Part shown: positions 1-64,000 of the stretch, piece by piece
How the letters are laid out: the number at the start of each line of letters is the position of its first letter
Position numbering within the stretch: position 1 is the stretch's first letter
IMG/VR virus record: IMGVR_UViG_3300033069_001022
Location: 26,960-90,959 of that record
Reading direction: 5' to 3' (one strand)
DNA: 64,000 nucleotides
Origin: a virus
Taxonomy: Duplodnaviria; Heunggongvirae; Uroviricota; Caudoviricetes
Made by a program: the position numbers and the translations under genes
Notes under the pieces: generated by a model
What the model saw: only the letters and a program-made list of their open reading frames with translations
Told to the model about the DNA's origin: nothing
Database searches by the model: none

Positions 1-300
1 GGGAATGCAGCTTAAAACCTTTGGCTTATATTTACTCAAAATATGGTTTACTGATTTTGCGTTAATATAATACTGTAACCTGTTAGCATCTGGCAAGTAC
101 TCGCTATCTAAATCACATTCGTCTATAATAGCTTCTGCAAGTTCTTCAAACAGAGCACTTATACTTTCCTCCACCTGCTCCGCACTCATTCCCTGGGGAT
201 GGGAGGCGTATTCTTCCATTGCTCGTAAAATTGCGGCATGAGGCGGATTTCTGTCGAATTTAGAAATGTGCTTATATAGTATTTCTTCTGCTGTCTTCAT
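1..300 (-). CDS. hypothetical protein, 5'-partial relative to window (ATG at 300, open to position 1)
   Basis: Manual translation MKTAEEILYKHISKFDRNPPHAAILRAMEEYASHPQGMSAEQVEE... has no stop before the window edge. Local GC is higher than the rest of the window. Confidence 0.45.
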   Translation of the reverse strand, partial: MKTAEEILYKHISKFDRNPPHAAILRAMEEYASHPQGMSAEQVEESISALFEELAEAIIDECDLDSEYLPDANRLQYYINAKSVNHILSKYKPKVLSCIP

Positions 301-301
301 T

Positions 302-317
302 GTATATGTTTTATGCC
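302..317 (-). promoter_or_regulatory. 16-nt element GTATATGTTTTATGCC immediately 5' of the start codon (copy 1 of 2)
   Basis: Identical 16-mer at 1385-1400, likewise 1-8 nt upstream of a minus-strand ATG. Confidence 0.3.
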
Positions 318-321
318 CGGT

Positions 322-670
322 TTAAAACGGGAGGTTTTTGTTTTCAGGTTTCTTAAATAGTAGGTTATTATACGCACTTACTTTACGAGGTGCCCTGTTA
401 TAGAACATACGCAAGTGTAAATTTTTCCACTCAAATACCTTGTCTTTCATTCTGCGAAATGCGTTGTCAGTCCAACCAAGGCAAATCACTTTCCTTTGGT
501 ATGTGTCCTTCGTAATTTGGTTTTGAAGCCTTACCCCATTTGTCATATCGCCACGGTGGGTCAACAACAATAGTAGAATATCGTTTCAAATCCGCAACGG
601 CATATAACAAGGTATTGCCAAAATGCGGGGTTTCGTTTTCCAATTTATCTTTTGTGCTATTATCAATCAT
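322..670 (-). pseudogene. DNA N6-adenine methyltransferase (MT-A70/DPPW type) split over two frames
   Basis: ORF 467..670 contains IVVDPPWRYDKWG (DPPW catalytic motif). ORF 322..570 in another frame continues with ICLGWTDNAFRRMKDKVFEWKN (LflW-like motif). Removing one nt near ccttgg (about 468-475) fuses them as ...KESDLPGWTDNAF... Confidence 0.45.
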
Positions 671-842
671 TTGTCTTTCAATTAAAGTTTAGCGCTGTTA
701 TGCCCGCACTTCGGCAATACCCAAAACGTTATTTTAAGACACGTTGCCCTTTAGCAACTAATGCTTTTTTAATATCTTCCCCTACTTCATCAATTGACAG
801 AGGAATACTTGTATAAATGTCTTTTCCTGTTTTTGTAACGTT

Positions 843-1087
843 TCACAAAATCATAGTAGAGCCGCTTGCAGAATAATAAGTAAATGCACCTTTAGGGGGG
901 GGGGAATCCCACATATTAACAACGCTTTCTTGCAAATAGCTTTCACCAATATTGACATCTTTGCCATATCCTACACCAATTATTTCAATTTTGTTTGACA
1001 TATTAAAAACAACGCCCAACATCGGTTTTGCAATAGCAGGGCTGACGTTTAAACCATCAAGTTCAGCAGGTTTACGTTTAAATTTCA
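843..1087 (-). CDS. hypothetical protein; probable start at the internal MKFKRKPAELDG (the track ORF extends to 1199)
   Basis: ORF track. ATG at 1087 overlaps the stop of the upstream gene. A C10 homopolymer (G10 on the plus strand, 895-904) encodes PPP near the C-terminus. Confidence 0.4.
895..904. repeat. G10/C10 homopolymeric tract inside a CDS
   Basis: tttaGGGGGGGGGGaatccc. A 10-nt G run in a roughly 30% GC genome. Confidence 0.9.
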
Positions 1088-1098
1088 TCGTTTTTAAT

Positions 1099-1377
1099 TT
1101 ATAAATAATACGGGTTGTTAATCGCTGTATAAGCAATGCCACATTTAGAACAGGTGCATTCACCCATTGTGGTTCCCTTGCCTTTGTGCCATTCAACAAC
1201 AGATTCTCGTGTAGTTAATGTATCAAGTATTTTACGGTATTCATTTTCTTTAAAAGTTTCTCCATTGCCAAATGTGATTAAGCCATCTCCATTCCATTGA
1301 TGTTCACAGCCGCTATCATCTTTACAACCTGTAATAAAGGCTGTTCCTCCATCGGGTAATTGAATAAATTTTTCCAT
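1099..1377 (-). CDS. hypothetical Cys-rich (zinc-ribbon-like) protein
   Basis: ORF track. C..C ... CTCSKC motifs. Confidence 0.5.
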   Translation of the reverse strand: MEKFIQLPDGGTAFITGCKDDSGCEHQWNGDGLITFGNGETFKENEYRKILDTLTTRESVVEWHKGKGTTMGECTCSKCGIAYTAINNPYYL

Positions 1378-1384
1378 GACTTGT

Positions 1385-1400
1385 ATATGTTTTATGCCAG
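1385..1400 (-). promoter_or_regulatory. 16-nt element GTATATGTTTTATGCC 5' of the start codon (copy 2 of 2)
   Basis: Identical to 302-317. Confidence 0.3.
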
Positions 1401-1432
1401 TAGGCGGTTATAAATCACTCTACCATAATACA

Positions 1433-1447
1433 GGTGAGGGATGGGGG
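1433..1447 (-). promoter_or_regulatory. G-rich intergenic motif GGTGAGGGATGGGGG (C-rich on the coding strand), family copy
   Basis: Sits directly after the stop of 1448..1651 and about 56 nt upstream of the ATG at 1377. Related motifs at 2033-2045, 2617-2633 and 20948-20966. Confidence 0.35.
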
Positions 1448-1651
1448 TTACCGCTTGTTTTGCTTATTTTCCCAATGCTTAATAAAAGTTTGCTTCATTA
1501 ATTCACCGTATTCAATAGCTTCATCCTTTGTAAATTTTTCAATCGGGAAACCCTCATCAACTTTAAATCCATCTTGCCTCAACCCTGCTTCTTTTTTAAA
1601 CCGGACAAAGTTGGGCATCGTTGGCGGCAGGACTTCAAATTTCTTTTCCAT
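1448..1651 (-). CDS. hypothetical protein (67 aa)
   Basis: ORF track. The antisense ORF 1434..1670 is judged spurious. Confidence 0.45.
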   Translation of the reverse strand: MEKKFEVLPPTMPNFVRFKKEAGLRQDGFKVDEGFPIEKFTKDEAIEYGELMKQTFIKHWENKQNKR

Positions 1652-1678
1652 AATCTTATATCTGTTTTAGTATCACCT

Positions 1679-1999
1679 TTAGGGGTGAGTGGTTAAAATT
1701 CCGGCTTTAATAGCGCATCCAAAATCATGACAAGCATCATGCCCATCACAATCAGAACAAGGTTGCCAATTATCTTCTTCGTCATCTTCCGCACTCGGTA
1801 AATTTTGTAATTCAATGCTTTCTTTTTCTTGGTTTTCATAATACCTCATTCTATTGTCTGATAATTCCATTTCTTCAAAAGGAGCAATGTGTTTACAGCC
1901 AGCACATAGATAATGTCCGTCTGTTTGGCAATCTCCGCAATCGTGTTCCCAGCGTTTCATTTCAAAACAATCGCAATCTGTTCTTTTTTCGATACTCAT
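1679..1999 (-). CDS. hypothetical Cys/His-rich acidic protein (metal-binding?)
   Basis: ORF track. CDC, CGDC, CAGC, CSDCDGHDACHDFGC motifs. Confidence 0.5.
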   Translation of the reverse strand: MSIEKRTDCDCFEMKRWEHDCGDCQTDGHYLCAGCKHIAPFEEMELSDNRMRYYENQEKESIELQNLPSAEDDEEDNWQPCSDCDGHDACHDFGCAIKAGILTTHP

Positions 2000-2032
2000 A
2001 CTACTTTCTTTTATTTAACCTCCTTATTACAG

Positions 2033-2045
2033 GAGGATGGGTGAT
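2033..2045 (-). promoter_or_regulatory. G-rich intergenic motif GGAGGATGGGTGA, family copy
   Basis: Between the stop at 2053 and the ATG at 1999. Confidence 0.3.
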
Positions 2046-2052
2046 TAAATGG

Positions 2053-2229
2053 TTATCCGCCACAAGCCTCATCAACAGCATCACTTAAATCTTCACCTGC
2101 TGATGTTAATAAGTCTTTTGTGTTGTCTGGTTCATCACCTTTTACAATTGCTACTGCATCTGCAACAATAGCAACAGGCGTTAATGCAGCCTTAACAGTT
2201 GCGCTTATAATGTTTGAAAAGAATCCCAT
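2053..2229 (-). CDS. small hypothetical protein (58 aa, below the track cutoff)
   Basis: Manual translation MGFFSNIISATVKAALTPVAIVADAVAIVKGDEPDNTKDLLTSAGEDLSDAVDEACGG. GC-rich codon usage like its neighbours. Confidence 0.3.
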   Translation of the reverse strand: MGFFSNIISATVKAALTPVAIVADAVAIVKGDEPDNTKDLLTSAGEDLSDAVDEACGG

Positions 2230-2301
2230 TTTATTTATTTTTAATTGTTAGAAAATACTTTCTTTTCCACCACCACACACCAGTACGGTGTATCATGGTT
2301 G

Positions 2302-2595
2302 TTAATCTTTAGGTTGGTCATGGGGTTGGGGTTGGGGCTTATAAAATGATTTGTTGAAATAAAGTATTGCCAAGTACGGTGTATTTCCGAACCCACAAAT
2401 GCCGGTTTGTAAATTTTCGCCAAGCAAGCAGCACCATTGATTCCCGTCTTTTGATAACACAGGATTAAGTGTTGAAAACAAAGCCATTTCGTTTTTTAAT
2501 ATCAGTTCATTCATTATGGCTTCATGTTGCAAGTCAGAATAAATCCTTTCCTGCGATGCTTTATTGTAATAGTAATCTGATTCAGTCATGCTCAT
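2302..2595 (-). CDS. hypothetical protein (97 aa)
   Basis: ORF track. Confidence 0.45.
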   Translation of the reverse strand: MSMTESDYYYNKASQERIYSDLQHEAIMNELILKNEMALFSTLNPVLSKDGNQWCCLLGENLQTGICGFGNTPYLAILYFNKSFYKPQPQPHDQPKD

Positions 2596-2616
2596 ATCTC
2601 ATTTATTTAATCTCCC

Positions 2617-2633
2617 TGGGGAGTGGTGAGGGA
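2617..2633 (-). promoter_or_regulatory. G-rich intergenic motif GGGGAGTGGTGAGGGA, family copy
   Basis: Directly after the stop of 2635..3168 and 22 nt upstream of the ATG at 2595. Shares GGTGGTGAGGGA with 20948-20966. Confidence 0.35.
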
Positions 2634-2634
2634 A

Positions 2635-3168
2635 TTATTTTTTTGTACCAATTACCCGGTTAAGGGAATATGGTTTTGGATTAAAACGGTAAATCATCTC
2701 CGAATCTTGTATTATTACAGGCTCTAATGGCCTAACACCTGTTTCAATAACAATCAAATCGTACTCGTGCTTTTTAACACCTTTATTTGCATATTTCTTT
2801 TTCCAAAACAGTATATCTCGTAATTTGGATACGTTGTAATTAACGCCATTAAACTCTATGGTGTCAAATGATGGTTCCGGGCATACTCTTATATCAATTT
2901 TTACATAAGCCTCACCATTAGCATACACTTTTTTTATTACGTAATCGAAATCATTAGTGTCGCTTCTTTGTTCAATAGCGTCAATTGTGTTTTTACTTAA
3001 ATCGTATTCATCAATCGTAATATCTAGATCTGAATTAAATAAATCCCGTTTCAAATCAATTCCCCTTATCATCAATCCAATACTCCCACCTACATGTGAT
3101 GTTGGGTAGTTATCCTGAAACTCTTTCAGTGTTTTTAGTTTTAGCGATTCATAATATTTTTTTTCCAT
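2635..3168 (-). CDS. hypothetical protein (177 aa)
   Basis: ORF track. Confidence 0.5.
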   Translation of the reverse strand: MEKKYYESLKLKTLKEFQDNYPTSHVGGSIGLMIRGIDLKRDLFNSDLDITIDEYDLSKNTIDAIEQRSDTNDFDYVIKKVYANGEAYVKIDIRVCPEPSFDTIEFNGVNYNVSKLRDILFWKKKYANKGVKKHEYDLIVIETGVRPLEPVIIQDSEMIYRFNPKPYSLNRVIGTKK

Positions 3169-3217
3169 ACATTTTTAATTTTAACAGATTGCATCCGACA
3201 ATCTGGGTTAAGGAATT

Positions 3218-3466
3218 TCATTGTTTATAATTTTCGATTATTGCCTGCAGTTCAACCCGGCTCCACTTCTTTACGCCGCCCGGATTGTTTTCTAATAACA
3301 TTACTTTTTGTTCCTCATCAGAAATACTATCAAAATACTCATTCAAAATATTAAAACCCTTTTTGTATTTAGATAACTCATCTTTAAGTTTCTTAATTTC
3401 TTTATTTTGACGTTCAATAATATCTGCATTATCTCTATCGTCTGACCAATTACTTATTGTCATCAT
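3218..3466 (-). CDS. hypothetical protein (82 aa)
   Basis: ORF track. First of a chain of tightly overlapping leftward genes. Confidence 0.5.
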   Translation of the reverse strand: MMTISNWSDDRDNADIIERQNKEIKKLKDELSKYKKGFNILNEYFDSISDEEQKVMLLENNPGGVKKWSRVELQAIIENYKQ

Positions 3467-3725
3467 TATATATTTTTAATATTTCCTTAAAAGCATCAAC
3501 TAAGAATTTATGACCATGTGGACCAGTGGTATTAGCAGCTTTTCTACTATATACTTTAATAAGAGCATCTAAATCTTCTTTTGTATCACAATAAGAAGCA
3601 AGTTCAGCCCCAATAGCCATACTGGATAATCCATTCATTATTTTACCTGGATTACTCACACACCATGCTGTATAGTCATTTTTGTATTCTGCTTTTTTCT
3701 GTAAAGCTATTTCTTTTATATTCAT
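3450..3725 (-). CDS. hypothetical protein (91 aa)
   Basis: ORF track; overlapping stop/start. Confidence 0.5.
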   Translation of the reverse strand: MNIKEIALQKKAEYKNDYTAWCVSNPGKIMNGLSSMAIGAELASYCDTKEDLDALIKVYSRKAANTTGPHGHKFLVDAFKEILKIYNDDNK

Positions 3726-4072
3726 TTCTTTTGTTTTAAGTATTGAGAGAACTGAAATAGTGCTTCAAATATGGCATCTTTCTTATTTTTTCCTTCATAT
3801 CCTATAATTTGATTATAAGGTTGAGAATTAGTATCAATTTGACAATATTCTTGACATATAGTTACTGGATAACCTTGTTTTTCCAAAAAATCTATTGCTT
3901 CAAACTGCCAATTAGCATCTGAATGAAAATTTAATCCAAAAGGTGGTATAATATTAACCATTCCTTCTTTATCAGCTTTAGTATCAGATTTTACAAATTC
4001 TCCTAACATACCTTTTTTCCACCCAAGCATTTCAGCTATCTCAATATTTTTTTCAATTGTTGTCATTTCCAA
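3722..4072 (-). CDS. hypothetical protein (116 aa)
   Basis: ORF track; ATGA-type overlap. Confidence 0.5.
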   Translation of the reverse strand: MEMTTIEKNIEIAEMLGWKKGMLGEFVKSDTKADKEGMVNIIPPFGLNFHSDANWQFEAIDFLEKQGYPVTICQEYCQIDTNSQPYNQIIGYEGKNKKDAIFEALFQFSQYLKQKK

Positions 4073-4281
4073 ATATATTTACCTTTAACAATATTGTTAA
4101 CTACCTTTGGTATATCTTCTATTCCTTCTTCTTTCCAATCTGTTAAAGTTGGTATCATCCCCACTTCAAAAGCTATTGGAAATGGTTTTAATGATTGAAG
4201 GACTTGTTCCCAAGTAGGCATATCTTCTTTTTTAACAGAAGTACCTACATTCTGCACTGTACCTTCATAGAGTTCTTTCAT
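4063..4281 (-). CDS. hypothetical protein (72 aa)
   Basis: ORF track. Confidence 0.5.
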   Translation of the reverse strand: MKELYEGTVQNVGTSVKKEDMPTWEQVLQSLKPFPIAFEVGMIPTLTDWKEEGIEDIPKVVNNIVKGKYIWK

Positions 4282-4472
4282 TTTTCTGTAAGTTTTTCAA
4301 GAGTATCAATTTGGTCGTTAACTCTCACTATTTTGGAAGTAACTTCTTCTATATAAGCCTTGAATTCTTTATCAGCTACTAAATGTATATCACAACTAAC
4401 CATTAATCTAGACATCCACATTTTCTTATCCTCTTTTAACTTTTTAAGTAAAAGGTCATATTTCTTTTTCAT
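4278..4472 (-). CDS. hypothetical protein (64 aa)
   Basis: ORF track. Confidence 0.45.
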   Translation of the reverse strand: MKKKYDLLLKKLKEDKKMWMSRLMVSCDIHLVADKEFKAYIEEVTSKIVRVNDQIDTLEKLTEK

Positions 4473-4475
4473 AAT

Positions 4476-4709
4476 TTAATATATTTCAGGTTCTGAAAAT
4501 CTTTGCCCCTCTATCCATTTCCCATTAATTTGTATAACTTCAACCCAATTATTACTATTCAATTCTCGTAGTATATTTTCTACAGAATAACCATTTACTC
4601 TTGATAGACCTCTGGTATCTTCACAATTAGGGTCTATTATGTATATAGCAGTACCCTGCTTACCTACTCTAAAAGTAACTCCATTTATATTATCTTTAGT
4701 ATATCTCAT
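4476..4709 (-). CDS. hypothetical protein (77 aa)
   Basis: ORF track. Confidence 0.5.
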   Translation of the reverse strand: MRYTKDNINGVTFRVGKQGTAIYIIDPNCEDTRGLSRVNGYSVENILRELNSNNWVEVIQINGKWIEGQRFSEPEIY

Positions 4710-5314
4710 ATATCTACAGCATTTCCAACCTGTTCAGATTGTTTATTAACATTTTGTTTATAAATCTCAATAAACGGCTGAAAAGATTTTTCTCTTAAGT
4801 ATCTCTCTGAATTAGGGATAAAACTTAACTGATTTTTACCTTCTTTAAAAGATAAATCTTTTGCCATTTGTATATGATACTCTGTTGCATTAATTATATC
4901 ATCAGCAGTAAAACCTTCATTGATATACTTATTAAATAACTGTCTGCACTCAGTCTTCTTTATTCTCTTACTCTGTGTACCTTTAAAAGTCTTGTTTTTA
5001 TACAGAAACATATTTGATGCAGGATAAGTCACCCACCATTTCTCAAAATCATTGGTCTTTAATTTCTTAACAATTTCTTTGGGATTCTCATCGTTTTCTA
5101 TATAAGATAATAATTCATCTCCCGACATAGTAACTTGATTATCTTCTGTTACAAGCTGTTTCCTCAATAACATCTGATTAATAGCTCCAATTTTAGGAAG
5201 AAGAATAGCATCTGTTATATCTACTTTATCTTTAATAAGTTTTAACAAGTATAATATATCCAATGAAAATCCTGCATTAAGTACTTTTATGTATTTTTCT
5301 AATGTTATATTCAT
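4706..5314 (-). CDS. hypothetical protein (202 aa)
   Basis: ORF track. Confidence 0.55.
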   Translation of the reverse strand: MNITLEKYIKVLNAGFSLDILYLLKLIKDKVDITDAILLPKIGAINQMLLRKQLVTEDNQVTMSGDELLSYIENDENPKEIVKKLKTNDFEKWWVTYPASNMFLYKNKTFKGTQSKRIKKTECRQLFNKYINEGFTADDIINATEYHIQMAKDLSFKEGKNQLSFIPNSERYLREKSFQPFIEIYKQNVNKQSEQVGNAVDI

Positions 5315-5622
5315 TTACAGGTTTTTAGTATTTTTTTCATTTTATCAACTCTAAATTGTAAGCAATCAATAATTTCAGCTTTACTAGTTACCTCATTGGG
5401 ATAAGTATGCCAATAGAAATTATCTGTTTTTTCTCTATTTACCCATGCTTTATTATATATGCTTACATTAAAATTGGCATCAGTCACAGTACATATTCCC
5501 ATTCCACAATTATGATTATCAACAATTCTAAGTATCTCTCTATAGTCTTTAACAGGTTTTATTTCACGTAAAACTAAGTTATATTTTCTAATTAGTTTTG
5601 TTAAGATTTCTTTCTTTGTCAT
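5311..5622 (-). CDS. hypothetical protein; paralog of 17656..18033 (shared C-terminal F/YRVDKMKxxL)
   Basis: ORF track. C-terminus IIDCLQFRVDKMKKILK compares with AIEALQYRVDKMKQLLEKY. Confidence 0.5.
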   Translation of the reverse strand: MTKKEILTKLIRKYNLVLREIKPVKDYREILRIVDNHNCGMGICTVTDANFNVSIYNKAWVNREKTDNFYWHTYPNEVTSKAEIIDCLQFRVDKMKKILKTCK

Positions 5623-5770
5623 AAATTAAACAATTTTATAAATTTCCTTTTATAACCACTATTATTGAACCATAAGAGTACTTCTTTTTCAGTAGTAATG
5701 TCTATATTTGGTTCAAATACAATAATGGTAGCAACTATAATAGCTATTAATATAATTAAAACTAACATGG

Positions 5771-6019
5771 TTAAATATTTTTATTCCATAAAATACCAGA
5801 AAAGGTTTTTACAGTATGTTTTTGAATAAAATTAAAATAAGCTCTGGATGGTGTATAATTATACCCACCATGTAAATTCTTTCTGATACGTTTTTTAGCA
5901 TCTTGTAATTCACAATTATTGCGATTATTGGCAAGTTTTCTAAAAAACCCAGGTTCGCCTACTTTTGGTTTAGGAAAATCTTTGTAATTAGAGGATTGAT
6001 AAACAAGTTGATATTTCAT
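5771..6019 (-). CDS. hypothetical basic protein (82 aa)
   Basis: ORF track. Confidence 0.45.
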   Translation of the reverse strand: MKYQLVYQSSNYKDFPKPKVGEPGFFRKLANNRNNCELQDAKKRIRKNLHGGYNYTPSRAYFNFIQKHTVKTFSGILWNKNI

Positions 6020-6038
6020 GGCATTAAGTTTAAATTAT

Positions 6039-6350
6039 TTAATAAATTTCATAAGCTCTTATTTGAGTGGCTTTTACGGGTCCATTATTTCTTATATAGT
6101 CCTCTATTTCATAGGATGTGGCAAATCTGACTCTCATTTTACCATGACTCTCCTTATTCTCTTCCGTGTCACTTATTGTCCAACCATTTCCTGTAGAACT
6201 GTTTAAATCTTTCTCCACACGAAAACAATTCCAATCAAAATCATCTCTTAATCGGTATACATAATCTATTGGCATACAATTTGCCCAAAGATCTATCTCA
6301 TTTATGCAGTTACTTAACAGTACTACATAATCTCCTTTAATAAATTTCAT
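6039..6350 (-). CDS. YEIY-tail small-protein family member
   Basis: Starts MKFIK. Ends ...ATSYEIEDYIRNN...RAYEIY. The junction tATGAAATTTATTAA holds the upstream gene's YEIY-stop overlapping this gene's ATG. Confidence 0.55.
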   Translation of the reverse strand: MKFIKGDYVVLLSNCINEIDLWANCMPIDYVYRLRDDFDWNCFRVEKDLNSSTGNGWTISDTEENKESHGKMRVRFATSYEIEDYIRNNGPVKATQIRAYEIY

Positions 6351-6672
6351 ATTGATAAATTTGATAGTTTAAAAAATTATCCTCTTTAAAACGACTAAAT
6401 GGTATTATTTCAAAACCATTTTTACTATAATAGTGATCATGATTATTTTCTGTATGACATAATGCTGAGCTGTGTACATCGTAAATACCTACAATATAGT
6501 TATTTCTAAGTTTAACTGGAACGGATTGTGTGACTTTTGAACATTTTAGTGCTCCAAATCTTAATTCTTCTCTGGCTTCTCCCAACATATGAATAACTTC
6601 TAGTTGTTCTTCTACTGTATTACAGTTAACTGCTACCTTATTATTAGCCACATATTCCTTAGTATATTTCAT
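6337..6672 (-). CDS. YEIY-tail family member (start trimmed to MKYTKEY; the track ORF extends to 6840)
   Basis: Ends ...YQYEIY. Its ATG lies inside the YEIY-stop of 6659..6904. Confidence 0.5.
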   Translation of the reverse strand: MKYTKEYVANNKVAVNCNTVEEQLEVIHMLGEAREELRFGALKCSKVTQSVPVKLRNNYIVGIYDVHSSALCHTENNHDHYYSKNGFEIIPFSRFKEDNFLNYQIYQYEIY

Positions 6673-6904
6673 ATTCAATAATTTCTTTTTGGTTATAAAC
6701 TTTTTTAAATTCTTCAAAAGAGATTTCTTTATAACGTCTTTGTTTTCCAAGAAATATACACTTATTATTACATAAAGGATAATGATAATAATAATAGTCA
6801 CCCTCATAGGAAGAACAAATAGAAAAATAGTTTCTTCCAATTAATTTTGTAAAGAATTTATTCATTTCTGGAATATTTCCCACTCTTTTAATACAATATT
6901 TCAT
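6659..6904 (-). CDS. YEIY-tail family member
   Basis: MKYCIKR...EIIEYEIY. Confidence 0.55.
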   Translation of the reverse strand: MKYCIKRVGNIPEMNKFFTKLIGRNYFSICSSYEGDYYYYHYPLCNNKCIFLGKQRRYKEISFEEFKKVYNQKEIIEYEIY

Positions 6905-7154
6905 ACATATTTAGTTTAAAATCTTCAAAACTACTTTTTAATCCACCTTTTACAGCCTCAAAATACTGTATTTCATGATAATCAGCCAATCTGTGGTTTG
7001 TAAAAGAAAATAATGGTTGCTTATTACCAATTTTACCATTTTTTATCCTCATAGGTACGCCCTCTATTTCTTCCTCAGAATCTTTTATGTTATAGACTAT
7101 AAAATTATCAAAACTATATTCCACAAAATAGTAAGTATTTTTAATATATTTCAT
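6888..7154 (-). CDS. YEIY-tail family member (start trimmed to MKYIKNTYY)
   Basis: Ends ...NMYEILY. Its ATG overlaps the YEIY-stop of the next gene upstream. Confidence 0.5.
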   Translation of the reverse strand: MKYIKNTYYFVEYSFDNFIVYNIKDSEEEIEGVPMRIKNGKIGNKQPLFSFTNHRLADYHEIQYFEAVKGGLKSSFEDFKLNMYEILY

Positions 7155-7406
7155 AAACAATTGCTTTATTAAATAATTTAATTTCTTCTGGTGTAGCTTC
7201 TTCAAATGTCCAATCATTTTTAAAATGATGTAATCTATTTTTACTAGGTTTTCTATATCTACCTTCACTTTGATAAATACAATCACCATAAAAAATATCT
7301 GATTTAGAAGCTTCTTTAGTAAAATGAATTACCCATCCCCATCAAAAAATCCAGAACCAAACCAGCATCTATAGTATTTTCCTATAACTAAATCAGTATA
7401 TTTCAT
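7141..7406 (-). pseudogene. YEIY-tail family member interrupted by a frameshift in a G4 run (plus-strand cccc at 7337-7340)
   Basis: MKYTDLVIGKYYRCWFGSGFFDGDG-stop, then in another frame ...WVIHFTKEASKSDIFYGDCIYQSEGRYRKPSKNRLHHFKNDWTFEEATPEEIKLFNKAIVYEIY-stop. One extra G restores a single 88-aa family member. Confidence 0.45.
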
Positions 7407-7599
7407 AACTTGTAATATTTTGAGGTATAGAAATAATTTTCCAATTTCCTGTATTTAACCTTCTCAAAGTTTCATCTATTCTCCAACCAATTGCTTCTTT
7501 ATCAAAAAATATCTTATCTTTGACAATCTTCGTTATTGTATGATTAGTTGCTATTTTTATAATAGTACCAATTACAATGTCTGTATTAGTATATTCCAT
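7393..7599 (-). CDS. YEIY-tail family member
   Basis: MEYTNTDIVIGT...NITSYEIY. Its N-terminus resembles the frameshifted neighbour (TDLVIGKYY vs TDIVIGTII). Confidence 0.55.
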   Translation of the reverse strand: MEYTNTDIVIGTIIKIATNHTITKIVKDKIFFDKEAIGWRIDETLRRLNTGNWKIISIPQNITSYEIY

Positions 7600-7840
7600 A
7601 GATATCTTCTTTATTTAAATCTGCATAATTACAATAGAACTTATAATGTAATTTCATATACTTTATATCAGTACAATAAGTTCCATCAGCAGCAATAGTA
7701 GTTTCCGGGAGTTGAAAATGAGATTTACTTAAATAGAGTGGATTAAATTCTTTCAAAAAACTCGTAAAATCATCTATATTATTAAATACAATATAGTGTT
7801 TTTCATCACTTTTAAATTCTTCAATAGATTTCATAATCAA
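7586..7840 (-). CDS. YEIY-tail family member (divergent tail ...EDIYGIY)
   Basis: ORF track; junction overlap. Confidence 0.5.
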   Translation of the reverse strand: MIMKSIEEFKSDEKHYIVFNNIDDFTSFLKEFNPLYLSKSHFQLPETTIAADGTYCTDIKYMKLHYKFYCNYADLNKEDIYGIY

Positions 7841-8096
7841 TTATTTTAATTTTTTGATATTTTCCAAATTTTTCACAAGCTTCAAGCTGTAAAATTTCTT
7901 CTTGGGTAGGTAATCTTAGATTAGAAAATAATGCTGAACCAAAAGTACTATTTTTAGCGTATCTATCTGATTCTCTAGTAAACATTGCTAATCTTGTTAA
8001 ATATTTATCACCTCCGCCAGACCTAAATATATAAGGTTCTTTTCCTTCTCCATAAGTAGTATAAATATTTCCTGGTATTAAATCTTTTAATGTCAT
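7821..8096 (-). CDS. YEIY-tail family member (KDLIPGNIY N-terminal motif, PTQEEILQLEACEKFGKY, ...DYEIY)
   Basis: Shares N-terminal and C-terminal motifs with 13462..13713, 9886..10149 and 9260..9502. Confidence 0.55.
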   Translation of the reverse strand: MTLKDLIPGNIYTTYGEGKEPYIFRSGGGDKYLTRLAMFTRESDRYAKNSTFGSALFSNLRLPTQEEILQLEACEKFGKYQKIKIIDYEIY

Positions 8097-8112
8097 GAGT
8101 GTATTATTTTAA

Positions 8113-8150
8113 AAATAATAACCCCTTACAATTAAGTAAGGGGTTATTAT
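8113..8150 (-). terminator. rho-independent terminator-like hairpin
   Basis: Perfect inverted repeat AATAACCCCTTAC/GTAAGGGGTTATT, followed on the minus strand by a T-rich run. Sits just after the stop of 8163..8630. Confidence 0.55.
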
Positions 8151-8162
8151 CAATTAAAGAAA

Positions 8163-8630
8163 TTAAGAGAAAATATCCATGATATTCCTCATACTTGCCT
8201 GGAACTTCTGTTCTCCACTCAGGTTTTCTTCCAGAAGTTTCTTAGCTTCTTTCAGTTTAGCCAGTTTAGATTCAAAAGTGGTAGCCCTGTACTGTGCTAC
8301 AATTTCTTCCTGCCATACTTTCAAACCATGGCCACCTTCAGTAAAGCCTTTCAGCTTGGTTAAAGGATCAATTGCCTGAAATACAGATGAGAATTCATCA
8401 TAAGCTGCTGCTTTCCTGCTGATAAAAGCATAGGCATCCATTAAACGGGCAGGGTCCTTAATATCGGAAACTATCCCAAATGCTCCCAAAGGGGTGGTTA
8501 TCTTAGCAGCCCTCTCTTTGTCGCCTTCCAAATCTTTAATCTTCTGATTAACTTGAGCCAATAATTCAGGTACATTTTCTAATGTAAATTGTCCTGCTGT
8601 TGCTACTTCCATGTTTTTTACTTTTGACAT
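8163..8630 (-). CDS. hypothetical protein (155 aa), Ala/Lys-rich with higher GC
   Basis: ORF track. The antisense ORF 8179..8379 is judged spurious. Confidence 0.55.
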   Translation of the reverse strand: MSKVKNMEVATAGQFTLENVPELLAQVNQKIKDLEGDKERAAKITTPLGAFGIVSDIKDPARLMDAYAFISRKAAAYDEFSSVFQAIDPLTKLKGFTEGGHGLKVWQEEIVAQYRATTFESKLAKLKEAKKLLEENLSGEQKFQASMRNIMDIFS

Positions 8631-8648
8631 TTTGTTTTGTTTTAATTA

Positions 8649-8897
8649 TTAATAATAAAATTCTTGATTTAAATTTTCATCTAATATAATTAGATCTTCT
8701 CCTATTTTATAACAATTGTTATGTCTCTTATTATCCCATAAAACTGAATAAGTAATATCATCATCATAACCATCTATAGTACCTTTAATATTTAAAGGAT
8801 TACTACTATCAGGGTCATTTGATCCATAACCAGCATATTGAGATGTAGGATTTAACAATACTCTTGTTCCAATTGGAATTTCATTTTCTTTCTTCAT
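8649..8897 (-). CDS. hypothetical small protein (ends ...QEFYY)
   Basis: ORF track. Confidence 0.5.
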   Translation of the reverse strand: MKKENEIPIGTRVLLNPTSQYAGYGSNDPDSSNPLNIKGTIDGYDDDITYSVLWDNKRHNNCYKIGEDLIILDENLNQEFYY

Positions 8898-8912
8898 ATA
8901 TGGTTTATTTGT

Positions 8913-9101
8913 TTAATATATTTCTTCAGAAGGAATTACTTTAACTTCTTCATACCATTCCTTATAATACCCATAACTACCAAAATTTCTCTCAGGAAAA
9001 GTATCTTCTGTTATATAATCTCCTTTTGTATAAGTGAAAAGAATCTCCTTATCCTTTTCATCTTTATAATCCCAGCTTTGTAATACTTTATAATATTTCA
9101 T
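8913..9101 (-). CDS. YEIY-tail family member (ends ...PSEEIY)
   Basis: MKYYKVLQ... Its ATG is in an ATGA overlap with the gene upstream. Confidence 0.5.
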   Translation of the reverse strand: MKYYKVLQSWDYKDEKDKEILFTYTKGDYITEDTFPERNFGSYGYYKEWYEEVKVIPSEEIY

Positions 9102-9273
9102 GATAACTGTTTTGTTTTAAAACCATATAGAATTTTACCTGATGTAGGTGGACTATTACTATAATATGGAACTACGTAATTTTTCCCATTATAGGACTCA
9201 ATATAAGTAATCTTACATCTTTGTCCAGCCTTAATTCTTCAGGACAAAGATAATAAAATTTAGTAGATTTCAT
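9102..9273 (-). pseudogene. small family-type gene interrupted by a frameshift at an A5 run (plus-strand ttttt at 9180-9184)
   Basis: MKSTKFYYLCPEELRLDKDVRLLILSPIMGKIT-stop; the other frame continues ...NYVVPYYSNSPPTSGKILYGFKTKQLS-stop. One extra A gives a contiguous 58-aa ORF. Its ATG sits inside the YEIY-stop of 9260..9502. Confidence 0.3.
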
Positions 9274-9502
9274 AATTAATAAATTTATCTATAGGAACAA
9301 AGTTTTTTCGTACTCTAGATATTAATAATTGTTGTAATTCTTCATTTGTTGCTTGTCTATAATGATAATATTGATAGTAAGTTAACTCTCTATCAAGGTA
9401 CACTCCTTCTGAAAGTCTTAAAAACCCATTTTCTTTATATTGAAATACCATATTATCTTGAGCAACATAACAAACATTTTCTATTAAATCAGTAGATTTC
9501 AT
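9260..9502 (-). CDS. YEIY-tail family member (MKSTDLIENV..., ATNEELQQLL, ...NYEIY)
   Basis: ORF track; conserved motifs. Confidence 0.55.
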   Translation of the reverse strand: MKSTDLIENVCYVAQDNMVFQYKENGFLRLSEGVYLDRELTYYQYYHYRQATNEELQQLLISRVRKNFVPIDKFINYEIY

Positions 9503-9722
9503 AATTAGGATTTTTTATTTCATTTATAATGTCGTAAGGACCTATATGCTCTAAGGAAAAACCATAATCACCAATATTGATATCATCTCTTTCTATTTGT
9601 TTTACAACTCCTATAAATGGGTACTTTAAAGAAAAAGGACAATTATTTATTAAGCCACTACTCCAAAAGTTAGGCTTTGTGTGAATAACTATCTGATCTC
9701 CAACCGATATCTTTCTTCTCAT
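9489..9722 (-). CDS. YEIY-tail family member (start trimmed to MRRKISVGDQ; the track ORF extends to 9761)
   Basis: Ends ...NPNYEIY. An A10 tract on the coding strand lies 3 nt upstream of the ATG. Confidence 0.45.
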   Translation of the reverse strand: MRRKISVGDQIVIHTKPNFWSSGLINNCPFSLKYPFIGVVKQIERDDINIGDYGFSLEHIGPYDIINEIKNPNYEIY

Positions 9723-9882
9723 ATATTTTTTTTTTAAAATTATATCTTTTTTCATCCTCAATTAGAGGAGGGTAATTTTTCAATAACCTATTTAATTCGG
9801 CTATTTTTTCAGAGTTAGCAGGGAACTTAGCTTGTTCCATATATATCTGTCTCTTAATCTTTTGTCTTTCTGATATATTCAT
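9670..9882 (-). CDS. hypothetical protein (70 aa); overlaps 9489..9722 in another frame
   Basis: ORF track; contains the A10 tract at 9726-9735. Confidence 0.4.
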   Translation of the reverse strand: MNISERQKIKRQIYMEQAKFPANSEKIAELNRLLKNYPPLIEDEKRYNFKKKIYEKKDIGWRSDSYSHKA

Positions 9883-9885
9883 AAG

Positions 9886-10149
9886 TTAGTATATTTCTTC
9901 TTCAGAAACAGATCTCTCTACATATCTACCTTCTCGTTTACATAACTCAAACCATAATATTTCATCTGGAGTAGCCAATCTAATATCTTTGGCTTTAGCA
10001 ATTCCGTTAAAATCTCCGGAAGCTTTATAAAATAATTTTTCTGTTATAGACAAATTATCGCAATTTCCTAAGTTTTTAGTAGCTTTAAATATATAAGTAT
10101 ATTTATTACTCCATTCAGAATAATAATATTGATCTTTAATAAATTTCAT
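9886..10149 (-). CDS. YEIY-tail family member (ATPDEILWFELCKREGRY, ...SEEEIY)
   Basis: ORF track; conserved C-terminal block. Confidence 0.55.
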   Translation of the reverse strand: MKFIKDQYYYSEWSNKYTYIFKATKNLGNCDNLSITEKLFYKASGDFNGIAKAKDIRLATPDEILWFELCKREGRYVERSVSEEEIY

Positions 10150-10387
10150 AATTAGCGTCTTTAATGTAAGGTAATAAATCTTGTTCTTTTACCATATAAT
10201 AATTACTTGCTTTATAGTTGGGACTTTCTATACAGTAATAGTAATCACCTTTAAAAGTCTTCTTTGAAAATATTTTATAAATTCCCTTTTTAAAAATTCT
10301 TAATTCATTATTTGAACTATCTAACCAATGAGAGCATCTGAATTTTAAAATTACATTTGAGAGAATTTCAATAGTATTCTGGTTCAT
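10136..10387 (-). CDS. YEIY-tail family member (...DANYEIY)
   Basis: ORF track. Confidence 0.55.
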   Translation of the reverse strand: MNQNTIEILSNVILKFRCSHWLDSSNNELRIFKKGIYKIFSKKTFKGDYYYCIESPNYKASNYYMVKEQDLLPYIKDANYEIY

Positions 10388-10688
10388 AAATTATATTTTT
10401 TATATTTGTAATACCTTTTTCAAAGGCTTGAATCTCTATATCTGTAGCAAGTCTTACTGCTTGTGTCCAAATACCACGATCATCTTCTACAGTCCAAATA
10501 ATTCTATTATTATCAGTAAAATATTTTATCTGACATACAAGTCCTTCTTCATAACCTGTGCCACCTTTTAAAAGTATTTCTTCATCTTCATCTGAATTAT
10601 TAAATCCAGGTAAACAAACAACTATATCTTTTTCTTTCATAACAATAAGTTTTAAAAACCCTCTCCCCAATAAAGGAGAGAGGGACAC
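10368..10688 (-). CDS. small protein, possible family member (ends ...EPEYY)
   Basis: ORF track. Confidence 0.5.
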   Translation of the reverse strand: MSLSPLLGRGFLKLIVMKEKDIVVCLPGFNNSDEDEEILLKGGTGYEEGLVCQIKYFTDNNRIIWTVEDDRGIWTQAVRLATDIEIQAFEKGITNIKNIIYEPEYY

Positions 10689-10690
10689 AC
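10655..10690 (-). terminator. terminator-like hairpin
   Basis: CCCTCTCCCC ... GGAGAGAGGG inverted repeat plus a T-run on the minus strand, just after the stop of 10698..11024. Confidence 0.45.
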
Positions 10691-10697
10691 TGCAAAA

Positions 10698-11024
10698 CTA
10701 ACAAACCTTATTCAAAACTGAATCAACAACCAAATATTCACCTTGTATATGAAACAAAATTACACCCTTTTGAGTAACTATCATTCCATCAGTAAGGGAA
10801 GCAAAGGAAACTGTACAGGTTCCTAGTCCCAATGCAGATAAAGGATATATAAATACAGGCAACCCCCTATCAAAACCATATTTTGGCTTAACAGCTTGAC
10901 AAAGACTCTCAATTTTTAATTTGAGATACAATTTAGGATTAATAGGATTGATAAAGAACTTATTAACTCCTTCCATAGGATTTACTTCTTTACCTTCCGT
11001 AAAGTTGAAAAACATTGTTTTCAT
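10698..11024 (-). CDS. hypothetical protein (108 aa)
   Basis: ORF track. Confidence 0.5.
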   Translation of the reverse strand: MKTMFFNFTEGKEVNPMEGVNKFFINPINPKLYLKLKIESLCQAVKPKYGFDRGLPVFIYPLSALGLGTCTVSFASLTDGMIVTQKGVILFHIQGEYLVVDSVLNKVC

Positions 11025-11039
11025 TTTTATATTTATTTA

Positions 11040-11348
11040 TTAGTGAAAAATTAAAACCCCCCTACCAAATGGTAAGGGGATTAATCCCAGTTTCGTAGGA
11101 ATTACTTCGCATTAGGCAACCATTCTCATAGCTGACCTTCTGAAGGAGATTACTCTGCCTTTTAGGTTTACTGATAATCTCTTATTACTGTTATATTGCT
11201 GTCAAAGCCGGTCAGCCCCACCATACCTTACTCAAGGGTATGGTACTTTTAAATGTACACCATGACTAAACATATGGTGGAGCTGTCGGGAATCGAACCC
11301 GAGTCCAAACAATCACCTGATAATAAGTGTCTACGACTATCATTTATT
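11040..11348 (-). ncRNA. tmRNA-like (ssrA-like) element with circularly permuted order: acceptor-like 3' piece (11275-11348), 54-nt hairpin spacer, then 5'-GGGGCUGA... piece running to a terminator (11040-11219)
   Basis: Minus strand reads ...GGACTCGGGTTCGATTCCCGACAGCTCCACCA (T-arm 5-7-5, acceptor 3' strand, encoded CCA; essentially the canonical tmRNA 3' end). After 54 nt (hairpin ccatacc/ggtatgg) comes GGGGCTGACCGGCTTTGACAGC... (the canonical tmRNA 5' start; GGGGCTG pairs with CAGCTCC including a G3:U70 wobble), ending in the hairpin CCCCTTACCA/TGGTAGGGGG plus TTTTAATTTTT. Confidence 0.4.
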
Positions 11349-11524
11349 TTAAGCTTCCTGCATAGCAGGCTCAGCTATTATTTCATAATTTACATAAGAT
11401 AAATTAAGTTCTTTTCTTAATTCATCTCCAGCTCTGAGAGCTATTTCTTCATTATGATAAGGAGTTTTAGAATCATAAACACTTTCCTTAGTTACTTTGC
11501 TTATAATTTTAAAGAAATGTTCCA
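11349..11524 (-). CDS. small hypothetical protein (58 aa) immediately upstream of the tmRNA-like element
   Basis: Manual translation MEHFFKIISKVTKESVYDSKTPYHNEEIALRAGDELRKELNLSYVNYEIIAEPAMQEA. Confidence 0.35.
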
Positions 11525-11537
11525 TGTTTAAGTAGTT

Positions 11538-11723
11538 TTAAGTGATTAATAATTCTTTTACTCTGTATATTCTATTATGGCGATCTATCCATAAAGAATG
11601 ACAATTCAAATGATTTATACCATCTTCATATATATTACGAAAATGTCTTAGTTTAAGTCTATTGGCTTTTTCTAAACTAATAATTTTAAACCACCTGATG
11701 TACCATAGTTCTATATTTCTCAT
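11538..11723 (-). CDS. hypothetical basic protein (61 aa)
   Basis: ORF track. Confidence 0.4.
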   Translation of the reverse strand: MRNIELWYIRWFKIISLEKANRLKLRHFRNIYEDGINHLNCHSLWIDRHNRIYRVKELLIT

Positions 11724-11922
11724 ATTTTAGGACATTTTACTTGCCTTAAATGTGGATGAACAGGTTTTCCCCATACCAATTTATAATTACAAGAGCTAAT
11801 CAGTAATGAAATGCATACAAATATAAATAGTTTTTTCATAATTTTAAAATTTAAAAAGGAGAAAAGATTACTCTTCTCTCCTTATATTACCACCTGAACC
11901 TATGTTTTATAGTTAAATTTGT

Positions 11923-12129
11923 TTATTCAGACTCTAAGTGATTAAAATTATACACAATTTCCTGTCCAGTTTTATCAAAAAACCTGGCATGAGACATACT
12001 TTTATCCGGTCTACGGGCTATGATTTTATCAGCACCTGCTTCAGATGTGCATCTCATTGATTCATTAACTGTTTTATACTTTGAAGGAGTAGTATCCCAG
12101 AAAGTAATAATTAAACGATTTTTTGGCAT
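11923..12129 (-). CDS. hypothetical protein (68 aa)
   Basis: ORF track. Confidence 0.45.
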   Translation of the reverse strand: MPKNRLIITFWDTTPSKYKTVNESMRCTSEAGADKIIARRPDKSMSHARFFDKTGQEIVYNFNHLESE

Positions 12130-12140
12130 GATGAATGGTT

Positions 12141-12311
12141 TAAATACGTGATTGTAAAGTGGTTATTTCTATTTTTATTCTTTTTATATCTGTATCAGAT
12201 AAAGGAATTAGACCTTCTTTAGTAGGTTTTTGACCTGTTTTTAACTGATTTTGCAGATAGTACAGAGATCTTTTTCTTCTTGAAAAAACTCCACCTGATG
12301 TTCTTTGTGCC
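12141..12311 (-). CDS. small basic hypothetical protein (about 57 aa)
   Basis: Manual translation MAQRTSGGVFSRRKRSLYYLQNQLKTGQKPTKEGLIPLSDTDIKRIKIEITTLQSRI. Confidence 0.3.
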
Positions 12312-12320
12312 ATTGGCTTC

Positions 12321-13097
12321 TTAGTTTTTAGTTAATTCGTTAAATAATTGTTGTAATTTTCCTTCTTCTTGTGTGGCTAAAACAAATTTTACCTTTTTCT
12401 CTTCAAGCCTTCCTAAAAATTTTGAATGTATTTTCTCATAATTCTTGGTAGAATTGATGAATTTAATATATTCAGAACATAAGTAATTATTTTCATACCT
12501 GTTCATCCTGGGAACTATTTTAAGAATATCTGTCAAATAATCTAGAATTTTTACTGAATCATTCTCATTGATAATCTTAAATTTACCACTTTTTATTCTT
12601 TTTGTAACAGACCCACTACTACCTACTCCACCACTCATAATTCCAGCAATGGTACTCAATTCAATGTCATATACCTGATAATAATGATTAAGTTTAACAT
12701 AATCAGGTATTAATGAAGACCAAGCTGTTATATAGTCTAACATAGACCAAGATTTTGAGGAAGCATTAAGTAAAGCAATAGTTTCTACAAGATCCTGTTT
12801 ATCCTTAATTTTAATGTCTGTATAAGGAATAGACATATTATTTCTAATCATTGCATTAAATAAATGCTGACCATCTATTATATATCTTTCTGGTTTTCCA
12901 GTAATAAAACTTATTACTGCTGTAGTAATAGGTCTTATACTTTTCATTCTATCTAATGAATAAGATAATTTAGTTACCTGAGCAGGATAAATGGATCTAT
13001 TTATACCAGCTAAGTATTTAAATCCAGTTTTTGAATTTTCTTTTAACCACTTTATATTTTTTAGTGGTTCATTTGACAACTTCATAGTTACCTCCAT
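12321..13097 (-). CDS. ParB/Srx-like or DGQHR-type nuclease-domain protein (258 aa)
   Basis: ERYIIDGQHLFNAMIRNN resembles the ParB N-terminal/DndB DGQHR motif. Confidence 0.45.
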   Translation of the reverse strand: MEVTMKLSNEPLKNIKWLKENSKTGFKYLAGINRSIYPAQVTKLSYSLDRMKSIRPITTAVISFITGKPERYIIDGQHLFNAMIRNNMSIPYTDIKIKDKQDLVETIALLNASSKSWSMLDYITAWSSLIPDYVKLNHYYQVYDIELSTIAGIMSGGVGSSGSVTKRIKSGKFKIINENDSVKILDYLTDILKIVPRMNRYENNYLCSEYIKFINSTKNYEKIHSKFLGRLEEKKVKFVLATQEEGKLQQLFNELTKN

Positions 13098-13189
13098 TGT
13101 TTTTTAGTTAATTAAAATTGGTTTATGTATATGTGTTTCTACTTCCCAAACATCACATTCAGGACAGTAGATAAGATCTGTTATCATAA

Positions 13190-13459
13190 TTAGTAAATTT
13201 CAGGTGATTCATCTAAAAACTGTATATTTTCCACTGCTATATTACTATCTTTTAGTTTTTTTAAAGTACCATTACTCATTCCCCAAGAGTTTCTGTATCC
13301 TTGCCAATCTTTCGGATAAGGATCTCCACTATATGCTGTATTATGTAATAGATAATATCTACCGCTATCATACATAATCATAGCGTTATTTGCAAAATTA
13401 CCTTTTATAGTACATGATATCTTTTTACCATGCATATCTGGTGTTAAATTTGTTATCAT
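13190..13459 (-). CDS. YEIY-tail family member (...DESPEIY)
   Basis: ORF track. Confidence 0.55.
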   Translation of the reverse strand: MITNLTPDMHGKKISCTIKGNFANNAMIMYDSGRYYLLHNTAYSGDPYPKDWQGYRNSWGMSNGTLKKLKDSNIAVENIQFLDESPEIY

Positions 13460-13461
13460 TT

Positions 13462-13713
13462 TTAATAAATTTCATATTGAAAATTAATTGCTTCTTCAGG
13501 GAATAACCTCATAACTTCTTGCATATTAGCTAATTCATAAGGACCACAAGAATTATCTATATAATCTTCTTCTTCTCTTGTTAATTGTCCATTATACATT
13601 CTAGCCTTACTGAAGTAAGTGAAATAATCATCATTCCTGGTAAATTTTATTAACCAATCATCTCCATCCATTAATTTATACCATATTCCAGGTATTAAGT
13701 CTTTTGCTTCCAT
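13462..13713 (-). CDS. YEIY-tail family member (MEAKDLIPGIWY..., ...NFQYEIY)
   Basis: N-terminal KDLIPG motif shared with 7821..8096. Confidence 0.55.
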   Translation of the reverse strand: MEAKDLIPGIWYKLMDGDDWLIKFTRNDDYFTYFSKARMYNGQLTREEEDYIDNSCGPYELANMQEVMRLFPEEAINFQYEIY

Positions 13714-13714
13714 A

Positions 13715-14062
13715 TTAATAAATTTCAGGTGAATTAAATATTATTGGAATATATTGAGGACCATCTTCTCCCTTTTTAGCAGCCCAGTATCCTTGTTTAT
13801 AAACTAAACCAATGCCTCTTCCCCACACACATAGAGTATCTGCTTTTTCATCATAATGAAATCCTTCATCTTGTATATTACTAGAAGGTAGTGACATATT
13901 TACTTTTGGACTACCTACTCTATTATTACCGTCATAAGCCATAAATTCTCCTTCTAAACAGGTAATTTTTTCCTCCTCTACATATCTTTTTCTTAAAATT
14001 TTAAGTAATTTATCAATTTTCTGTTGCATAATTTTATTTTTAGTGATCTGGATTGGATTCAA
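13715..14062 (-). CDS. YEIY-tail family member (...NSPEIY); true start may be the internal MQQKIDKL at about 14029 because the annotated 5' end overlaps the tRNA-like gene
   Basis: ORF track. Confidence 0.5.
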   Translation of the reverse strand: MNPIQITKNKIMQQKIDKLLKILRKRYVEEEKITCLEGEFMAYDGNNRVGSPKVNMSLPSSNIQDEGFHYDEKADTLCVWGRGIGLVYKQGYWAAKKGEDGPQYIPIIFNSPEIY

Positions 14063-14117
14063 ACCAATGACCCACGGTTTAGAGGACCGTTGCTCTGTTC
14101 TGCTGAGCTACCAGACC
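14044..14117 (-). tRNA. tRNA-like gene, anticodon UCU (Arg) if functional; non-canonical D-loop (no GG), C33, T-loop TTTGAAT; no encoded CCA
   Basis: Manual fold: GGTCTGG/CCAGATC acceptor (7 bp, one GU), D stem GCTC/GAGC, anticodon stem ACGGT/ACCGT with loop CCTCTAA, T stem ATTGG/CCAAT. Confidence 0.45.
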
Positions 14118-14247
14118 ATTGGTTTCTAATAATTACCAGAAAGATATGTCTCAAGACATTCTTCCCTTAATTCTTCTTCCATTTTAAGAAGTTCTTCTTC
14201 AGTGTAATCAATTTCCGACATGATATAATTTTTTAAAATGAAAAATA

Positions 14248-14283
14248 AGGTGACTCCCACCCCTTTTACAGGATGAGAGTCCA
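14248..14283 (-). promoter_or_regulatory. conserved 5'-UTR hairpin motif (copy 1): GTGACTCCCAC...ATGAGAGTCCAC
   Basis: Same architecture as 18397-18430 (stem GTGA(A)CTC, loop beginning CCAC and ending ATGA, stem GAGT(T)CAC). About 25 nt upstream of a minus-strand start. Confidence 0.4.
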
Positions 14284-14290
14284 CCATACA

Positions 14291-14488
14291 CTAAAATTTT
14301 CTTACTGTTACTACAACGTATTTACAGTATTTCCTGAGAAAATCAATTTTTCCCTTACTACGGATACCTATATCATTCTTAGCAGAATTTCCTGTTAAAA
14401 CTGATACAATACCATTAGAGATCTGGATGTCATGTTTTTTCTTAAGTTGTACTACAACTTCATGCTCTACATAATTACGAGTTTTCAT
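14291..14488 (-). CDS. hypothetical basic protein (65 aa)
   Basis: ORF track. Confidence 0.45.
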   Translation of the reverse strand: MKTRNYVEHEVVVQLKKKHDIQISNGIVSVLTGNSAKNDIGIRSKGKIDFLRKYCKYVVVTVRKF

Positions 14489-14780
14489 TGTTTTTGTTTT
14501 TTATATTAATAATGTTTTTGAATTCTCTAATGTATACTATTAACTCTTTATTCACAGCATAAGCCAGAGTCTTGCGTAATCTATAATAGTCTACATATAG
14601 AGAATAGTTATTTAGCAGATACAACCCATTCCTAAATATTTTTGCTTCTTACAATGCTGACATTCGTGCAGCTCTGACCAACAAATTATTTCTCCTTCCA
14701 TAGGATTAGGTGTTGAATTTGTATCAATATTTTTCCATTTATGAAATCCAAAGAAACATAATATTTTTCTCATAATATAT

Positions 14781-14799
14781 TTAGATTTAATTAGTTAAA
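14781..14799. repeat. direct repeat TTAGATTTAATTAGTTAAA (copy 1; copy 2 at 15128-15146)
   Basis: Exact 19-nt match seen by eye. Confidence 0.6.
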
Positions 14800-15043
14800 G
14801 AACCCTATGAAGAGGTACAAAATAACTACTTCCCACTTCATTATCTACATCAAGAACAGCCTCATCTTCAAACCAATCTTCCTCCATAAGATCTTGACTT
14901 TCAGGCCATAGTACAAGAACATAAGACTCTCTTATATTAGAAAGTAATGAAAATACCTCAGGAGTATCTTTCTGATTTATATCTTCTCTATCGTCTATGG
15001 CTTGGCCAATGGCCTCCATTGCTTTATCAAAATTTGTTATCAT
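14795..15043 (-). CDS. hypothetical acidic protein (82 aa)
   Basis: ORF track. Confidence 0.45.
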   Translation of the reverse strand: MITNFDKAMEAIGQAIDDREDINQKDTPEVFSLLSNIRESYVLVLWPESQDLMEEDWFEDEAVLDVDNEVGSSYFVPLHRVL

Positions 15044-15127
15044 TTTATTAGTTTTAAAAATTTAAAAATAGAGATTTTACACGCTAGATTTCTCCTACTA
15101 CCTTCAACCATTTGTGATGGTTTATTC

Positions 15128-15146
15128 TTAGATTTAATTAGTTAAA
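15128..15146. repeat. direct repeat TTAGATTTAATTAGTTAAA (copy 2)
   Basis: Exact match to 14781-14799. Lies in the 600-bp non-coding gap 15060-15670. Confidence 0.6.
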
Positions 15147-15670
15147 AAAATAAAGACTACCCACTTCCCCCATATTGCTACAAGAGATATATGATTTTTT
15201 TAGGGTAGTCTTTAAAAGGTTTAAAAGATAACTGGGATAAAGCATGGCAAAACCCTAATACCAATTTTGATTTTTTTAGTTATCTAAGAAGTTTAAAGGA
15301 AGAGCTATTCAATCATTAGATATTTTCAGGAGACTAACAATTTATTCACTCTTCCTAGGCATCATCTTTGGTTATCTTACTCTATTTCAGATGTACAGTA
15401 TGATGTTATTACCTACTTGTACATAGCTATAATAGAGTTGGAAACCAGATTCGACTTGGTTGGTATTACTACCCATCTATCATAACTATAATTGAGAAAT
15501 GACCTTGTCCAGGTAGTCATAGTTAACATTTGACTGTAAGTTTCTAAACTTAATAGGTAAAAGCTTCTTTCGATAGCATAACTTCCTATTGCACCCCAAT
15601 TTCGGTTATTAACATTTTTTGATAAGGTACACAGTAGAAGTCCAAAGTGGAGACTACCATGTACCTGTGA

Positions 15671-16309
15671 TTACAATTTATTATATAATTCTAAAGCTTT
15701 TTCTGCCTCATTTCTTGTAAATGTTATACAACCTATTTTCCAGGATTGTGAACTAAGAGTGTAACCATCTAGTATGTATTGAGGTCTAAAAGTAATAAGT
15801 AAAGAAGTATAAGACATAATATGTCCTTCAAAATGAAAGCCTGTCTTATCAATTCTAATTGTTTTACCACAAGCAAGTCCCAATTCATATGAAGATGGTT
15901 TATCTTCTTCATATACAGGTTCAAAAAATAAGTCAAGAACTCCTAATTCTTTGGCTTTGTTATAGGTATTACTATTTTTTTGAAAACATATTTCAGGAGT
16001 TAGAAAATAATTACAGCTTAGTAAAGAATAAGCTTGTTGAGCAGTGATTTTACCATTAAGTTTATATCCTATGAGTTTCTTTCCCTCTTTAGGAAAAACA
16101 ATATCAAAGAATTTTGTTGCAGAAATTACCAAACCACTTCCTGTAAAACACCCCTTCCAATGTTCTTCTTCTCCTAAATAAAAAGTAGCACTTCCCCTTG
16201 GTAAGGTTCTTTCTGGATAGATTTTTCCCATTATTGCAATAAGTTTATCAACATTATTGTTTTCAATGATAAATAAACCTTTTTTGAAGTTTTCGATTGA
16301 ATAAGTCAT
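15671..16309 (-). CDS. hypothetical protein (212 aa)
   Basis: ORF track. Confidence 0.5.
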   Translation of the reverse strand: MTYSIENFKKGLFIIENNNVDKLIAIMGKIYPERTLPRGSATFYLGEEEHWKGCFTGSGLVISATKFFDIVFPKEGKKLIGYKLNGKITAQQAYSLLSCNYFLTPEICFQKNSNTYNKAKELGVLDLFFEPVYEEDKPSSYELGLACGKTIRIDKTGFHFEGHIMSYTSLLITFRPQYILDGYTLSSQSWKIGCITFTRNEAEKALELYNKL

Positions 16310-16314
16310 TTGTT

Positions 16315-16545
16315 TTAAGTTAAGGTGTTATAAATATGTATAGCATCTTCCAGGTTAAGGGAAAAACCCACTCTTCTGATATGTTCTTCTCCCAATGATG
16401 TACCATTATATATTTCATAAAGGTAATTTACTTGACCATCACTACTTATAGTAATAGTCAGAAATAACTTTTTCCCTCCAGAAACATGGGAATCTTCACC
16501 AAATAATATTTGATGAGTTTTTCTTGTCAAATTAGCTAAAATCAT
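16315..16545 (-). CDS. hypothetical protein (76 aa)
   Basis: ORF track. Confidence 0.45.
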   Translation of the reverse strand: MILANLTRKTHQILFGEDSHVSGGKKLFLTITISSDGQVNYLYEIYNGTSLGEEHIRRVGFSLNLEDAIHIYNTLT

Positions 16546-16569
16546 GATAATGCTATTTAAAGGTGATTT

Positions 16570-16821
16570 CTAATATTGTTCAGGAATAATTAATAATTTA
16601 TTCCACTCTTCAATCATATGTTGAGCTAACTCTGATTTTTCAATAGCTGTAAATTCTCTTGACCTCTCTTTACCCTGTTCATCTATATAATCCACATAAA
16701 CTTGATCTCCATCTCTATCACAAACATTTAGATCAGGGTCTAAAGTAAAAGGAGTATAATCAGTGTATAATGTACCACCTGTCGAAAAAACAAGGCATCC
16801 ATCATTATTTGTTTTTAACAT
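16570..16821 (-). CDS. hypothetical acidic protein (83 aa)
   Basis: ORF track. Confidence 0.45.
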   Translation of the reverse strand: MLKTNNDGCLVFSTGGTLYTDYTPFTLDPDLNVCDRDGDQVYVDYIDEQGKERSREFTAIEKSELAQHMIEEWNKLLIIPEQY

Positions 16822-16832
16822 AATAAATTTAT

Positions 16833-17255
16833 TTAAAGATCAGTTAATTTTATTCCAATTGCAGTTTCCATTTTAGGAACCCATTCTCTATCAAATGTAC
16901 AATTCCATACATTTTTATTCTTCAAAGCTTTTAAAACAAATTTAGGATCTTCAATGCAATGATATTTTGCATAATGACTAATATCTACGACACCTTTACA
17001 ATCCACATATTTATTCTCAATTTGTAAAAAAGCATGACTACATGAACTTATTGAAGTATGTATACCTTTAAAATATGCCTCATTAGTTTCATAAGCATCT
17101 GATAACCAACTATAAGCAAAAACAATTTTCACTTTTACTTTTGGTTTGTATACTTTTAACCATTGATACATAAATAATGTAGCATAACCACATCCACCAT
17201 AACTTATATATGGTATTTTATTAAGGTAACTTCTTAATTGTTTAAAATTTTTCAT
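16833..17255 (-). CDS. hypothetical protein (140 aa) with conserved Cys/His (YGGCGY...CSHAF); possible thiol peptidase-like fold
   Basis: ORF track. Motif read by eye only. Confidence 0.45.
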   Translation of the reverse strand: MKNFKQLRSYLNKIPYISYGGCGYATLFMYQWLKVYKPKVKVKIVFAYSWLSDAYETNEAYFKGIHTSISSCSHAFLQIENKYVDCKGVVDISHYAKYHCIEDPKFVLKALKNKNVWNCTFDREWVPKMETAIGIKLTDL

Positions 17256-17256
17256 A

Positions 17257-17652
17257 TTATAAAAACATGGATGATATATCCTTTTGGTTTACAATTGATT
17301 CTTTTTTAAAAACTATTTGATAAGGTGATTCATAGTAATCCGTTACATCCAACATAAGTACTTGAAAACCAAGGACTTCAATACATTCTTTAAGTTCTTC
17401 CCTGGTTAAAGCTGTTTCAAGTTGAGCAAGGTCTTTAAATGCAAAATTGTATTGTTGCACATCTTCCCAAGATATTTGACAATTTAACTGAGTGTCATTA
17501 CAATATGTCGGATATAAATTAGAATTAGCGTGTCTTTCTGCTATATCATCATACTTTGAATGTTTTGCTAACAATGGTTCCGCTTCTTTAAAAGTTCTCC
17601 ATAAACCCAAACCATTAGAAGGATGCTGAATTCTAATAATATTGTGTCTCAT
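17257..17652 (-). CDS. hypothetical protein (131 aa)
   Basis: ORF track. Confidence 0.5.
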   Translation of the reverse strand: MRHNIIRIQHPSNGLGLWRTFKEAEPLLAKHSKYDDIAERHANSNLYPTYCNDTQLNCQISWEDVQQYNFAFKDLAQLETALTREELKECIEVLGFQVLMLDVTDYYESPYQIVFKKESIVNQKDISSMFL

Positions 17653-17655
17653 AAC

Positions 17656-18033
17656 TTAATATTTTTCAAGTAATTGTTTCATTTTATCTACCCTGTATTG
17701 TAAAGCTTCAATAGCACCATGTCTGTTATAACATCTCATAGGAGGCCTAAACCAAAACTTATAATATATATTGGGTACTTTCTTAATCCACTTTTTTAAC
17801 TTTGGTGGTATACCTTTTATATCTAAATAATAACATAATCCACCATGTACTCCATTTGTATGCATTAACATATACCAATCATCTGTTACTTCAGCTATCT
17901 GAATTACATCTTCGTAGTGTTTAATACAACCTTGAATTACTTCTTTTTCTTGCTTGGATAATCCTGATTTTGTGGATAACCGCCAAGTAAAAAAAACTAC
18001 AGCTATAGCTGAAAATATAATATATAGTATCAT
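17656..18033 (-). CDS. hypothetical protein with N-terminal TM helix; paralog of 5311..5622
   Basis: Shared C-terminal YRVDKMKQLLEKY. Confidence 0.5.
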   Translation of the reverse strand: MILYIIFSAIAVVFFTWRLSTKSGLSKQEKEVIQGCIKHYEDVIQIAEVTDDWYMLMHTNGVHGGLCYYLDIKGIPPKLKKWIKKVPNIYYKFWFRPPMRCYNRHGAIEALQYRVDKMKQLLEKY

Positions 18034-18148
18034 TGTTTTTATTTTAATATTGTTCAGGAATGGGATAAAAATGGTTAAAAATCATTAATATATTATTTTA
18101 AAAATAAATTCCTGCTCATCAATTAAGACAAACAGGAGTTCACAATTA

Positions 18149-18367
18149 CTATTTTGAATTAAAATTCTCATCAAAACAATCATTAAAAATTGCTCCCCAA
18201 ACAGTACATCCTAAAATTATCATAGGCATTAAATGGGCAGGAGATTGTAATACACTAACAAATTCTCCTCCAAATAACCATGATATTGAAGGGATTATCA
18301 ATAAAGTAAATATCATTAACAATATAAATATTATTGCTAACAAAGTAAAACGAAATAATTTTTCCAT
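18149..18367 (-). CDS. small membrane protein (start trimmed to MEKLFRFTLLAIIF...)
   Basis: The track ORF 18149..18430 begins with GTG inside the hairpin. The ATG at 18367 is followed by a hydrophobic helix. Confidence 0.45.
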   Translation of the reverse strand: MEKLFRFTLLAIIFILLMIFTLLIIPSISWLFGGEFVSVLQSPAHLMPMIILGCTVWGAIFNDCFDENFNSK

Positions 18368-18396
18368 TTTTATTAGTTTTTTAGTGTTGGTTAAAA

Positions 18397-18430
18397 GTGA
18401 ACTCCCACAAACTAAACCATGAGAGTTCAC
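18397..18430 (-). promoter_or_regulatory. conserved 5'-UTR hairpin motif (copy 2): GTGAACTCCCAC...ATGAGAGTTCAC
   Basis: 8-bp perfect stem GTGAACTC/GAGTTCAC, about 30 nt upstream of the ATG at 18367. Confidence 0.4.
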
Positions 18431-18550
18431 AAATTATTATTTACAATATTCAGAAATATCAGGACAAGAATGATAATCCCACCACTCAATACCATCATAT
18501 TCCCCTCTATCTGCCCATGTACCATCTTTAAACCAAATAGTTCCAAAAAG

Positions 18551-18781
18551 TTACTGTATACCATAACCATCATTATAACCAAAGTCTAATTCTGACAGGA
18601 ATTTATCCAAATCTCCTGTATTAAAATTCTCTTTAAGTGCTATTATTGGAACATCATCCAAAGTAGGGTTATATTCAACTTCAGCACATTTCAGTTTTTC
18701 TATCCCTATTCTGTTAACAAGAGATAAAAATTCAGTTTTTGCATTCATAACAAATAATTTTAATTGTGACCCAATAATCAA
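18551..18781 (-). CDS. hypothetical protein (76 aa)
   Basis: ORF track. Confidence 0.4.
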   Translation of the reverse strand: MIIGSQLKLFVMNAKTEFLSLVNRIGIEKLKCAEVEYNPTLDDVPIIALKENFNTGDLDKFLSELDFGYNDGYGIQ

Positions 18782-19247
18782 TTAGTTATATGTCCAGCGA
18801 ATGGAATAGTCAGACTCTATTATGTTTCCACTCTCTATAACTAATTAATTATTAACGCCTTGCACTTAACACATATTTCATCCACTGTTGCAAGCCAGTT
18901 ATATTATAAATTCGGTGAGACTATCCTGGTGACTCATAAATTCAATCATATCATCTTCATCACAATAAGCATATTCATCACAATAAGCATAATGACACTC
19001 ACCTGATTCATCAACTGTATTGTTGCCACAGTTAGGGCATTTGCTATGATATATTGTACCGGTATTCATGATATAATAATTTAATTGGTTTTGTAGATTG
19101 ATAATAAAATAAGGCTGCTAATCCATCATAAGCCCGACATATTAAGTTAGTATAGTTGTCAAAAGACTTCTATTGAATACCTCAACAATTTAAGAGGCCA
19201 ACTAATTAATGTTCATCTTATAATATAGCACTTGTAGCACCTTATTT

Positions 19248-19454
19248 TCAAGATTTTAAAGGTAAGGGGTAATCTTCCCAACTCCAAATATTCTCTCCAT
19301 ATTCCACATCCTCTATAAATGGAACTTTAATAGTATTACTATAAAGACTTATAATGATAATCTTATCACCCCTCTCTAATTCTTCATACATATCAGGAAA
19401 GTTACCTAAGTATTTCACAGTTTTATTCTGTGTTTTATTAATAATTAAATACAT
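19248..19454 (-). CDS. hypothetical protein (68 aa); last leftward gene before the control region
   Basis: ORF track. Confidence 0.4.
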   Translation of the reverse strand: MYLIINKTQNKTVKYLGNFPDMYEELERGDKIIIISLYSNTIKVPFIEDVEYGENIWSWEDYPLPLKS

Positions 19455-19488
19455 TGTAATGCTATTTAAGGGTTAATTTATTGATATT

Positions 19489-19507
19489 CGATAAATATTT
19501 ATTAGTA
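19489..19507. promoter_or_regulatory. palindromic operator-like site CGATAAATATTTATTAG (core ATAAATATTTAT)
   Basis: Core palindrome repeated at 20038-20049. Confidence 0.35.
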
Positions 19508-19560
19508 GTCAACATATGGCAAAGGAATAGATAATCTATTGATTATCAATTAATTATAAA

Positions 19561-19605
19561 TAATATAGCTAGGTACACATCTACAATAAACCTAGCTATA
19601 TTATT
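19561..19605. repeat. perfect 15-bp inverted repeat ATAATATAGCTAGGT / ACCTAGCTATATTAT with a 15-nt loop
   Basis: Seen directly; reverse complements match exactly. Confidence 0.8.
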
Positions 19606-19960
19606 AACATATTCCAGGTAACACCAGTCTATATGTTAGAACCTTAGGATAATCTTAATTTGTTAAGCATTATCTGCTTCAGGAAAGTCATGACCTAGTT
19701 ATTCCACTAAATTTTGTCATCATAACTTATATCCTTAGTATCTCAGGACAGAATGAATATTTGCAGGAGTATTTCCTGTAATATATCCTTGACTGCTATA
19801 ACATACTAATTAGAACTATATGCTATAATATACTCTTTACAATGATAAGTTAATAACCCACGACAGATTATCAGAGCTTATTTATTAGAGCTTATACTAC
19901 TTATTCATGACTAAGTAATACGGATACAACCTATCTCTTAATGCTATTTAAGTACTAAAG

Positions 19961-20000
19961 TTGATTGATTTACATTGTTTGATTAAATTGTTATTAAACC
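19961..20000. repeat. cluster of TTGATT/TTGTT iteron-like repeats (TTGATTGATTTACATTGTTTGATTAAATTGTTATTAAACC)
   Basis: Seen in the long non-coding stretch. Confidence 0.35.
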
Positions 20001-20034
20001 ATAGATGTGTTTACTCCACCTCTTTTATCGTTAT

Positions 20035-20052
20035 TCAATAAATATTTATTGA
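20035..20052. promoter_or_regulatory. perfect 18-bp palindrome TCAATAAATATTTATTGA (operator-like)
   Basis: Self-complementary. Shares the ATAAATATTTAT core with 19489-19507. Confidence 0.45.
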
Positions 20053-20356
20053 TAATTAATCTAATGTATGTCCATTATCAATATCTTTCCACATTATTGG
20101 AAGTAATATAGCTGCTTCAATGAATAATAATATAATAAGTATCTGTCCCATAGCTAAAAATTATAATATGTTATAATTAATTGATTTATAATACATTACA
20201 AAATCCTTAGTATGGTTTCAAAGCCGTAGGATACAAAGAAAAATAGGGTGAGATATAGATTATTTGAACTATATGGAACTTATTAGTCCCTTTCAAGCTC
20301 TCAACAAAAGTATATAGCCCACCCTAAGTTGTTATTTACAACCCACCCAGATATAT

Positions 20357-20390
20357 AAAAGAAAGAGAGTAACCGAAGTTACTCTCTTTC
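20357..20390 (-). terminator. terminator hairpin after the stop of 20397..20882
   Basis: AAAGAGAGTAAC cgaa GTTACTCTCTTT, followed by T-rich sequence on the minus strand. Confidence 0.55.
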
Positions 20391-20396
20391 AATTAA

Positions 20397-20882
20397 TTAT
20401 GCTGCAACCAGTTCACTGGTAAAAGCAATGGTTTGAATACCAGTTGCCTCTCCTGGAGCATTGGGGCTTAAAACCACAAACTTTTTACCTTCTTCAGTTT
20501 TACCTGCATAAACGTAAGTGTCTTCAGAGTCAAAGGTTTCAGTAACCCAAGCCTGTACAACAGGACTGTTCTTGGTAATAGCAGCTTTGGCTTGCTTATT
20601 ATCCGGAGTGACAGCTAATACTTTGGCTGCATTATTCAGTGCCTCAGCAGCATCTTGAACAGCCTTCGGAACATCAATACCTGCTTTAGTAGCAGTAGTT
20701 GGCAACAACTTCATTGCAAACCTTTCGTTGGTAGTGCCATTTACCAAAGCCATTCTCCACGCATCATACAGGAAATACAGTTGTACACCATTGGGCTTTA
20801 CATCATTTATGATGTCTTCTTTTGTAAAATTCACGATGTTAGTAGCCCGTACACCGCTTAAAAACTCTTTAGTGTTAAACAT
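20397..20882 (-). CDS. hypothetical Ala-rich protein (161 aa), higher GC
   Basis: ORF track. The two antisense plus-strand ORFs are judged spurious. Confidence 0.5.
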   Translation of the reverse strand: MFNTKEFLSGVRATNIVNFTKEDIINDVKPNGVQLYFLYDAWRMALVNGTTNERFAMKLLPTTATKAGIDVPKAVQDAAEALNNAAKVLAVTPDNKQAKAAITKNSPVVQAWVTETFDSEDTYVYAGKTEEGKKFVVLSPNAPGEATGIQTIAFTSELVAA

Positions 20883-20947
20883 TGTTTTTAAATTTAAATA
20901 TCAATTAATAAGTTAATGACGGGGATAACACCCATCCACAAATTATA

Positions 20948-20966
20948 GAGGGGGTGGTGAGGGAGG
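20948..20966 (-). promoter_or_regulatory. G-rich motif GAGGGGGTGGTGAGGGAGG plus small hairpin GAGGG/CCCTC in the divergent region
   Basis: About 66 nt upstream of the ATG at 20882. Family with 1433, 2033 and 2617. Confidence 0.35.
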
Positions 20967-21017
20967 ATTCACCCTCTTTCCCATAGATATTTTTCAAAAA
21001 ATAAATTTAAAAAAAAT

Positions 21018-21048
21018 TTTGGAAAAACATTTTAAAGTTGTATCTTTG
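21018..21048 (+). promoter_or_regulatory. candidate Bacteroidetes-type promoter (TTTG ... TATCTTTG = TAnnTTTG) for the rightward genes
   Basis: TTTG at 21018-21021; TAtcTTTG at 21041-21048; ATG at 21053. Confidence 0.3.
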
Positions 21049-21052
21049 TATT

Positions 21053-21445
21053 ATGAAAAAAGTTACATTAGAAGAAGCAAAGTCTTTAGGGCTTAATCAG
21101 GATAATCATATATCCCTTGCTTCTAAGGAAGAGTTTAAAACCATATATGAGTTGGCTATAGTAGAGAGTTTTAAAGGACCCCATAATGGGGAGGATATAA
21201 CTATAACATCCTGGAGTGATCCTGGAAAGGAAGTTGATATAGTTGTTTATAAGGTAGATAATAAGTTCTTCTGGGAACCAAATATTGAGAGATTAGCTAG
21301 ACTAAGGGTTATAAAGGATTATAAACCTACTGAATATATGTTTGGATATATAGATGGTAGAATGTCTCATTTAGGACAATTCACAAAAGGAATGGTATCT
21401 GCTAACCTGAATGTGGGTTATGTGTTTTGGCACGAATTTAAATAA
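21053..21445 (+). CDS. hypothetical protein carrying a copy of the C-terminal motif of the putative major capsid protein
   Basis: EYMFGYIDGRMSHLGQFTKGMVSANLNVGYVFWHEF aligns with NMQWGYIDGRRSHLGAFKSQGFNAANKFPGYEIWMED at the C-terminus of 33576..35126. The track start at 21038 is a TTG; ATG at 21053 is preferred. Confidence 0.5.
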   Translation: MKKVTLEEAKSLGLNQDNHISLASKEEFKTIYELAIVESFKGPHNGEDITITSWSDPGKEVDIVVYKVDNKFFWEPNIERLARLRVIKDYKPTEYMFGYIDGRMSHLGQFTKGMVSANLNVGYVFWHEFK

Positions 21446-21453
21446 TTTATAAT

Positions 21454-21834
21454 ATGGAAATTAAACATGCGACTTTAGAGAATATTCTTAATAGGGTTAA
21501 AACGAAATCTAACTGGGAACAGTTATCTGATGGTTCTAGATTATACTGGAAAGAAGAAGGGGATGGTCTGTTAGGAGATAAATGTGGTTTCTCTTTTGTA
21601 CAGGTTAATAGGGTATCTCACCCGATGGATTCAGATTTCCTTGATGAGAATACAGAGTATGAGATACTTCTACATGGAACAGCTTATTTTGATGGTATAA
21701 GGCACTTACACTTTGGAGATGAAACTTCTGATAATCTTGGATACTTCTATTATCCAGAAATAGATGATATTATAGAAGTTCTTAATGTATTGAAAACCTT
21801 AGAAGATAAATATTGTACAATGGGTAGCTATTAA
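21454..21834 (+). CDS. hypothetical protein (126 aa)
   Basis: ORF track. Confidence 0.5.
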   Translation: MEIKHATLENILNRVKTKSNWEQLSDGSRLYWKEEGDGLLGDKCGFSFVQVNRVSHPMDSDFLDENTEYEILLHGTAYFDGIRHLHFGDETSDNLGYFYYPEIDDIIEVLNVLKTLEDKYCTMGSY

Positions 21835-21864
21835 AGCTGAATTAAAAAAAGGAGGATATATAAA

Positions 21865-22125
21865 ATGAAATATAAATTAATAAATGCAGACAAGGATGGT
21901 AATCCTTATCAACACACTCCTGTAGGAGAAGAGTTATACATAAATAACCCTAAGTGTTATACACTTCTAATTTCTGAAGAAATTTCTGATTTTATGGAAT
22001 CCATGTGTGATGTAGAAGTCCATAATGGATACACTAAAGTATATATTCTTAATAATCAACGGTTTATAAAAGAGCCTTTACTATTTAACAATTCATTAAC
22101 AAATGATACAGAGAAAAAACCCTAA
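21865..22125 (+). CDS. hypothetical protein (86 aa)
   Basis: ORF track. Confidence 0.45.
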   Translation: MKYKLINADKDGNPYQHTPVGEELYINNPKCYTLLISEEISDFMESMCDVEVHNGYTKVYILNNQRFIKEPLLFNNSLTNDTEKKP

Positions 22126-22155
22126 CTTTGTGTATAATTTAAACTGGAAACTTAT

Positions 22156-22689
22156 ATGATGGAAAATAAATACTTTACCCCTTCTATAGAAGATGAAATA
22201 TGGAAAGATATTCCTGGTTATGAAGAATATTATGAAGTATCTAATACTGGACTTATAAGAAGAAAAGCTTACATAATGAAATGTAGATTAACTAATGATG
22301 GTTATCCAGCAATTACTTTATGTGGAGGAGGAAAGCAATTATCTAAGACTATACATAGAATAGTTGCAGAAGTATTTTTAAAGAATCCTGAGAATAAAGC
22401 ACAGGTAAATCATAAAGATGGAATAAAAGCAAATGCTATGGTTTCAAATTTAGAATGGGTAACACCTTCTGAGAATATAAATCATGCATTGAATTTGGGA
22501 TTAAAAGACAAAACTTGGCAGGATGGGGAGAAAAATATAAACTCTAAATTAACAAAAGAACAAGTTTTAGATATAAGAGAAAAGTGTAAAACTATGAAAA
22601 TTTCTGAAGTTCATAAAAACTTTTATCCAAATATGAATTACAATACTATTTATGGAATTAAAACAAAAAGATTATGGAAGACAATTTAA
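22156..22689 (+). mobile_element. HNH homing endonuclease (NUMOD4 + HNH_3), free-standing
   Basis: EIWKDIPGYEEYYEVSNTGLIRR matches the NUMOD4 motif. HRIVAEVFLKNPENKAQVNHKDGIKANAMVSNLEWVTPSENINHA matches the HNH core. Confidence 0.75.
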
Positions 22690-23096
22690 AATATTTTCAG
22701 CCTGAAATTTCAGATATAAGAGTTGGATATGAATGTGAAGTGGAATCAAATTCAAAATGGAGGCATATTACAGTAACTGCAATAGATTCTGAGGAAAATT
22801 CAATAGGTACTGATAATGGTAGTTATTGGTTAACTGCCCAAAATTTAAGAGTTCCATATCTTACTAAAGAACAAATAGAAGCTGAAGGATGGAAAAGTGA
22901 TGGTATTCATTATTTTAAAAATGAAAGTGCTATTAATACTAAGTTATATATAAGTCCTATTATAAGAAGTGCTAATAAGAAATTCTTTATAAATATATAT
23001 AGAGTAACTAACACTAATCAACTAACTAATTTATTTTCGGGTGAATGTAAAGACATAAACACATTTAGATATATAACAAAACTATTAGGTATATGA
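22674..23096 (+). CDS. hypothetical protein (140 aa)
   Basis: ORF track. Confidence 0.45.
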   Translation: MEDNLKYFQPEISDIRVGYECEVESNSKWRHITVTAIDSEENSIGTDNGSYWLTAQNLRVPYLTKEQIEAEGWKSDGIHYFKNESAINTKLYISPIIRSANKKFFINIYRVTNTNQLTNLFSGECKDINTFRYITKLLGI

Positions 23097-23878
23097 GTGA
23101 AGTATATACAGATTTAGAAAAGAAAAATATGAAAAAAACTTGGTTTACAAAAGAAAGGATTATTACATATACTATTATAGTAGGGTTGATAATTGGATTG
23201 GTTACACTGGACCAGTGTAGAAAAGGACAATATAGATCACAACAAAGTAAGCTAGATTCTACTACTCTGCTTCTACAGACTATGGTTATTGAGAAGAATA
23301 AATTAGGAGACGAAGTTGTAAGGCAGAATGTGATTATCACTGATAAGCAAGGGGATATAAAACAATTGGCACTGGATAATATGAACTTAAAGAAAGGTTT
23401 AGCAGCTAGTGTAAGGAAAGTAAAAGCTTATGCTAAAGTAAAAACAAATACCAGTGTGGTTAATATAGATGTTCCGTATGAAGAGGAAGAACCTGATTAC
23501 TATATACCACCTATACAATATGATAGTTGTGATACAAATGTAATTAAGATTCCTAAAGTAGCTGTGCTTGATACAACAGATCTTTACTTCAAAGGAACAA
23601 TAACAAAAGAAAAGTTCAGGATTGACTCACTTAGTTTTCCTGATACACAGAATATAGTGTTTGCTGAGACAGGGGGATGGTTCAAGAAAGATATAAATGG
23701 TAAACTAAAAATATATAAGAAACCAAAGCTTGAGGTTATTATAACCCATACTAATAATTATATAAAGACAACTGGATTATCATCAAGCTTTTATCAACCA
23801 CCACCTAAACCTAGATGGTTGGAAAGAATAGCTATAGCTGCTGGAGCAGTGGCTGCAACAATATTATTATTAAAATAA
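23093..23878 (+). CDS. membrane protein with N-terminal and C-terminal TM helices (261 aa)
   Basis: Hydrophobic segments ITYTIIVGLIIGLVTL and IAIAAGAVAATILLL. Confidence 0.5.
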   Translation: MSEVYTDLEKKNMKKTWFTKERIITYTIIVGLIIGLVTLDQCRKGQYRSQQSKLDSTTLLLQTMVIEKNKLGDEVVRQNVIITDKQGDIKQLALDNMNLKKGLAASVRKVKAYAKVKTNTSVVNIDVPYEEEEPDYYIPPIQYDSCDTNVIKIPKVAVLDTTDLYFKGTITKEKFRIDSLSFPDTQNIVFAETGGWFKKDINGKLKIYKKPKLEVIITHTNNYIKTTGLSSSFYQPPPKPRWLERIAIAAGAVAATILLLK

Positions 23879-23890
23879 AAAACAAAATAT

Positions 23891-24217
23891 ATGTATACTG
23901 ATGAAGTTAAAATTGGTTGTGAGTCAAAGACTTATAATGAGTCTGAATTAATAAAGGGGTCCGAAGCAAAGTTGATATTTGCATTAGAGAAATTTAAAGA
24001 ACAAAATAACTATGCAGAAGATATCATATCTTCAATAAAGAATAGATTAGATACTATCTATATACCACAGGGAAAAAAAGTAGATCCTACAGGAGATAAA
24101 ATACCTGAAGTTATAGTTAATTGTGCTATGGATGAGTTTAATTCACAATTTAACAGGCTTTATAAAAATAATAAAGCTTTATCAGATATTCTTTCACATT
24201 TAAAAGAGATTATATAA
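23891..24217 (+). CDS. hypothetical protein (108 aa)
   Basis: ORF track. Confidence 0.45.
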   Translation: MYTDEVKIGCESKTYNESELIKGSEAKLIFALEKFKEQNNYAEDIISSIKNRLDTIYIPQGKKVDPTGDKIPEVIVNCAMDEFNSQFNRLYKNNKALSDILSHLKEII

Positions 24218-24750
24218 TGGCACATCCAGAACAAGTAGTTTTCTGTAATTCAGTTAAGCATAAATTTCCACAGAAATTCATTAATGCTGATATATTGGAT
24301 ATTGGTTCCCTTGATATTAATGGTAACAATAGATACTTGTTTTCTAATTGTACCTATACAGGAGTAGATATTGGAGCAGGAAGAAATGTGGATGTGGTAT
24401 CTAAAGGCCATGAATTCAAACCTGGTAAGCAATATGATATTGTAATCTCAACAGAGTGCTTTGAACATGATATGTATTGGAAAGAGACTATACAAAATTG
24501 TATAGATTTAACCAAGTCGGGAGGATTATTTATGTTTACCTGTGCTACAACTGGTAGACAGGAACATGGTACAACTAGAACCACACCACAAGATTCTCCT
24601 TTTACGCATACCCAGTTCAATGATTACTATATGAACCTGACTGAGTATGATATAAGGCAGATATCAGGTTTTGACAATTCATTTACAGAATTTAAATTTT
24701 CAACAAACCAAAATACAAAAGATTTGTATTTCTATGGTATAAAACAATAA
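24217..24750 (+). CDS. class I SAM-dependent methyltransferase
   Basis: ILDIGSLDINGN (motif I), YDIVISTECFEHD, LTKSGGLFMFT (post-I/II motifs). Confidence 0.6.
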   Translation: MAHPEQVVFCNSVKHKFPQKFINADILDIGSLDINGNNRYLFSNCTYTGVDIGAGRNVDVVSKGHEFKPGKQYDIVISTECFEHDMYWKETIQNCIDLTKSGGLFMFTCATTGRQEHGTTRTTPQDSPFTHTQFNDYYMNLTEYDIRQISGFDNSFTEFKFSTNQNTKDLYFYGIKQ

Positions 24751-24751
24751 T

Positions 24752-25114
24752 ATGAAATATTCAGAAAGATTTTTTAAATTTCCAGTAAGAGTTACAGATG
24801 CCTACCTTGCTGACCTAAAAGAAAAAGAAGCAGAATTATCAGATAGCAGGAGTTTAGATATTCCAACTATAGACAGTTGGATAAAACTACCATATAGTGA
24901 AATTGAAGGGTGGCAAGAAATGTACCCTCCAGAAACTGCTTTTGAAGATGTGTTTGCTAAAGGATTTCAGTGTACTTTAGTATTTACCAAAAAGCATGGT
25001 GATATCTTATGTTCATGGAATGTTAAGAAATTTGAAGAGAGATTAGATGCCTTTGAAGCTAAATTGGCAGAGTTTGTAAAAAATTCTAGCTTAAATAGCA
25101 TTAAAAAAGATTAA
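24752..25114 (+). CDS. hypothetical protein (120 aa)
   Basis: ORF track. Confidence 0.45.
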   Translation: MKYSERFFKFPVRVTDAYLADLKEKEAELSDSRSLDIPTIDSWIKLPYSEIEGWQEMYPPETAFEDVFAKGFQCTLVFTKKHGDILCSWNVKKFEERLDAFEAKLAEFVKNSSLNSIKKD

Positions 25115-25145
25115 TTTTAAAAAACCACTTTGTTATTAATTAAAT

Positions 25146-25493
25146 ATGACTAATTTTGTAGCTATAAAGATAAAGAAAAAGTTTAAAGATGAGTTTGAAC
25201 TAGCTGTAAAGTTCTATAGTATATTGGATGTACTAAACGACTTTAAGTTAAGTCCATTGGAAATAAGGTTAATAGCCTTTACAGCTATAAAAGGAAATAT
25301 AGCTAGAGGGGACCAAAGAAATGATTTTATAGAAGTATATAAAAGTACCTATAAATCAGTGAGGAAAACTGTAACTAAGTTAGTTAAACAAGGTTATCTA
25401 AAAAAGGATAATAGGAAAATAGTAGTTACACCACAACTACTATTTGGAATTAAAGATGATGTATTGTTACAACTAAATATGGGACATGGATAA
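25146..25493 (+). CDS. hypothetical protein (115 aa)
   Basis: ORF track. Confidence 0.45.
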   Translation: MTNFVAIKIKKKFKDEFELAVKFYSILDVLNDFKLSPLEIRLIAFTAIKGNIARGDQRNDFIEVYKSTYKSVRKTVTKLVKQGYLKKDNRKIVVTPQLLFGIKDDVLLQLNMGHG

Positions 25494-25776
25494 GGACACA
25501 CTTATAAAACAAGTATCTGAAAACCTTGGAATTAGTGAAGATATTATTTTTAAAGTGGTAGCTTTCCAAGGAGAAGATGCTTTGAAAGCTGTTAAAATTC
25601 ATAATGAGATAGAGTTTTCTGGTTTTGGAAAGTTTTACTTATCTCAAAGAAAGTTAAAAAACTATATAACAGGTATTTCTAAAGGTGTAGAAAAACTAAG
25701 AAACCAACCTGATAAAGAGGAAAAGGTTAATCAACTGGATACATTATTAGAGAATTTAAATAAAAAGGTAAGATGA
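25486..25776 (+). CDS. hypothetical protein (96 aa)
   Basis: ORF track. Confidence 0.45.
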   Translation: MDKDTLIKQVSENLGISEDIIFKVVAFQGEDALKAVKIHNEIEFSGFGKFYLSQRKLKNYITGISKGVEKLRNQPDKEEKVNQLDTLLENLNKKVR

Positions 25777-26135
25777 GTTTATTTACAGAATACTTTGAAA
25801 TGGCTAAGCAAGGGTTAAAAAACCCTTCTGCTGTTCTGGAAGGAATAATGAATGAGTTAAACCATGAGAATTTAGCAGAAGATGTTAAAGAAGTTATTCT
25901 ACAAAGAAGAGTAATTTGTGCTGCCTGTCCATTTATGTCAAAGAATGCCGAAGCTATATCTGGACATAAATATTCAAGAATAGAAGATTTTTGTACATTA
26001 TGTTCATGCCCTATAAAAACAAAAACAGCATCTCTATCTAGCTCCTGCGGAGCAGATATATATAACAGATCTCACCCTGATAATAAACAAGAAGTTAAAT
26101 GGATAAGCTATGATAAAGAAAGTAAGCCTACTTGA
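25773..26135 (+). CDS. hypothetical Cys-rich protein (120 aa)
   Basis: CAACPF...CTLCSCP motifs. Confidence 0.45.
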   Translation: MSLFTEYFEMAKQGLKNPSAVLEGIMNELNHENLAEDVKEVILQRRVICAACPFMSKNAEAISGHKYSRIEDFCTLCSCPIKTKTASLSSSCGADIYNRSHPDNKQEVKWISYDKESKPT

Positions 26136-26282
26136 ACTAAAGAAATCTCTTGACACAATAAAAACAGAATTTGTGAATGTTGAGATTGATGAGAAGAATA
26201 ATAAGATAAAGTTCTTACCTATAAAAGAAGAAGAAATAGTTGATTTTGATAATGAATTTAATATAAACGAAATAGTAGTATA

Positions 26283-26465
26283 ATGGGAAAAATAGATGCA
26301 ATTGTAGATTTTGAGGTAGCTGAAATGATACGGTTTTATGGAAGTATAGTAGGAACAGAAGGGGTTTCTGATAAAGTGAAGAAAACCTGTAATGATAATA
26401 TTGAAGCTTTACTAAAAGTAGTACAGCCCAAAGTCACACAAATAACAAGTGGTATTATAGTATGA
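26283..26465 (+). CDS. hypothetical protein (60 aa)
   Basis: ORF track. Confidence 0.35.
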   Translation: MGKIDAIVDFEVAEMIRFYGSIVGTEGVSDKVKKTCNDNIEALLKVVQPKVTQITSGIIV

Positions 26466-26737
26466 GAACAGATTTCAAAAAAGTTCTAACTCTTTTAGAA
26501 CAACTACATAAAGAATATCCTGGCTATTCTATAGCTAAACATATTTCAACGGCTACCATAGATTATGGAGATATATGGACTTTAACAGATAAAGAACTTG
26601 TTATTTTGTTAAAATCTTATAAGTCTATACTTCCACCAGAGCCTAAAGAAGCTTTTGACAAATTTGTTAATGAGATAGAAGAAGATGGTAAACATGTATT
26701 TGAGGATGATTATCTAAATGAAGAGGAGGAAGATTAA
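26462..26737 (+). CDS. hypothetical protein (91 aa)
   Basis: ORF track. Confidence 0.4.
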   Translation: MRTDFKKVLTLLEQLHKEYPGYSIAKHISTATIDYGDIWTLTDKELVILLKSYKSILPPEPKEAFDKFVNEIEEDGKHVFEDDYLNEEEED

Positions 26738-27057
26738 TGGCAGCTAAAAAGAGTGTATTTACTGAGGCAGAGTTGGAATGGGCTGAAACTCAATTACTTA
26801 GCTGGAAAGCTTATGTAGATAATAATCCTCTCCATGAGTTAAAGGATAGAATAGAGTGGAAACCAACTGCTAAAGGTGGTTTATTACCAATGGTAATAGC
26901 TTCTATAGAATCCCAGGGAAAATTTATTCAGGAAACTATGAAGAATTACCTTGCTCTATTAAAAGAAGTAGAGATAATGAGAGAAAAAGAAGAGGCTAAA
27001 AAAATTGCATCAAGAGGCGATAAAGATGTTACTCCTTTTGAAGAGGGACTTATATAA
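26737..27057 (+). CDS. hypothetical protein; positional candidate for the terminase small subunit
   Basis: Directly upstream of the terminase large subunit with a coupled start. No motif support. Confidence 0.35.
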   Translation: MAAKKSVFTEAELEWAETQLLSWKAYVDNNPLHELKDRIEWKPTAKGGLLPMVIASIESQGKFIQETMKNYLALLKEVEIMREKEEAKKIASRGDKDVTPFEEGLI

Positions 27058-29133
27058 ATGCAAACAACTACAAATATCTGGTTTAAAGATCAGGTAGAAC
27101 CTATTTTAACTGAAGACCCAGAAGATAAACAACTTTACATTGATTATTGGAGGAGAGAGAAGGATAGATGTATGAATGGGTTTTATCTAGCTGACGGAGC
27201 TGTACATGTTCCTGGTAGACTGTATTTTCATACGGTCTATTGGAAAATTGCAATGTATGTAGAACTTCCTAATAAGAAGAAAGTAAGGAAAATAGAAACT
27301 CCTTTATTAAGGGATATAGACTGGGACATATTTAATGACTTGGAAAGGTGTAATGAGGAAGGTAAATTCTATCCATTAGTTGGTAGTAGGGACTTTGGTA
27401 AATCAGTTATTGCTGGATCTTGTGCTGGACATCAATACACATTCTACAGTAATAGTGAGTGTGTAATATCTGGTGGAGCAGCTAACTATATAAAACTAGC
27501 CACTGACAAGATAGAGGATGGGTTACTTAATATACATTCAATTTTTAAAAAGCAAAGACTTGTATCAGATTGGAAGAAGGAGATTAAGGCTGGGTGGAAA
27601 GATAAATCTTCTAACCTTCCTAATCCAAAATCCTCTAATTCAAAAATACTTGTTAGGAATTATCAGGCTGGCACTGATACTATGGCTGCTAATGGTACTA
27701 GACCTTCTTTTCACCTTATTGATGAGATTGGTACTTTACCTAATCTTATTGGTTGTATAAAAGATAGTGATGGTTGCTGGTGGTCCGGAGGAGGTAATAA
27801 ACCATCTTGTCTGGTAATGTTATGTGGAACAGGTGGTGATATGGAAGTTGGTGCTGAAGCAGCAGAAGTTTTCTACCATCCATACTCTTATAACATGCTA
27901 GAGTTTGAAAATGAATGGGAAGGTGGTGGAAAGATAGGAAGATTCATAGCTGCTACTAGGGCCAAGATGGCTTATAAAGAACCAAAGACATTGGCAGAAT
28001 ATCTTGGTATAGACCATCCTGATTTAAAGGCTATAACCATACTTGTTTCAAATGAAGAAAGGGCTTTAAGAGAGTGGTGGGAACCAGAGTATGATAAAGC
28101 TGTTAAGTCTGGTAACTCAAAGACAATACTGAAATTTAAAGCCTATTGGCCTCTTAAGCCTTCAGATAGTTTTCTAGTTTTAACACATAATGATTTTAAT
28201 GTTGAGGCTGCTAAAGCTCAACAGACCAGGTTAAGGGATTTGGGAGTAACAGGAACTCCAGTGAAAATCTTTCATGATGGTGAAAAATTAGTTCATGAAT
28301 TTTCCGATAAACCATTTATTACAGAGTTCCCAGTAAAGACTCAGGATACAGATGCTCCAATACAGATATGGGAGTTCCCCGTGGAACATCCACCATTTGG
28401 ATTGTATGTAGCTGGGGTAGACCCATACAGACAAGGGGAAGCAGAGTACTCAGATTCACTCGGAGTGGTTTATATTTACAAAAGAATGCATGGTATATCC
28501 TCTGAGAAATATCAGAATATGTTTGTAGCTTGCTATGCTGCAAGACCACAAAGTAAGGAAAAATGGAATGAAAATGCCAGAAACCTTATTAAATATTACA
28601 ATGCAAGAACCTTATGTGAGAATGATGAAATGTCCTTTATAGATTTCATGCTTGCTAAGAATGACGGGCATTATTTAGAGGACCAACCAGAATGGCTTAA
28701 AGAGTATGTTCCTAATACAACTGTAAAAAGAAAGAAAGGAATACATAGGTCTGCTACAGCAATCAGGAATTTCCTGGATGGCACATTTAAATCTTATCTT
28801 GATGAGGTTATTGATATAGAGAAAGATGAGAATGGTAGTATTATAAAGGAAACAACAGGTGTTTCCAGAGTACCTGACCCAATGCTTTTGGAAGAGATTA
28901 CCAAATTTTCCAAAGACCCTAAACATAAAGTAAATACAGATAGGGTAATTGCTGCTGAACTAGCAGTTGCTTTGGCTTATAAACTAGACCCTATTATAGG
29001 AGCAGTAGGAAATGATACTACTGATCCAAGGATGAAATCTTATTATTCAAAAAATCCAATTAAAGGAAACTCAAAGATCTTTACTGGTAGAACAAATTTT
29101 GCTGGAAAAAAACAATCAAAAATATTCGGATGA
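27058..29133 (+). CDS. terL: terminase large subunit (ATPase + nuclease)
   Basis: Walker A-like VGSRDFGKSVIAG, Walker B FHLIDEIGTL, nuclease-region acidic motif YVAGVDPYRQGE. At 691 aa, and followed by the putative portal gene. Confidence 0.7.
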   Translation: MQTTTNIWFKDQVEPILTEDPEDKQLYIDYWRREKDRCMNGFYLADGAVHVPGRLYFHTVYWKIAMYVELPNKKKVRKIETPLLRDIDWDIFNDLERCNEEGKFYPLVGSRDFGKSVIAGSCAGHQYTFYSNSECVISGGAANYIKLATDKIEDGLLNIHSIFKKQRLVSDWKKEIKAGWKDKSSNLPNPKSSNSKILVRNYQAGTDTMAANGTRPSFHLIDEIGTLPNLIGCIKDSDGCWWSGGGNKPSCLVMLCGTGGDMEVGAEAAEVFYHPYSYNMLEFENEWEGGGKIGRFIAATRAKMAYKEPKTLAEYLGIDHPDLKAITILVSNEERALREWWEPEYDKAVKSGNSKTILKFKAYWPLKPSDSFLVLTHNDFNVEAAKAQQTRLRDLGVTGTPVKIFHDGEKLVHEFSDKPFITEFPVKTQDTDAPIQIWEFPVEHPPFGLYVAGVDPYRQGEAEYSDSLGVVYIYKRMHGISSEKYQNMFVACYAARPQSKEKWNENARNLIKYYNARTLCENDEMSFIDFMLAKNDGHYLEDQPEWLKEYVPNTTVKRKKGIHRSATAIRNFLDGTFKSYLDEVIDIEKDENGSIIKETTGVSRVPDPMLLEEITKFSKDPKHKVNTDRVIAAELAVALAYKLDPIIGAVGNDTTDPRMKSYYSKNPIKGNSKIFTGRTNFAGKKQSKIFG

Positions 29134-31730
29134 TTATTACAAGAGTATCAAAAGAAGAAAATGTTAGGTTCGCCTATTTAAATATATTTCCTGATCAATT
29201 CAAAACTGATAAGGAGAAAGAAGATCCATCCTGGATAAAAAACACTATGGATTATTTTGCTAATGTTGCTTATGCCCAATATAAAAAACATAGGAGAACA
29301 TTTGTAAAAAATTATGACCTGATGAAGGGAATAATTGATTATACTGATTTTTATCAGGAACAACCAGAAGTTCAGTCTTTTACAGAGGTTCTAATGGCTA
29401 ATACAGAACTTCCTAAATATGTAAAGCATTATCCAATACTCAATCCACCTGTTAATACAATGATAGGGGAACTATCTAAAAGACCTGATTTACACAAAGT
29501 CAGAGCTTTTGATGATGATTCCAAGGATGAAGAGTTACAATTCAAAACAGGGATTATGCAACAACTTATTATCCAAGAGGGTAAGAAGTTATTAATCAAT
29601 GAATTAGCTATGAAAGGGGAGGATGTTAGTAATATTCCCCAGGAACAATTTGAACAATTATCAATAGAGAAAGTTCAGGAGTATATGAATACCTTTACTA
29701 CCGAGGGAGAAAAGTGGGGTAATCATGTACTAACTGCTTTGAAAGTACAATTTAACTGTAAAGAAAAAGGGGAAGATGCCTTTAGAGATTTGCTAATATC
29801 CTCCAGGGAATATCTACATATATTTGAAGACAACTCGAAAACTGGGTTTAATGTTGAAGTAGTTAATCCTAAAAACTATTGGCAATTAGGTACACCTGAT
29901 GCTAAGTATACTTCAGGTATATCTGGTGAGCAAAATGTCCCTTATGCTAATGGATTAGTAAATGTAATGGAAATCTCAGAGATAATTGAGAAATTTCCAA
30001 AACTTTCTCTCGAAGAAATAGAGCATCTAAGAAAAGCCCATCAGGATTATGGTCTTATAAATGTAAGAGAATCCAATCTTTACTCTGGTAAAGTAGGCAC
30101 AGATAGTATTATATATGATACTTATAATAGACTTGTTCTTCAGGAAAGGATGATGATTGAGTCTGAGATGAAGGAAAATAATGATGAACTAAGGGATTGG
30201 CTGGGTTTAACAAATACAACTGCTTCTTTTGGTTATAAATACACAGTTGTTCAGTCTTACCATTTGTCAAAGAAGAAAACAGGGTTACTAACTTATCTGG
30301 ATGAAGAAGGAATTCCTCAACAGATATTAGTGGATGAGAATTATAAAGAAGGAAGTCCAAATGAAATAGACATTCAATGGGGATGGATAAACCAATGGTA
30401 TAAAGGAACAAAGATTGGCCCAGACATTTTCTTCATGGAGCCATTTAAACTTTTAGATTATTCTCCCATTATAGGGGTAACACATGAGTTAAAAAATACA
30501 ACCGCTAAATCACTGGTTGACCTTATGAAACCTTTCCAGGTATTGTATAATATCTGTATGAACCAGTTGTATGAACTGCTGGAGAAAGAAAAAGGTGTTG
30601 TACAAGCTATGTCTATCAGGCATATACCTACACCTAAAGATGGGGATGGGCAGGATGCTTTAGAGATATGGGAAGAGGCAGCAAAGAAAAGAGGTGTTAT
30701 ATTTGTGGATGATTCTCCCGAAAATACTAAAGGAGGTACTGCTTTTGGAAGTCAATATGGAAGATTGGATTTAACCAGAACTGGTGAGATAGAATCCAGA
30801 TATAGATTGGCTGCACAACTAAAGAGTGAATGTTGGGAATTAATAGGTATGAACAGGCAAAGGCTTGGTGGAGCTTTAGCAACTGAAACTGCTACTGCTA
30901 ACCAGAATGCTCTTGTACAATCCTTTGCACAAACTGAGCCATATTTTGCAGCACATAATTATGTAATGGACCAATTTTACCAGGCTTTACTGGATGCTGC
31001 CCAATACATAGAAAGTAATAAAGAAGAAAGTACAATATCTTATATAACTAATCTTGGAGAACAGGCTTTTATTAAGGTTCTTGGTAAAGACTTAAAGCTC
31101 AAAGATTTAAAGATATTCGCAACTTCTAGGTCTGAAGACCAACAATTATTGAATGAATTCAGGCAGTTATCTCAAGCTATGATGCAGAATGGTGCTTCTA
31201 TATATGATGTTAGTGTATTATACAGTACTAACTCACTTAGACAAATGCAGAAAATATTTAAAGATTTGCGTGACAAGCAGGAAGAGATGAAGAAACAGGA
31301 GATGCAGATTGAACAGTCTAAAATTCAGTTTGAGAATCAAAGAGTTGCTGCTACTTTGGAACAGGAAGAAGCACACTTCCAGCAGGATATGGAAATGAGG
31401 AAATATGAAGCAGATTTAAAAGCTAACACCTCTATTACAGAAGCGCAGATAAAGACCTATTTCCAAGCTCCTACAACTGATACTGATGCAGATGGTACTC
31501 CAGATATTATGGAAATAGCTAATCTAGCTACAAAGAATCAGGAAATATTAACAAAGAGGGATATAGAAAATAAGAAGGTTTCTCTTGAAATGCAGAAAAT
31601 GTTGAATGAGAATAAACAAAAAGCAGAAGATAGGAAGGTAGAAAGAGAGAATATGAAAAATGACTTAGCTATCTCAAACAATCAATTAAAGGCTGCCAAA
31701 TCAAAGAAACCTGTTGCTAAAAAGAAATAA
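29130..31730 (+). CDS. putative portal protein with a long C-terminal coiled-coil/helical extension (866 aa)
   Basis: Position right after the terminase large subunit. The C-terminal 200 aa is highly charged alpha-helical (QEEMKKQEMQIEQSKIQFENQR...), reminiscent of P22-type portal barrels. No motif confirmation. Confidence 0.45.
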   Translation: MIITRVSKEENVRFAYLNIFPDQFKTDKEKEDPSWIKNTMDYFANVAYAQYKKHRRTFVKNYDLMKGIIDYTDFYQEQPEVQSFTEVLMANTELPKYVKHYPILNPPVNTMIGELSKRPDLHKVRAFDDDSKDEELQFKTGIMQQLIIQEGKKLLINELAMKGEDVSNIPQEQFEQLSIEKVQEYMNTFTTEGEKWGNHVLTALKVQFNCKEKGEDAFRDLLISSREYLHIFEDNSKTGFNVEVVNPKNYWQLGTPDAKYTSGISGEQNVPYANGLVNVMEISEIIEKFPKLSLEEIEHLRKAHQDYGLINVRESNLYSGKVGTDSIIYDTYNRLVLQERMMIESEMKENNDELRDWLGLTNTTASFGYKYTVVQSYHLSKKKTGLLTYLDEEGIPQQILVDENYKEGSPNEIDIQWGWINQWYKGTKIGPDIFFMEPFKLLDYSPIIGVTHELKNTTAKSLVDLMKPFQVLYNICMNQLYELLEKEKGVVQAMSIRHIPTPKDGDGQDALEIWEEAAKKRGVIFVDDSPENTKGGTAFGSQYGRLDLTRTGEIESRYRLAAQLKSECWELIGMNRQRLGGALATETATANQNALVQSFAQTEPYFAAHNYVMDQFYQALLDAAQYIESNKEESTISYITNLGEQAFIKVLGKDLKLKDLKIFATSRSEDQQLLNEFRQLSQAMMQNGASIYDVSVLYSTNSLRQMQKIFKDLRDKQEEMKKQEMQIEQSKIQFENQRVAATLEQEEAHFQQDMEMRKYEADLKANTSITEAQIKTYFQAPTTDTDADGTPDIMEIANLATKNQEILTKRDIENKKVSLEMQKMLNENKQKAEDRKVERENMKNDLAISNNQLKAAKSKKPVAKKK

Positions 31731-31733
31731 TTT

Positions 31734-32273
31734 ATGGGAATTTCTGAATTTGGACAATGGCTTGCCAGTACAATAGATAGGTTTGCAGATTATATAAAAC
31801 CTTGGGTTGTAGTTAATGGTTATGAAGAGGCAGTTATTTTGAGATGGGGGAAGTACCATAGAACTCTAAAACCTGGTACTTATCCCAAATTCCCTATAGC
31901 AGATTATGCCTTGACAGAGCATGTCAAACCAGATACAATGGAAATACCACCAATAACAATAACCACAGCAGACGGGAAACCTGTATCTATAGGTATGATT
32001 ATACATTATGATATTACTAATGTAGAAAAGTTTCTTATAGAAAATAATGATAGTCGGTCCAATATGTTGCAACTTGGCTCAGCAGAATTGTCAGATCATT
32101 TAGAAGATATTCCCTGGATAGATATAAAAAAGAAGACGACTAAAAATGCTGTACAAAGGAAAATTGCACCTTACTTTGACGCTATGGGTGTTAGAATTTT
32201 AGACCTCAAATTTAAAGATAAAGTTGAGGTTAGACCTTATAAATTGTTCACTGACAAAGAAAAAATAATTTAA
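31734..32273 (+). CDS. SPFH/band-7 (stomatin/prohibitin-like) domain protein
   Basis: VVVNGYEEAVILRWGKYHRTLKPGTYPKFPIADYALTEHVKPDTMEIPPITITTADGKPVSIGMIIHYDITNVEKF fits the SPFH core. Confidence 0.5.
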   Translation: MGISEFGQWLASTIDRFADYIKPWVVVNGYEEAVILRWGKYHRTLKPGTYPKFPIADYALTEHVKPDTMEIPPITITTADGKPVSIGMIIHYDITNVEKFLIENNDSRSNMLQLGSAELSDHLEDIPWIDIKKKTTKNAVQRKIAPYFDAMGVRILDLKFKDKVEVRPYKLFTDKEKII

Positions 32274-32315
32274 TGCTATATAAGTGGAAAAACTTTTTAA
32301 ATATATAAAAGTGTC

Positions 32316-33560
32316 TTGGTTTTTCCAAATATAGGTTTTACTTTTACACCAGATTTAATAAAAAAACTACATATGGCTGACGAAACTATACCAGTTCCAT
32401 CCTTTGATTTAGGAGTGGAATCTTCTGGCTCTTATGGTAATTTAGATGCTGCTGAAGCATTTCTATCAGGGGCTGACCCAAAGGAAATTGAAAAGATTGA
32501 GGAAGAGGAAGAGGTCATTCCTAAAAAAGAAGCAAAGAAAGAGCTTCCCAAGAAAGAGGTTAAAAAAGAAGAGGATGAAGTTAATAAGGAAGAACTTATT
32601 AATTCTTTACTATCTTCTGAAGAAAAAGACGAGGAGAACAAGGAAGAAGAAGAGGTTAGTGAAAAGGACTCCGAAAAAGGAGAACTTAATCATTTTGAAG
32701 TCTTCTCTGAAGAGCTTTATAAACTCGGTTCTTTTACTGTTGACGAAGGAGAAGAACCTATTATAGCTAAAACCCCCGAAGAATTTCTTGAACTGTTTAA
32801 TGCACAAAAACAAAAAGGTGCTACAGAATGGTTAGACAATTTTCTATCTAAACATGGTGATGACAGGAGAGAATTGTTTGATGCTATTTTCATAAATGGT
32901 GCAAATCCAAATGAGTATTTACCTGTATATAACGAAGTTGAGAATTTTGAAAATCTGGATTTAGATACAGAGGATAATCAAGAGTCAGTCATTAGGTCCT
33001 ATTATACAAAAATGGGATGGGATAAAGAAGAAGTAGATTTAAAAGTAGAAAAACTAAAACAATACGCTGATTTAGAAGATGAAGCTAAAAGAGTACATCC
33101 TAAATTAGTTTTACAAGAAAAGAAAAAGCTTGAGCAATTAAATGAAGATGCTAAAAATAAGCAACTTGCAGCAGCTCAAGCAGATCAAGAGTATAAACAA
33201 CACGTATCTGCATTACTACAAGAAAAGTTAAAAACTAAAGATTTTGATGGTATTCCATTAGATATTAAAAAAGCAGAGAAAGCCTTTGATTTTTTATATA
33301 CTAAGAAATGGAAATTACCTTCGGGAGAACTTTTAACAGATTGGGATAAATTTGTTTTGGAAACTAAAAATCCAGAAAATATATCCAAAAGAGTTAAAAT
33401 GGCTCTTTTAGCAATAAATGATTTTGATTTTACAAATATAAAGAAAACAGCCATATCAGGAAAGTCCTCTGAGTTATTTTCTAAACTAGTTGTAAAAGAT
33501 GCTAAACAATCCAATACTAAAAAACAAGTAGATAATTCTACTTGGGCTAATATAAAATAA
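32316..33560 (+). CDS. acidic Glu/Lys-rich protein; putative scaffolding protein
   Basis: EEEEVIPKKEAKKELPKKEVKKEEDEVNKEEL... low complexity. Located between the portal and capsid genes. Confidence 0.45.
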   Translation: MVFPNIGFTFTPDLIKKLHMADETIPVPSFDLGVESSGSYGNLDAAEAFLSGADPKEIEKIEEEEEVIPKKEAKKELPKKEVKKEEDEVNKEELINSLLSSEEKDEENKEEEEVSEKDSEKGELNHFEVFSEELYKLGSFTVDEGEEPIIAKTPEEFLELFNAQKQKGATEWLDNFLSKHGDDRRELFDAIFINGANPNEYLPVYNEVENFENLDLDTEDNQESVIRSYYTKMGWDKEEVDLKVEKLKQYADLEDEAKRVHPKLVLQEKKKLEQLNEDAKNKQLAAAQADQEYKQHVSALLQEKLKTKDFDGIPLDIKKAEKAFDFLYTKKWKLPSGELLTDWDKFVLETKNPENISKRVKMALLAINDFDFTNIKKTAISGKSSELFSKLVVKDAKQSNTKKQVDNSTWANIK

Positions 33561-33575
33561 AAAAACGAAAATAAA

Positions 33576-35126
33576 ATGGGATTACAAACAATACCTGGAC
33601 TTACCGGATTAACCTATGGAAGAGTATCATCTATGGATGGTAGAGCTATTGGTAAATTAACTGATTCAAACCACTTAGAGTCTTTCCATGATCTGGCTCC
33701 TTCAGATTATGACAAGAAAATTATATCTATCTATACTCAGAGTACTTTGTATAGTAATGATTTTCTTGATATGATTAATAAAAGTACTCCTTACTACCTT
33801 GATGGTTTAAGTGATACTTGGAAATGGCAGGTAGAAATGCCTTTCAGATTTCCTAAAATCATTGATGTACCAGATAGTACTCTAAATCAGTCAACTATTG
33901 GTATTGATGGTAAAACATTTGAAATAGTTCTTGATACTATTGTATCTAAGAATATGATTATATCAGTTGGTCATAAGATGTATGGTCAAAACTTTTACAT
34001 CGCTTCTGACCCTACACAATATGGTAGGGGATGGTTACACCAGTGTACTTTAGTATCTGCTAATCCACAAGTGGATTATGTTAATCGTACTCTTTTACAA
34101 CCTGGTATTGATGTAGATCCAATTGACGTTTCTATTGGAGAATTTGACCAGGATTTGGGTGGTCTTCAAAAATTGGCTGATAAAATCACCATGTTTGAAA
34201 CATTGGGTGCAGGTTATGGTTTTGAGCATAAAATCACTGCTTGGGCAGATGATAAAATGTTAAAAGACGAGAATGGTAAACCAAAAGATATTATGGTTTA
34301 CATGCAGAATAGAAGGGGTGAAACAGCTACTACTCGTAATGACATTAAATGGGAACCATTTATTGAGTTTATGATGAGGAAGCAAATGCTGGAAACCAAA
34401 GTTAAGCGTATGATCTGGTCTAAACCAGGTATAGTTAGGACTCATGGTGCAAAGCAAGAACTTAAAAAAGTATCCGCAGGTGTGTATTACAGAATGCGTA
34501 ATTCTGGTAACTATGTACCTTATAATAGGGGAGAACTCTCTGCGAATTTAATTCGTAACGTATTTGGTGATTTGTTTTATCGTAGGGTTGATGTAAAAGA
34601 CCGTAGGGTTAAGATGTACACCAATGAAGCAGGTTTTGACGCATTCCAACAAGCAATTAAAGAAGACGCTTTCAATAGTGGATTAACATTTAATGTTGGT
34701 GATAATGATAAATTTGTTAATGGTAATGGCCAACACCTTCAGCTTAACTTCGCATTTGATTCTTTTGTAACAAGGGAAACTGGTAAAGTGGAACTTGTTC
34801 ACCTGAAAGAATTGGATTTACCTCAAACAAATTTGGAATTTGGACAGAATAAAAAATCAACCCCTATATTTATGGTGTTTGATGTTTCTCCAACTTCAGA
34901 TGGTTCACTGGTAAACAATATCAGAGAAGTTCGTAGGTCTGGTACTCCTAACATGCAGTGGGGTTATATTGATGGTCGTAGGAGTCACTTAGGAGCTTTT
35001 AAATCTCAAGGTTTTAATGCAGCTAATAAATTTCCTGGATACGAAATCTGGATGGAAGACCGTTCAGATGTATTCATCGAAGATCTTAGTCGTTGTGTTC
35101 TTATAGAGGAACTACCTCAGTTTTAA
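33576..35126 (+). CDS. putative major capsid protein (516 aa)
   Basis: Size and position after the scaffold-like gene. Strong double hairpin terminator downstream. Confidence 0.5.
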   Translation: MGLQTIPGLTGLTYGRVSSMDGRAIGKLTDSNHLESFHDLAPSDYDKKIISIYTQSTLYSNDFLDMINKSTPYYLDGLSDTWKWQVEMPFRFPKIIDVPDSTLNQSTIGIDGKTFEIVLDTIVSKNMIISVGHKMYGQNFYIASDPTQYGRGWLHQCTLVSANPQVDYVNRTLLQPGIDVDPIDVSIGEFDQDLGGLQKLADKITMFETLGAGYGFEHKITAWADDKMLKDENGKPKDIMVYMQNRRGETATTRNDIKWEPFIEFMMRKQMLETKVKRMIWSKPGIVRTHGAKQELKKVSAGVYYRMRNSGNYVPYNRGELSANLIRNVFGDLFYRRVDVKDRRVKMYTNEAGFDAFQQAIKEDAFNSGLTFNVGDNDKFVNGNGQHLQLNFAFDSFVTRETGKVELVHLKELDLPQTNLEFGQNKKSTPIFMVFDVSPTSDGSLVNNIREVRRSGTPNMQWGYIDGRRSHLGAFKSQGFNAANKFPGYEIWMEDRSDVFIEDLSRCVLIEELPQF

Positions 35127-35131
35127 TTTCC

Positions 35132-35192
35132 GAAGAGGGTTTGCTTTATATCCTTCCTTTGCAAACCCTCTTCAAATTCTTTAAAGGAAGGA
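35132..35192 (+). terminator. nested inverted repeats after the capsid gene (GAAGAGGGTTTGC...GCAAACCCTCTTC and TCCTTCCTTT...AAAGGAAGGA)
   Basis: Seen directly. Confidence 0.55.
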
Positions 35193-35210
35193 TAAAAAAA
35201 TAACTACATC

Positions 35211-36191
35211 ATGGGCAAGGCAGGTAAAATAGCACCTATTAAGAAATCTTATAGTAGCACACTTAATACAATAGATCAACAACTTGATAAACATGGGTTT
35301 ACAAGGTTTCCAGGAACAAGTGAAATGTTTTTACCTTATAAAGAAATATCAGGTAAATATAGAACAGGATTAGATCCTTATGCTCCGTATTTAGATAGAA
35401 TGTCTTTAGAAGATAAAGAAGCTGAAGTAAAAAGAATCACAGAAGATAAAAAGAGGTTAGAAAAAAATCTTGGAGTCCCTGGTATACTGGAGCCAACATC
35501 TCTATTTTGGAATTTTTCATCTGCAAAAGAACAACTTATAGCTAAGTTTGGTGCTGAACTAAGGGTTTCACCTATAAAAATAGGAAACGATGAGGAGTAT
35601 TTTGATACTTCAGATCCAATGAAAGAAATTGCTTGGAACTGGATTAAAGTTCATCCAAGAATTGCACCCTCTTTAGATGCTTGGAAAAGAGGAGAAGTAC
35701 CTGCCGAGGTTAAATATTATATAGTAGACGATGAGGCTGAACAAAGAGATACTTATAGTAGGAAGAAAGAAATTAATAAAGCTATTGTAGCTTTTGAAAA
35801 TCTCTCACCAACTAAGAAGAAACAAATTGCTCGGTTAATGGGATTACCTGTTACTGAAAGTACTAAAGAAGAAATGGTATACAATCTAATTGATACCCAA
35901 CTTAAAGAAACAGAATTCCGTGAAGGTAAAAATAAAGGTCTAGCACCTGTTAAACTTTTTAATGAGTTAATAAACACAACTGATGAAAGGATTAAGGTTA
36001 AGGATTTAGTTGAACAAGCCTTTACTCATTCTATTTATAGACCTGGACAAGGTGGTAAAGTATTGGAAGGCGGTGTAACTATAGCTACTTCAAGAGAAGA
36101 GCTGGTAGAAGAGCTGCTGGATGAGAAAAACCAGCTTGATTTAATTGCCCTTGAGAAAAAATTAACAAGTAAAAAACTAGAGAAACAGTGA
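35211..36191 (+). CDS. hypothetical virion-module protein (326 aa)
   Basis: ORF track. Confidence 0.5.
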   Translation: MGKAGKIAPIKKSYSSTLNTIDQQLDKHGFTRFPGTSEMFLPYKEISGKYRTGLDPYAPYLDRMSLEDKEAEVKRITEDKKRLEKNLGVPGILEPTSLFWNFSSAKEQLIAKFGAELRVSPIKIGNDEEYFDTSDPMKEIAWNWIKVHPRIAPSLDAWKRGEVPAEVKYYIVDDEAEQRDTYSRKKEINKAIVAFENLSPTKKKQIARLMGLPVTESTKEEMVYNLIDTQLKETEFREGKNKGLAPVKLFNELINTTDERIKVKDLVEQAFTHSIYRPGQGGKVLEGGVTIATSREELVEELLDEKNQLDLIALEKKLTSKKLEKQ

Positions 36192-36922
36192 TAAGTGTAG
36201 ATAGTTTACTTTATGGAATAGACCAAAGGCTTAATAAGCTATCTACAAATGCTCACCAGGAAATTCCAGTAGAAGATAAACTGTTGGCTTTAAATGAGGG
36301 GCAGATAAAACTGATAAAAATAAAGGTAAGTCCTAACAATGTATACAAACTAGGTTTAGATGCATTTAAGAAACGGTATCAAGATCTACAGTTCCTTGTA
36401 GAGAATTTTGAAGACCATCCTTTGGACTTAATACTTGGAGATAAATACATGCATAAATACATAGTGAAGGTTGATGAACAAAGTTTAAAACCTCATTTTA
36501 TGTTTTATCTAGACAGTTACTTACTTGCTGATAAAGGAAAATGCTTAGATAGGGTTATAAGTTGTAATCCAGATTTGATAAAACACTCTGATATTCAACT
36601 TCTTTTAAAAAACAATAATTTTAAACCCTCTTTTGAGTTTCAAGAAACAGTAGTAGATATAGCCTCTGATGAATTACATGTTTATACAGATGGAACTTTT
36701 ACTCCTAAGAAATTATACTTATCATATATAAGATATCCAAAAGAAATTGATAAAGCAGGGTATATTAAATTTGATGGTTCACCTAGTATAGATCAAGATT
36801 GTGAGTTGGAAGATTATTTAAAAGATGAGCTTTTAGACATAACAGTTGAGAAACTAGCAATGTATACAGAAAATATTTCCGCAGCACAGTCTGCACAGAA
36901 CAGAATTCAAACAACAGAATAA
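36188..36922 (+). CDS. hypothetical virion-module protein (244 aa)
   Basis: ORF track. Confidence 0.5.
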   Translation: MISVDSLLYGIDQRLNKLSTNAHQEIPVEDKLLALNEGQIKLIKIKVSPNNVYKLGLDAFKKRYQDLQFLVENFEDHPLDLILGDKYMHKYIVKVDEQSLKPHFMFYLDSYLLADKGKCLDRVISCNPDLIKHSDIQLLLKNNNFKPSFEFQETVVDIASDELHVYTDGTFTPKKLYLSYIRYPKEIDKAGYIKFDGSPSIDQDCELEDYLKDELLDITVEKLAMYTENISAAQSAQNRIQTTE

Positions 36923-36940
36923 ATAAAAAAATAAATAAAA

Positions 36941-38080
36941 ATGAGTGAATTTTCTTTAACAACCGTATTTGTAGTTCCAGTAGGAAATACTTTACCTGCC
37001 TCTGGTGGTACAGAATCATTAGCTGATGGTGTTTTTAGCATCAGAAAAGATGAAGCCAGGACTATTGCAAATAATGGTAATATTGCTACAGCCAAATTTA
37101 TACAATTCTTTCAGGGTAGGGACTCCAGTTTAAACTTAGGTTCTAAACCATCAGACAGGATTAAAGCCTCTAAGGTAAAACGCTGGTATAAAGTAACAGG
37201 ATCAGCTACGGCTGTAAATGAAATTTGGCAAGTTTCTGATTTTAGAGCAAAGTGTGGTGAAGATGTAACTTTTACTCTTCGTGGACACTCAGCTTATATG
37301 GATACTATTTCATATAACGGTTTAACAAGGTCAGTAACTGTAAAAGCACCATGTTGTGAATGTGGAGAAGATCCTTGTACAGATGTAGATAATGAAGCTT
37401 TGATTGATTTAATCATAGCAAAAATCTCAACAACTGCTGCTGTACAAAATGGAACTGCTTCTCTTACATTAAGTTCTTTCTTTAATTTCTCTAAATCAGG
37501 AACAGGAGCAGACGCAGTATTACTGGTAGAGTCCAAACCTCTTACAGTATATGGTCAACCATGTGATTTAGCTATTAATCCATACCTTTTTGACCGTGTT
37601 TGGTTCAGGGTTTGGGTAAGTAATGGCCCAGCAACAACTGTTGATTTTGAAGTGTATGATGGTTGTGATATCACTGCTACAACTACCTTGCTTCAGCGTA
37701 GCTCATTCCCTCAGTTAACTTCCAAAGAAGTTGCTCAAATGGAACTTGATTATTATTCTTATCAGTCTCCATATAAGCATCTGTATAGAATGAGTGGTTA
37801 TAACCCATACTTCCAGAGCTATGTAACTGATGGTGAGATTTATGACCAATACGTTATTCAGTTTGATGAGTATAATCAAAATGATTCTTTTGTAGCTAAT
37901 TTGAAAGAAGACGAAAAAGTAATTTTGTATATTCCTCAAGGAGAGACTTCTACCATAGAAACTATGTTAGTAACTTATCTTGGAGCTATAGAAGATTCTT
38001 CTTCAACTGGACCGACTACAACTACTACAACTAGTACAACCAGTACTTCTACTACAACTACAACTACTCTAATCCCTTAA
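36941..38080 (+). CDS. Cys-containing structural protein with C-terminal poly-Thr tail (...PTTTTTTSTTSTSTTTTTTLIP)
   Basis: ORF track. Tail encoded by ACTACAACT-type repeats at 38014-38068. Confidence 0.5.
   Translation: MSEFSLTTVFVVPVGNTLPASGGTESLADGVFSIRKDEARTIANNGNIATAKFIQFFQGRDSSLNLGSKPSDRIKASKVKRWYKVTGSATAVNEIWQVSDFRAKCGEDVTFTLRGHSAYMDTISYNGLTRSVTVKAPCCECGEDPCTDVDNEALIDLIIAKISTTAAVQNGTASLTLSSFFNFSKSGTGADAVLLVESKPLTVYGQPCDLAINPYLFDRVWFRVWVSNGPATTVDFEVYDGCDITATTTLLQRSSFPQLTSKEVAQMELDYYSYQSPYKHLYRMSGYNPYFQSYVTDGEIYDQYVIQFDEYNQNDSFVANLKEDEKVILYIPQGETSTIETMLVTYLGAIEDSSSTGPTTTTTTSTTSTSTTTTTTLIP
38014..38068 (+). repeat. poly-Thr-encoding ACTAC(A/T)AC nucleotide repeat (copy 1 of 3)
   Basis: Near-identical tracts at 39094-39153 and 41993-42025. 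Confidence 0.7.
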
Positions 38081-38111
38081 GGAATAGATAGAAATAAATT
38101 ATAAACCACAA

Positions 38112-38157
38112 GGGGAGCAAAAGAGCAGTCCAAAAGCTCTCTTGCTCCCCTTTTTTA
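38112..38157 (+). terminator. rho-independent terminator GGGGAGCAA...TTGCTCCCC + TTTTTT
   Basis: Seen directly. Confidence 0.65.
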
Positions 38158-38168
38158 GTTTTTAAAAT

Positions 38169-38705
38169 ATGCCAATATTAAAATTAGATTTAGTGTATAT
38201 GGATACGCATAGGGCTGATAGCTTTGCTATTGCTGATACTTCTGTATATCCAACTGGTTTTATAAAGGTAAACCCTACATTAGAAGTAACAGTTCCAGGG
38301 TTTTCCCCTAAAAGTATTACTTTTACACCATCCTCTATACAGGTATATAATAGTAATACTTTAGGAATTACCTGTGATGACTGTGAACTAAGTAATCTAC
38401 CAGATGGAATATACACAGTTAAATATACACTTACTCCTGCATACCAATATTATGTAGAAAGAAGTTTTATGAGAACTAATATGATCTATTCAAAATTAGA
38501 CAGTTACTTCTTAAAACTAGATTTTATGCAATGTGACCAAGCCTTAAAGGAGTCTCAAAAAAAGGTACTAGACACAATAGAGTTCTTTATAGAGGGAGCA
38601 ATTGCGGCTGCTGATAAGTGTATGCCTGGTAAAGCAATGGATTTGTATAACACAGCTAATGACATGCTGAATAAATTTAATAAAAATGGGATGCCAAGTT
38701 GCTAA
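38169..38705 (+). CDS. hypothetical structural protein (178 aa)
   Basis: ORF track. Confidence 0.5.
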   Translation: MPILKLDLVYMDTHRADSFAIADTSVYPTGFIKVNPTLEVTVPGFSPKSITFTPSSIQVYNSNTLGITCDDCELSNLPDGIYTVKYTLTPAYQYYVERSFMRTNMIYSKLDSYFLKLDFMQCDQALKESQKKVLDTIEFFIEGAIAAADKCMPGKAMDLYNTANDMLNKFNKNGMPSC

Positions 38706-38790
38706 ATGTAAAGAATGTCCTGTAAAGATGAAAGCTTGTAAATTAATAGATGGTTTATGCCCTTCATGTAATGCAAAGAAAAAGAAATGA
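38686..38790 (+). CDS. possible 34-aa Cys-rich peptide (MGCQVAKCKECPVKMKACKLIDGLCPSCNAKKKK)
   Basis: Manual translation. Overlaps the stop of the previous gene, and its TGA overlaps the ATG of the next gene. Confidence 0.25.
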   Translation: MGCQVAKCKECPVKMKACKLIDGLCPSCNAKKKK

Positions 38791-39377
38791 AATTAACAAA
38801 CTGTACTACTTGTGGCTCACTAGAAGAATTACTATCAGACATTGATTGTACTATTATATACAATGCCTCAAAAAAATATAACTCAATAGCTTATAATTTA
38901 GGTATATGTTTAAATAGTAGGTTGCTAAGGGATCTATTAAGGTATAAAAGAATATTGAATAATAGATTATATGATGCTACGTATCCTTGTTCTTCTATAC
39001 CTGTTAATAAAATCATCAATCAAGCTTCTTTTATTGTAAGGGAAGAAGATTGCTCACGTTGTAAAGAATGTGATATAGAAGTGTTGGAAAGCACTACCAC
39101 TACAAGTACTACAACCAGCACAACTACTACAACAACCAGTACTACAACTACTTCTTATCCATCAAATTGTTCAAGATATAGAGTAGGTGTTTTTCCTGAG
39201 ATTCCTTTTTCTGCTACATTTAATCTGACTTATTCTCCTTGTGGAATAGATAGACCAACTCCTGTAACTATAACTATAAACACTAAAGAAGTTATAGATT
39301 TGTGTTGTGTACCAGATAGTATATCAGTAGATAGTTTATTTAGTGTTATTTTACTTAACGAAATTTGTATCCCTTAA
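38787..39377 (+). CDS. Cys-rich two-domain protein with an internal poly-Thr linker
   Basis: MKLTNCTTCGS...CSRCKECD...ESTTTTSTTTSTTTTTTSTTTTSYP... Confidence 0.5.
   Translation: MKLTNCTTCGSLEELLSDIDCTIIYNASKKYNSIAYNLGICLNSRLLRDLLRYKRILNNRLYDATYPCSSIPVNKIINQASFIVREEDCSRCKECDIEVLESTTTTSTTTSTTTTTTSTTTTSYPSNCSRYRVGVFPEIPFSATFNLTYSPCGIDRPTPVTITINTKEVIDLCCVPDSISVDSLFSVILLNEICIP
39094..39153 (+). repeat. poly-Thr-encoding repeat (copy 2 of 3)
   Basis: Seen directly. Confidence 0.7.
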
Positions 39378-39388
39378 AATATTAAAAT

Positions 39389-40459
39389 ATGGTTTGTGTA
39401 GATTGTTTAAAAAGTTGTAATGGAATTATCACTCCAGATAAATGTATATCATATACAAATGGTGTTTATCCTCTGTTAGGTATTTGTGGAGATGAATCTT
39501 TGTTTGAAATAGAGGGAATTATCCTAGATAAGTTATTAACTTTGATGGATGGAACTTCTATTACGATAGAAGGCTTAAATACTACTTGTTCCCTAATAGC
39601 TAATATTCAAAGTACTCTTCCTACAACTGTTCCGAATTTATTTCAAACTCTTATAACTGCTTCTTGTAGTTTGCAGAATCAAATTACAAATTTATCAGCT
39701 ATTGTTACAGCAGGATATTCTTTTAATGTAAGCTGTTTATCTGGGATTACTCCTAATTCAAGTAGAGACCAAATAACCCAAGCTGTAATAAATAAGGCTT
39801 GTGATAATGCTTCAAGAATAACAGCAATTGAGAATGATTATGTAAAAGCATCAGATTTATGTGATTTAGTAAATGATTGTATAAATCCTGGTGGAGGCGG
39901 TGGTGGCTCTACTGATACCCAATTTAACACTAGGATGGTTCCATATGCCCCTATACCATATATAGGTTCTTTGTCAAATTTTGATAATACAGGAAAAGGA
40001 TTATCATCTGCTGGTTTTGAAAAAGTATATTTGATGAATGGTTTAAATGGGACTCAGGATTGGAGAGGTAGAAGTCCTATAGGAGCTATTCAAAATGTTC
40101 CTGGTGGAGTATTAGATGCTTCTGTTGACCCATCTCTCCCACAAAATGTAGGTACTAATTATGTTTTAAATCAAAAGGTAGGTGTGTCTTCTGTTGCTCT
40201 TGTAATAAGCCAGATGCCTTCACATACCCATGCTATTTCAGATCCAGGTCATAAACATGGCTATACCCAAGTTAATGGTAATAGCTATACTGGAGGAACG
40301 AGTTCTATTAATGGTAGTGGTGCTAACAATCCTGTAAATACAACTAAAAATACAAATGTATCTAATACAGGTATAACTATAGGATATTCAGGTTCTGGTT
40401 TAGCCCACACTAACTTGCAGCCATCAGCAGCTTGTTACTATATTGTATACATTCCATAA
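39389..40459 (+). CDS. tail fiber-like protein with phage tail-collar (MdpB-type) domain and His-rich HTHxxxxxHKH tip
   Basis: WRGRSPIG...VALVISQMPSHTHAISDPGHKHGYTQ fits the tail-collar core (LRGRxPvG ... QMPxHtH). Gly-rich GGGGGGS hinge. Confidence 0.55.
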   Translation: MVCVDCLKSCNGIITPDKCISYTNGVYPLLGICGDESLFEIEGIILDKLLTLMDGTSITIEGLNTTCSLIANIQSTLPTTVPNLFQTLITASCSLQNQITNLSAIVTAGYSFNVSCLSGITPNSSRDQITQAVINKACDNASRITAIENDYVKASDLCDLVNDCINPGGGGGGSTDTQFNTRMVPYAPIPYIGSLSNFDNTGKGLSSAGFEKVYLMNGLNGTQDWRGRSPIGAIQNVPGGVLDASVDPSLPQNVGTNYVLNQKVGVSSVALVISQMPSHTHAISDPGHKHGYTQVNGNSYTGGTSSINGSGANNPVNTTKNTNVSNTGITIGYSGSGLAHTNLQPSAACYYIVYIP

Positions 40460-40471
40460 AATAATTTAAAT

Positions 40472-42037
40472 ATGTCTTGTCCAGATTGTTCATCAACACT
40501 TCCTTTAACATTTGATATTCAAGCATTTGTGAACAACAGTTGCTCAGAATGTCAGCAACAAAACTGTTTACCTGTAAAATATTTATGTTATACAGGTCCT
40601 GCATTACCTTGTTCTGGAATAGTTACTGGTGATACATTAGAAGTTGCTCTTCAAAAAATTGATGAACAAATCTGTTCAGCAACAGGAGATTACTCTGCTT
40701 ATCAGTTTAATTGCTTACCAACTTGGTGGGGAGAAGCTATAACAAGTGAAGCTGAATTTGTTGATGCTATTACTTTATATGCTTGTGAAATAACTGATAA
40801 TCTTCAGACATTCACAGGTGTAACTTTTCCAGCATATCAATCTGAAGTTGAAGCCCAACTAGATGATATAACTGGACCATCTTTAACATGTACTTCGGCA
40901 GGAGTTACCAGTGTTGATAGTCTATACACTGTTTTAACTAAATATTGTACTAAATTCGGAAGTATAGACACAGCTCTTGATATATCTTCTGTAACATGGA
41001 ATAGTTGTTTTACAGTAGTAAGTCCCCCAACTACAATTGCTGGGGGTTTTAATGAACTTATTACGCAAATATGTGCTGTTAAAACATTAGCAAGTTCTGC
41101 TGCTGTTTTACCTACTTTTAATAACAGTCTAAACTGTTTAGCTGGAACAACTGCTGATACCCTGGTTGAAACTATAGGACTATTAACTGATAAAGTTTGT
41201 GAACCATTCCCTTTTGATCCCTCTCTTATTACATGGGACTGTCTGGATGATACAGCAACTGATTTACAAGAGGCTGTAGAAGTGATTGTAGATGAGGTAA
41301 ATGTAATTAAAAAAGGTCTGATTACAGCAGTATCTGCGGATTTTGTTCTATCACAAACAGATCCAATGGATGCATGTGCAGGATTAACCATAGAACTTGC
41401 TACACCACTAGTAAACAGTGATAGGTTGGTAGCTAGTAATGTATCTGATTTAAGTCCTGGTACTCTTATAGATAAGCTTACAGCAGGTACTAATATTACT
41501 CTGGATGATACCACAACTCCAGGACAAGTTATTATAAATGCAGATAATGACCATTTATTAATTGCTGGTCCAGGGGATGCAAACCCTAATACCTTAATAG
41601 AGAAATTAAATGGAGATACAGAGTCAGGTATAGCAATTACACCTACTTATAATGCTTTTACTGAACAAGTTGATTTAGATTTAACGATAGACCTTCAATC
41701 TTTTCTATCTACCGCTATGACTTTCATAGCTAGTAGTCCTGCTTTACTTGCTCAATTCTGTGCTTTAGTAAGCTCTTGTGGAGCAACTTGTGCTACATTT
41801 GTATACACTATATTTAATGACTCAGGTTCTGATCAAGGTATAACTTGGTTACAATGTGGTAATGCTACCCCAATCGAGATTAACTTACCAAATGGCGACA
41901 CTATTCAAGTATGTGCTGTTCAGGATAGTGTGACTGCCCCAGTTGGGGTTGTAGTTACTCTGGGAGATGCTTGTAGTATAAGTGAAGTACCTACCACAAC
42001 AACTAGTACCACAACTACAACAACATTAAGCCCTTAA
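40472..42037 (+). CDS. Cys-rich Ser/Thr-rich structural protein (521 aa) ending in a poly-Thr tail (...PTTTTSTTTTTTLSP)
   Basis: ORF track. The 225-aa antisense ORF is judged spurious. Confidence 0.5.
   Translation: MSCPDCSSTLPLTFDIQAFVNNSCSECQQQNCLPVKYLCYTGPALPCSGIVTGDTLEVALQKIDEQICSATGDYSAYQFNCLPTWWGEAITSEAEFVDAITLYACEITDNLQTFTGVTFPAYQSEVEAQLDDITGPSLTCTSAGVTSVDSLYTVLTKYCTKFGSIDTALDISSVTWNSCFTVVSPPTTIAGGFNELITQICAVKTLASSAAVLPTFNNSLNCLAGTTADTLVETIGLLTDKVCEPFPFDPSLITWDCLDDTATDLQEAVEVIVDEVNVIKKGLITAVSADFVLSQTDPMDACAGLTIELATPLVNSDRLVASNVSDLSPGTLIDKLTAGTNITLDDTTTPGQVIINADNDHLLIAGPGDANPNTLIEKLNGDTESGIAITPTYNAFTEQVDLDLTIDLQSFLSTAMTFIASSPALLAQFCALVSSCGATCATFVYTIFNDSGSDQGITWLQCGNATPIEINLPNGDTIQVCAVQDSVTAPVGVVVTLGDACSISEVPTTTTSTTTTTTLSP
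41993..42025 (+). repeat. poly-Thr-encoding repeat (copy 3 of 3)
   Basis: Seen directly. Confidence 0.7.
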
Positions 42038-42054
42038 TATAATAATCAATATAC

Positions 42055-42088
42055 AAACCTCCTCTCCATTGGATTGGAGGTTTTTTTG
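42055..42088 (+). terminator. rho-independent terminator AAACCTCC...GGAGGTTT + TTTTTTG
   Basis: Seen directly. Confidence 0.65.
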
Positions 42089-42140
42089 TTTATAAACTAT
42101 AATAGTTACATTATTTTGTTAATGAACAAAAAAAGTTATA

Positions 42141-42180
42141 CTTTTATTTGGTTATGTAAAAAAGGTTTTGTAACTTTGTT
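42141..42180 (+). promoter_or_regulatory. candidate Bacteroidetes-type promoter (TTTG ... TAACTTTG)
   Basis: TAnnTTTG at about 42170-42177, about 28 nt upstream of the ATG at 42205. Confidence 0.3.
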
Positions 42181-42204
42181 TCAATTTTTAACTAAAACAT
42201 TATT

Positions 42205-43401
42205 ATGTTAGAGGAATTAAAAGGGTTATTAAAGCATAAAAAGTCTAATTCTTATTATGCAGAAAAATTAGGAATAAGTGTGGAAGAGGTAAAGAAGCTT
42301 AAAAAGCAAATTTCCAAAGTAGTTGGTAAACAAGCTCTTATAGAAGATTTTGTAAGAAAAGTAAATGTTGAGAAAGGTACTTTAGAATCTTCTGTTGAAA
42401 CAACCTTTGAACCAAAAGATGATATTGAACTAGCTGAATTACATAAGATAGATTTAAATAAATACAAGATTTCTACTTACTGGTCCAAGTTAAAACCTAA
42501 TGGACACTTTACTTCCTCTGTATTAGCTTCCTTGAAAAAACCAGAAGATTACTCAGCTAAAGACTTTGCTAAGTTTTTAGAAACTTATGAGCCTCCAAAA
42601 GTATTAATTTCAACAGTTTCTGTAATTGACGGGTTTAATAGAGAAGAAGTAGATGCTGTTCTTTCAATAGCTGATTTTCATCTTGCAAAGAAAACCCTTG
42701 AAGGAGAATCAATACAAGATAAAAAAAATCATTATATATCTGTTGTAACCGATTTGGTTAGAAAAGCCTCTTCTCCTTATCTTAATCTTAGAAAACTAGT
42801 ATTTGTTTTATCAAATGACTTTTTCCACACAGATAATATCCATAACCAAACTACAAATGGCACTCCACAGGAAACACTAGTAGAATATCACAATGAGTAT
42901 GAAGAGGGTTTTGAACTTATAACAAGTACTCTTGTATTTTTAAAACAACATTTCAAAGAAATAGAAGTAGTATTAGTTCAAGGTAATCATGATAGAACTA
43001 AATCATTTTATTTTGCTCATGCACTTGAGATATTCTTTAAAAATGAATCCAGAATAACTTTTCAGAGAGAACACTCTATTACTAAATGTGTAACTCTAGG
43101 AAATACATTCATAGGTTTTCATCATGGTAATTGTAAAATAGATGATTTACCGTTACTATTTGCAACTGGTAAAGACTCCTCTCAATTTGGAAATGCTAAG
43201 TATAGAGAGGTTCACACAGGAGATAAGCACCATTATATGGCTAAAGAAATAAAAGGAGTAAGAATTCAACAAATGCCCTCTTTATCTGGTAAAGATAATT
43301 GGCATAATGACCATAATTTTGTCAATAATATAAGAGCAGGATTAATACTCTTATATCACCCATTAACAGGTAAAATTGGAGAATTTGAAGCAAGAATCTA
43401 A
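42205..43401 (+). CDS. calcineurin-like metallophosphoesterase
   Basis: LSNDFFHTD, VQGNHDRT, GFHHGN, HTGDKHH motifs. Confidence 0.6.
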   Translation: MLEELKGLLKHKKSNSYYAEKLGISVEEVKKLKKQISKVVGKQALIEDFVRKVNVEKGTLESSVETTFEPKDDIELAELHKIDLNKYKISTYWSKLKPNGHFTSSVLASLKKPEDYSAKDFAKFLETYEPPKVLISTVSVIDGFNREEVDAVLSIADFHLAKKTLEGESIQDKKNHYISVVTDLVRKASSPYLNLRKLVFVLSNDFFHTDNIHNQTTNGTPQETLVEYHNEYEEGFELITSTLVFLKQHFKEIEVVLVQGNHDRTKSFYFAHALEIFFKNESRITFQREHSITKCVTLGNTFIGFHHGNCKIDDLPLLFATGKDSSQFGNAKYREVHTGDKHHYMAKEIKGVRIQQMPSLSGKDNWHNDHNFVNNIRAGLILLYHPLTGKIGEFEARI

Positions 43402-43597
43402 AGTAATTTGGATGTCTTTAGAAATGCAAACAGCTTTAAATTTTATTAAAGACATAGTCGATAAAAACTTTGAATACAGTATATTGTATGCAACAGATTT
43501 TAGTAAAGATAATATGTACAATATAGCAAAAGAGATATATGAAAAATCTTATAAAGATACATTACCAATATCATATTTAGAATACTATAAACCATGA
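43376..43597 (+). CDS. hypothetical protein (73 aa)
   Basis: ORF track. Confidence 0.35.
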   Translation: MENLKQESKVIWMSLEMQTALNFIKDIVDKNFEYSILYATDFSKDNMYNIAKEIYEKSYKDTLPISYLEYYKP

Positions 43598-44301
43598 GTT
43601 ACACCAATAGAGATTTTGTCAGCCAGGTAAGGTCAATGTCTAAGTTATTAAGCTCTGACCAGATGATTACTGATAGAGCTATTCTAAGAGAGGGAAAAGA
43701 CGTTGCTAATTTACTGATTAAGCAGTCAATGGATAAAAGGAAATTATGGCAATCACCAAATGTGTTTGCCTTTTTTCCATGTCTGGAAATGGAGAAAGTT
43801 CCTATCTCTGAATGTTGCGAATACATATCTGAAACTATGGTTGCTAAGTCTAAGAAGAAACTTCCTAAGATTGGTGAAGGAACTTGGGGGCTGGCAATAC
43901 AGGGAGTATATGGTCTGGATATGACAAAGAAACTTAAAGAAGTTAATCCAAATAGGTATGCTAATATTCTAAAACTTAAACTAAATGTCAATGATGTATA
44001 TTACTGGGTCTTAAATGATCATCTTTATATATCTAATCCAGATACAAAAGCTGCCAATATGTTTTTATATCCGGCAGAAATTGTAAGTAATGATTTACTT
44101 TTCCCTGGTGAAGATTGTGATTGCATGGTTAAACCACATATTAGTGATTTATGTGCTAACCCTCTAGACCAACCCTTTTATGCCCCATCAGACCGTATGA
44201 CTGATATTAAAAACATAGTTTATGCCTCTTTAATGAAGACATATTTTGGTATAAAATCGGATGAAACTTCAAATAATTTAGATGAATCTACAAGAAAATA
44301 A
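43594..44301 (+). CDS. hypothetical protein (235 aa)
   Basis: ORF track. The antisense ORF 43599..43991 is judged spurious. Confidence 0.45.
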   Translation: MSYTNRDFVSQVRSMSKLLSSDQMITDRAILREGKDVANLLIKQSMDKRKLWQSPNVFAFFPCLEMEKVPISECCEYISETMVAKSKKKLPKIGEGTWGLAIQGVYGLDMTKKLKEVNPNRYANILKLKLNVNDVYYWVLNDHLYISNPDTKAANMFLYPAEIVSNDLLFPGEDCDCMVKPHISDLCANPLDQPFYAPSDRMTDIKNIVYASLMKTYFGIKSDETSNNLDESTRK

Positions 44302-45058
44302 ATACTATTTATATCGTCATATTAGATTAGACAAAAATGAAGTCTTTTATGTAGGTGTAGGTCAAAAGACTAAACATTATACTTCATATAAGAAAGAATA
44401 TAGAAGAGCTTTTGAAAAGAATACCAATAGAACTAATTATTGGAAAAACATAATTAATCAGACAGATTATGAAGTAGAAATAGTATTGGAGTCTAATAAT
44501 TATGATTTTATATTAGAAAAAGAAAAAGAGTTTATAAAACTGTATGGTAGAAAAGATTTGGGATTAGGCGTATTAGTAAATTTAAATAATGGTGGAGGAG
44601 GGAATAAAGGGTATAAATTGCCTAATGACAAAAGAAAACTCCTTTCTGAAAATAGAAAAAATGAATTTAAAAATGGAACCAGGTCTAAAGCATCTTTTAG
44701 TAAAATTGTTTTTAGATATAATCTAGATGGTAAATTTATAGATGAATTTCCTAGTGTAGTGGCAGCAAGTATTTTTACACATATATCTAAAGAGTCTATT
44801 TATAAAGCCACAACTAATAAATCAAAAATATGTGGAGGTTATTACTGGAGTTATAATAAAATGGATATTATTTCTATACCTTGTAGAAGAAAAAATACAA
44901 AAAAAGTGTGTCAGTATGATCTAAAAGGTAACTTTATTAAAGAGTGGGAAGACTTATACGCTATTACTCACTCATTAAATGTAGATAGAGATAGGATTAA
45001 TAATAATTTAATAAATAAATCTAAAAGTTCTTGTGGGTTTATTTGGAAATATAAATAG
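44282..45058 (+). mobile_element. GIY-YIG homing endonuclease (free-standing, with C-terminal DNA-binding region)
   Basis: YYLYRHIRLDKNEVFYVGVGQ ... YKKEYRRAFEKNTNRTNYWKNII ... EKEFIKLYG fits the GIY-YIG core. Confidence 0.75.
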
Positions 45059-45094
45059 TTACTAATAGTACCATTATATAAACATATTTAAACT

Positions 45095-45571
45095 ATGCCG
45101 AGAGTCAAGGTCGCCTACCGAACTACCGAAAAAGATGTCTTTAAAAGATTTAAAGAAAAGCATCCTGATATCAAGATAGATTACACTACTTGGTGTAATA
45201 TAATATATAGTTTTAATTATGCTTTTCGAGATTCTGTCTTGGAAACTGGTAAAAAGATTAAGTTTCCATATGGTTTTGGAGACTTTGCTATAACTAAGTT
45301 TAAACCAAGAAAAAATAAAACACTTCCAGATGGTAGAGAAATTATAGGACTGCCTATAAACTGGAAAAAAACAAAAGAACTAGGTAAGTTTGTGTATCAC
45401 ATGAATTACAATACAGAAGGTTTTAAGTTTAAGTGGCAATGGGATAAGAAGAATGCTAGGTTCCTATACTCTTCTTTATGGTGTTTTAAACCTTCCAGAA
45501 TTACTTCTAGATTATTAAGTCATTATTTATTAGAACCAGAACAACAATATAAATACCAAGAGTGGAGTTAA
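45095..45571 (+). CDS. hypothetical protein (158 aa)
   Basis: ORF track. Confidence 0.45.
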   Translation: MPRVKVAYRTTEKDVFKRFKEKHPDIKIDYTTWCNIIYSFNYAFRDSVLETGKKIKFPYGFGDFAITKFKPRKNKTLPDGREIIGLPINWKKTKELGKFVYHMNYNTEGFKFKWQWDKKNARFLYSSLWCFKPSRITSRLLSHYLLEPEQQYKYQEWS

Positions 45572-45572
45572 T

Positions 45573-46430
45573 ATGCATTACTATAAATATACTTTTGAAA
45601 GCCCAGAAAAACTAATAGCTATTGTCAAAGAAGAGTTTAAATCTTTCTTTGATACAGGGGCTATTGACGATACCATGTTTCCAATATACCTTTCTAAATG
45701 TTTAGATAGACTTGGAAGAGGTTCCTATAGAATAAATTCTGCTATTCTTACAATGGATGATTTTCAAGCAAGATTACCAGATGATTTTTATGCTGTGAGA
45801 GAAGCTTGGTTATGTACTGATGTAACTTCTGCCTATAGACTCCCTGGAGCAGATTACCAACAAGTGGAATCTGTATCTACTAGGTTAGATACACCAGATG
45901 TATATTGTGATAAATGTAGTGAATGTGCTTTACCAGATATTATCAAAGCTGTATATAAAACTACTCACACGGCTTTTGCACACTATAAAAAACAATATCT
46001 TTTAAAACCAGGCACTATATGGAGTAAAGGAGAATGCTCAGAGGATTGTGCAAATTTCCATTCACATGGTCCAGAATCATTTGATATACATGACAATAAA
46101 TTCACAGTAACTTTTAGAGAGGGTAAAGTATATCTTGTCTATTACTCAAAATCATATGATTGTAATGGGTATGAAATGATACCAGATAATTATAGATTAA
46201 AGGAATTTATTGAAGCTTTTCTTAAAATGAAAGTGTGGGAACAGGTTGTTAACAACAATACAGACGAAGGCTTAACTAAGTACTACCTGAATCAATTAGA
46301 TAGGTATACAAGAATGGCTGATGAGGCTTACATTATAGCAGATATAGAAAAGAAGAAAGAGACTGTTTATGATATAAACAGAAAAATTATAAGGGATTTG
46401 AATCGTTTTCAAAAATATGAGATAAGATAA
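45573..46430 (+). CDS. hypothetical Cys-containing protein (285 aa)
   Basis: ORF track. Confidence 0.5.
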   Translation: MHYYKYTFESPEKLIAIVKEEFKSFFDTGAIDDTMFPIYLSKCLDRLGRGSYRINSAILTMDDFQARLPDDFYAVREAWLCTDVTSAYRLPGADYQQVESVSTRLDTPDVYCDKCSECALPDIIKAVYKTTHTAFAHYKKQYLLKPGTIWSKGECSEDCANFHSHGPESFDIHDNKFTVTFREGKVYLVYYSKSYDCNGYEMIPDNYRLKEFIEAFLKMKVWEQVVNNNTDEGLTKYYLNQLDRYTRMADEAYIIADIEKKKETVYDINRKIIRDLNRFQKYEIR

Positions 46431-46431
46431 T

Positions 46432-49400
46432 ATGGCTGAAGAAATTTCACTAAATCCTAAACAACTTTATTACGGTTTAAATCCTGACTCAATAACTTCA
46501 CAGTTAAAGCCTGGACAATATCCTTATGCTTTAAACGCAGTTGTAGAAGGTTGGGATGGTAATATACTGACTATTCAGAATGAGCAGGGTAATGTATTTT
46601 GTTTTGATTTCCCTGCTGGTTATAAAGTAATAGGTGGTAAGAATATACCACAATTAGGAAAGATATTCTTTATACTTACTAATCCAGAAACTGGAGATAG
46701 TGAAGTAGGACTAGGTACAAATGATACTTGTGAATATAAAACTTTGATAACCGATGTTGGAAATGGTTGTAAATTCGGATTTAGTGTACATTTTCCCATT
46801 CATAAAATGGTTGTTAAAACCACTAACTGTTCAACACAAGTCTATTTTACAGATGGTCAACCAGGTCACAGGATGTATATTGACTTGGATGATTTACCTT
46901 GGGTGGAAGAAATTGATCCTAATAATTCGTTCAAAAGAATTAAAAAAGTAGGACAACTGGATTGTAATAAATTAAGAGTACAACCTGATTTTAGTATACC
47001 AGAAATTAAAGGAACAGAAGTAACTATTGGTGGAAGTTTAATAACTGGTGTATATCAGGGAGTTATACAGTATGCAAACTCTTTAGGGGAAGGACTTACT
47101 GGTATGTACAATGCTACTAATCCTATAGGTATTTTTGAACAAAAAGAATCTCCGGATTTTAATCTTCCTACTTCTAAAGCTATTACTTTTGAGATAACTA
47201 ATTTAGACCAGAGTGGGTTATATGAATATTTTAATCTGGTTATCATTAAAACAATTAATAATATTGTATCAGTTGAGCAGGTAGGGACTTTTCCTATAGC
47301 AAATACTACATATACATATACATATACTGGAACAAATAAGACAGATAAAGCTCTTAATATAGAAGATGTTTTTCAGAAATATCCTTATTATGATGTTGCA
47401 GAGGATATTTTTGTAGTGGATAATGTGCTGGGCTGGGACCAATTAAAAGAAACAGAAGAGAAAAATTATCAACCTTTCTGGAGTAAAGTATCTCTTTTAT
47501 GGGAGTCATATAAAATACCATATAATCAATTTCAGGGTTATAATAATGGTGTAAATGGGGAAAAATTCAAAGGATATATGAGAGATGAGGTATATCCATT
47601 TGAAGGTTGTTTCCTTTTTACTAATGGTAAACAATCAAGATCTTATCATATTCCTGCTAGACAATCTAATATGCAGGATGTTCAAATAGTACAACCTGAT
47701 AATCCGGATAATAGTTTTTCTACAATAGATCCTTGTAACCCTCCTGAGCCTAAATTCTACTGGCAAGTATATAACACTGCTAGTGTAATAGCTACACCGT
47801 ACACCACTACTCCTGGAGATTGTTATATAGGACCATATCAATATGGAGAAATGGCTTTCTGGGAAAGTGAAGAGAGATATCCTAATAATACTGAAATATG
47901 GGGAACTTTAGCCAATAAAAGAATAAGGCATCATAAAATGCCTGATGTACTGGTTAGTCCCATTCATGATAATAATGATTTAAATGACCCTTCTTTTGAG
48001 CATTCTATATTTCCACTGGGAGTAAAAATTAATCCTATATCCTTTCTTCAGGCTTTAAAGGAGACACTTACTCCTGAAGAGATTTCACAAATAGCTGGTT
48101 TTAAAATAACAAGAGGTAATAGAGTTAATAATAAAAGTATTATTGCTAAAGGACTTATACACAATGTTGGAACAACTCTTTATGAAGATAAAAGTTACTT
48201 TTATCCAAATTATCCATTTAATGATTTAAGAGAAGACCCTTATTATGTTACTACAAAATTAGAGAGCCATGCTGGTTTTTCTAATTTAGAGTCTTTAAAA
48301 GGTTTTGATAATAGTGATGCCAAGAGTCATTTTACATTTCATTCACCAGATACTCATTTTTATCAACCTTCTTTGGGTAATACAGGACAGTTCTTAAAAA
48401 TGGAAACTATAGAATATGGTCAGGCTAAAGGACACTTTGTTAAAGTAACAGATAATGCTGAATATAAATTCCTTACAACCAGGGCTATACAAGCTGCTGC
48501 TGGACTGGGTATATCTGGTGGTGTAGTTATAGGAGCAGGTATGATGGGTTGGCCGGAATATACAATGGCTAATGTAGTTCCAACATATGTAGCTGCTGTA
48601 GATTTATTTGAAAGATTGGCTCCATTTACTAACTTTGCTTATAACTTTAACTCAGTTGGTAACTATAATAAATCATTTGGTATTCCTAATGAAGGTTTTA
48701 AACAACGAGGTATTAACTATAATAAATACATTATAGATGGTTTAAATGCTGTTGAGAATGGTAAAGTCATAAATAATTTTAGAAGAGAGAGTTCTGTTTA
48801 TATTGCTACAAGTGGGGAATTACAATTCCCTACTGAATATTCTGTAACAATTCCTATAGATGACTCACGATATAATATGGCATCTCTTGGGGATGATTTT
48901 TTAACACCAGAAACTATAAGGACTTCTAATATTAGTTCTTACTATGGCTCTATTAAAAGAGATTTAACTAATCAATGGGGATATATGTATTCCTATGAAA
49001 CTATTGATACAGGTTATTATCAAAGCTTAAGAGATTTACAAGGTAACTTCCTATATGAATACCCTACAATATTTGGAGGAGATATATTTATTAATAGATT
49101 TGGTTATAAGTCTAAGCTACCTTTCTTCAGGGATAATACAGTTGGAAATCCTAATTCTACTGATATAGCATATGATGAAATAGGAAATATTAATTTTCCG
49201 ATGTTCTGGATGTCTACAAAAGCAGAAAGATATGATGTACAACTGGATGAAGAAATAGAAGATGTTAGGGGTGAATTCTTAGCACCTTCATTTTTTGATA
49301 TTATAGCCAATCTGGTAGGAGGTGGGGCAAGAGGTTCTCAAAAGGCTATGGCACTAGTAGCTAAATTGTTTGAAGAGATTAGCACTAAAATAGGTATCAA

Positions 49401-51063
49401 GAATTTAAATCTAGACAGGGCAGATACTTCAAAACTGTTTGAACAAGGATTATTCTATTTATTTGCATATGGTATACCATACTTCTTTTGTGAATCAGAA
49501 GTGAATGTAGACTTTAGACAAGCTACTAATACAAGAGAAGGTAATTTCTATCCAAATGTTGGGGGCGATATACCAGATGATTGGTTACAAGAAGTGTCTG
49601 TACCAATTATTGAAGATAATAAATATGTATACAATAAGACCTACTCAAAGCAAAATAAAGAAAATTATTTTGCACATTTGAGGGAGGACTATGATCCAAA
49701 TAAATTATGTAACTCTGAGTTTCAAAATAGAGCTATTTGGTCTGAGAAATCTAATCTGGAAGAAACAAAAAATAACTGGTTAGTTTATAAACCTATTAGT
49801 AGAATAGATTTTCCAAAGAATTACGGATTACTTGTTTCTGTAGATGGTATTGAAAATACTCAAGTACTGGTAAGATTTGAGAATAAAACACAGTTATATA
49901 ACACTTTATTAACTGCTCCTACAAGTGTGGCAGATGTATATCTTGGTAAGAGTTTATTCACAACTACTGTACCACCTTGGGATTATGCAGATACAGATTT
50001 AGGTTATATAGGTACACAGAATAAATTCTTATTAAAAACAGAGCATGGAGATATTACTATAGATGCTTTAAGAGGTCAGATATTCTTAATTAAAGGGCAG
50101 CAAAGTAAAGAATTAAGTGCTGAAGGTGCTAGTAAATTCTTTACAGAGTATCTTCCATTTACAATAAAGAAAGCCTTCCCAGATTATCCTATTGATAATC
50201 ATTTTAATGGAGCTGGTTTACATGGGGTTTATGACCCTAAATATGACAGATTTATAATAACTAAGTTAGATTATAAACCATTACTGGATACTATAGTTTA
50301 TGATGGAAAAGTATTTAAAATTGGTGATAAAATAGTAGAACTAACAGATACTAAATATTTCTGTAATACTTCTTTTACCATATCTTATTCTTTTTCAACT
50401 AATTCATGGACTTCTTATCATTCTTATTTACCAAATTATTATATAGGAAATAACAATTTCTTCTATTCTGGTAAACAAAATGGTATATGGAAACATGATA
50501 CAGCATTTACTCTTTATAATAACTTCTATGGAGAGATTGCTCCATATATTATAGAGTATCCTTATTCATATAAATACTTAGATGAAATATTACAAAATGT
50601 ACAGGACTATTCAAAAATATTACAGTACGATAATTGGCAGTCCTTCGTTGAGACAGATGATTACTATTTTAACAAATGTATAGTATATTCAAACCAACAA
50701 TGTTCTGGAGTATTAGAACTGGATAAAAAACCAAAGAATAATTTATTCACACAGAAAGAATATCCAAAGTATAACACTGAATCAAAAACTATTTTATACA
50801 CAAAGTCAGGTAGTTTTTATCAATTTAATACATTCTGGGACTTGATTAAGAATAATAAACAACCTATGTGGTTGCCTTCTTGTGAATCAGTTTCTATTTT
50901 CAAAGAACTTAATCAAGAGAACATGTCTTATAACAAAAGGTCTTTTAATAAAGCCCCTATTAGGTCTAAAGACTTAAAAATAAGACTTATTAATGATAAG
51001 TATGATAATCTTAAATTTGTAAGTTCATTTTTTATCACCCAAACACAGAAGTCATATAAATAA
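46432..51063 (+). CDS. very large virion-type protein (1543 aa), function unknown
   Basis: ORF track. All internal antisense or alternate-frame ORFs are short. Confidence 0.6.
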   Translation: MAEEISLNPKQLYYGLNPDSITSQLKPGQYPYALNAVVEGWDGNILTIQNEQGNVFCFDFPAGYKVIGGKNIPQLGKIFFILTNPETGDSEVGLGTNDTCEYKTLITDVGNGCKFGFSVHFPIHKMVVKTTNCSTQVYFTDGQPGHRMYIDLDDLPWVEEIDPNNSFKRIKKVGQLDCNKLRVQPDFSIPEIKGTEVTIGGSLITGVYQGVIQYANSLGEGLTGMYNATNPIGIFEQKESPDFNLPTSKAITFEITNLDQSGLYEYFNLVIIKTINNIVSVEQVGTFPIANTTYTYTYTGTNKTDKALNIEDVFQKYPYYDVAEDIFVVDNVLGWDQLKETEEKNYQPFWSKVSLLWESYKIPYNQFQGYNNGVNGEKFKGYMRDEVYPFEGCFLFTNGKQSRSYHIPARQSNMQDVQIVQPDNPDNSFSTIDPCNPPEPKFYWQVYNTASVIATPYTTTPGDCYIGPYQYGEMAFWESEERYPNNTEIWGTLANKRIRHHKMPDVLVSPIHDNNDLNDPSFEHSIFPLGVKINPISFLQALKETLTPEEISQIAGFKITRGNRVNNKSIIAKGLIHNVGTTLYEDKSYFYPNYPFNDLREDPYYVTTKLESHAGFSNLESLKGFDNSDAKSHFTFHSPDTHFYQPSLGNTGQFLKMETIEYGQAKGHFVKVTDNAEYKFLTTRAIQAAAGLGISGGVVIGAGMMGWPEYTMANVVPTYVAAVDLFERLAPFTNFAYNFNSVGNYNKSFGIPNEGFKQRGINYNKYIIDGLNAVENGKVINNFRRESSVYIATSGELQFPTEYSVTIPIDDSRYNMASLGDDFLTPETIRTSNISSYYGSIKRDLTNQWGYMYSYETIDTGYYQSLRDLQGNFLYEYPTIFGGDIFINRFGYKSKLPFFRDNTVGNPNSTDIAYDEIGNINFPMFWMSTKAERYDVQLDEEIEDVRGEFLAPSFFDIIANLVGGGARGSQKAMALVAKLFEEISTKIGIKNLNLDRADTSKLFEQGLFYLFAYGIPYFFCESEVNVDFRQATNTREGNFYPNVGGDIPDDWLQEVSVPIIEDNKYVYNKTYSKQNKENYFAHLREDYDPNKLCNSEFQNRAIWSEKSNLEETKNNWLVYKPISRIDFPKNYGLLVSVDGIENTQVLVRFENKTQLYNTLLTAPTSVADVYLGKSLFTTTVPPWDYADTDLGYIGTQNKFLLKTEHGDITIDALRGQIFLIKGQQSKELSAEGASKFFTEYLPFTIKKAFPDYPIDNHFNGAGLHGVYDPKYDRFIITKLDYKPLLDTIVYDGKVFKIGDKIVELTDTKYFCNTSFTISYSFSTNSWTSYHSYLPNYYIGNNNFFYSGKQNGIWKHDTAFTLYNNFYGEIAPYIIEYPYSYKYLDEILQNVQDYSKILQYDNWQSFVETDDYYFNKCIVYSNQQCSGVLELDKKPKNNLFTQKEYPKYNTESKTILYTKSGSFYQFNTFWDLIKNNKQPMWLPSCESVSIFKELNQENMSYNKRSFNKAPIRSKDLKIRLINDKYDNLKFVSSFFITQTQKSYK

Positions 51064-51064
51064 T

Positions 51065-51136
51065 ATGGGTGATTATTTTAAATATTATCTTTATATACAT
51101 ATCCGTTTAGATAAAAATGAAGTATTTTATAAATAA
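51065..51136 (+). pseudogene. decayed N-terminal fragment of a GIY-YIG endonuclease gene (MGDYFKYYLYIHIRLDKNEVFYK-stop)
   Basis: About 50 nt nearly identical to the start of 44282..45058 (YYLYRHIRLDKNEVFYVGVG). Confidence 0.5.
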
Positions 51137-51209
51137 AAATCTATATAGAAAAAGATTTAAGCTAGAATATTTATTAACAGAAACACAAAAATCTTTCAAA
51201 TAAAATACT

Positions 51210-51728
51210 ATGGAACTGTTTAAAATTACACAAAGTAAAAACCCTTTTGCAACAGAATCTGTAATTAAAATACTTAATTATAGAATAGAACAAGAAGAAC
51301 AATCTTCTAGATTATATCACTCAATGTCCCTATGGTTAAATGATAATGGGTTTATGGGGGCAGCTAAAGCTTGGCAAAAGGATGCTGATGGGGAAATGGA
51401 ACACGCTAACTGGGCTAAAGAATATCTTCTAGATATGGGTGTTAAACCTACACTACCAGCTCTTCAAAAACCACCACATGATTTTACTGGATTATGTGAT
51501 ATAATAAGAATGTCTTTTGAACATGAAATAGTGGTTACGAAACAATGTAATGATTTAGCTAACAATGCTTTGAAGACAGGTGATAATCTTCTGTATCAGT
51601 TGGCTAATAAATTCCTACAAGAACAACAGGAAGAACTAGGTAAATTACAAACTTTACTTGATAAACTAGAAGCTTTTGGAGAAGACAAAATTGCACTTAG
51701 ATTACTTGATAATGAATTAGGCTCTTAA
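51210..51728 (+). CDS. ferritin-like (non-heme ferritin/Dps superfamily) protein
   Basis: Four-helix-bundle pattern with ferroxidase-site-like residues: ...EEQSSRLYHSM...EMEHANWAKEYL...FEHEIVVTKQ...FLQEQQEELGKL. Confidence 0.6.
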   Translation: MELFKITQSKNPFATESVIKILNYRIEQEEQSSRLYHSMSLWLNDNGFMGAAKAWQKDADGEMEHANWAKEYLLDMGVKPTLPALQKPPHDFTGLCDIIRMSFEHEIVVTKQCNDLANNALKTGDNLLYQLANKFLQEQQEELGKLQTLLDKLEAFGEDKIALRLLDNELGS

Positions 51729-51729
51729 T

Positions 51730-54700
51730 ATGGTAAAGAAAAAACTTATACCCAAGAAAGGTACACTGGTGAATGGTAAAAAGGTTACTGAAAAACAACG
51801 CAAGTTTTTCACAGATATGTGTTCTATGGAAGATGGTGGAACTATTCTACCTATAGCAGATTCTGGTATACACATAAAACCTGAGAACAAAGGGAAATTT
51901 ACAGCCACTAAAAAAAGGACTGGTAAATCCACTGAAGAACTTACCCATAGTAAAAACCCTCTTACCAGAAAAAGAGCTATTTTTGCACAGAATGCAAAGA
52001 AATGGAAACATGAAGATGGTGGTAGTATAGCTATTACTCCGTTGGAGCAATATCAGGGCCTAAATAATTCAACAAAAGACCAGATGATTTTTCCTATGAC
52101 TGGAAAGAATATATTCAGAGGTCTGGATAATGGTCAACCTGTTATGCTGCAAGATACTACTGGCAAGCAGAAAATACTTACTGGCCCACAAGATACTGCC
52201 ATGATGAAGGGAACTGTTAAAGAAAAAAGAATTAAAGCACAGCAAGGTGCTTCAGTAGATTGGAATAGTGATTGGCTTAAATCTCCTATGGCTCAGAAGA
52301 TGAATCAGGGGGAGCAGGATTTCACTACTGAGAGATTGCAGTCTCTTAAAGATTTATCTCCTACAAATATAATGCCACAAAAACAACTAGAAGCTATGAC
52401 TGGTAATAAGTCAAAACATCTGGGAGTTTATGATAGTAATAAACATACTGTAAATATAAATAGTAAAATAAAAGACCCTTCCTTATTTAATGTAGTCGAA
52501 ACACATGAGAAAAGTCATGCTGCTGACAAAGGTGGAAAACTTATGTCTAAAGAAGATTTAAACATGACAGACTCAGAAGGAAGGGCTTTACTGAATCAAG
52601 CAAGATATGAGTATCAGAATAATGGTACTTATGACCCTTTTACACAACCTTTTAAATCAGAATACTTGAAAGACAAAAACAACGGTATCAGAAATTTAAA
52701 GAAAAAATATTCTGATGACCAAATAACAAACTTAATGAATTCTGTATCCTCTATAGATTCTAAAGGAACTCCTATAGCTAAATGTGGTAAGTCTGTAAAG
52801 GGAAAGATGAAAAAGGCACAACAAGGTTTAATCACTCAAGAGGAGAAAGACAGAAGATTATGGGGTGAACAAAATCAGCAAGTTGTAACTAACCCTGATG
52901 CACAACCACTTCAAGCAAACCCTGACTATAATCCTAATCAGCAGACACAGTTCATTGATAAGGGTATAGCAGAGCCTATTTCTACTTCAAGTGTAAAAAC
53001 TACTTTTCAAACCAATAATAATAAACCTAAGACAGTTGGTAAAACTGATAAGAAAAATGATCATCCTTCCTTTGGCGTTGGCGAAGCTTTAACTGCTGGT
53101 ATTGGAATGGCACAAATGTTACTTGGTCCAGAGGGAGAAAGAAGGAGAATAGATAATACTTTAGCTTACAATCCATATGCTTATGGAACTGGCTCTCAAG
53201 CTCTTGCAAAGAAAGGTAAATCTGTTAAACCTTCTCATCAAGGACAAGGACTTATGACCTATGAAGGAGGTAATGCCCCTAAAGTGTCTGAAAATATATT
53301 TGATGGTGGCACACACTTATTCACTGGAGATTCCCATAAAGATGGAGGTATAATATCCTCTTTTAATGGTACACCATTTGAAGCTGAAGGTGGAGAACCT
53401 TTTGCTAAAATAGAGGGAAAAGGTGTTGTTTTTGGAGATTTAGTAAATCCAGTAACTGGAAGAACCTACAAAAAAGACGCCAAAGAAATAATGAAAAAAG
53501 AATTAAAGATTAGTAAATACCTGGATAAAGGTACTGAATTGGTTAATGAAAAAGATCCTACAGATAAGTTTGAAAGATTAGCTTTTAACTCTGGTAGAGT
53601 TATGATAGAAGGGGCAGCAACTAAGTTAAAACAAATAGCAGATTCAAAAGCCCATCTTGCTGAATTACAGGAAGCACAACTTGAAATAGAAGGGGAAGAA
53701 GCTTTTGCTAAACATGGTAAGATAATCAAAGCCCAATCAGGTGTTACAGCCCCTGTTAGACCTACTATCGAAGGTTCAAAATATTCGCTATACCCAAATG
53801 CTCTAGAGGGATTAGCCAGAAAGGTGGCAGATGAAGTTGGTTTAGACCCTAATCTATTTCATAAAGTGGTCACACAAGAAAGTCAGTACAACCCAAAAGC
53901 AGAGTCTAGACCAAATAGGAGAACTGGTGAAAATGCCTTGGGGTTGGCTATGTTAACTCCTAAAGTAGCAAAAGAATATGGATTATCAAAAAAGGATTTA
54001 GTAGATGATAGTTTTGAAGGATATTCTAAGAATCTATTTGCAGGAGCCACAGAGTTGAAAAAAAGAATAGATAAATATAATGGAGACACTAAACTTGGTC
54101 TTCTTGATTATAATGGAGGAGAAGGAGCTGTAGCTTCTGCAAGAAGAAATGCTAAAAAACAAGGTCTGATAAAAACAGATAGTGAGTTTACAGGAGATAT
54201 AGGTGTCACTGCTTTATCCAATAAAAGGAAAAAAAGAGGTTCTACAAACCCTGATTTGTGGGAAGTACAGAGTGTAGACTATGTTAATAATATAATGGAT
54301 GCAGATGAAGCTGCTTTCCCACAAAAAGCTGCTAATTTTAATAAAAATTTCTATCAGCAACCTACTCCTGATTTTAGTTTACCCACTCCACAACTACAGG
54401 GTTTAACTCCTGAAGAGATAGCTACTATGGATGGTAAGAAACCAAATGTACCTAACCAACCAGCTACAGGTTCAGCTCCTTTTGAATGGAAAAAAGTAGA
54501 ACCTTTTGGTATAAAACCTACTAATGATAAACTTCAGTTATCTCAGATAATGGGAGAAACTGCTGCATTGTTTGATAGACCAGATTTTGTACAAGGGCAA
54601 AGATATAATCCAGACTTATACACACCTTATCAGGTGTCTTTCCAGGATAGGATTAACCAGAACTCAAAGACATTCAATGCTTTACAAAGTACTATGGCTG

Positions 54701-55272
54701 GTAATCCAGAAGCTTTAGCTACTATGGCTGGACAACAGTACTCTGCTAATGATGCTGTATTAGCTGAAGAATTCAGGACTAACCAAGCTATATCTAATGA
54801 TATAACTAATAAGAATGTAGCTTTATTAAATGATGCAAAACTAAAAAATATATCTCTGATTGATCAACAGTATGTTAGACAAAACCAAGCTAAGAGTATA
54901 ACTAAGCAGAATAGGACAAATGCTCTTAACTCCATATCTTCAAAAATATTACAGAAGAAAGCTTCTAATAATCTGTTGAATACATATAAAAATATGTTCC
55001 CTCACTATGACTTTGATGGTAATTATCAAGTAGTTAAACAAGGTCCAGGAGGAGAAGAATATGTTAATTTTCCTGGACAAGTGGGAACTAATCCTTTTGC
55101 AACTACTGATAATAAAGTTCAAACCACTTATGAAAATGGCGTTGAAAAATCAAAAAAAGTAACTACTGAACCTTCTTATGTAAGGGATAAAAAATACCTA
55201 GAATTGCAGAAACAACTTAATGATTTGAAATTTAATGGTAGTATTGTTAAAAAATATAGAGGCTCAAATTAA
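51730..55272 (+). CDS. large virion protein (1180 aa) with an internal SLT-type lytic transglycosylase domain
   Basis: TQESQYNPKAESRPNRRTGENALGLAMLTPKVAKEYGL ... LLDYNGGEGAV matches SLT catalytic motifs. Confidence 0.6.
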   Translation: MVKKKLIPKKGTLVNGKKVTEKQRKFFTDMCSMEDGGTILPIADSGIHIKPENKGKFTATKKRTGKSTEELTHSKNPLTRKRAIFAQNAKKWKHEDGGSIAITPLEQYQGLNNSTKDQMIFPMTGKNIFRGLDNGQPVMLQDTTGKQKILTGPQDTAMMKGTVKEKRIKAQQGASVDWNSDWLKSPMAQKMNQGEQDFTTERLQSLKDLSPTNIMPQKQLEAMTGNKSKHLGVYDSNKHTVNINSKIKDPSLFNVVETHEKSHAADKGGKLMSKEDLNMTDSEGRALLNQARYEYQNNGTYDPFTQPFKSEYLKDKNNGIRNLKKKYSDDQITNLMNSVSSIDSKGTPIAKCGKSVKGKMKKAQQGLITQEEKDRRLWGEQNQQVVTNPDAQPLQANPDYNPNQQTQFIDKGIAEPISTSSVKTTFQTNNNKPKTVGKTDKKNDHPSFGVGEALTAGIGMAQMLLGPEGERRRIDNTLAYNPYAYGTGSQALAKKGKSVKPSHQGQGLMTYEGGNAPKVSENIFDGGTHLFTGDSHKDGGIISSFNGTPFEAEGGEPFAKIEGKGVVFGDLVNPVTGRTYKKDAKEIMKKELKISKYLDKGTELVNEKDPTDKFERLAFNSGRVMIEGAATKLKQIADSKAHLAELQEAQLEIEGEEAFAKHGKIIKAQSGVTAPVRPTIEGSKYSLYPNALEGLARKVADEVGLDPNLFHKVVTQESQYNPKAESRPNRRTGENALGLAMLTPKVAKEYGLSKKDLVDDSFEGYSKNLFAGATELKKRIDKYNGDTKLGLLDYNGGEGAVASARRNAKKQGLIKTDSEFTGDIGVTALSNKRKKRGSTNPDLWEVQSVDYVNNIMDADEAAFPQKAANFNKNFYQQPTPDFSLPTPQLQGLTPEEIATMDGKKPNVPNQPATGSAPFEWKKVEPFGIKPTNDKLQLSQIMGETAALFDRPDFVQGQRYNPDLYTPYQVSFQDRINQNSKTFNALQSTMAGNPEALATMAGQQYSANDAVLAEEFRTNQAISNDITNKNVALLNDAKLKNISLIDQQYVRQNQAKSITKQNRTNALNSISSKILQKKASNNLLNTYKNMFPHYDFDGNYQVVKQGPGGEEYVNFPGQVGTNPFATTDNKVQTTYENGVEKSKKVTTEPSYVRDKKYLELQKQLNDLKFNGSIVKKYRGSN

Positions 55273-55358
55273 ACTATAAAAGTTACACTTTTTTCACTAA
55301 TTAGGTAGAAAAATTTGGAAATGTCATATTTCCTTTCTATCTTTGTTAATTATTACTA

Positions 55359-58007
55359 ATGGCAAGTTTTACAGATCAACCAATTCAGTTCAACCCCTAC
55401 GTGGAAACTACCCCTGTTCAGGCAATGGTAGCTGTAGGTATGCAGAAGGAACAAGACTTTAAGCAAGGAATTGCTAAGGTACAATCCTATGTGGATACCA
55501 TAGCTGGATTAGATATAGCTAAAGAAGAGGATAAGCAATATGTATCTACTAAACTCAATGAGGTTAAAGAGGGTATTGCTAAGAATTTATCTGGAGATTT
55601 CTCTGATAGTAGAATAACTAACCAAATTGGTGGAGCTGCTGTGCATATTTATAAAGATCCTGTAGTACAAAATGCTACAGTATCTACTGCTAATTATAGA
55701 AAAGGAATAGCAGATATAGAAGCTGCACAAAAAGCTGGTAAATCAGATAAAAACAATGAGGATTACTACTATAATGAGGCTAATAAATGGTTAACAGATA
55801 AGACTCCTGGCACAAAGTTCTCTGGTTCTTTTATTGAGTATACAGATATAATGAAAAGAATTAGGGAAAATGTATCTGCTGCTGGTATAGATAGTAGGTA
55901 TGTAGAACAAATGTATGAAACAGATGGTAATGGTAAGTTATTACTGGATAAAAATAACCATTTAATACCTGCACTTACTATGAGTGCTTTAACCACAGAT
56001 TCTAATGCCAAACAAGTACAATCCATTGTAGCTAATGTTTTAAAGGAAGGTAATATCCAACAGCAAATTCAGGTTGATGGTTGGGCAAATACAAGGAATA
56101 TTCAACCAAGTGCTATCTATGAATCTTTTTTAATGGATTTTGCAGCCAGAGATGTGGATGCTCAGGAAGCATTATTAAAAATACAATCATCTCTTGGTAG
56201 TCCGGAATTATCTACAGAGAAAAGAGCAGAATTAGAAAAACAAAAATTAGAATTACAAACTTATCAAAATAGTAACTCTACAAAATTAAAGCAGTTAAAA
56301 GAGCTAGCTCTTGTAGATCCTGATAAATTTAAACAGAATTATTATCAAGATAATTATGTTAATAATTTGTTAATGGGTTTTTCCACAGTTAAAGAAAAAC
56401 AGGAGAATAAAGAAAACCCTCTTAGAAAACAGTATAACTGGTTTGAGGAGATGAATTTTAAAAGGGAGAATGAAAACTGGAATAGAAATTTAGAGGCTCA
56501 GAAAATGAGGAACCAGGTTTCTCAGTTTGAACTTACTTTTAAAGCAGACCATGAGCAAGACCCTGTTACTGGAGAATGGAGTCCCAAAGCTACTGGGTCT
56601 AAGAAAAAAGGGTCTGTAACTACAACAACTCCAACTGAGGTTTCAGCACCTGCTCCAGGTACACCCATAGATGCTGTATCACAAGTAATGGCAACCACTG
56701 AAAATATTAAAACAGAAGCTTTTAAAATGGGCTTCGGTTTGTTTTATCAGAATTTAAGAAAACTTAATGGTGAAACTATTACAGATTTAAAGGGTAAAAA
56801 AGTTCCATTAGATGAAAATAGGGCTTTGGAATTAATAGGACAATATGCCAAAGCTAGAGGACAATCTAGGGAAGAGTATATAGCTGCTTATATGGGAGGC
56901 ATGGATCAAAACAGTGAAAACTCTAATGTACCATTAAATGCCCAAGATGCTGCTGTTGTAGCTGATTATAAAAAACTTAACAACTCTCTGGGAAATATTA
57001 CAGCAACTACTGCTGAGATATATAGACAAGTAGAAAAAGAAACAGGTGTTGATCCTAGAACTTTTTCAAAATCTTTAAAACCAGATGTAGTTAGAGAAGG
57101 TAGTCAAACTTATAATATAAGTGTACAAGATCAGATAGATTATGCTACTATAGTTGGTGGTAGAAAGAACAATATAAATGACGCAACAGTTAAAGCAGCC
57201 GAAGATAATTTAAAGAAAAAATTTGGTATTCAGTATTCAAGAATACTAGAATTATCTGGTGAACCAGGTAAATATGTAAAGCTATCAAGTCAGGGAAACT
57301 TTACTAAAGCATTAAATCTTGCTGCTGAGAAATTTAAGAAAGTTAATATAGTACAAGATCCCTTTGCTGGATCAGTTATGGCTTCTCCAGAAGAGCAAGC
57401 TAATGCTAGAAATCAAGTAATGGCTATACTTACTCCAGATTCTCCAGGGAGATTGGATAGTGACGATAGGAGAAAGGCACTGGCTGTCTTAGCCAGAAAC
57501 AAAGATGCAGCAATTACCTATATTGCTAATAGACCAACACAACTTGGACAACCTTGGACTGGGAAAGTTACTATTGTAGATGATAAAGACGGTAAGCCTT
57601 ATTCTATAGATGTTAATGAAAAAGAACTGGAAGCAGTAACTGGTAGAGATTTTAAAGAGTCTGATGAAAGAGGTTATGCCGCAAGGAGCAATGTTAGTAG
57701 ATTTGGTTCTACAAACTTAGCTACTTGGACAACTGACCCAAATGCATGGCAAACTGCTGCTATAGGTAAAGAACATTTCAGTGGTTTAAAAAATTCTGGT
57801 ATATCTGCCAGTGCTGATATTATAACTCTACCAGATGGTTCTAAAGGATTATCCTTATATTATAAAGAAAAGGGAGCAGATAAATTCAGTAGACTTGAAG
57901 TTATGCCATCTACACCTATATATACTTTTAATGGTATAGCTAATATTGTGCCTATGATTACAGAAGCCGATATTAAAAAACAATTAGAAAAAAATAAGAA
58001 GAAATAA
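55359..58007 (+). CDS. large virion-type protein (882 aa), unknown
   Basis: ORF track. Confidence 0.55.
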   Translation: MASFTDQPIQFNPYVETTPVQAMVAVGMQKEQDFKQGIAKVQSYVDTIAGLDIAKEEDKQYVSTKLNEVKEGIAKNLSGDFSDSRITNQIGGAAVHIYKDPVVQNATVSTANYRKGIADIEAAQKAGKSDKNNEDYYYNEANKWLTDKTPGTKFSGSFIEYTDIMKRIRENVSAAGIDSRYVEQMYETDGNGKLLLDKNNHLIPALTMSALTTDSNAKQVQSIVANVLKEGNIQQQIQVDGWANTRNIQPSAIYESFLMDFAARDVDAQEALLKIQSSLGSPELSTEKRAELEKQKLELQTYQNSNSTKLKQLKELALVDPDKFKQNYYQDNYVNNLLMGFSTVKEKQENKENPLRKQYNWFEEMNFKRENENWNRNLEAQKMRNQVSQFELTFKADHEQDPVTGEWSPKATGSKKKGSVTTTTPTEVSAPAPGTPIDAVSQVMATTENIKTEAFKMGFGLFYQNLRKLNGETITDLKGKKVPLDENRALELIGQYAKARGQSREEYIAAYMGGMDQNSENSNVPLNAQDAAVVADYKKLNNSLGNITATTAEIYRQVEKETGVDPRTFSKSLKPDVVREGSQTYNISVQDQIDYATIVGGRKNNINDATVKAAEDNLKKKFGIQYSRILELSGEPGKYVKLSSQGNFTKALNLAAEKFKKVNIVQDPFAGSVMASPEEQANARNQVMAILTPDSPGRLDSDDRRKALAVLARNKDAAITYIANRPTQLGQPWTGKVTIVDDKDGKPYSIDVNEKELEAVTGRDFKESDERGYAARSNVSRFGSTNLATWTTDPNAWQTAAIGKEHFSGLKNSGISASADIITLPDGSKGLSLYYKEKGADKFSRLEVMPSTPIYTFNGIANIVPMITEADIKKQLEKNKKK

Positions 58008-58013
58008 TAATAT

Positions 58014-61000
58014 ATGCCCGAAGAAAAATTACCTGTAAATTTATCTGGACCAACACATCTTGGTGAAAATGGATTAGTACCTTTGGTTACACCAGATTTA
58101 CCATCTATTAGTACAGGAACAAGAGCTTACCAGGAATCTAAATCTGGATTTGATGCATTATTTAATAGTGTCAATCCAAAACCTGGTTTTGAAGCATCTT
58201 CTAAAATGCAATCAGAAGTAGACCCTTTACTTTCTGGCAGATACAATAATGTGTATTATGATGCTAATAATGAGGATTTATATGGTAGAGAACAAGGGTT
58301 CATGGATAAAGCTGTTAATGGCACACTAAAAGGTTTAAATCTTGCAGCCACTACTTTTGTGGGTGGCTTAGGTACTGTATATGGTATTGGTAAATCTATC
58401 AGTACAGGGAAGTTATCTGATGTGTGGGATAACGAAATATTAAGAGGTATAGACGACTGGAATAAGAAAGTAGATAATGAATACCTACCTAACTATTACA
58501 CAGATAATGAATCTAATGCAGCCTGGTATTCTTCTGACAATTTTACAACCAACTTTTTATTCGATAAACTGGTAAAGAATTTAGGATTTGCTGTGGGAGC
58601 TATCTACTCAGGTAACTTAATGGCTAAAGGACTAAGCTTTGCTGGAGAAGGGATAGGAACAATGTTCTCTTCTTTAGGTAAATACACTGAAGCTTGGAAG
58701 AGCTTTTCAGATGTTAACAAATATACTGCCAGATTATTTTCACAAGGTAAGAATATAGAAGCAGCAGAAGTTTTGCAGAAAGGTATTAAATCTATATCTG
58801 ATATAGAAGATGTAAGTGCTAATATGCTTAAAATATCTAAGCAGTTTAACAATATAGCTGGTGCTCAAGATTTTACAAGAAGGTCTTTAATGGCTTTATA
58901 TTCTTCTGCTGGAGAATCTTCTTTTGAATCTATTGGTACAGCAAGAGCTTTTAGAGAAAAAGAAATACAATCTTTTAAAGATAAGTATGGCTTTGATCCT
59001 TCTGCTGAGGAAATAGCTAAAATAGATGCACTAGCCTCTAAAGCAGGAAATTTTTCTTTCTTGGCTAATATGGCTGTTTTATCTGCTACAGAGTTTACAC
59101 AATTACCATATTTAATGGGAAGTTCTTATAGAACATCTAAAGCAGCTTCTAATGCCTTTAGAACTACTGAAGATGTAGCTGTTAGAGAAGGTAAATATGT
59201 AGCTAAGGAATTGGGAAAAGTAGGTAAGACAACTAAGTTTTTAAAGACTTATGTTTTTGACCCTAAAGAATCTCTTCAGGAATATTTACAAACATCCATA
59301 GATGTTGGTGTGCAGGATTATTATGACAAAGCATATAAAGGAACCGAAGCCAAAGACTTAACTCGGGCTTTTATTGATACTAGTTTAGATGCTTTGGGGC
59401 ATACTTTAACATCTAAAGAAGGTGGTGAAAGTATATTACTTGGTGGTATATCTGGTGGCCTTATGCAGATAAAAGGAAATAGACAAGCCAATAAATATAA
59501 GAAAACAAATACAAATTCTTTTCTTGCTGAATTGAATGTGCCTGAAAATACATTTACAAATGCTTTTGCTGACAGAGTTAATTCTTTGCAAAGAAGTATA
59601 AGTATTCAACAAGAAGCAGAAGGAGCTATAGAATCTGATGATAAGAAAGGATTCTTGGATAAGAAATTTGATCAGACTCATAACTATATTTCTACTAGAG
59701 TAAAATATGGTAGGGCAGATATGGTATATGATGAAATTGAAGCAAGAAGGTTACAATCTGTCAGTGAAACAGATTATAAAGCTTTACAGGCTAAAGGTGG
59801 AGCACCTATGGGTTTATCCCGTATTGATTATATTAAGAAATTAGATGATTTTGAAAAACACACTAAAGCTGTGGAATCTCTGTATGAGTCTATGACTTTA
59901 AGGTATCAAGGTCAGTTAAATACTGACGGCACACGGAAGTATTCTGATGAGGTTATTGACAAGATGATATATGGTGCAGCTAAGGTAAATGATTATGACA
60001 AGAGGTTAATTGAAATAAGTAATGAAATATCTACACATGGTATTGATACTACCAGTATTAATGAGTCTTTAAAACAATCAGCTTCTTGGCAGGAAGGTAA
60101 GCAAGAAGATGATATTAGAGAAGGAGGAGTTGTAAAATCTATAACAGATACAGTAGCTAATATAGAAGCTTTAGATGTTACACCAGATATAAAGCAAGAC
60201 CTTAAAGATAGTTTTTCTGATTATATTGAGGTAGCTTTAAGTAGGAAGAAAATCCTAGGGGAACTTAATGAGATTATAAAAACACCTGAAGTATTTAATG
60301 AGCCTATAGTAGATATAGTTGCAGCTACTAGCGAAGGTGAAGTGGGTAAACCTAAAACCATTAAAATCACTACTAAAGATGGTGAAGAAGATATCGAGAT
60401 AGGTACTGAATACTACTTAGGAGATTATGTTAAAAAAGATGCTAAAGGAAGAGATGTATATTTATTCCCTAAATTTACTGTGCTTGGAGAAAATCCAGAT
60501 GGTACTATACAGGTAAAAGATAAGGATGGTGTGAGAAATGTGTCTAAGGAAGAATTTATAAAGTATAAACCAGGTAAGGTATCTGATACACTCAATAATA
60601 AGAAAGCAAAGTTTTATCTGGAGAATATTAATAATGTATTTGAGTTCAATTTTGGTAAAGGTAAAAAAAGAAAAGGTAGATTAAGGTATTCAACAAAGGA
60701 TAGGATACTTGAATTTGTATATGTTGACGGGAAGAAAACAAAAGCAATAGAAGTTACAGGAGATCAGTTTATAGCTAAAGAAGGGTTTAAACAAGCTCTT
60801 ATTACTAAAGTAGGTACATTAACTGCTGCTGAAGAAAAGACTTTACAGGACTTTGCCAAAGAAAAAGATGATAGAATACAAGCTAAAAGAGCTGTAAGGA
60901 TACAGATTATAGAATCTCTTATAGATGAAACTGGAACAAGAATTGAGAAGATTCAAAAGGATTTAGTTGCTAAGCATGAGCAGTTATCTAAAACTGTAGA

Positions 61001-64000
61001 AGAGCTGGATAAACTATCTAAAAAGATAGAGTCTGGGGATATGACTAAAAGAGGTAACTTTAAAGCTACCACTAGAAATGCTATCAGGGCAGCTAATAAA
61101 TTATCTAATTTAAGAGATAACCTCACTACAGAGATACAAGCTTTGGAAAGTGAAAAAGAAGAGTTGGAATTTAATTTAGAATACTTCTATGATCTTGCTC
61201 AGAATATTGATGAATTACCAACTGGATCTGCTGATTTTCAGGAGGAGATAAATAATCAGGCTATTGATTTAGGTATCCTTATAGAGGAGACGGGTAAATC
61301 TATTAATCAAGTCACCAGTTTATTAGAAAAGACAGAAAGTGCTTTAGATACTGCTATTGCTTGGATACAAGAAAATATAAGATTATTTGAAAATGTATAT
61401 CCTAATGTACCTACTGACATATACAGTCAGGAGTTCATTGATTTCATAAAAACCAATCCCAATTTCTTAAAAATAAGACCAGATTTTAAACAAGATTTGG
61501 CTGAACTTGAGAACATGATTGGGGAAATGGAAGAGTCCGAAATAAAACCAAGTGAAAAACTAATATCTGAACTACAGGAAAAACTTAAAACTCTATTACC
61601 AGAACTTTTAGATTTAGAGAAACAATATAAAGCAAAGGAAGCTATTGTACAAAGATTTGCAGATATAGCCGAAGAATATAGAAGAGCTGAAGCAGCTAAA
61701 AAACAAGCTGAAGCAGATGCTAAATTCTTACAAGGTATCTTTGGAACAAAGGTAAATCAACCCTCCAGTGATAATACTGATACTAAAGGAGATATAAAAA
61801 GTGAAGAGGAATCTCCTAAAAAGAGAATAACTTCTATTGCGTCTACAGTGGATGAAAGTAAATCAGTTAACCAAACTGTTTTAGAAAATGTAAGAAGACA
61901 CAATAGTTTCCTGAATAATCTATCCAGAATGCCATCGGAGAAAGCCTCTGAAATAAGGGTAACTTTGGTGAATAAAGATAATGCTCCTGCTGGTGTAATA
62001 GATAAAGCTTTAGCAGGTTATGATGTTCCTGATGTAGACAATACAGTTGTAGCCATATACTCCAATACAGATGGTAAATTTGTAGATGTAAATGGTAAGG
62101 CTACTGAAAATCCTGATGAGTATGTTATATCCGTAATGGCTTCAGATAAACTAACTTCTACAAGAGGAGATAGATATTCTGTACCTAAAGATGTAAATGA
62201 AGAGGATTGGCATAATTGGTATAAAGGTATGAGAGCTAAATGGTTAGCTGCTACTGAACCAGAGATATATGAATTCACAGTTAGTGGAGGTATCCCTCAA
62301 AGGAACAAAACTAATATAGCTTACAATGTAACTGAAAATCTTATAAGCCAAGAACAAATAGGACAAAAGGGACTTGTTCAGGTATCTATAGATGGTACAA
62401 TAAATGTTAATGGTATAGCTAAGAAATATACTCCTGGCAGAGTTGTACTTGTAAATGGAAATTCTACAGCTTTCCTGAATAACAGAAACTTTACAGACCA
62501 GGAAGCAGAGGTTATATATAAGTCATTCCAAACATTAGCTGCCACAAAGAAAGGAGAAAAATGGAATTCTTCTGTAGTTAAATTCTTAAGGGATGTGATG
62601 TTATTTGGAGACCCTACCACAGGGGATAAACCAAAAGCTGCTGCAAGGAATCAGTTCTGGATTGATAATAAAGGGCAACTGAATATTGGACCAGAAGGTT
62701 TTAAAGCATCATTTACTCCAGAATTCCTTGCTCTACCAGAAGTAAAGGCAGGGCTTATTAAAATCATAAAAGGGGCTTATCAAAATGTAAATGCAGCTAC
62801 TCTAAAGAGTAATGATAAATTCGTAGAGATAACTGGCTTCAACAAAGAAGGTGTTCCCCAAACAAGGACTTGGCAATCTTATCAGCATTACTTGCTTTCT
62901 CCTACTTTTGAACTGGATGAAACTCTGGATGACAAAGAAGAGAATGGTAAGAAGAGGTCTGATGTTCCTTTAACAAATAATTTACAATTACCTATAGATG
63001 GTTCTGAACCATTTGTACAAAAGTATTCTACTATAGTTCCAAGGGAAGATGAAGTTGTGGAAACCACTAAGAAGAAAAAAGCTGCGTCTAAAAAGAATGT
63101 TGAAGAACCAGAAGAAGATACTTTTACCAGTGATGAAGAGATTGTAAAAGAGGAACCAAAGTCTAAACCTAAAACCAAGAAAGTAGGTTTACTAGCTGCT
63201 GCACTAGATGAGGCACAAAAAGGAGAGTCTATTGAACCAAAGAAATCTGCTAGTGTCAGAGATTTTACAGATGAGATAGAAGATGCTGCCCAAGCTTTTG
63301 TTATGCAAATTCCTGGAACTAAAGGAAGTTCCCAGAATGATATGGCTTTAAGGTTAATGACAAAAACTGAAGTAGAAAGAATGTCAGATGAAGACTATAC
63401 CTACTTTAAAGAATGGATGAAGACTAATCTACCTGGTGTACCGGTTACTATAACTGATCAACTTATTCAGGTAATGGGGACAAGTAGATTAGCTTGGGGA
63501 AGATTTACAAATGCTGGTATTGAAATATTTGAGAGAGCAGAAAAGGGTACAGAATTTCATGAAGCCTTTGAAGCTGTTTGGAATACACTTTTAGATGATG
63601 TGCAACAAATTGATTTATATGAAGAGTTCTCCAATCAGGAAGGTACTATATTTGATAGAGATACCCTAACTACTGTACCAAAAAGTGAAGCCTCTTTCCA
63701 GCAAGCTAAAGAAGCTATAGCTGATGAATTTGGGGAATTTATGAGAGATGTAAAATCTACTCCTCCAAAAGGTATTATCGGTAAATTCTTTAAAATGTTA
63801 AAGGATTTACTTAAGTACTGGATTGGTTCAAAGAAGTATAGATTATTTACAGATATACATAATGGTAAATTTGCTAAAAAGCAAAAGGTAAGAGAATTTA
63901 ATGGTAATGCTTATAGCCAGGTTATTCCTGGAACAGACTCATTAACTACCAGAGAGATAGTAGAAGATATGTCTGCACAGGTGGCTTTTGTTCTATTAGG
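58014..64000 (+). CDS. giant ORF, open from the ATG at 58014 to the window end (at least 1995 aa, 3'-truncated)
   Basis: Manual translation MPEEKLPVNLSGPTHLGENGLVPLVTPDLP... continues without a stop in that frame. All track ORFs in this span are short minus-strand antisense ORFs. Confidence 0.6.
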   Translation, partial: MPEEKLPVNLSGPTHLGENGLVPLVTPDLPSISTGTRAYQESKSGFDALFNSVNPKPGFEASSKMQSEVDPLLSGRYNNVYYDANNEDLYGREQGFMDKAVNGTLKGLNLAATTFVGGLGTVYGIGKSISTGKLSDVWDNEILRGIDDWNKKVDNEYLPNYYTDNESNAAWYSSDNFTTNFLFDKLVKNLGFAVGAIYSGNLMAKGLSFAGEGIGTMFSSLGKYTEAWKSFSDVNKYTARLFSQGKNIEAAEVLQKGIKSISDIEDVSANMLKISKQFNNIAGAQDFTRRSLMALYSSAGESSFESIGTARAFREKEIQSFKDKYGFDPSAEEIAKIDALASKAGNFSFLANMAVLSATEFTQLPYLMGSSYRTSKAASNAFRTTEDVAVREGKYVAKELGKVGKTTKFLKTYVFDPKESLQEYLQTSIDVGVQDYYDKAYKGTEAKDLTRAFIDTSLDALGHTLTSKEGGESILLGGISGGLMQIKGNRQANKYKKTNTNSFLAELNVPENTFTNAFADRVNSLQRSISIQQEAEGAIESDDKKGFLDKKFDQTHNYISTRVKYGRADMVYDEIEARRLQSVSETDYKALQAKGGAPMGLSRIDYIKKLDDFEKHTKAVESLYESMTLRYQGQLNTDGTRKYSDEVIDKMIYGAAKVNDYDKRLIEISNEISTHGIDTTSINESLKQSASWQEGKQEDDIREGGVVKSITDTVANIEALDVTPDIKQDLKDSFSDYIEVALSRKKILGELNEIIKTPEVFNEPIVDIVAATSEGEVGKPKTIKITTKDGEEDIEIGTEYYLGDYVKKDAKGRDVYLFPKFTVLGENPDGTIQVKDKDGVRNVSKEEFIKYKPGKVSDTLNNKKAKFYLENINNVFEFNFGKGKKRKGRLRYSTKDRILEFVYVDGKKTKAIEVTGDQFIAKEGFKQALITKVGTLTAAEEKTLQDFAKEKDDRIQAKRAVRIQIIESLIDETGTRIEKIQKDLVAKHEQLSKTVEELDKLSKKIESGDMTKRGNFKATTRNAIRAANKLSNLRDNLTTEIQALESEKEELEFNLEYFYDLAQNIDELPTGSADFQEEINNQAIDLGILIEETGKSINQVTSLLEKTESALDTAIAWIQENIRLFENVYPNVPTDIYSQEFIDFIKTNPNFLKIRPDFKQDLAELENMIGEMEESEIKPSEKLISELQEKLKTLLPELLDLEKQYKAKEAIVQRFADIAEEYRRAEAAKKQAEADAKFLQGIFGTKVNQPSSDNTDTKGDIKSEEESPKKRITSIASTVDESKSVNQTVLENVRRHNSFLNNLSRMPSEKASEIRVTLVNKDNAPAGVIDKALAGYDVPDVDNTVVAIYSNTDGKFVDVNGKATENPDEYVISVMASDKLTSTRGDRYSVPKDVNEEDWHNWYKGMRAKWLAATEPEIYEFTVSGGIPQRNKTNIAYNVTENLISQEQIGQKGLVQVSIDGTINVNGIAKKYTPGRVVLVNGNSTAFLNNRNFTDQEAEVIYKSFQTLAATKKGEKWNSSVVKFLRDVMLFGDPTTGDKPKAAARNQFWIDNKGQLNIGPEGFKASFTPEFLALPEVKAGLIKIIKGAYQNVNAATLKSNDKFVEITGFNKEGVPQTRTWQSYQHYLLSPTFELDETLDDKEENGKKRSDVPLTNNLQLPIDGSEPFVQKYSTIVPREDEVVETTKKKKAASKKNVEEPEEDTFTSDEEIVKEEPKSKPKTKKVGLLAAALDEAQKGESIEPKKSASVRDFTDEIEDAAQAFVMQIPGTKGSSQNDMALRLMTKTEVERMSDEDYTYFKEWMKTNLPGVPVTITDQLIQVMGTSRLAWGRFTNAGIEIFERAEKGTEFHEAFEAVWNTLLDDVQQIDLYEEFSNQEGTIFDRDTLTTVPKSEASFQQAKEAIADEFGEFMRDVKSTPPKGIIGKFFKMLKDLLKYWIGSKKYRLFTDIHNGKFAKKQKVREFNGNAYSQVIPGTDSLTTREIVEDMSAQVAFVLL

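Follow-up and report, generated by a model that had tools for sequence, protein, structure and literature searches.

Poly-threonine tracts in virion proteins of a distant crAss-like phage as likely protein-level spacers and seams for module exchange

Introduction

Are three long threonine-rich tracts, encoded close together among the structural genes of a phage, copies of a DNA repeat able to recombine, or spacers maintained at the level of the protein? The original prediction for this locus took the first view. It described near-identical repeats shared by three Cys-rich structural proteins, proposed them as substrates for homologous recombination or domain shuffling among presumed receptor-binding or distal tail proteins, and noted that Thr-rich linkers are classic O-glycosylation sites in Bacteroidetes. 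Here, we examine the tracts, the proteins that carry them (A, B and C) and their relatives, starting from the window, by which we mean the whole 64 kb stretch of DNA that was analysed.

Results

Three Ser/Thr runs in a crAss-like structural gene region

A six-frame scan of the window found exactly three long Ser/Thr runs, all in frame within plus-strand open reading frames (Table 1), and their placement, two C-terminal and one internal, is as first described. By chance, about 10,000 residues should contain 2.6e-6 runs of at least 11 Ser/Thr residues, and 300 within-protein shuffles gave runs no longer than 9, placing these peptides far beyond chance. In the AF2 models, pLDDT is below 50 across all tracts. 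Literature searches for poly-Thr or Thr-rich linkers in phage virion proteins gave nothing relevant. Cys makes up 6.6% of B and 4.6% of C, compared with 1.35% of the window proteins, so the description of the carriers as Cys-rich fits these two; it does not fit A, which lies below the 3% cut-off used. The Ser codons of the window tracts are mostly AGY (7 of 9, against 26% elsewhere; P 0.002), from which no conclusion is drawn because relatives use TCN at the same positions.

Table 1. Positions of the tracts, their carrier proteins and neighbouring features in the window
Feature	Position	Strand	Evidence or description
Major capsid protein (MCP)	33576..35126		Crass_capsid (Pfam)
Protein A, 379 aa	36941..38080	+	auxiliary capsid protein (crAss001 gp36-like), C-terminal poly-Thr tail
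Tract A, 18 aa	38015..38068	+	TTTTTTSTTSTSTTTTTT; C-terminus of A, then LIP-stop
Terminal L-I-P of A	38069..38077	+	Pro ends 118/119 family members; LIP 68, LTP 12, LVP 11
Hairpin and U-run after gene A, terminator-like	38110..38158	+	RNA fold -27.1 kcal/mol, z -6.3
178-aa virion protein, at crAss001 tail hub A (gp38) position	38169..38705	+	phrog_31752 'virion structural protein', E 8.6e-7; synteny
Protein B, 196 aa	38787..39377	+	conserved ~88 aa core, CxxCxxC, poly-Thr, four-Cys module, IP; alignment A4
C89-x2-C92-x2-C95 cluster just before linker of B	39051..39071	+	translation
Tract B, 22 aa	39090..39155	+	STTTTSTTTSTTTTTTSTTTTS; internal linker
Four-Cys module of B (C128..C194), ~60-67 aa	39168..39368	+	module HMM E 7.9e-8, residues 143-189; alignment A7
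356-aa collar-type fibre	39389..40459	+	poly-Gly linker, His-rich C-terminal domain; phrog_8469, phrog_8763 tail fibre/tail protein, E 1e-12
Protein C, 521 aa, fibre-like	40472..42037	+	N-terminal Cys-rich anchor, helical shaft, beta region, four-Cys module, poly-Thr stub
Four-Cys module of C (C440..C501)	41789..41974	+	small beta-sandwich
Tract C, 11 aa	41993..42025	+	TTTTSTTTTTT; C-terminus of C, then LSP-stop
Terminal L-S-P of C	42026..42034	+
Hairpin and U-run after gene C, terminator-like	42055..42090	+	consensus scan 42063..42080; fold -15.7 kcal/mol, z -3.9
CrAss_Ring_2	43594..44301
CrAss_Ring_1	45573..46430

The window belongs to a distant crAss-like phage. Alongside the MCP and ring protein matches (Table 1), a terminase and a portal were detected, and the order of the genes parallels that of crAss001. 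Neither megablast of the region nor tblastn of A and C found a match among GenBank phages, and the MCP matched only Leptolyngbya phage Lbo-JY46 (25%) and csAssE-Sib in the same set. Pfam holds no family for A, B or C, and no PDB entry was recovered by sequence profiles of the A, 178-aa or C families. The lineage is nevertheless large, comprising at least 544 IMG/VR stretches, and is described as very abundant, environmental and uncultivated.

Two genes in this region encode proteins without poly-Thr. The 178-aa protein is a putative hub A by synteny: gene order agrees, its size is in keeping with the 215 aa of the crAss001 counterpart gp38, and an hhalign comparison of the families gave only a weak 22-residue C-terminal match (E 0.013). 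The 356-aa fibre, the only one of these proteins to match tail-fibre PHROGs, has an N-terminal anchor in common with protein C (hhalign 96.9% probability, E 1.8e-10; residues 13-143 against 35-172). Fusion of the poly-Thr-ended reading frames to downstream modules by readthrough or frameshifting was considered and rejected because strong terminator-like hairpins follow both genes A and C; the tails are therefore true C-termini.

The likeness of the tracts lies in their peptides

When the three tracts were aligned as DNA, the best ungapped in-frame identity between them was 76-80% and the longest exact stretch in common was 11-14 nt. Neither value exceeds random back-translation with window codon usage (probability of at least the observed value 0.41-0.85 for the longest match and 0.10-0.98 for identity), so that the tracts are similar at the nucleotide level only in the trivial sense that they consist of Thr codons drawn from the codon usage of this genome. 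The suggestion that near-identical DNA repeats recombine or undergo gene conversion within the genome, shuffling domains among three receptor-binding or tail proteins, draws on real common features: all three tracts are written in ACT, ACA, ACC and AGT codons, in one orientation and within 4 kb, and a period-9 pattern, ACTACAACT, was found by TRF in tracts A and B. However, we consider it highly improbable. With at most 14 identical bases in common, the tracts are ill suited to homologous recombination with one another, and a direct-repeat crossover joining tract A to tract C would remove the 178-aa gene, B, the 356-aa fibre and the greater part of C. Between relatives, the codons of orthologous tracts differ while the peptide stays the same, which gives no sign of concerted evolution; in one relative (L001) the tract A peptide is the same, with 8 of its 18 codons changed synonymously. 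Moreover, one of the three supposed partners, A, is a capsid protein.

It is scarcely credible that the tracts are slippage-prone simple-sequence (contingency) loci, in which length variation would switch or tune expression. The sequence is of low complexity with a 3n-periodic repeat, but near-perfect tandem DNA repeats with length polymorphism, the mark of such loci, were not found: TRF matches reach 64-78% with the codons mixed, every change is in frame, and the length of tract A is tightly conserved and equal in relatives. The tract A peptide is identical even in relatives that share only about 81% identity with the window in protein C. We judge it likely that the tracts are protein-level poly-threonine(-serine) spacers and not related DNA repeats.

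Protein A is a capsid protein with a conserved tail

Protein A is a crAss-type capsid auxiliary protein. It has a two-domain PH-like and FliD-like fold of the crAss001 gp36 type, and its gene follows that of the crAss-type MCP and precedes those of the tail hub and the rings; at about 11% identity, no sequence-level homology to gp36 was detected. [quoted passage not shown] The assignment of A to the receptor-binding or distal tail proteins must accordingly be set aside, as A is a capsid auxiliary protein whose tract is length-constrained and conserved and is no site of shuffling. Whereas crAss001 gp36 (PDB 7QOF; PMC10172136) ends in GLTIATL, with neither poly-Thr nor a terminal Pro, protein A adds an 18-aa Ser/Thr tail and LIP, both conserved in its own clade.

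The tail holds 16-21 Ser/Thr residues in 106 of 119 homologues (median 18), exactly three residues follow the tract in 97 of those 106, P379 is invariant in alignment A1, and the tail is present in 78 of 79 further IMG/VR loci. Ser placement is position-specific, the tract ends being pure Thr with Ser enriched mid-tract at -15, -12 and -10, and in a sister clade the centre of the tract reads VWP or AAP. Only one non-Ser/Thr residue occurs among the 1926 tract positions of A tails; the codon comparison of these tails over many loci took tails selected as Ser/Thr-only, is partly circular in that respect, and is used for codon scrambling only. We propose that the tail, of near-fixed length and closed by a hydrophobic-Pro tripeptide, has been conserved as an appendage with a structural or functional role; if the stoichiometry matches that of crAss001, one tail would be displayed for each major capsid protein.

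A tail of such constant length, with Ser at set positions, seems to be more than a passive spacer, and the term 'spacer' may therefore be incomplete for A. For this protein only, an unlikely alternative is that the tail is a folded element, either a two-stranded Thr hairpin or a strand zipping onto neighbouring subunits, with the terminal L-I-P seated in a pocket. Such an element would hold capsomers together or occupy the hexon pocket to which head fibres attach in crAss001. The narrow length range, the exactly three terminal residues with their near-invariant final Pro, the pattern of Ser and the mid-tract VWP or AAP of the sister clade all point in this direction, as do the strands at residues 361-367 and 370-376 drawn by AF2, with the turn at the most Ser-rich position. 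However, the pLDDT of these strands is below 50, a confidence too low to count, and contacts between subunits are beyond the reach of a monomer prediction. In addition, crAss001 gp36 has no such tail, so a capsid can be built without one.

Protein B appears to be a hub-position core that gained a module

Protein B is a putative tail hub B (THB) by synteny. Gene order agrees with crAss001, as does size (a core of 88-107 aa against the 114 aa of gp39), and hhalign of the B family against gp39 gave no match. Of its relatives, 77 of 80 are the bare core only, at 87-107 aa, and the family forms a graded series running from core, through core with a poly-Thr stub, to core with poly-Thr and one or two modules. 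The CxxCxxC cluster is present in the aligned relatives that carry poly-Thr or an extension, and a scan of IMG/VR with protein B confirmed no relative. B in the window probably records a gain, in which a hub-B-position core acquired poly-Thr and one ~60 aa four-Cys module.

The poly-Thr of protein C is a terminal stub

Protein C is predicted by AF2 to be elongated (pLDDT 80.7, pTM 0.30), and has no significant PDB match and no family match. Its 193 homologues have variable C-termini, being conserved to about residue 440 and diverging beyond. Among 120 of them, 78 end in a poly-Thr tail, 10 have an internal linker followed by further domains and 32 have neither. The internal linkers are followed by AIP, IAP, AAP, LVP, PP or GP, likewise a short hydrophobic-Pro ending. 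The end of C in the window is probably an 'open' linker, one that continues into further domains in other phages. B and C are plausibly tail-associated, and are Cys-rich as in crAss001, whose tail is disulfide-stabilised; assignment to the tail may hold for these two, but not for the capsid protein A.

Distal modules are exchanged at poly-Thr junctions

The four-Cys module family is common to B and C (module HMM; alignment A7), and the structure predicted for the copy in C is a small beta-sandwich. Searching by word index with the four-Cys alignment recovered just 2 proteins; an exhaustive search was needed to reach 450 representative clusters. A single protein may hold as many as 11 copies, and poly-Thr lies within 12 aa of 106 out of 357 copies. 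This ~60 aa four-Cys beta-sandwich module, often in tandem, is uncharacterised, has no Pfam family and is newly defined here.

Comparison with related phages bore out the predicted domain swaps for fibre-type proteins, in which a conserved N-terminal anchor is followed by a distal part that varies across relatives and distal modules are exchanged at poly-Thr. The 78 reading frames with internal poly-Thr join 10 N-terminal clusters to 35 C-terminal clusters; a single 74-aa anchor occurs in combination with 18 unrelated modules. In two pairs of loci (L009/L010 and L010/L016), nucleotide homology stops no more than about 10-13 nt from the start of poly-Thr and resumes at the end of the reading frame. 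Shuffling at linkers therefore stands across the clade, in anchor/module junctions and in two cassette replacements that break at the tract start, but not among the three tracts of the window. On the right-hand side both swaps break at gene ends, so recombination need not have worked through poly-Thr microhomology; under selection for chimeras that function, junctions could come to lie at any linker.

Discussion

The tracts are predicted, from the genes that encode them, to occur only in virion surface proteins, and their exposure on the particle is suggested by this placement. In our model, a hydrophilic and probably extended poly-Thr segment in B and C would join a virion anchor to disulfide-type four-Cys beta-sandwich modules, or would end after one, and would form the seam at which the distal cassettes of related phages have been gained, lost or replaced over evolutionary time. 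We think it probable that poly-Thr spacers act as conserved joints and as seams for distal cassette exchange, with the A tail as a conserved appendage.

The proposed link to O-glycosylation in Bacteroidetes did not hold up. General O-glycosylation in Bacteroidota likewise targets Ser and Thr, but recognises a D-(S/T)-(A/I/L/V/M/T) motif in the periplasm, on non-cytoplasmic proteins (PMC12871550). No Asp occurs within or just before any Thr of the three tracts, and inspection of A, B and C (MSEFSLTT, MKLTNCTT and MSCPDCSS at their starts) found no signal peptide and no hydrophobic stretch resembling one; these proteins appear cytoplasmic. A different route, O-glycosylation of the tracts in the cytoplasm by a soluble glycosyltransferase of phage or host, would cover the capsid (via A) and fibres in a mucin-like layer, serving adhesion, shielding or resistance to proteases, and would be compatible with a spacer role. 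We view it as doubtful. It would fit the near-exclusive selection of hydroxyl residues despite near-randomised codons and the position of the tracts on outer-layer or fibre proteins, and flagellins and adhesins can be O-glycosylated in the cytoplasm without an OTase (PMC12871550). There is also a phage precedent: in the account of Freeman et al. 2023 given in PMC13445384, mycobacteriophage Che8 encodes a glycosyltransferase that O-glycosylates its own capsid protein. A capsid-surface protein such as A could similarly offer Ser/Thr acceptors to a cytoplasmic glycosyltransferase, but the Che8 enzyme is phage-encoded, whereas none was found in this window. The search covered 64 kb, about half of a genome of roughly 120 kb (a contig with an identical C is listed up to 119,985 bp): the 40 other window reading frames (E<=0.001) matched only NUMOD, HNH, methyltransferase and HU families, and no glycosyltransferase was among the Pfam or PHROG matches of the structural genes scanned. 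The misfit of the general Bacteroidota system in both motif and compartment also speaks against acceptor tracts. A broader speculation, that fixed-length A tails and fibre joints are cytoplasmic O-glycosylation acceptors on a 'mucin-like' particle, or that Thr tails zip into an inter-capsomer element replacing the head fibres of gut crassviruses, we hold to be distinctly unlikely.

As probable protein-level spacers, poly-threonine(-serine) tracts may be a hallmark of a very large uncultivated crAss-like lineage. Poly-Thr would offer a simple sequence rule for domain boundaries and swappable receptor-binding cassettes in this huge group, potentially useful for host-range prediction and chimeric fibre engineering. 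The annotation of the locus is also corrected, since one of three 'tail' proteins is a capsid auxiliary protein with an appendage absent from the structurally characterised gut crassvirus; its strictly conserved Ser/Thr tail is a testable candidate for virion glycosylation or a new capsid-cementing element.

Low-complexity junctions are familiar from modular phage receptor-binding proteins. In Streptococcus thermophilus phages, collagen-like repeats flank the variable region, and in T-even gp38, glycine-rich motifs delimit the variable segments. The proteins described here are similarly built: the anchor is conserved, the junction is of low complexity and the distal module is hypervariable. 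Unlike those Gly-X-Y or Gly-rich junctions, however, theirs are homopolymeric Thr and also occur as a terminal stub with nothing after it. A second parallel is provided by 'PT boxes', the Pro/Thr-rich interdomain linkers of secreted bacterial glycoside hydrolases, proteins that are exported and often glycosylated outside the cytoplasm. In both cases hydroxyl-rich, low-complexity spacers connect small folded binding modules to a larger body; the tracts described here differ in that their proteins have no signal peptide by inspection, the runs are almost free of Pro, and two of the three stand at the C-terminus.

Proposed role of poly-threonine

In the virion surface proteins of this lineage, poly-Thr is likely to be the standard hydrophilic joint, serving as a tether in fibre and hub proteins, as an exchange seam and as a capsid tail. 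In fibre and hub proteins it would tether small four-Cys modules, presumably stabilised by disulfides by analogy with the crAss001 tail, and it would mark the seam where phages swap distal cassettes with one another. On the auxiliary capsid protein, poly-Thr would form a tail of fixed length, capped by a hydrophobic-Pro ending. We infer that the tracts are surface-exposed and extended, that the modules have a binding function, and that protein B, which carries the internal tract of the window, belongs to the hub. That Thr is used instead of Pro or Gly may be no more than a consequence of the A+T-rich genome. What is new here is a variant on known themes: low-complexity linkers, modular receptor-binding proteins and the decoration of capsids.

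The tracts as peptide and as DNA

A six-frame scan found three long Ser/Thr runs in the 64-kb window and none other of comparable length, one in each of three plus-strand proteins, here called A, B and C. Runs of 11 or more Ser/Thr residues are expected 2.6e-6 times in approximately 10,000 residues, and the longest run across 300 within-protein shuffles was 9; the tracts therefore exceed chance, and the original prediction of two C-terminal runs and one internal run is confirmed at the peptide level. The sole other short Ser/Thr patch in the window is TTSSSKTTT at 51452..51478, in a ferritin-like protein.

Ser/Thr tracts of the window and the proteins that carry them
Tract	Position	Length	Sequence	Location	Protein ending
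A	38015..38068	18 aa	TTTTTTSTTSTSTTTTTT	C-terminus of ORF 36941..38080	TLIP
B	39090..39155	22 aa		internal in ORF 38787..39377	
C	41993..42025	11 aa	TTTTSTTTTTT	C-terminus of ORF 40472..42037	TLSP

Near-identity of the tract DNA, which had also been proposed, did not survive nucleotide comparison. The longest exact stretch common to a pair of tracts was 11-14 nt and the best in-frame identity 76-80%, and sequences obtained by back-translating these peptides at random, with codons weighted as in the window, matched or exceeded this similarity (P 0.41-0.85 for the longest match). The likeness is thus a by-product of coding poly-Thr in a 32% G+C genome, and the DNA side of the observation is trivial. 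The Thr codons ACT, ACA and ACC occur in the tracts in the same proportions as in the rest of the genome. Ser codons are AGY in 7 of 9 cases, as opposed to 26% elsewhere (binomial P 0.002), a bias that is probably lineage noise, since relatives (loci L004 and L006) have TCN codons at the equivalent positions. The description of all three proteins as Cys-rich applies, at a cut-off of 3%, to B (6.6% Cys) and C (4.6%), compared with 1.35% overall, and fails for A (below 3%).

Phage identity and gene order

The window belongs to a distant crAss-like phage, and we found no close relative of it among GenBank phages. Its terminase and portal match PHROGs, the major capsid protein (MCP; 33576..35126) matches Pfam Crass_capsid (5e-26), and 43594..44301 and 45573..46430 match CrAss_Ring_2 and CrAss_Ring_1, respectively. 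Downstream of the ring genes lie a 1543-aa virion protein and then a giant ORF that leaves the window. The order parallels that of crAss001: MCP, gp33, gp34/35, the auxiliary protein gp36, hub A gp38, hub B gp39, rings and muzzle.

Several neighbouring genes deserve mention in their own right. The giant ORF (58014..64000, at least 1995 aa) sits where crAss001 has its virion RNA polymerase gene, gp47, and a Pfam search with it gave no match. A DNA-repair-exonuclease-like gene (42205..43401; phrog_704, E 1e-49, with weak metallophosphatase Pfam matches) is placed within the structural module, with the fibres on one side and the tail ring genes on the other, a position kept in relatives. NUMOD1 is a domain typical of homing endonucleases, and an ORF carrying it (44282..45058), with an N-terminus that is GIY-YIG-like by eye, separates the CrAss_Ring_2 gene from the tail genes that follow; crAss001 gp37 and gp41, annotated as group I intron endonucleases, are in comparable places. 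The gene for the ferritin-like protein (51210..51728; Pfam Ferritin, E 2.6e-24) is flanked by those for the 1543-aa muzzle-position protein and a 1180-aa lytic or internal virion protein.

The tail of the auxiliary capsid protein

Protein A, taken in the original prediction for a tail protein, is instead the capsid auxiliary protein, and unlike crAss001 gp36 it has a Ser/Thr tail. Relatives of A are encoded on at least 544 IMG/VR stretches, and the tail was present in 78 of 79 further IMG/VR loci. A tract of 16-21 residues (median 18) occurs in 106 of the 119 full-length homologues, exactly three residues follow it in 97 of these 106 (LIP 68, LTP 12, LVP 11), and the final residue is Pro in 118 of 119. 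Of 1926 tract positions, a single one holds a residue other than Ser or Thr; both ends of the tract are pure Thr, with Ser enriched at -15, -12 and -10, and VWP or AAP stands mid-tract in a sister clade. The 18-aa peptide is identical in the window and the relative L001, although 8 of its 18 codons differ synonymously. The tail of A is a selected, length-constrained appendage and not a shuffling site, and its conservation on a crAss-type auxiliary capsid protein is an unexplored aspect of these phages.

Protein A also contains a conserved Cys cluster, P-C-C-x-C-G-x-D-P-C, at residues 137-146 (37349..37378), which served as the IMG/VR search pattern. C138, C141, P145 and C146 are invariant among 79 homologues, and the cluster may bind a metal or form a disulfide knot.

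Glycosylation of the tracts had been suggested on the grounds that Thr-rich linkers are O-glycosylated in Bacteroidetes. That system modifies D-(S/T)-hydrophobic sequons of non-cytoplasmic proteins in the periplasm (PMC12871550), whereas the tracts contain no Asp and the N-termini of A, B and C show, by inspection only, no signal peptide, such that neither sequon nor compartment fits. It is possible that a soluble enzyme glycosylates the tracts in the cytoplasm, which would explain the strict Ser/Thr selection and for which phage Che8 offers a precedent (Freeman et al. 2023, as cited in PMC13445384), although family searches found no glycosyltransferase family within the 64-kb window, about half of the genome.

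Modules and fibres joined by poly-threonine

To return to poly-Thr as a joint, a module of approximately 60 aa with four conserved Cys (consensus CxxYxVxNxxG...YxxC...VCAxxGSV...GxC) forms the C-terminal domain of B (C128..C194) and the last domain but one of C (C440..C501); no Pfam model covers its family. An exhaustive profile search found the module in 450 representative clusters, and single proteins contain up to 11 copies. Of the top 146 module proteins, 49 have poly-Thr, and it lies at most 12 residues from 106 of the 357 module copies. This unannotated family is a second unexplored aspect.

By position, the 178-aa protein (38169..38705) and B would be tail hub A and hub B, an assignment by synteny only, as profiles compared with those of gp38 and gp39 gave no informative signal. 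The relatives of B form a graded series: the core only (87-107 aa, 77 of 80 loci); the core with CxxCxxC and a poly-Thr stub; the core with poly-Thr and one module (the window and L001); and the core with poly-Thr, two modules and a poly-Thr stub (L008). On this series, the B of the window is a derived form that has gained linker and module.

Protein C shares its N-terminal ~130 residues (hhalign 96.9%, E 1.8e-10) with a 356-aa protein (39389..40459) that matches tail-fibre PHROGs. Structure prediction gave an elongated model of C, with a helical shaft, a beta region, a confident small beta-sandwich (442-500) and disordered poly-Thr; no significant PDB relative was found. Seventy-eight of 120 C homologues have a terminal poly-Thr tail, 10 extend beyond it into more domains and 32 have other C-termini. 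The internal linkers are followed by AIP, IAP, AAP, LVP, PP or GP, which resemble the terminal LIP, LSP and LAP, so that the tails look like linkers that lead to no further domain. Strong hairpin-plus-U terminators 3' of both A and C argue that their tails are true C-termini and not recoding sites.

Within 36941..42037, Pro is the last residue of four of five consecutive structural proteins (TLIP, CIP, YIP, TLSP), compared with 3 of 81 other ORFs (Fisher P 8e-5), and the ending YI(M/V)YIP of the 356-aa fibre is kept across relatives. The same fibre has a poly-Gly run, NPGGGGGGSTD (residues ~170-175), between its N-terminal shaft and His-rich C-terminal domain. This second type of homopolymer linker in the gene block that carries poly-Thr is found in L001 and L008 and is missing from other relatives.

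Cassette exchange across the clade

Comparison with relatives bears out domain shuffling at the linkers in so far as they are seams in the clade's fibre proteins; the proposed recombination among the window's own three tracts is not upheld. The 78 ORFs with internal poly-Thr combine 10 N-terminal with 35 C-terminal clusters, and a single 74-aa anchor is found with 18 unrelated modules. Between L009 and L010, whose flanking genes are 79-86% identical, homology ends ~10 nt into the poly-Thr after a 72-aa anchor and returns at the end of the replaced cassette. Likewise, L010 and L016 cease to be homologous in their giant muzzle-position ORFs within ~13 nt of a poly-Thr start, and homology is restored in the gene that follows.

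In some relatives (L010 14243..19330, L016 13824..19604) this giant protein has a C-terminal extension of several poly-Thr-linked modules, with up to 8 tracts; the 1543-aa homologue of the window has no such extension. The small ORFs that follow the extended protein encode a conserved N-domain of 72-75 aa (MTVLITLT...), then poly-Thr, then a variable module. Two ORFs of 81-82 aa (L009 1838..2086, L014 6038..6283) consist of the 72-aa fibre anchor and a poly-Thr stub only, and correspond to the initial part of an L010 protein of 215 aa built from anchor, poly-Thr and module; they may be either functional or remnants.

Follow-up and report, generated by a model that had tools for sequence, protein, structure and literature searches.

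A classical ferritin gene within the virion gene module of crAss-like phages

A bacterial-type non-heme ferritin (Ftn) is encoded among the virion genes of a crAss-like phage, on a stretch of 64,000 nucleotides taken from an IMG/VR record (IMGVR_UViG_3300033069_001022, positions 26,960 to 90,959; hereafter termed the window). In the ORF listing of the window, the gene is an ORF of 172 aa with an ATG start at 51210..51728 on the + strand, and it was identified as Ftn-type through Pfam and PDB matches, alignment, an AlphaFold model and dN/dS. The ferritin is a mobile accessory gene (a “moron” or auxiliary metabolic gene) inside the late operon. Our preferred explanation, to which we assign a probability of about 0.6, is a late-expressed phage ferritin that would oxidise and sequester iron in the infected cell, with its timing read from the gene position only. 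What is unusual here is the carrier and the placement of the ferritin, not the protein itself. Classical ferritin is among the best-understood iron proteins and its carriers here are relatives of the most abundant phage group known, yet as far as we found this protein has not been reported in crAss-like phages.

Protein identity and ferroxidase centre

The original prediction, made from the letters of the window, described the ORF as ferritin/Dps-like and named Ferritin and Rubrerythrin as the Pfam families to look for. The Ferritin family (PF00210) is matched with E 2.6e-24 and 86.2 bits, against a cut-off of 24.5 bits, over profile positions 1-140 of 142, and the Rubrerythrin score of the ORF lies below the family threshold. 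Among all PDB sequences, the best matches are the ferritins of V. cholerae (3qz3, E 2e-25) and H. pylori (3bve, E 2e-21), E. coli FtnA (1eum) is matched at E 5e-19, and 40 or more solved ferritins are matched full-length within a range of about E 1e-25 to 1e-14. The AlphaFold2 monomer model, with 33 homologues as input, reached a pLDDT of 91.5 and consists of helices A (residues 16-45), B (49-75), C (95-123), D (126-156) and E (160-171), whose long B-C loop and short fifth C-terminal E helix form the topology of a maxi-ferritin. Compared by Foldseek with 3qz3 and 1eum, the model gives TM-scores of 0.87-0.92 and an rmsd of 1.4-1.5 Å. The protein is an Ftn, which is a narrower assignment than merely ferritin-like; the ferritin part of the prediction is thus borne out by the Pfam and TM values, and the Dps part is contradicted by the E helix and the intrasubunit site.

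Dps was weighed as an identity in its own right and rejected: the protein has an E helix, no helix in its B-C loop and a complete intrasubunit site, and all top sequence and structure matches are Ftn. We also rejected an encapsulin-type targeting peptide, since the C-terminus of the protein consists of the E helix only. In PHROGs, the counterpart of the window ferritin is phrog_16594, labelled “unknown function”, and IMG annotates some of the copies as “ferritin”.

In E. coli FtnA, the intrasubunit di-iron centre is formed by E17, E50, H53, E94 and E130 with Q127 and Y24, and the third iron site C of prokaryotic Ftn by E49, E126, E129 and E130. We aligned the window protein with 32 homologues and an FtnA sequence identical to 1eum_A, and nine catalytic residues were invariant in all 34 sequences: E29, Y36, E62, H65, E106, E138, Q139, E141 and E142 of the window protein, which correspond to E17, Y24, E50, H53, E94, E126, Q127, E129 and E130 of FtnA. 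Going by the roles known from FtnA structures, we take these nine residues to comprise both ferroxidase sites (A and B), the Tyr and Gln that are conserved, and all but one of the four carboxylates of site C. The EE, EH and QEQ clusters, from which the fold had been guessed, are true ferroxidase ligands that align with those of FtnA. At site C, E138, E141 and E142 are kept, and the position of FtnA E49 is occupied by G61 in the window and by D, G or E in the relatives. The ferroxidase centre is intact and the window ferritin is, as predicted from its sequence, catalytically competent; given this intact centre and the location in a virion/late module, an iron-related function is very likely.

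Placed beside the bacterial Ftn proteins (FtnA 1eum; V. cholerae 3qz3; H. pylori Pfr 3bve), the window protein belongs to the same Pfam family, has the same length and five-helix topology, and shares identical sites A and B, Tyr24, Gln127 and three of the four site-C carboxylates, at 29-36% sequence identity and an rmsd of ~1.5 Å. As a protein, judged by sequence and predicted structure, it is an ordinary member of the Ftn group, in agreement with all tested criteria except the variable site-C E49 position. Unlike the bacterial proteins, it is virus-encoded and lies inside a virion gene module. Unlike FtnA, it carries an N-terminal extension of 12 residues, with the motif KNPFAT at residues 10-15, and the E49 position is Gly, Asp or Glu across the viral family. 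The motif KNPFA(T/S) is conserved in the viral ferritins, where it follows a variable tail of 0-30 residues, and FtnA has no such extension. The N-terminus of a ferritin lies on the outer surface of the cage.

Gene order around the ferritin

The Crass capsid and ring proteins 1 and 2 mark the window as a crAss-like phage. The terminase (27058..29133) and the portal (29130..31730), both assigned by PHROG, are followed by an SPFH/Band-7 gene directly 3′ of the portal (31734..32273, + strand) and by the major capsid protein (33576..35126; Pfam Crass_capsid, E 5e-26). Further along, and all on the + strand, lie tail ring protein 2 (43594..44301; Pfam CrAss_Ring_2), tail ring protein 1 (45573..46430; Pfam CrAss_Ring_1) and a 1543-aa homologue of the tail muzzle protein (46432..51063) in the position of PhiCrAss001 gp44, which matches the virion structural protein family phrog_37948. 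After the muzzle comes an AT-rich spacer of 146 nt (51064..51209, + strand) and then the ferritin gene, whose TAA stop occupies 51726-51728; the ATG of the next gene stands 1 nt further on. This next gene encodes an 1180-aa protein (51730..55272, + strand) in the position of cargo C1 (gp45); its residues 696-812 form an SLT lytic transglycosylase domain. It is followed by an 882-aa protein (55359..58007, + strand), assigned to the cargo C2 (gp46) position by synteny and with no family match, and by the N-terminal 2 kaa of a 3422-aa giant (58014..64000, + strand, running off the window), which synteny places at gp47/49/50. Pfam and PHROG scans of the giant ORFs of the window and of two relatives (L047, L048) gave essentially no match, and their RNA polymerase identity is drawn from synteny and size only. 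The post-portal slot, which holds SPFH in the window, is the ferritin site of most other ferritin-bearing crAss-like phages.

In PhiCrAss001 the order is ring protein R1 (gp43), muzzle (gp44), cargo C1 (gp45), C2 (gp46) and the giants gp47, gp49 and gp50 associated with RNA polymerase, and gp45, gp46, gp47, gp49 and gp50 have all been detected in virions by mass spectrometry (PMC10172136). The window has the same order, interrupted by a single additional gene: the ferritin, which stands between the muzzle and the gene at the C1 position. The window also shares with PhiCrAss001 the ring proteins and the Crass capsid; PhiCrAss001 itself has no ferritin, and it is by gene position that the ferritin of the window falls inside the cargo block. 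The 172-aa ORF is therefore found, as described, between ORFs of 1543 and 1180 aa, and the “giant virion proteins” said to flank it correspond by synteny to the muzzle and to a cargo protein with an SLT domain.

The ferritin is co-directional with the late genes of the window. In the closest relative (L001), about 114 nt of the 146-nt spacer are missing and the gap between muzzle and ferritin is 9 nt; the spacer has no second copy within the window and is not a repeated element. A scan for promoters and terminators around the ferritin gave nothing convincing on the + strand, no Rfam family was found within 44-58.5 kb of the window, and clear hairpins followed by T-runs lie further upstream, at 38081-38168 and 42038-42204. 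These hairpin positions and the site-free surroundings of the ferritin are consistent with co-transcription of the block that contains it. The GC content of the ferritin gene (0.28-0.33) equals that of its flanks, which indicates long residence in AT-rich phage genomes. Elsewhere in the window there are NUMOD1 and NUMOD4/HNH endonuclease-like ORFs. The original prediction had also suggested a look for other iron-related genes, and Pfam found no other iron-related domain among the 28 window ORFs scanned, on a window that covers about half of the genome.

Distribution, insertion slots and selection

The identical ferritin in the same context was recovered from JGI metagenome 3300020576 and from an independent Logan assembly. 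Beyond this gene, the family numbers in the hundreds, with homologues of 42-88% identity carried by viral contigs 85-166 kb long. A word-indexed search returned 309 homologues, many of them on contigs of 90-166 kb, of which the best 120 of 309 are all at least 65% identical, and an exhaustive search returned 1676 matches, which above 50% identity reduce to ~7 representatives and then continue in a shell at 40-48%. Scans of IMG/VR gave 56 ferritin-bearing viral loci. The same family, at 65% identity, also occurs on a non-crAss viral contig (L010) together with SelO, ClpP, DnaJ and AAA genes. The ferritin-bearing relatives are described as aquatic phages, and one relative of the ferritin has a Tara Oceans source label. 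Against the sequenced phages, megablast with 44-60 kb of the window gave no match, and tblastn with the ferritin gave no close homologue, only two short unannotated faecal contigs at ~30% identity.

A scan of cellular genomes with the single ferritin protein gave no match. The signature peptides of the family, compared with 185,579 species-representative genomes, were found at a single locus, a contig of 104.8 kb binned into an Omnitrophota MAG, where the ORFs on either side of the ferritin measure 2657+ and 1911 aa, an arrangement like that of slot 4 below. This is probably a mis-binned phage contig. In this respect the window clade is unlike bacterial Ftn, although the scan is pattern-based, thus the result applies to the family signature in cellular genomes and not to every cellular relative. 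Recent capture from a host was considered and rejected, as the gene does not differ from its flanks in GC content and the family seems to be restricted to viruses. What emerges is a large ferritin family, seen only in viral contexts, that has repeatedly been captured into the virion module.

Using the window proteins as tblastn probes together with ORF maps, we located the ferritin in four slots within the late/virion module, and in each of them it points the same way as the late genes. Slot 1 immediately follows the portal and precedes a p414-like gene and the MCP; it accounts for about 30 loci. Slot 2, after the muzzle and before the cargo genes, is occupied in the window, L001/L002, L003, L030, L045 and probably L043, as well as in the NCBI/JGI assemblies L183 and L184/L185; in L183 an HNH endonuclease gene abuts the ferritin. 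Slot 3 lies among the head genes (L029, L046), and slot 4 is found where the late block ends, flanked by two giant ORFs (L033, L047-L056 and the contig of P0142). Homologues from the outer shell fell mostly on contigs of ~1 kb, too short to show their neighbours; in one of them, P0142, the ferritin again stands 3′ of a giant ORF.

Within the clade of the window the gene is rare. Viral relatives anchored by the muzzle (40-92% identity, same gene order) carry the ferritin in 2 of 46 cases, which are the two closest contigs, and a post-portal ferritin is present in 0 of the best 80 of 351 relatives anchored by the portal (55-95% portal identity), whose post-portal slot is filled by an SPFH gene or a gene of that size. 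Empty sites are preserved in L059 and L060, where the muzzle stop abuts the start of a cargo gene of 1181 or 1146 aa. The ferritins of slot-1 phages are 58-72% identical to that of the window, while TerL, portal and MCP are only 21-30% identical; likewise the ferritins of L003 (81%) and L030 (about 70-75%) are paired with muzzles of 24-27% identity. Nucleotide homology between the window and L003 (77%) is confined to the ORF (51210-51733). In the neighbour-joining tree (500 bootstraps), the group of the window, L002 and L003 has 100% support and lies inside a crown where slot-1 ferritins dominate (79%), the slot-4 ferritins form a clade with 100% support, and the slot-2 ferritins were monophyletic in 0 of 500 bootstraps, which implies that the junction between muzzle and cargo genes was colonised more than once. 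Rarity in the clade of the window, empty sites and the non-monophyly of post-muzzle copies together indicate that the ferritin behaves as a mobile accessory gene. An ORF-sized cassette jumping between defined junctions, once with an HNH endonuclease, makes a case for accessory-gene movement within structural operons. In 13 pairwise comparisons that span all clades, dN/dS of the ferritin is 0.04-0.28, thus the gene is under strong purifying selection wherever it resides.

Proposed iron sequestration, possible virion cargo and known relatives

Under our preferred explanation, the ferritin would be transcribed late in infection together with the virion genes, and its subunits would assemble into a 24-subunit cage. 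Fe2+ would be taken up and oxidised at the di-iron site (E29, E62, H65 / E62, E106, E142, Q139), and the ferric mineral deposited in the cavity of the cage. The labile iron pool and Fenton damage may thereby be lowered during phage DNA replication and packaging and the turnover of host iron proteins, and/or scarce iron may be hoarded by the phage ferritin, which would act at a time when host gene expression can no longer do so. The ferritin would then not be a building block of the particle. The Dps and Mn-catalase of “Gratiaviridae” have been interpreted by the same logic, as protection against oxidative stress (PMC8008677). That said, several observations sit uneasily with an intracellular role. 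The ferritin is found repeatedly beside genes of packaged or ejected proteins, namely the portal, muzzle/C1 and the giant RNAP-like proteins, and not in early or replication regions, and a virion-associated role fits this at least as well; the KNPFAT extension, absent from FtnA, has no role in the intracellular model; and the variable site-C ligand (FtnA E49, Gly in the window) counts against it. In either case, the gene makes it possible to test how iron and oxidative stress are managed by phages during infection, and whether phage particles carry iron.

The ferritin could itself be virion cargo that shares the cargo zone of the capsid or tail with C1, C2 and the RNA-polymerase giants, where it would serve as a particle-borne iron store or as subunits delivered to control iron and oxidative stress of the next host at the start of infection. 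We regard this, the main rival, as unlikely, even though all four slots fall within the virion module, three of them lie right beside genes that correspond to the portal of PhiCrAss001 or to its cargo proteins confirmed by mass spectrometry, only 1 nt separates the ferritin from the C1-position gene, and independent insertions recur at the muzzle/C1 junction. The conserved N-terminal extension would also face the outer surface of the cage, and there is room for a 24-mer of ~0.48 MDa in the capsid cargo zone of PhiCrAss001, which holds ~5.1 MDa (PMC10172136). However, cargo passes constrictions of <50 Å partly unfolded (PMC10172136), which an assembled, mineralised cage of 12 nm cannot do, and late operons commonly hold non-structural accessory genes. 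The same family is also present in the non-crAss context of L010. Most relatives that have this cargo set lack the ferritin, as do all the sequenced phage genomes searched, so that it is not part of the conserved ejection machinery. Packaging in crAss-like virions specifically, whether of a cage within the cargo zone of the capsid or of subunits ejected along with C1, C2 and RNA polymerase, we hold to be decidedly doubtful. If it were true, it would be much more notable than an intracellular accessory role: an iron-storage machine would physically travel with, or be delivered by, these abundant aquatic phage particles, this would be the first ferritin known as virion cargo, and the view that a meaningful share of colloidal iron resides in viral particles would gain a concrete molecular vehicle.

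The original prediction leaned instead towards a Ferrojan-horse role, in which the ferritin acts as an iron chaperone for the HxH motifs of a fibre or for other virion parts, and the particles exploit host iron-uptake receptors; we consider this highly improbable. An HxH-containing fibre-like protein is encoded in the same genome: a 356-aa protein (39389..40459, + strand) bears the motif HTHAISDPGHKH at 40223-40258, although at residues 279-290 and not at its very tip as supposed, and the “tail-collar” label given to it fails, with no Pfam Collar-domain match at E<=0.01 and matches to PHROG tail-fibre families instead. Histidine clusters do bind iron in T4 gp37 and phage spike proteins, but T4 and similar phages load their fibre iron without any phage ferritin, and a ferritin sequesters Fe3+ mineral and does not donate Fe2+. 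References on histidine-cluster iron in T4 gp37 and phage spikes are cited in PMC8244752. The fibre gene lies 11 kb upstream of the ferritin and is not co-inherited with it, 44 of the 46 relatives with the same muzzle and tail module have no ferritin, and the presence of the ferritin tracks no visible fibre feature, which leaves the proposed link unsupported. A “ferritin” predicted by Phyre2 was seen by mass spectrometry in preparations of Vi01-like phages, but TonB and FeoB mutants were infected normally in that study (PMC10892097). Of the original idea there remains a genuine phage-borne ferritin in a virion/late module, with a very likely iron-related function, and the specific link to fibres and the Ferrojan horse drops out. 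The crAss-like nature of the element, the ejected cargo proteins encoded downstream and the mobility of the gene among four slots had escaped the original prediction. A cage with a non-iron use, such as an assembly scaffold, a decoy or a Dps-like DNA-protecting particle, has a very small chance of being correct. It could draw on the alternative post-portal occupant in the clade of the window, SPFH/Band-7, which is another ring- or cage-forming family, and on the N-terminal motif, which is conserved and has no assigned function; against it, all catalytic iron ligands are invariant in a gene under strong purifying selection, a constraint that a role outside iron handling would not demand, the family has no common positively charged Dps-like N-terminal tail, and all best structural matches are Ftn, not Dps. 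An artefact, be it host DNA joined by misassembly or contamination or a decaying passenger, might be suspected from L030, whose ferritin is frameshifted at a G-run. This reading is effectively refuted by recurrence and selection: the gene and its context are identical on independent JGI and Logan contigs, syntenic copies exist in dozens of viral contigs, gene and flanks agree in GC content, dN/dS lies well under 1, and the signature is absent from the 185,579 species-representative genomes except for one probable phage contig.

Among known systems, encapsulins offer a conceptual parallel only, as an HK97-lineage shell that is genetically linked to a protein of the ferritin superfamily. The cargo proteins of encapsulins (EncFtn, Flp or IMEF types) bear a targeting peptide at the C-terminus, while the window protein is a full Ftn that ends in the E helix. 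Full-text literature searches found no paper that links ferritin with crAss-like phages or Crassvirales, and the ferritin sequences, although public in IMG and PHROGs, have apparently gone undiscussed. The precedents that we found are Dps and catalase of gut phages, the Phyre2 “ferritin” of Vi01-like phages, and ferritin-like genes of giant eukaryotic viruses and virophages. Like the window ferritin, the Dps and Mn-catalases of “Gratiaviridae” and some Lactobacillus phages are accessory genes of the ferritin superfamily that are read as protection from iron- or oxygen-driven damage (PMC8008677). They differ in that Dps is a 12-mer and the active sites are of other kinds, whereas the window encodes a maxi-ferritin with an intrasubunit di-iron centre and an E helix, and its carriers are crAss-like phages. 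The ferritin-like genes of Nucleocytoviricota and gp217 of the Vi01-like phages are similarly virus-encoded and assigned to the ferritin superfamily. The gp217 protein was found in virion preparations and its gene lies next to a tail gene; unlike the window ferritin, it is a remote fold prediction (Phyre2, 22% identity) without a demonstrated ferroxidase site (PMC10892097). The ferritin-like proteins of giant viruses differ from the window ferritin in belonging to viruses of eukaryotic hosts and in standing in other genomic contexts.

The ferritin family beyond typical crAss-like contigs

The same ferritin family was found in a viral contig of non-crAss type, IMG/VR GVMAG-M-3300006056-32 (12.9 kb), where a gene at 2904-3461 encodes a family member at 65% identity and is surrounded, on mixed strands, by SelO-like, ClpP, DnaJ, AAA ATPase and ATP-grasp genes. 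The family therefore crosses virus types. In the genome collection, the sole match to the family signature came from JALNZI010000005.1 (104,799 bp), a contig labelled as a Candidatus Omnitrophota MAG. Its ferritin is flanked by ORFs of 2657+ and 1911 aa, an arrangement resembling the viral loci in which ferritin lies between two giant ORFs, and the contig also gives a weak match to the giant protein of the window. It probably derives from a phage and ended up in a bacterial MAG through binning.

Endonucleases, and a second accessory gene in or beside the ferritin junctions

In a 123.8 kb contig of GCA_043956535.1 (L183), the 3′ end of the post-muzzle ferritin is directly adjoined by an HNH endonuclease gene of 163 aa (10531-11022), and because of this abutment we suggest that the spread of the ferritin cassette was endonuclease-assisted. 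The window itself carries two homing-endonuclease-like ORFs, both on the + strand: one with NUMOD4 and HNH domains in the upstream block (22156-22689), and one with a NUMOD1 domain (44282-45058) that separates ring protein 2 from the 158-aa gene as an insertion. L001 and L057, which are the closest relatives, lack it at this place.

The junctions used by ferritin are also occupied or adjoined by an SPFH/Band-7 gene, the second small accessory gene whose product belongs to a family that forms rings or cages. It lies directly 3′ of the portal in the window (31734-32273, +), and of the 80 clade relatives considered (the best 80 of 351 portal matches), at least 34 have it in this position as well. 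In other crAss-like phages it has ring protein 1 on one side and the muzzle on the other, as in three loci with post-muzzle ferritin, L184 (4925-5437), L185 (966-1478) and L030 (about 4932-5411). The ferritin of L030 (about 9960-10500) is divided over two frames at the G-run ATGGGGG; the split marks either a misassembly or a gene in decay.

Spacers, gaps and giant proteins of the late module

The muzzle and ferritin genes of the window are separated by a unique AT-rich spacer of 146 nt (51064-51209), in which no promoter, terminator or Rfam match was found. About 114 nt of it are absent from the closest relative, whose muzzle-ferritin gap is 9 nt. Three intergenic gaps, after the capsid gene (35127-35210), the 379-aa gene (38081-38168) and the 521-aa gene (42038-42204), contain GC-rich hairpins with T-runs behind them, and may be transcription-unit boundaries inside the late module.

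Giant proteins of 1400-4670 aa flank or follow ferritin in the window, where the giant ORF at 58014-64000 (+) lies downstream of it, and in the loci L047, L048 and L188. They gave no Pfam or PHROG match except one DUF4116, and are putative virion RNA-polymerase-like proteins, assigned from size and position. Elsewhere in the window, a lone tRNA-Arg gene (anticodon TCT) is present at 14043-14117 (-), within the leftward small-ORF block.
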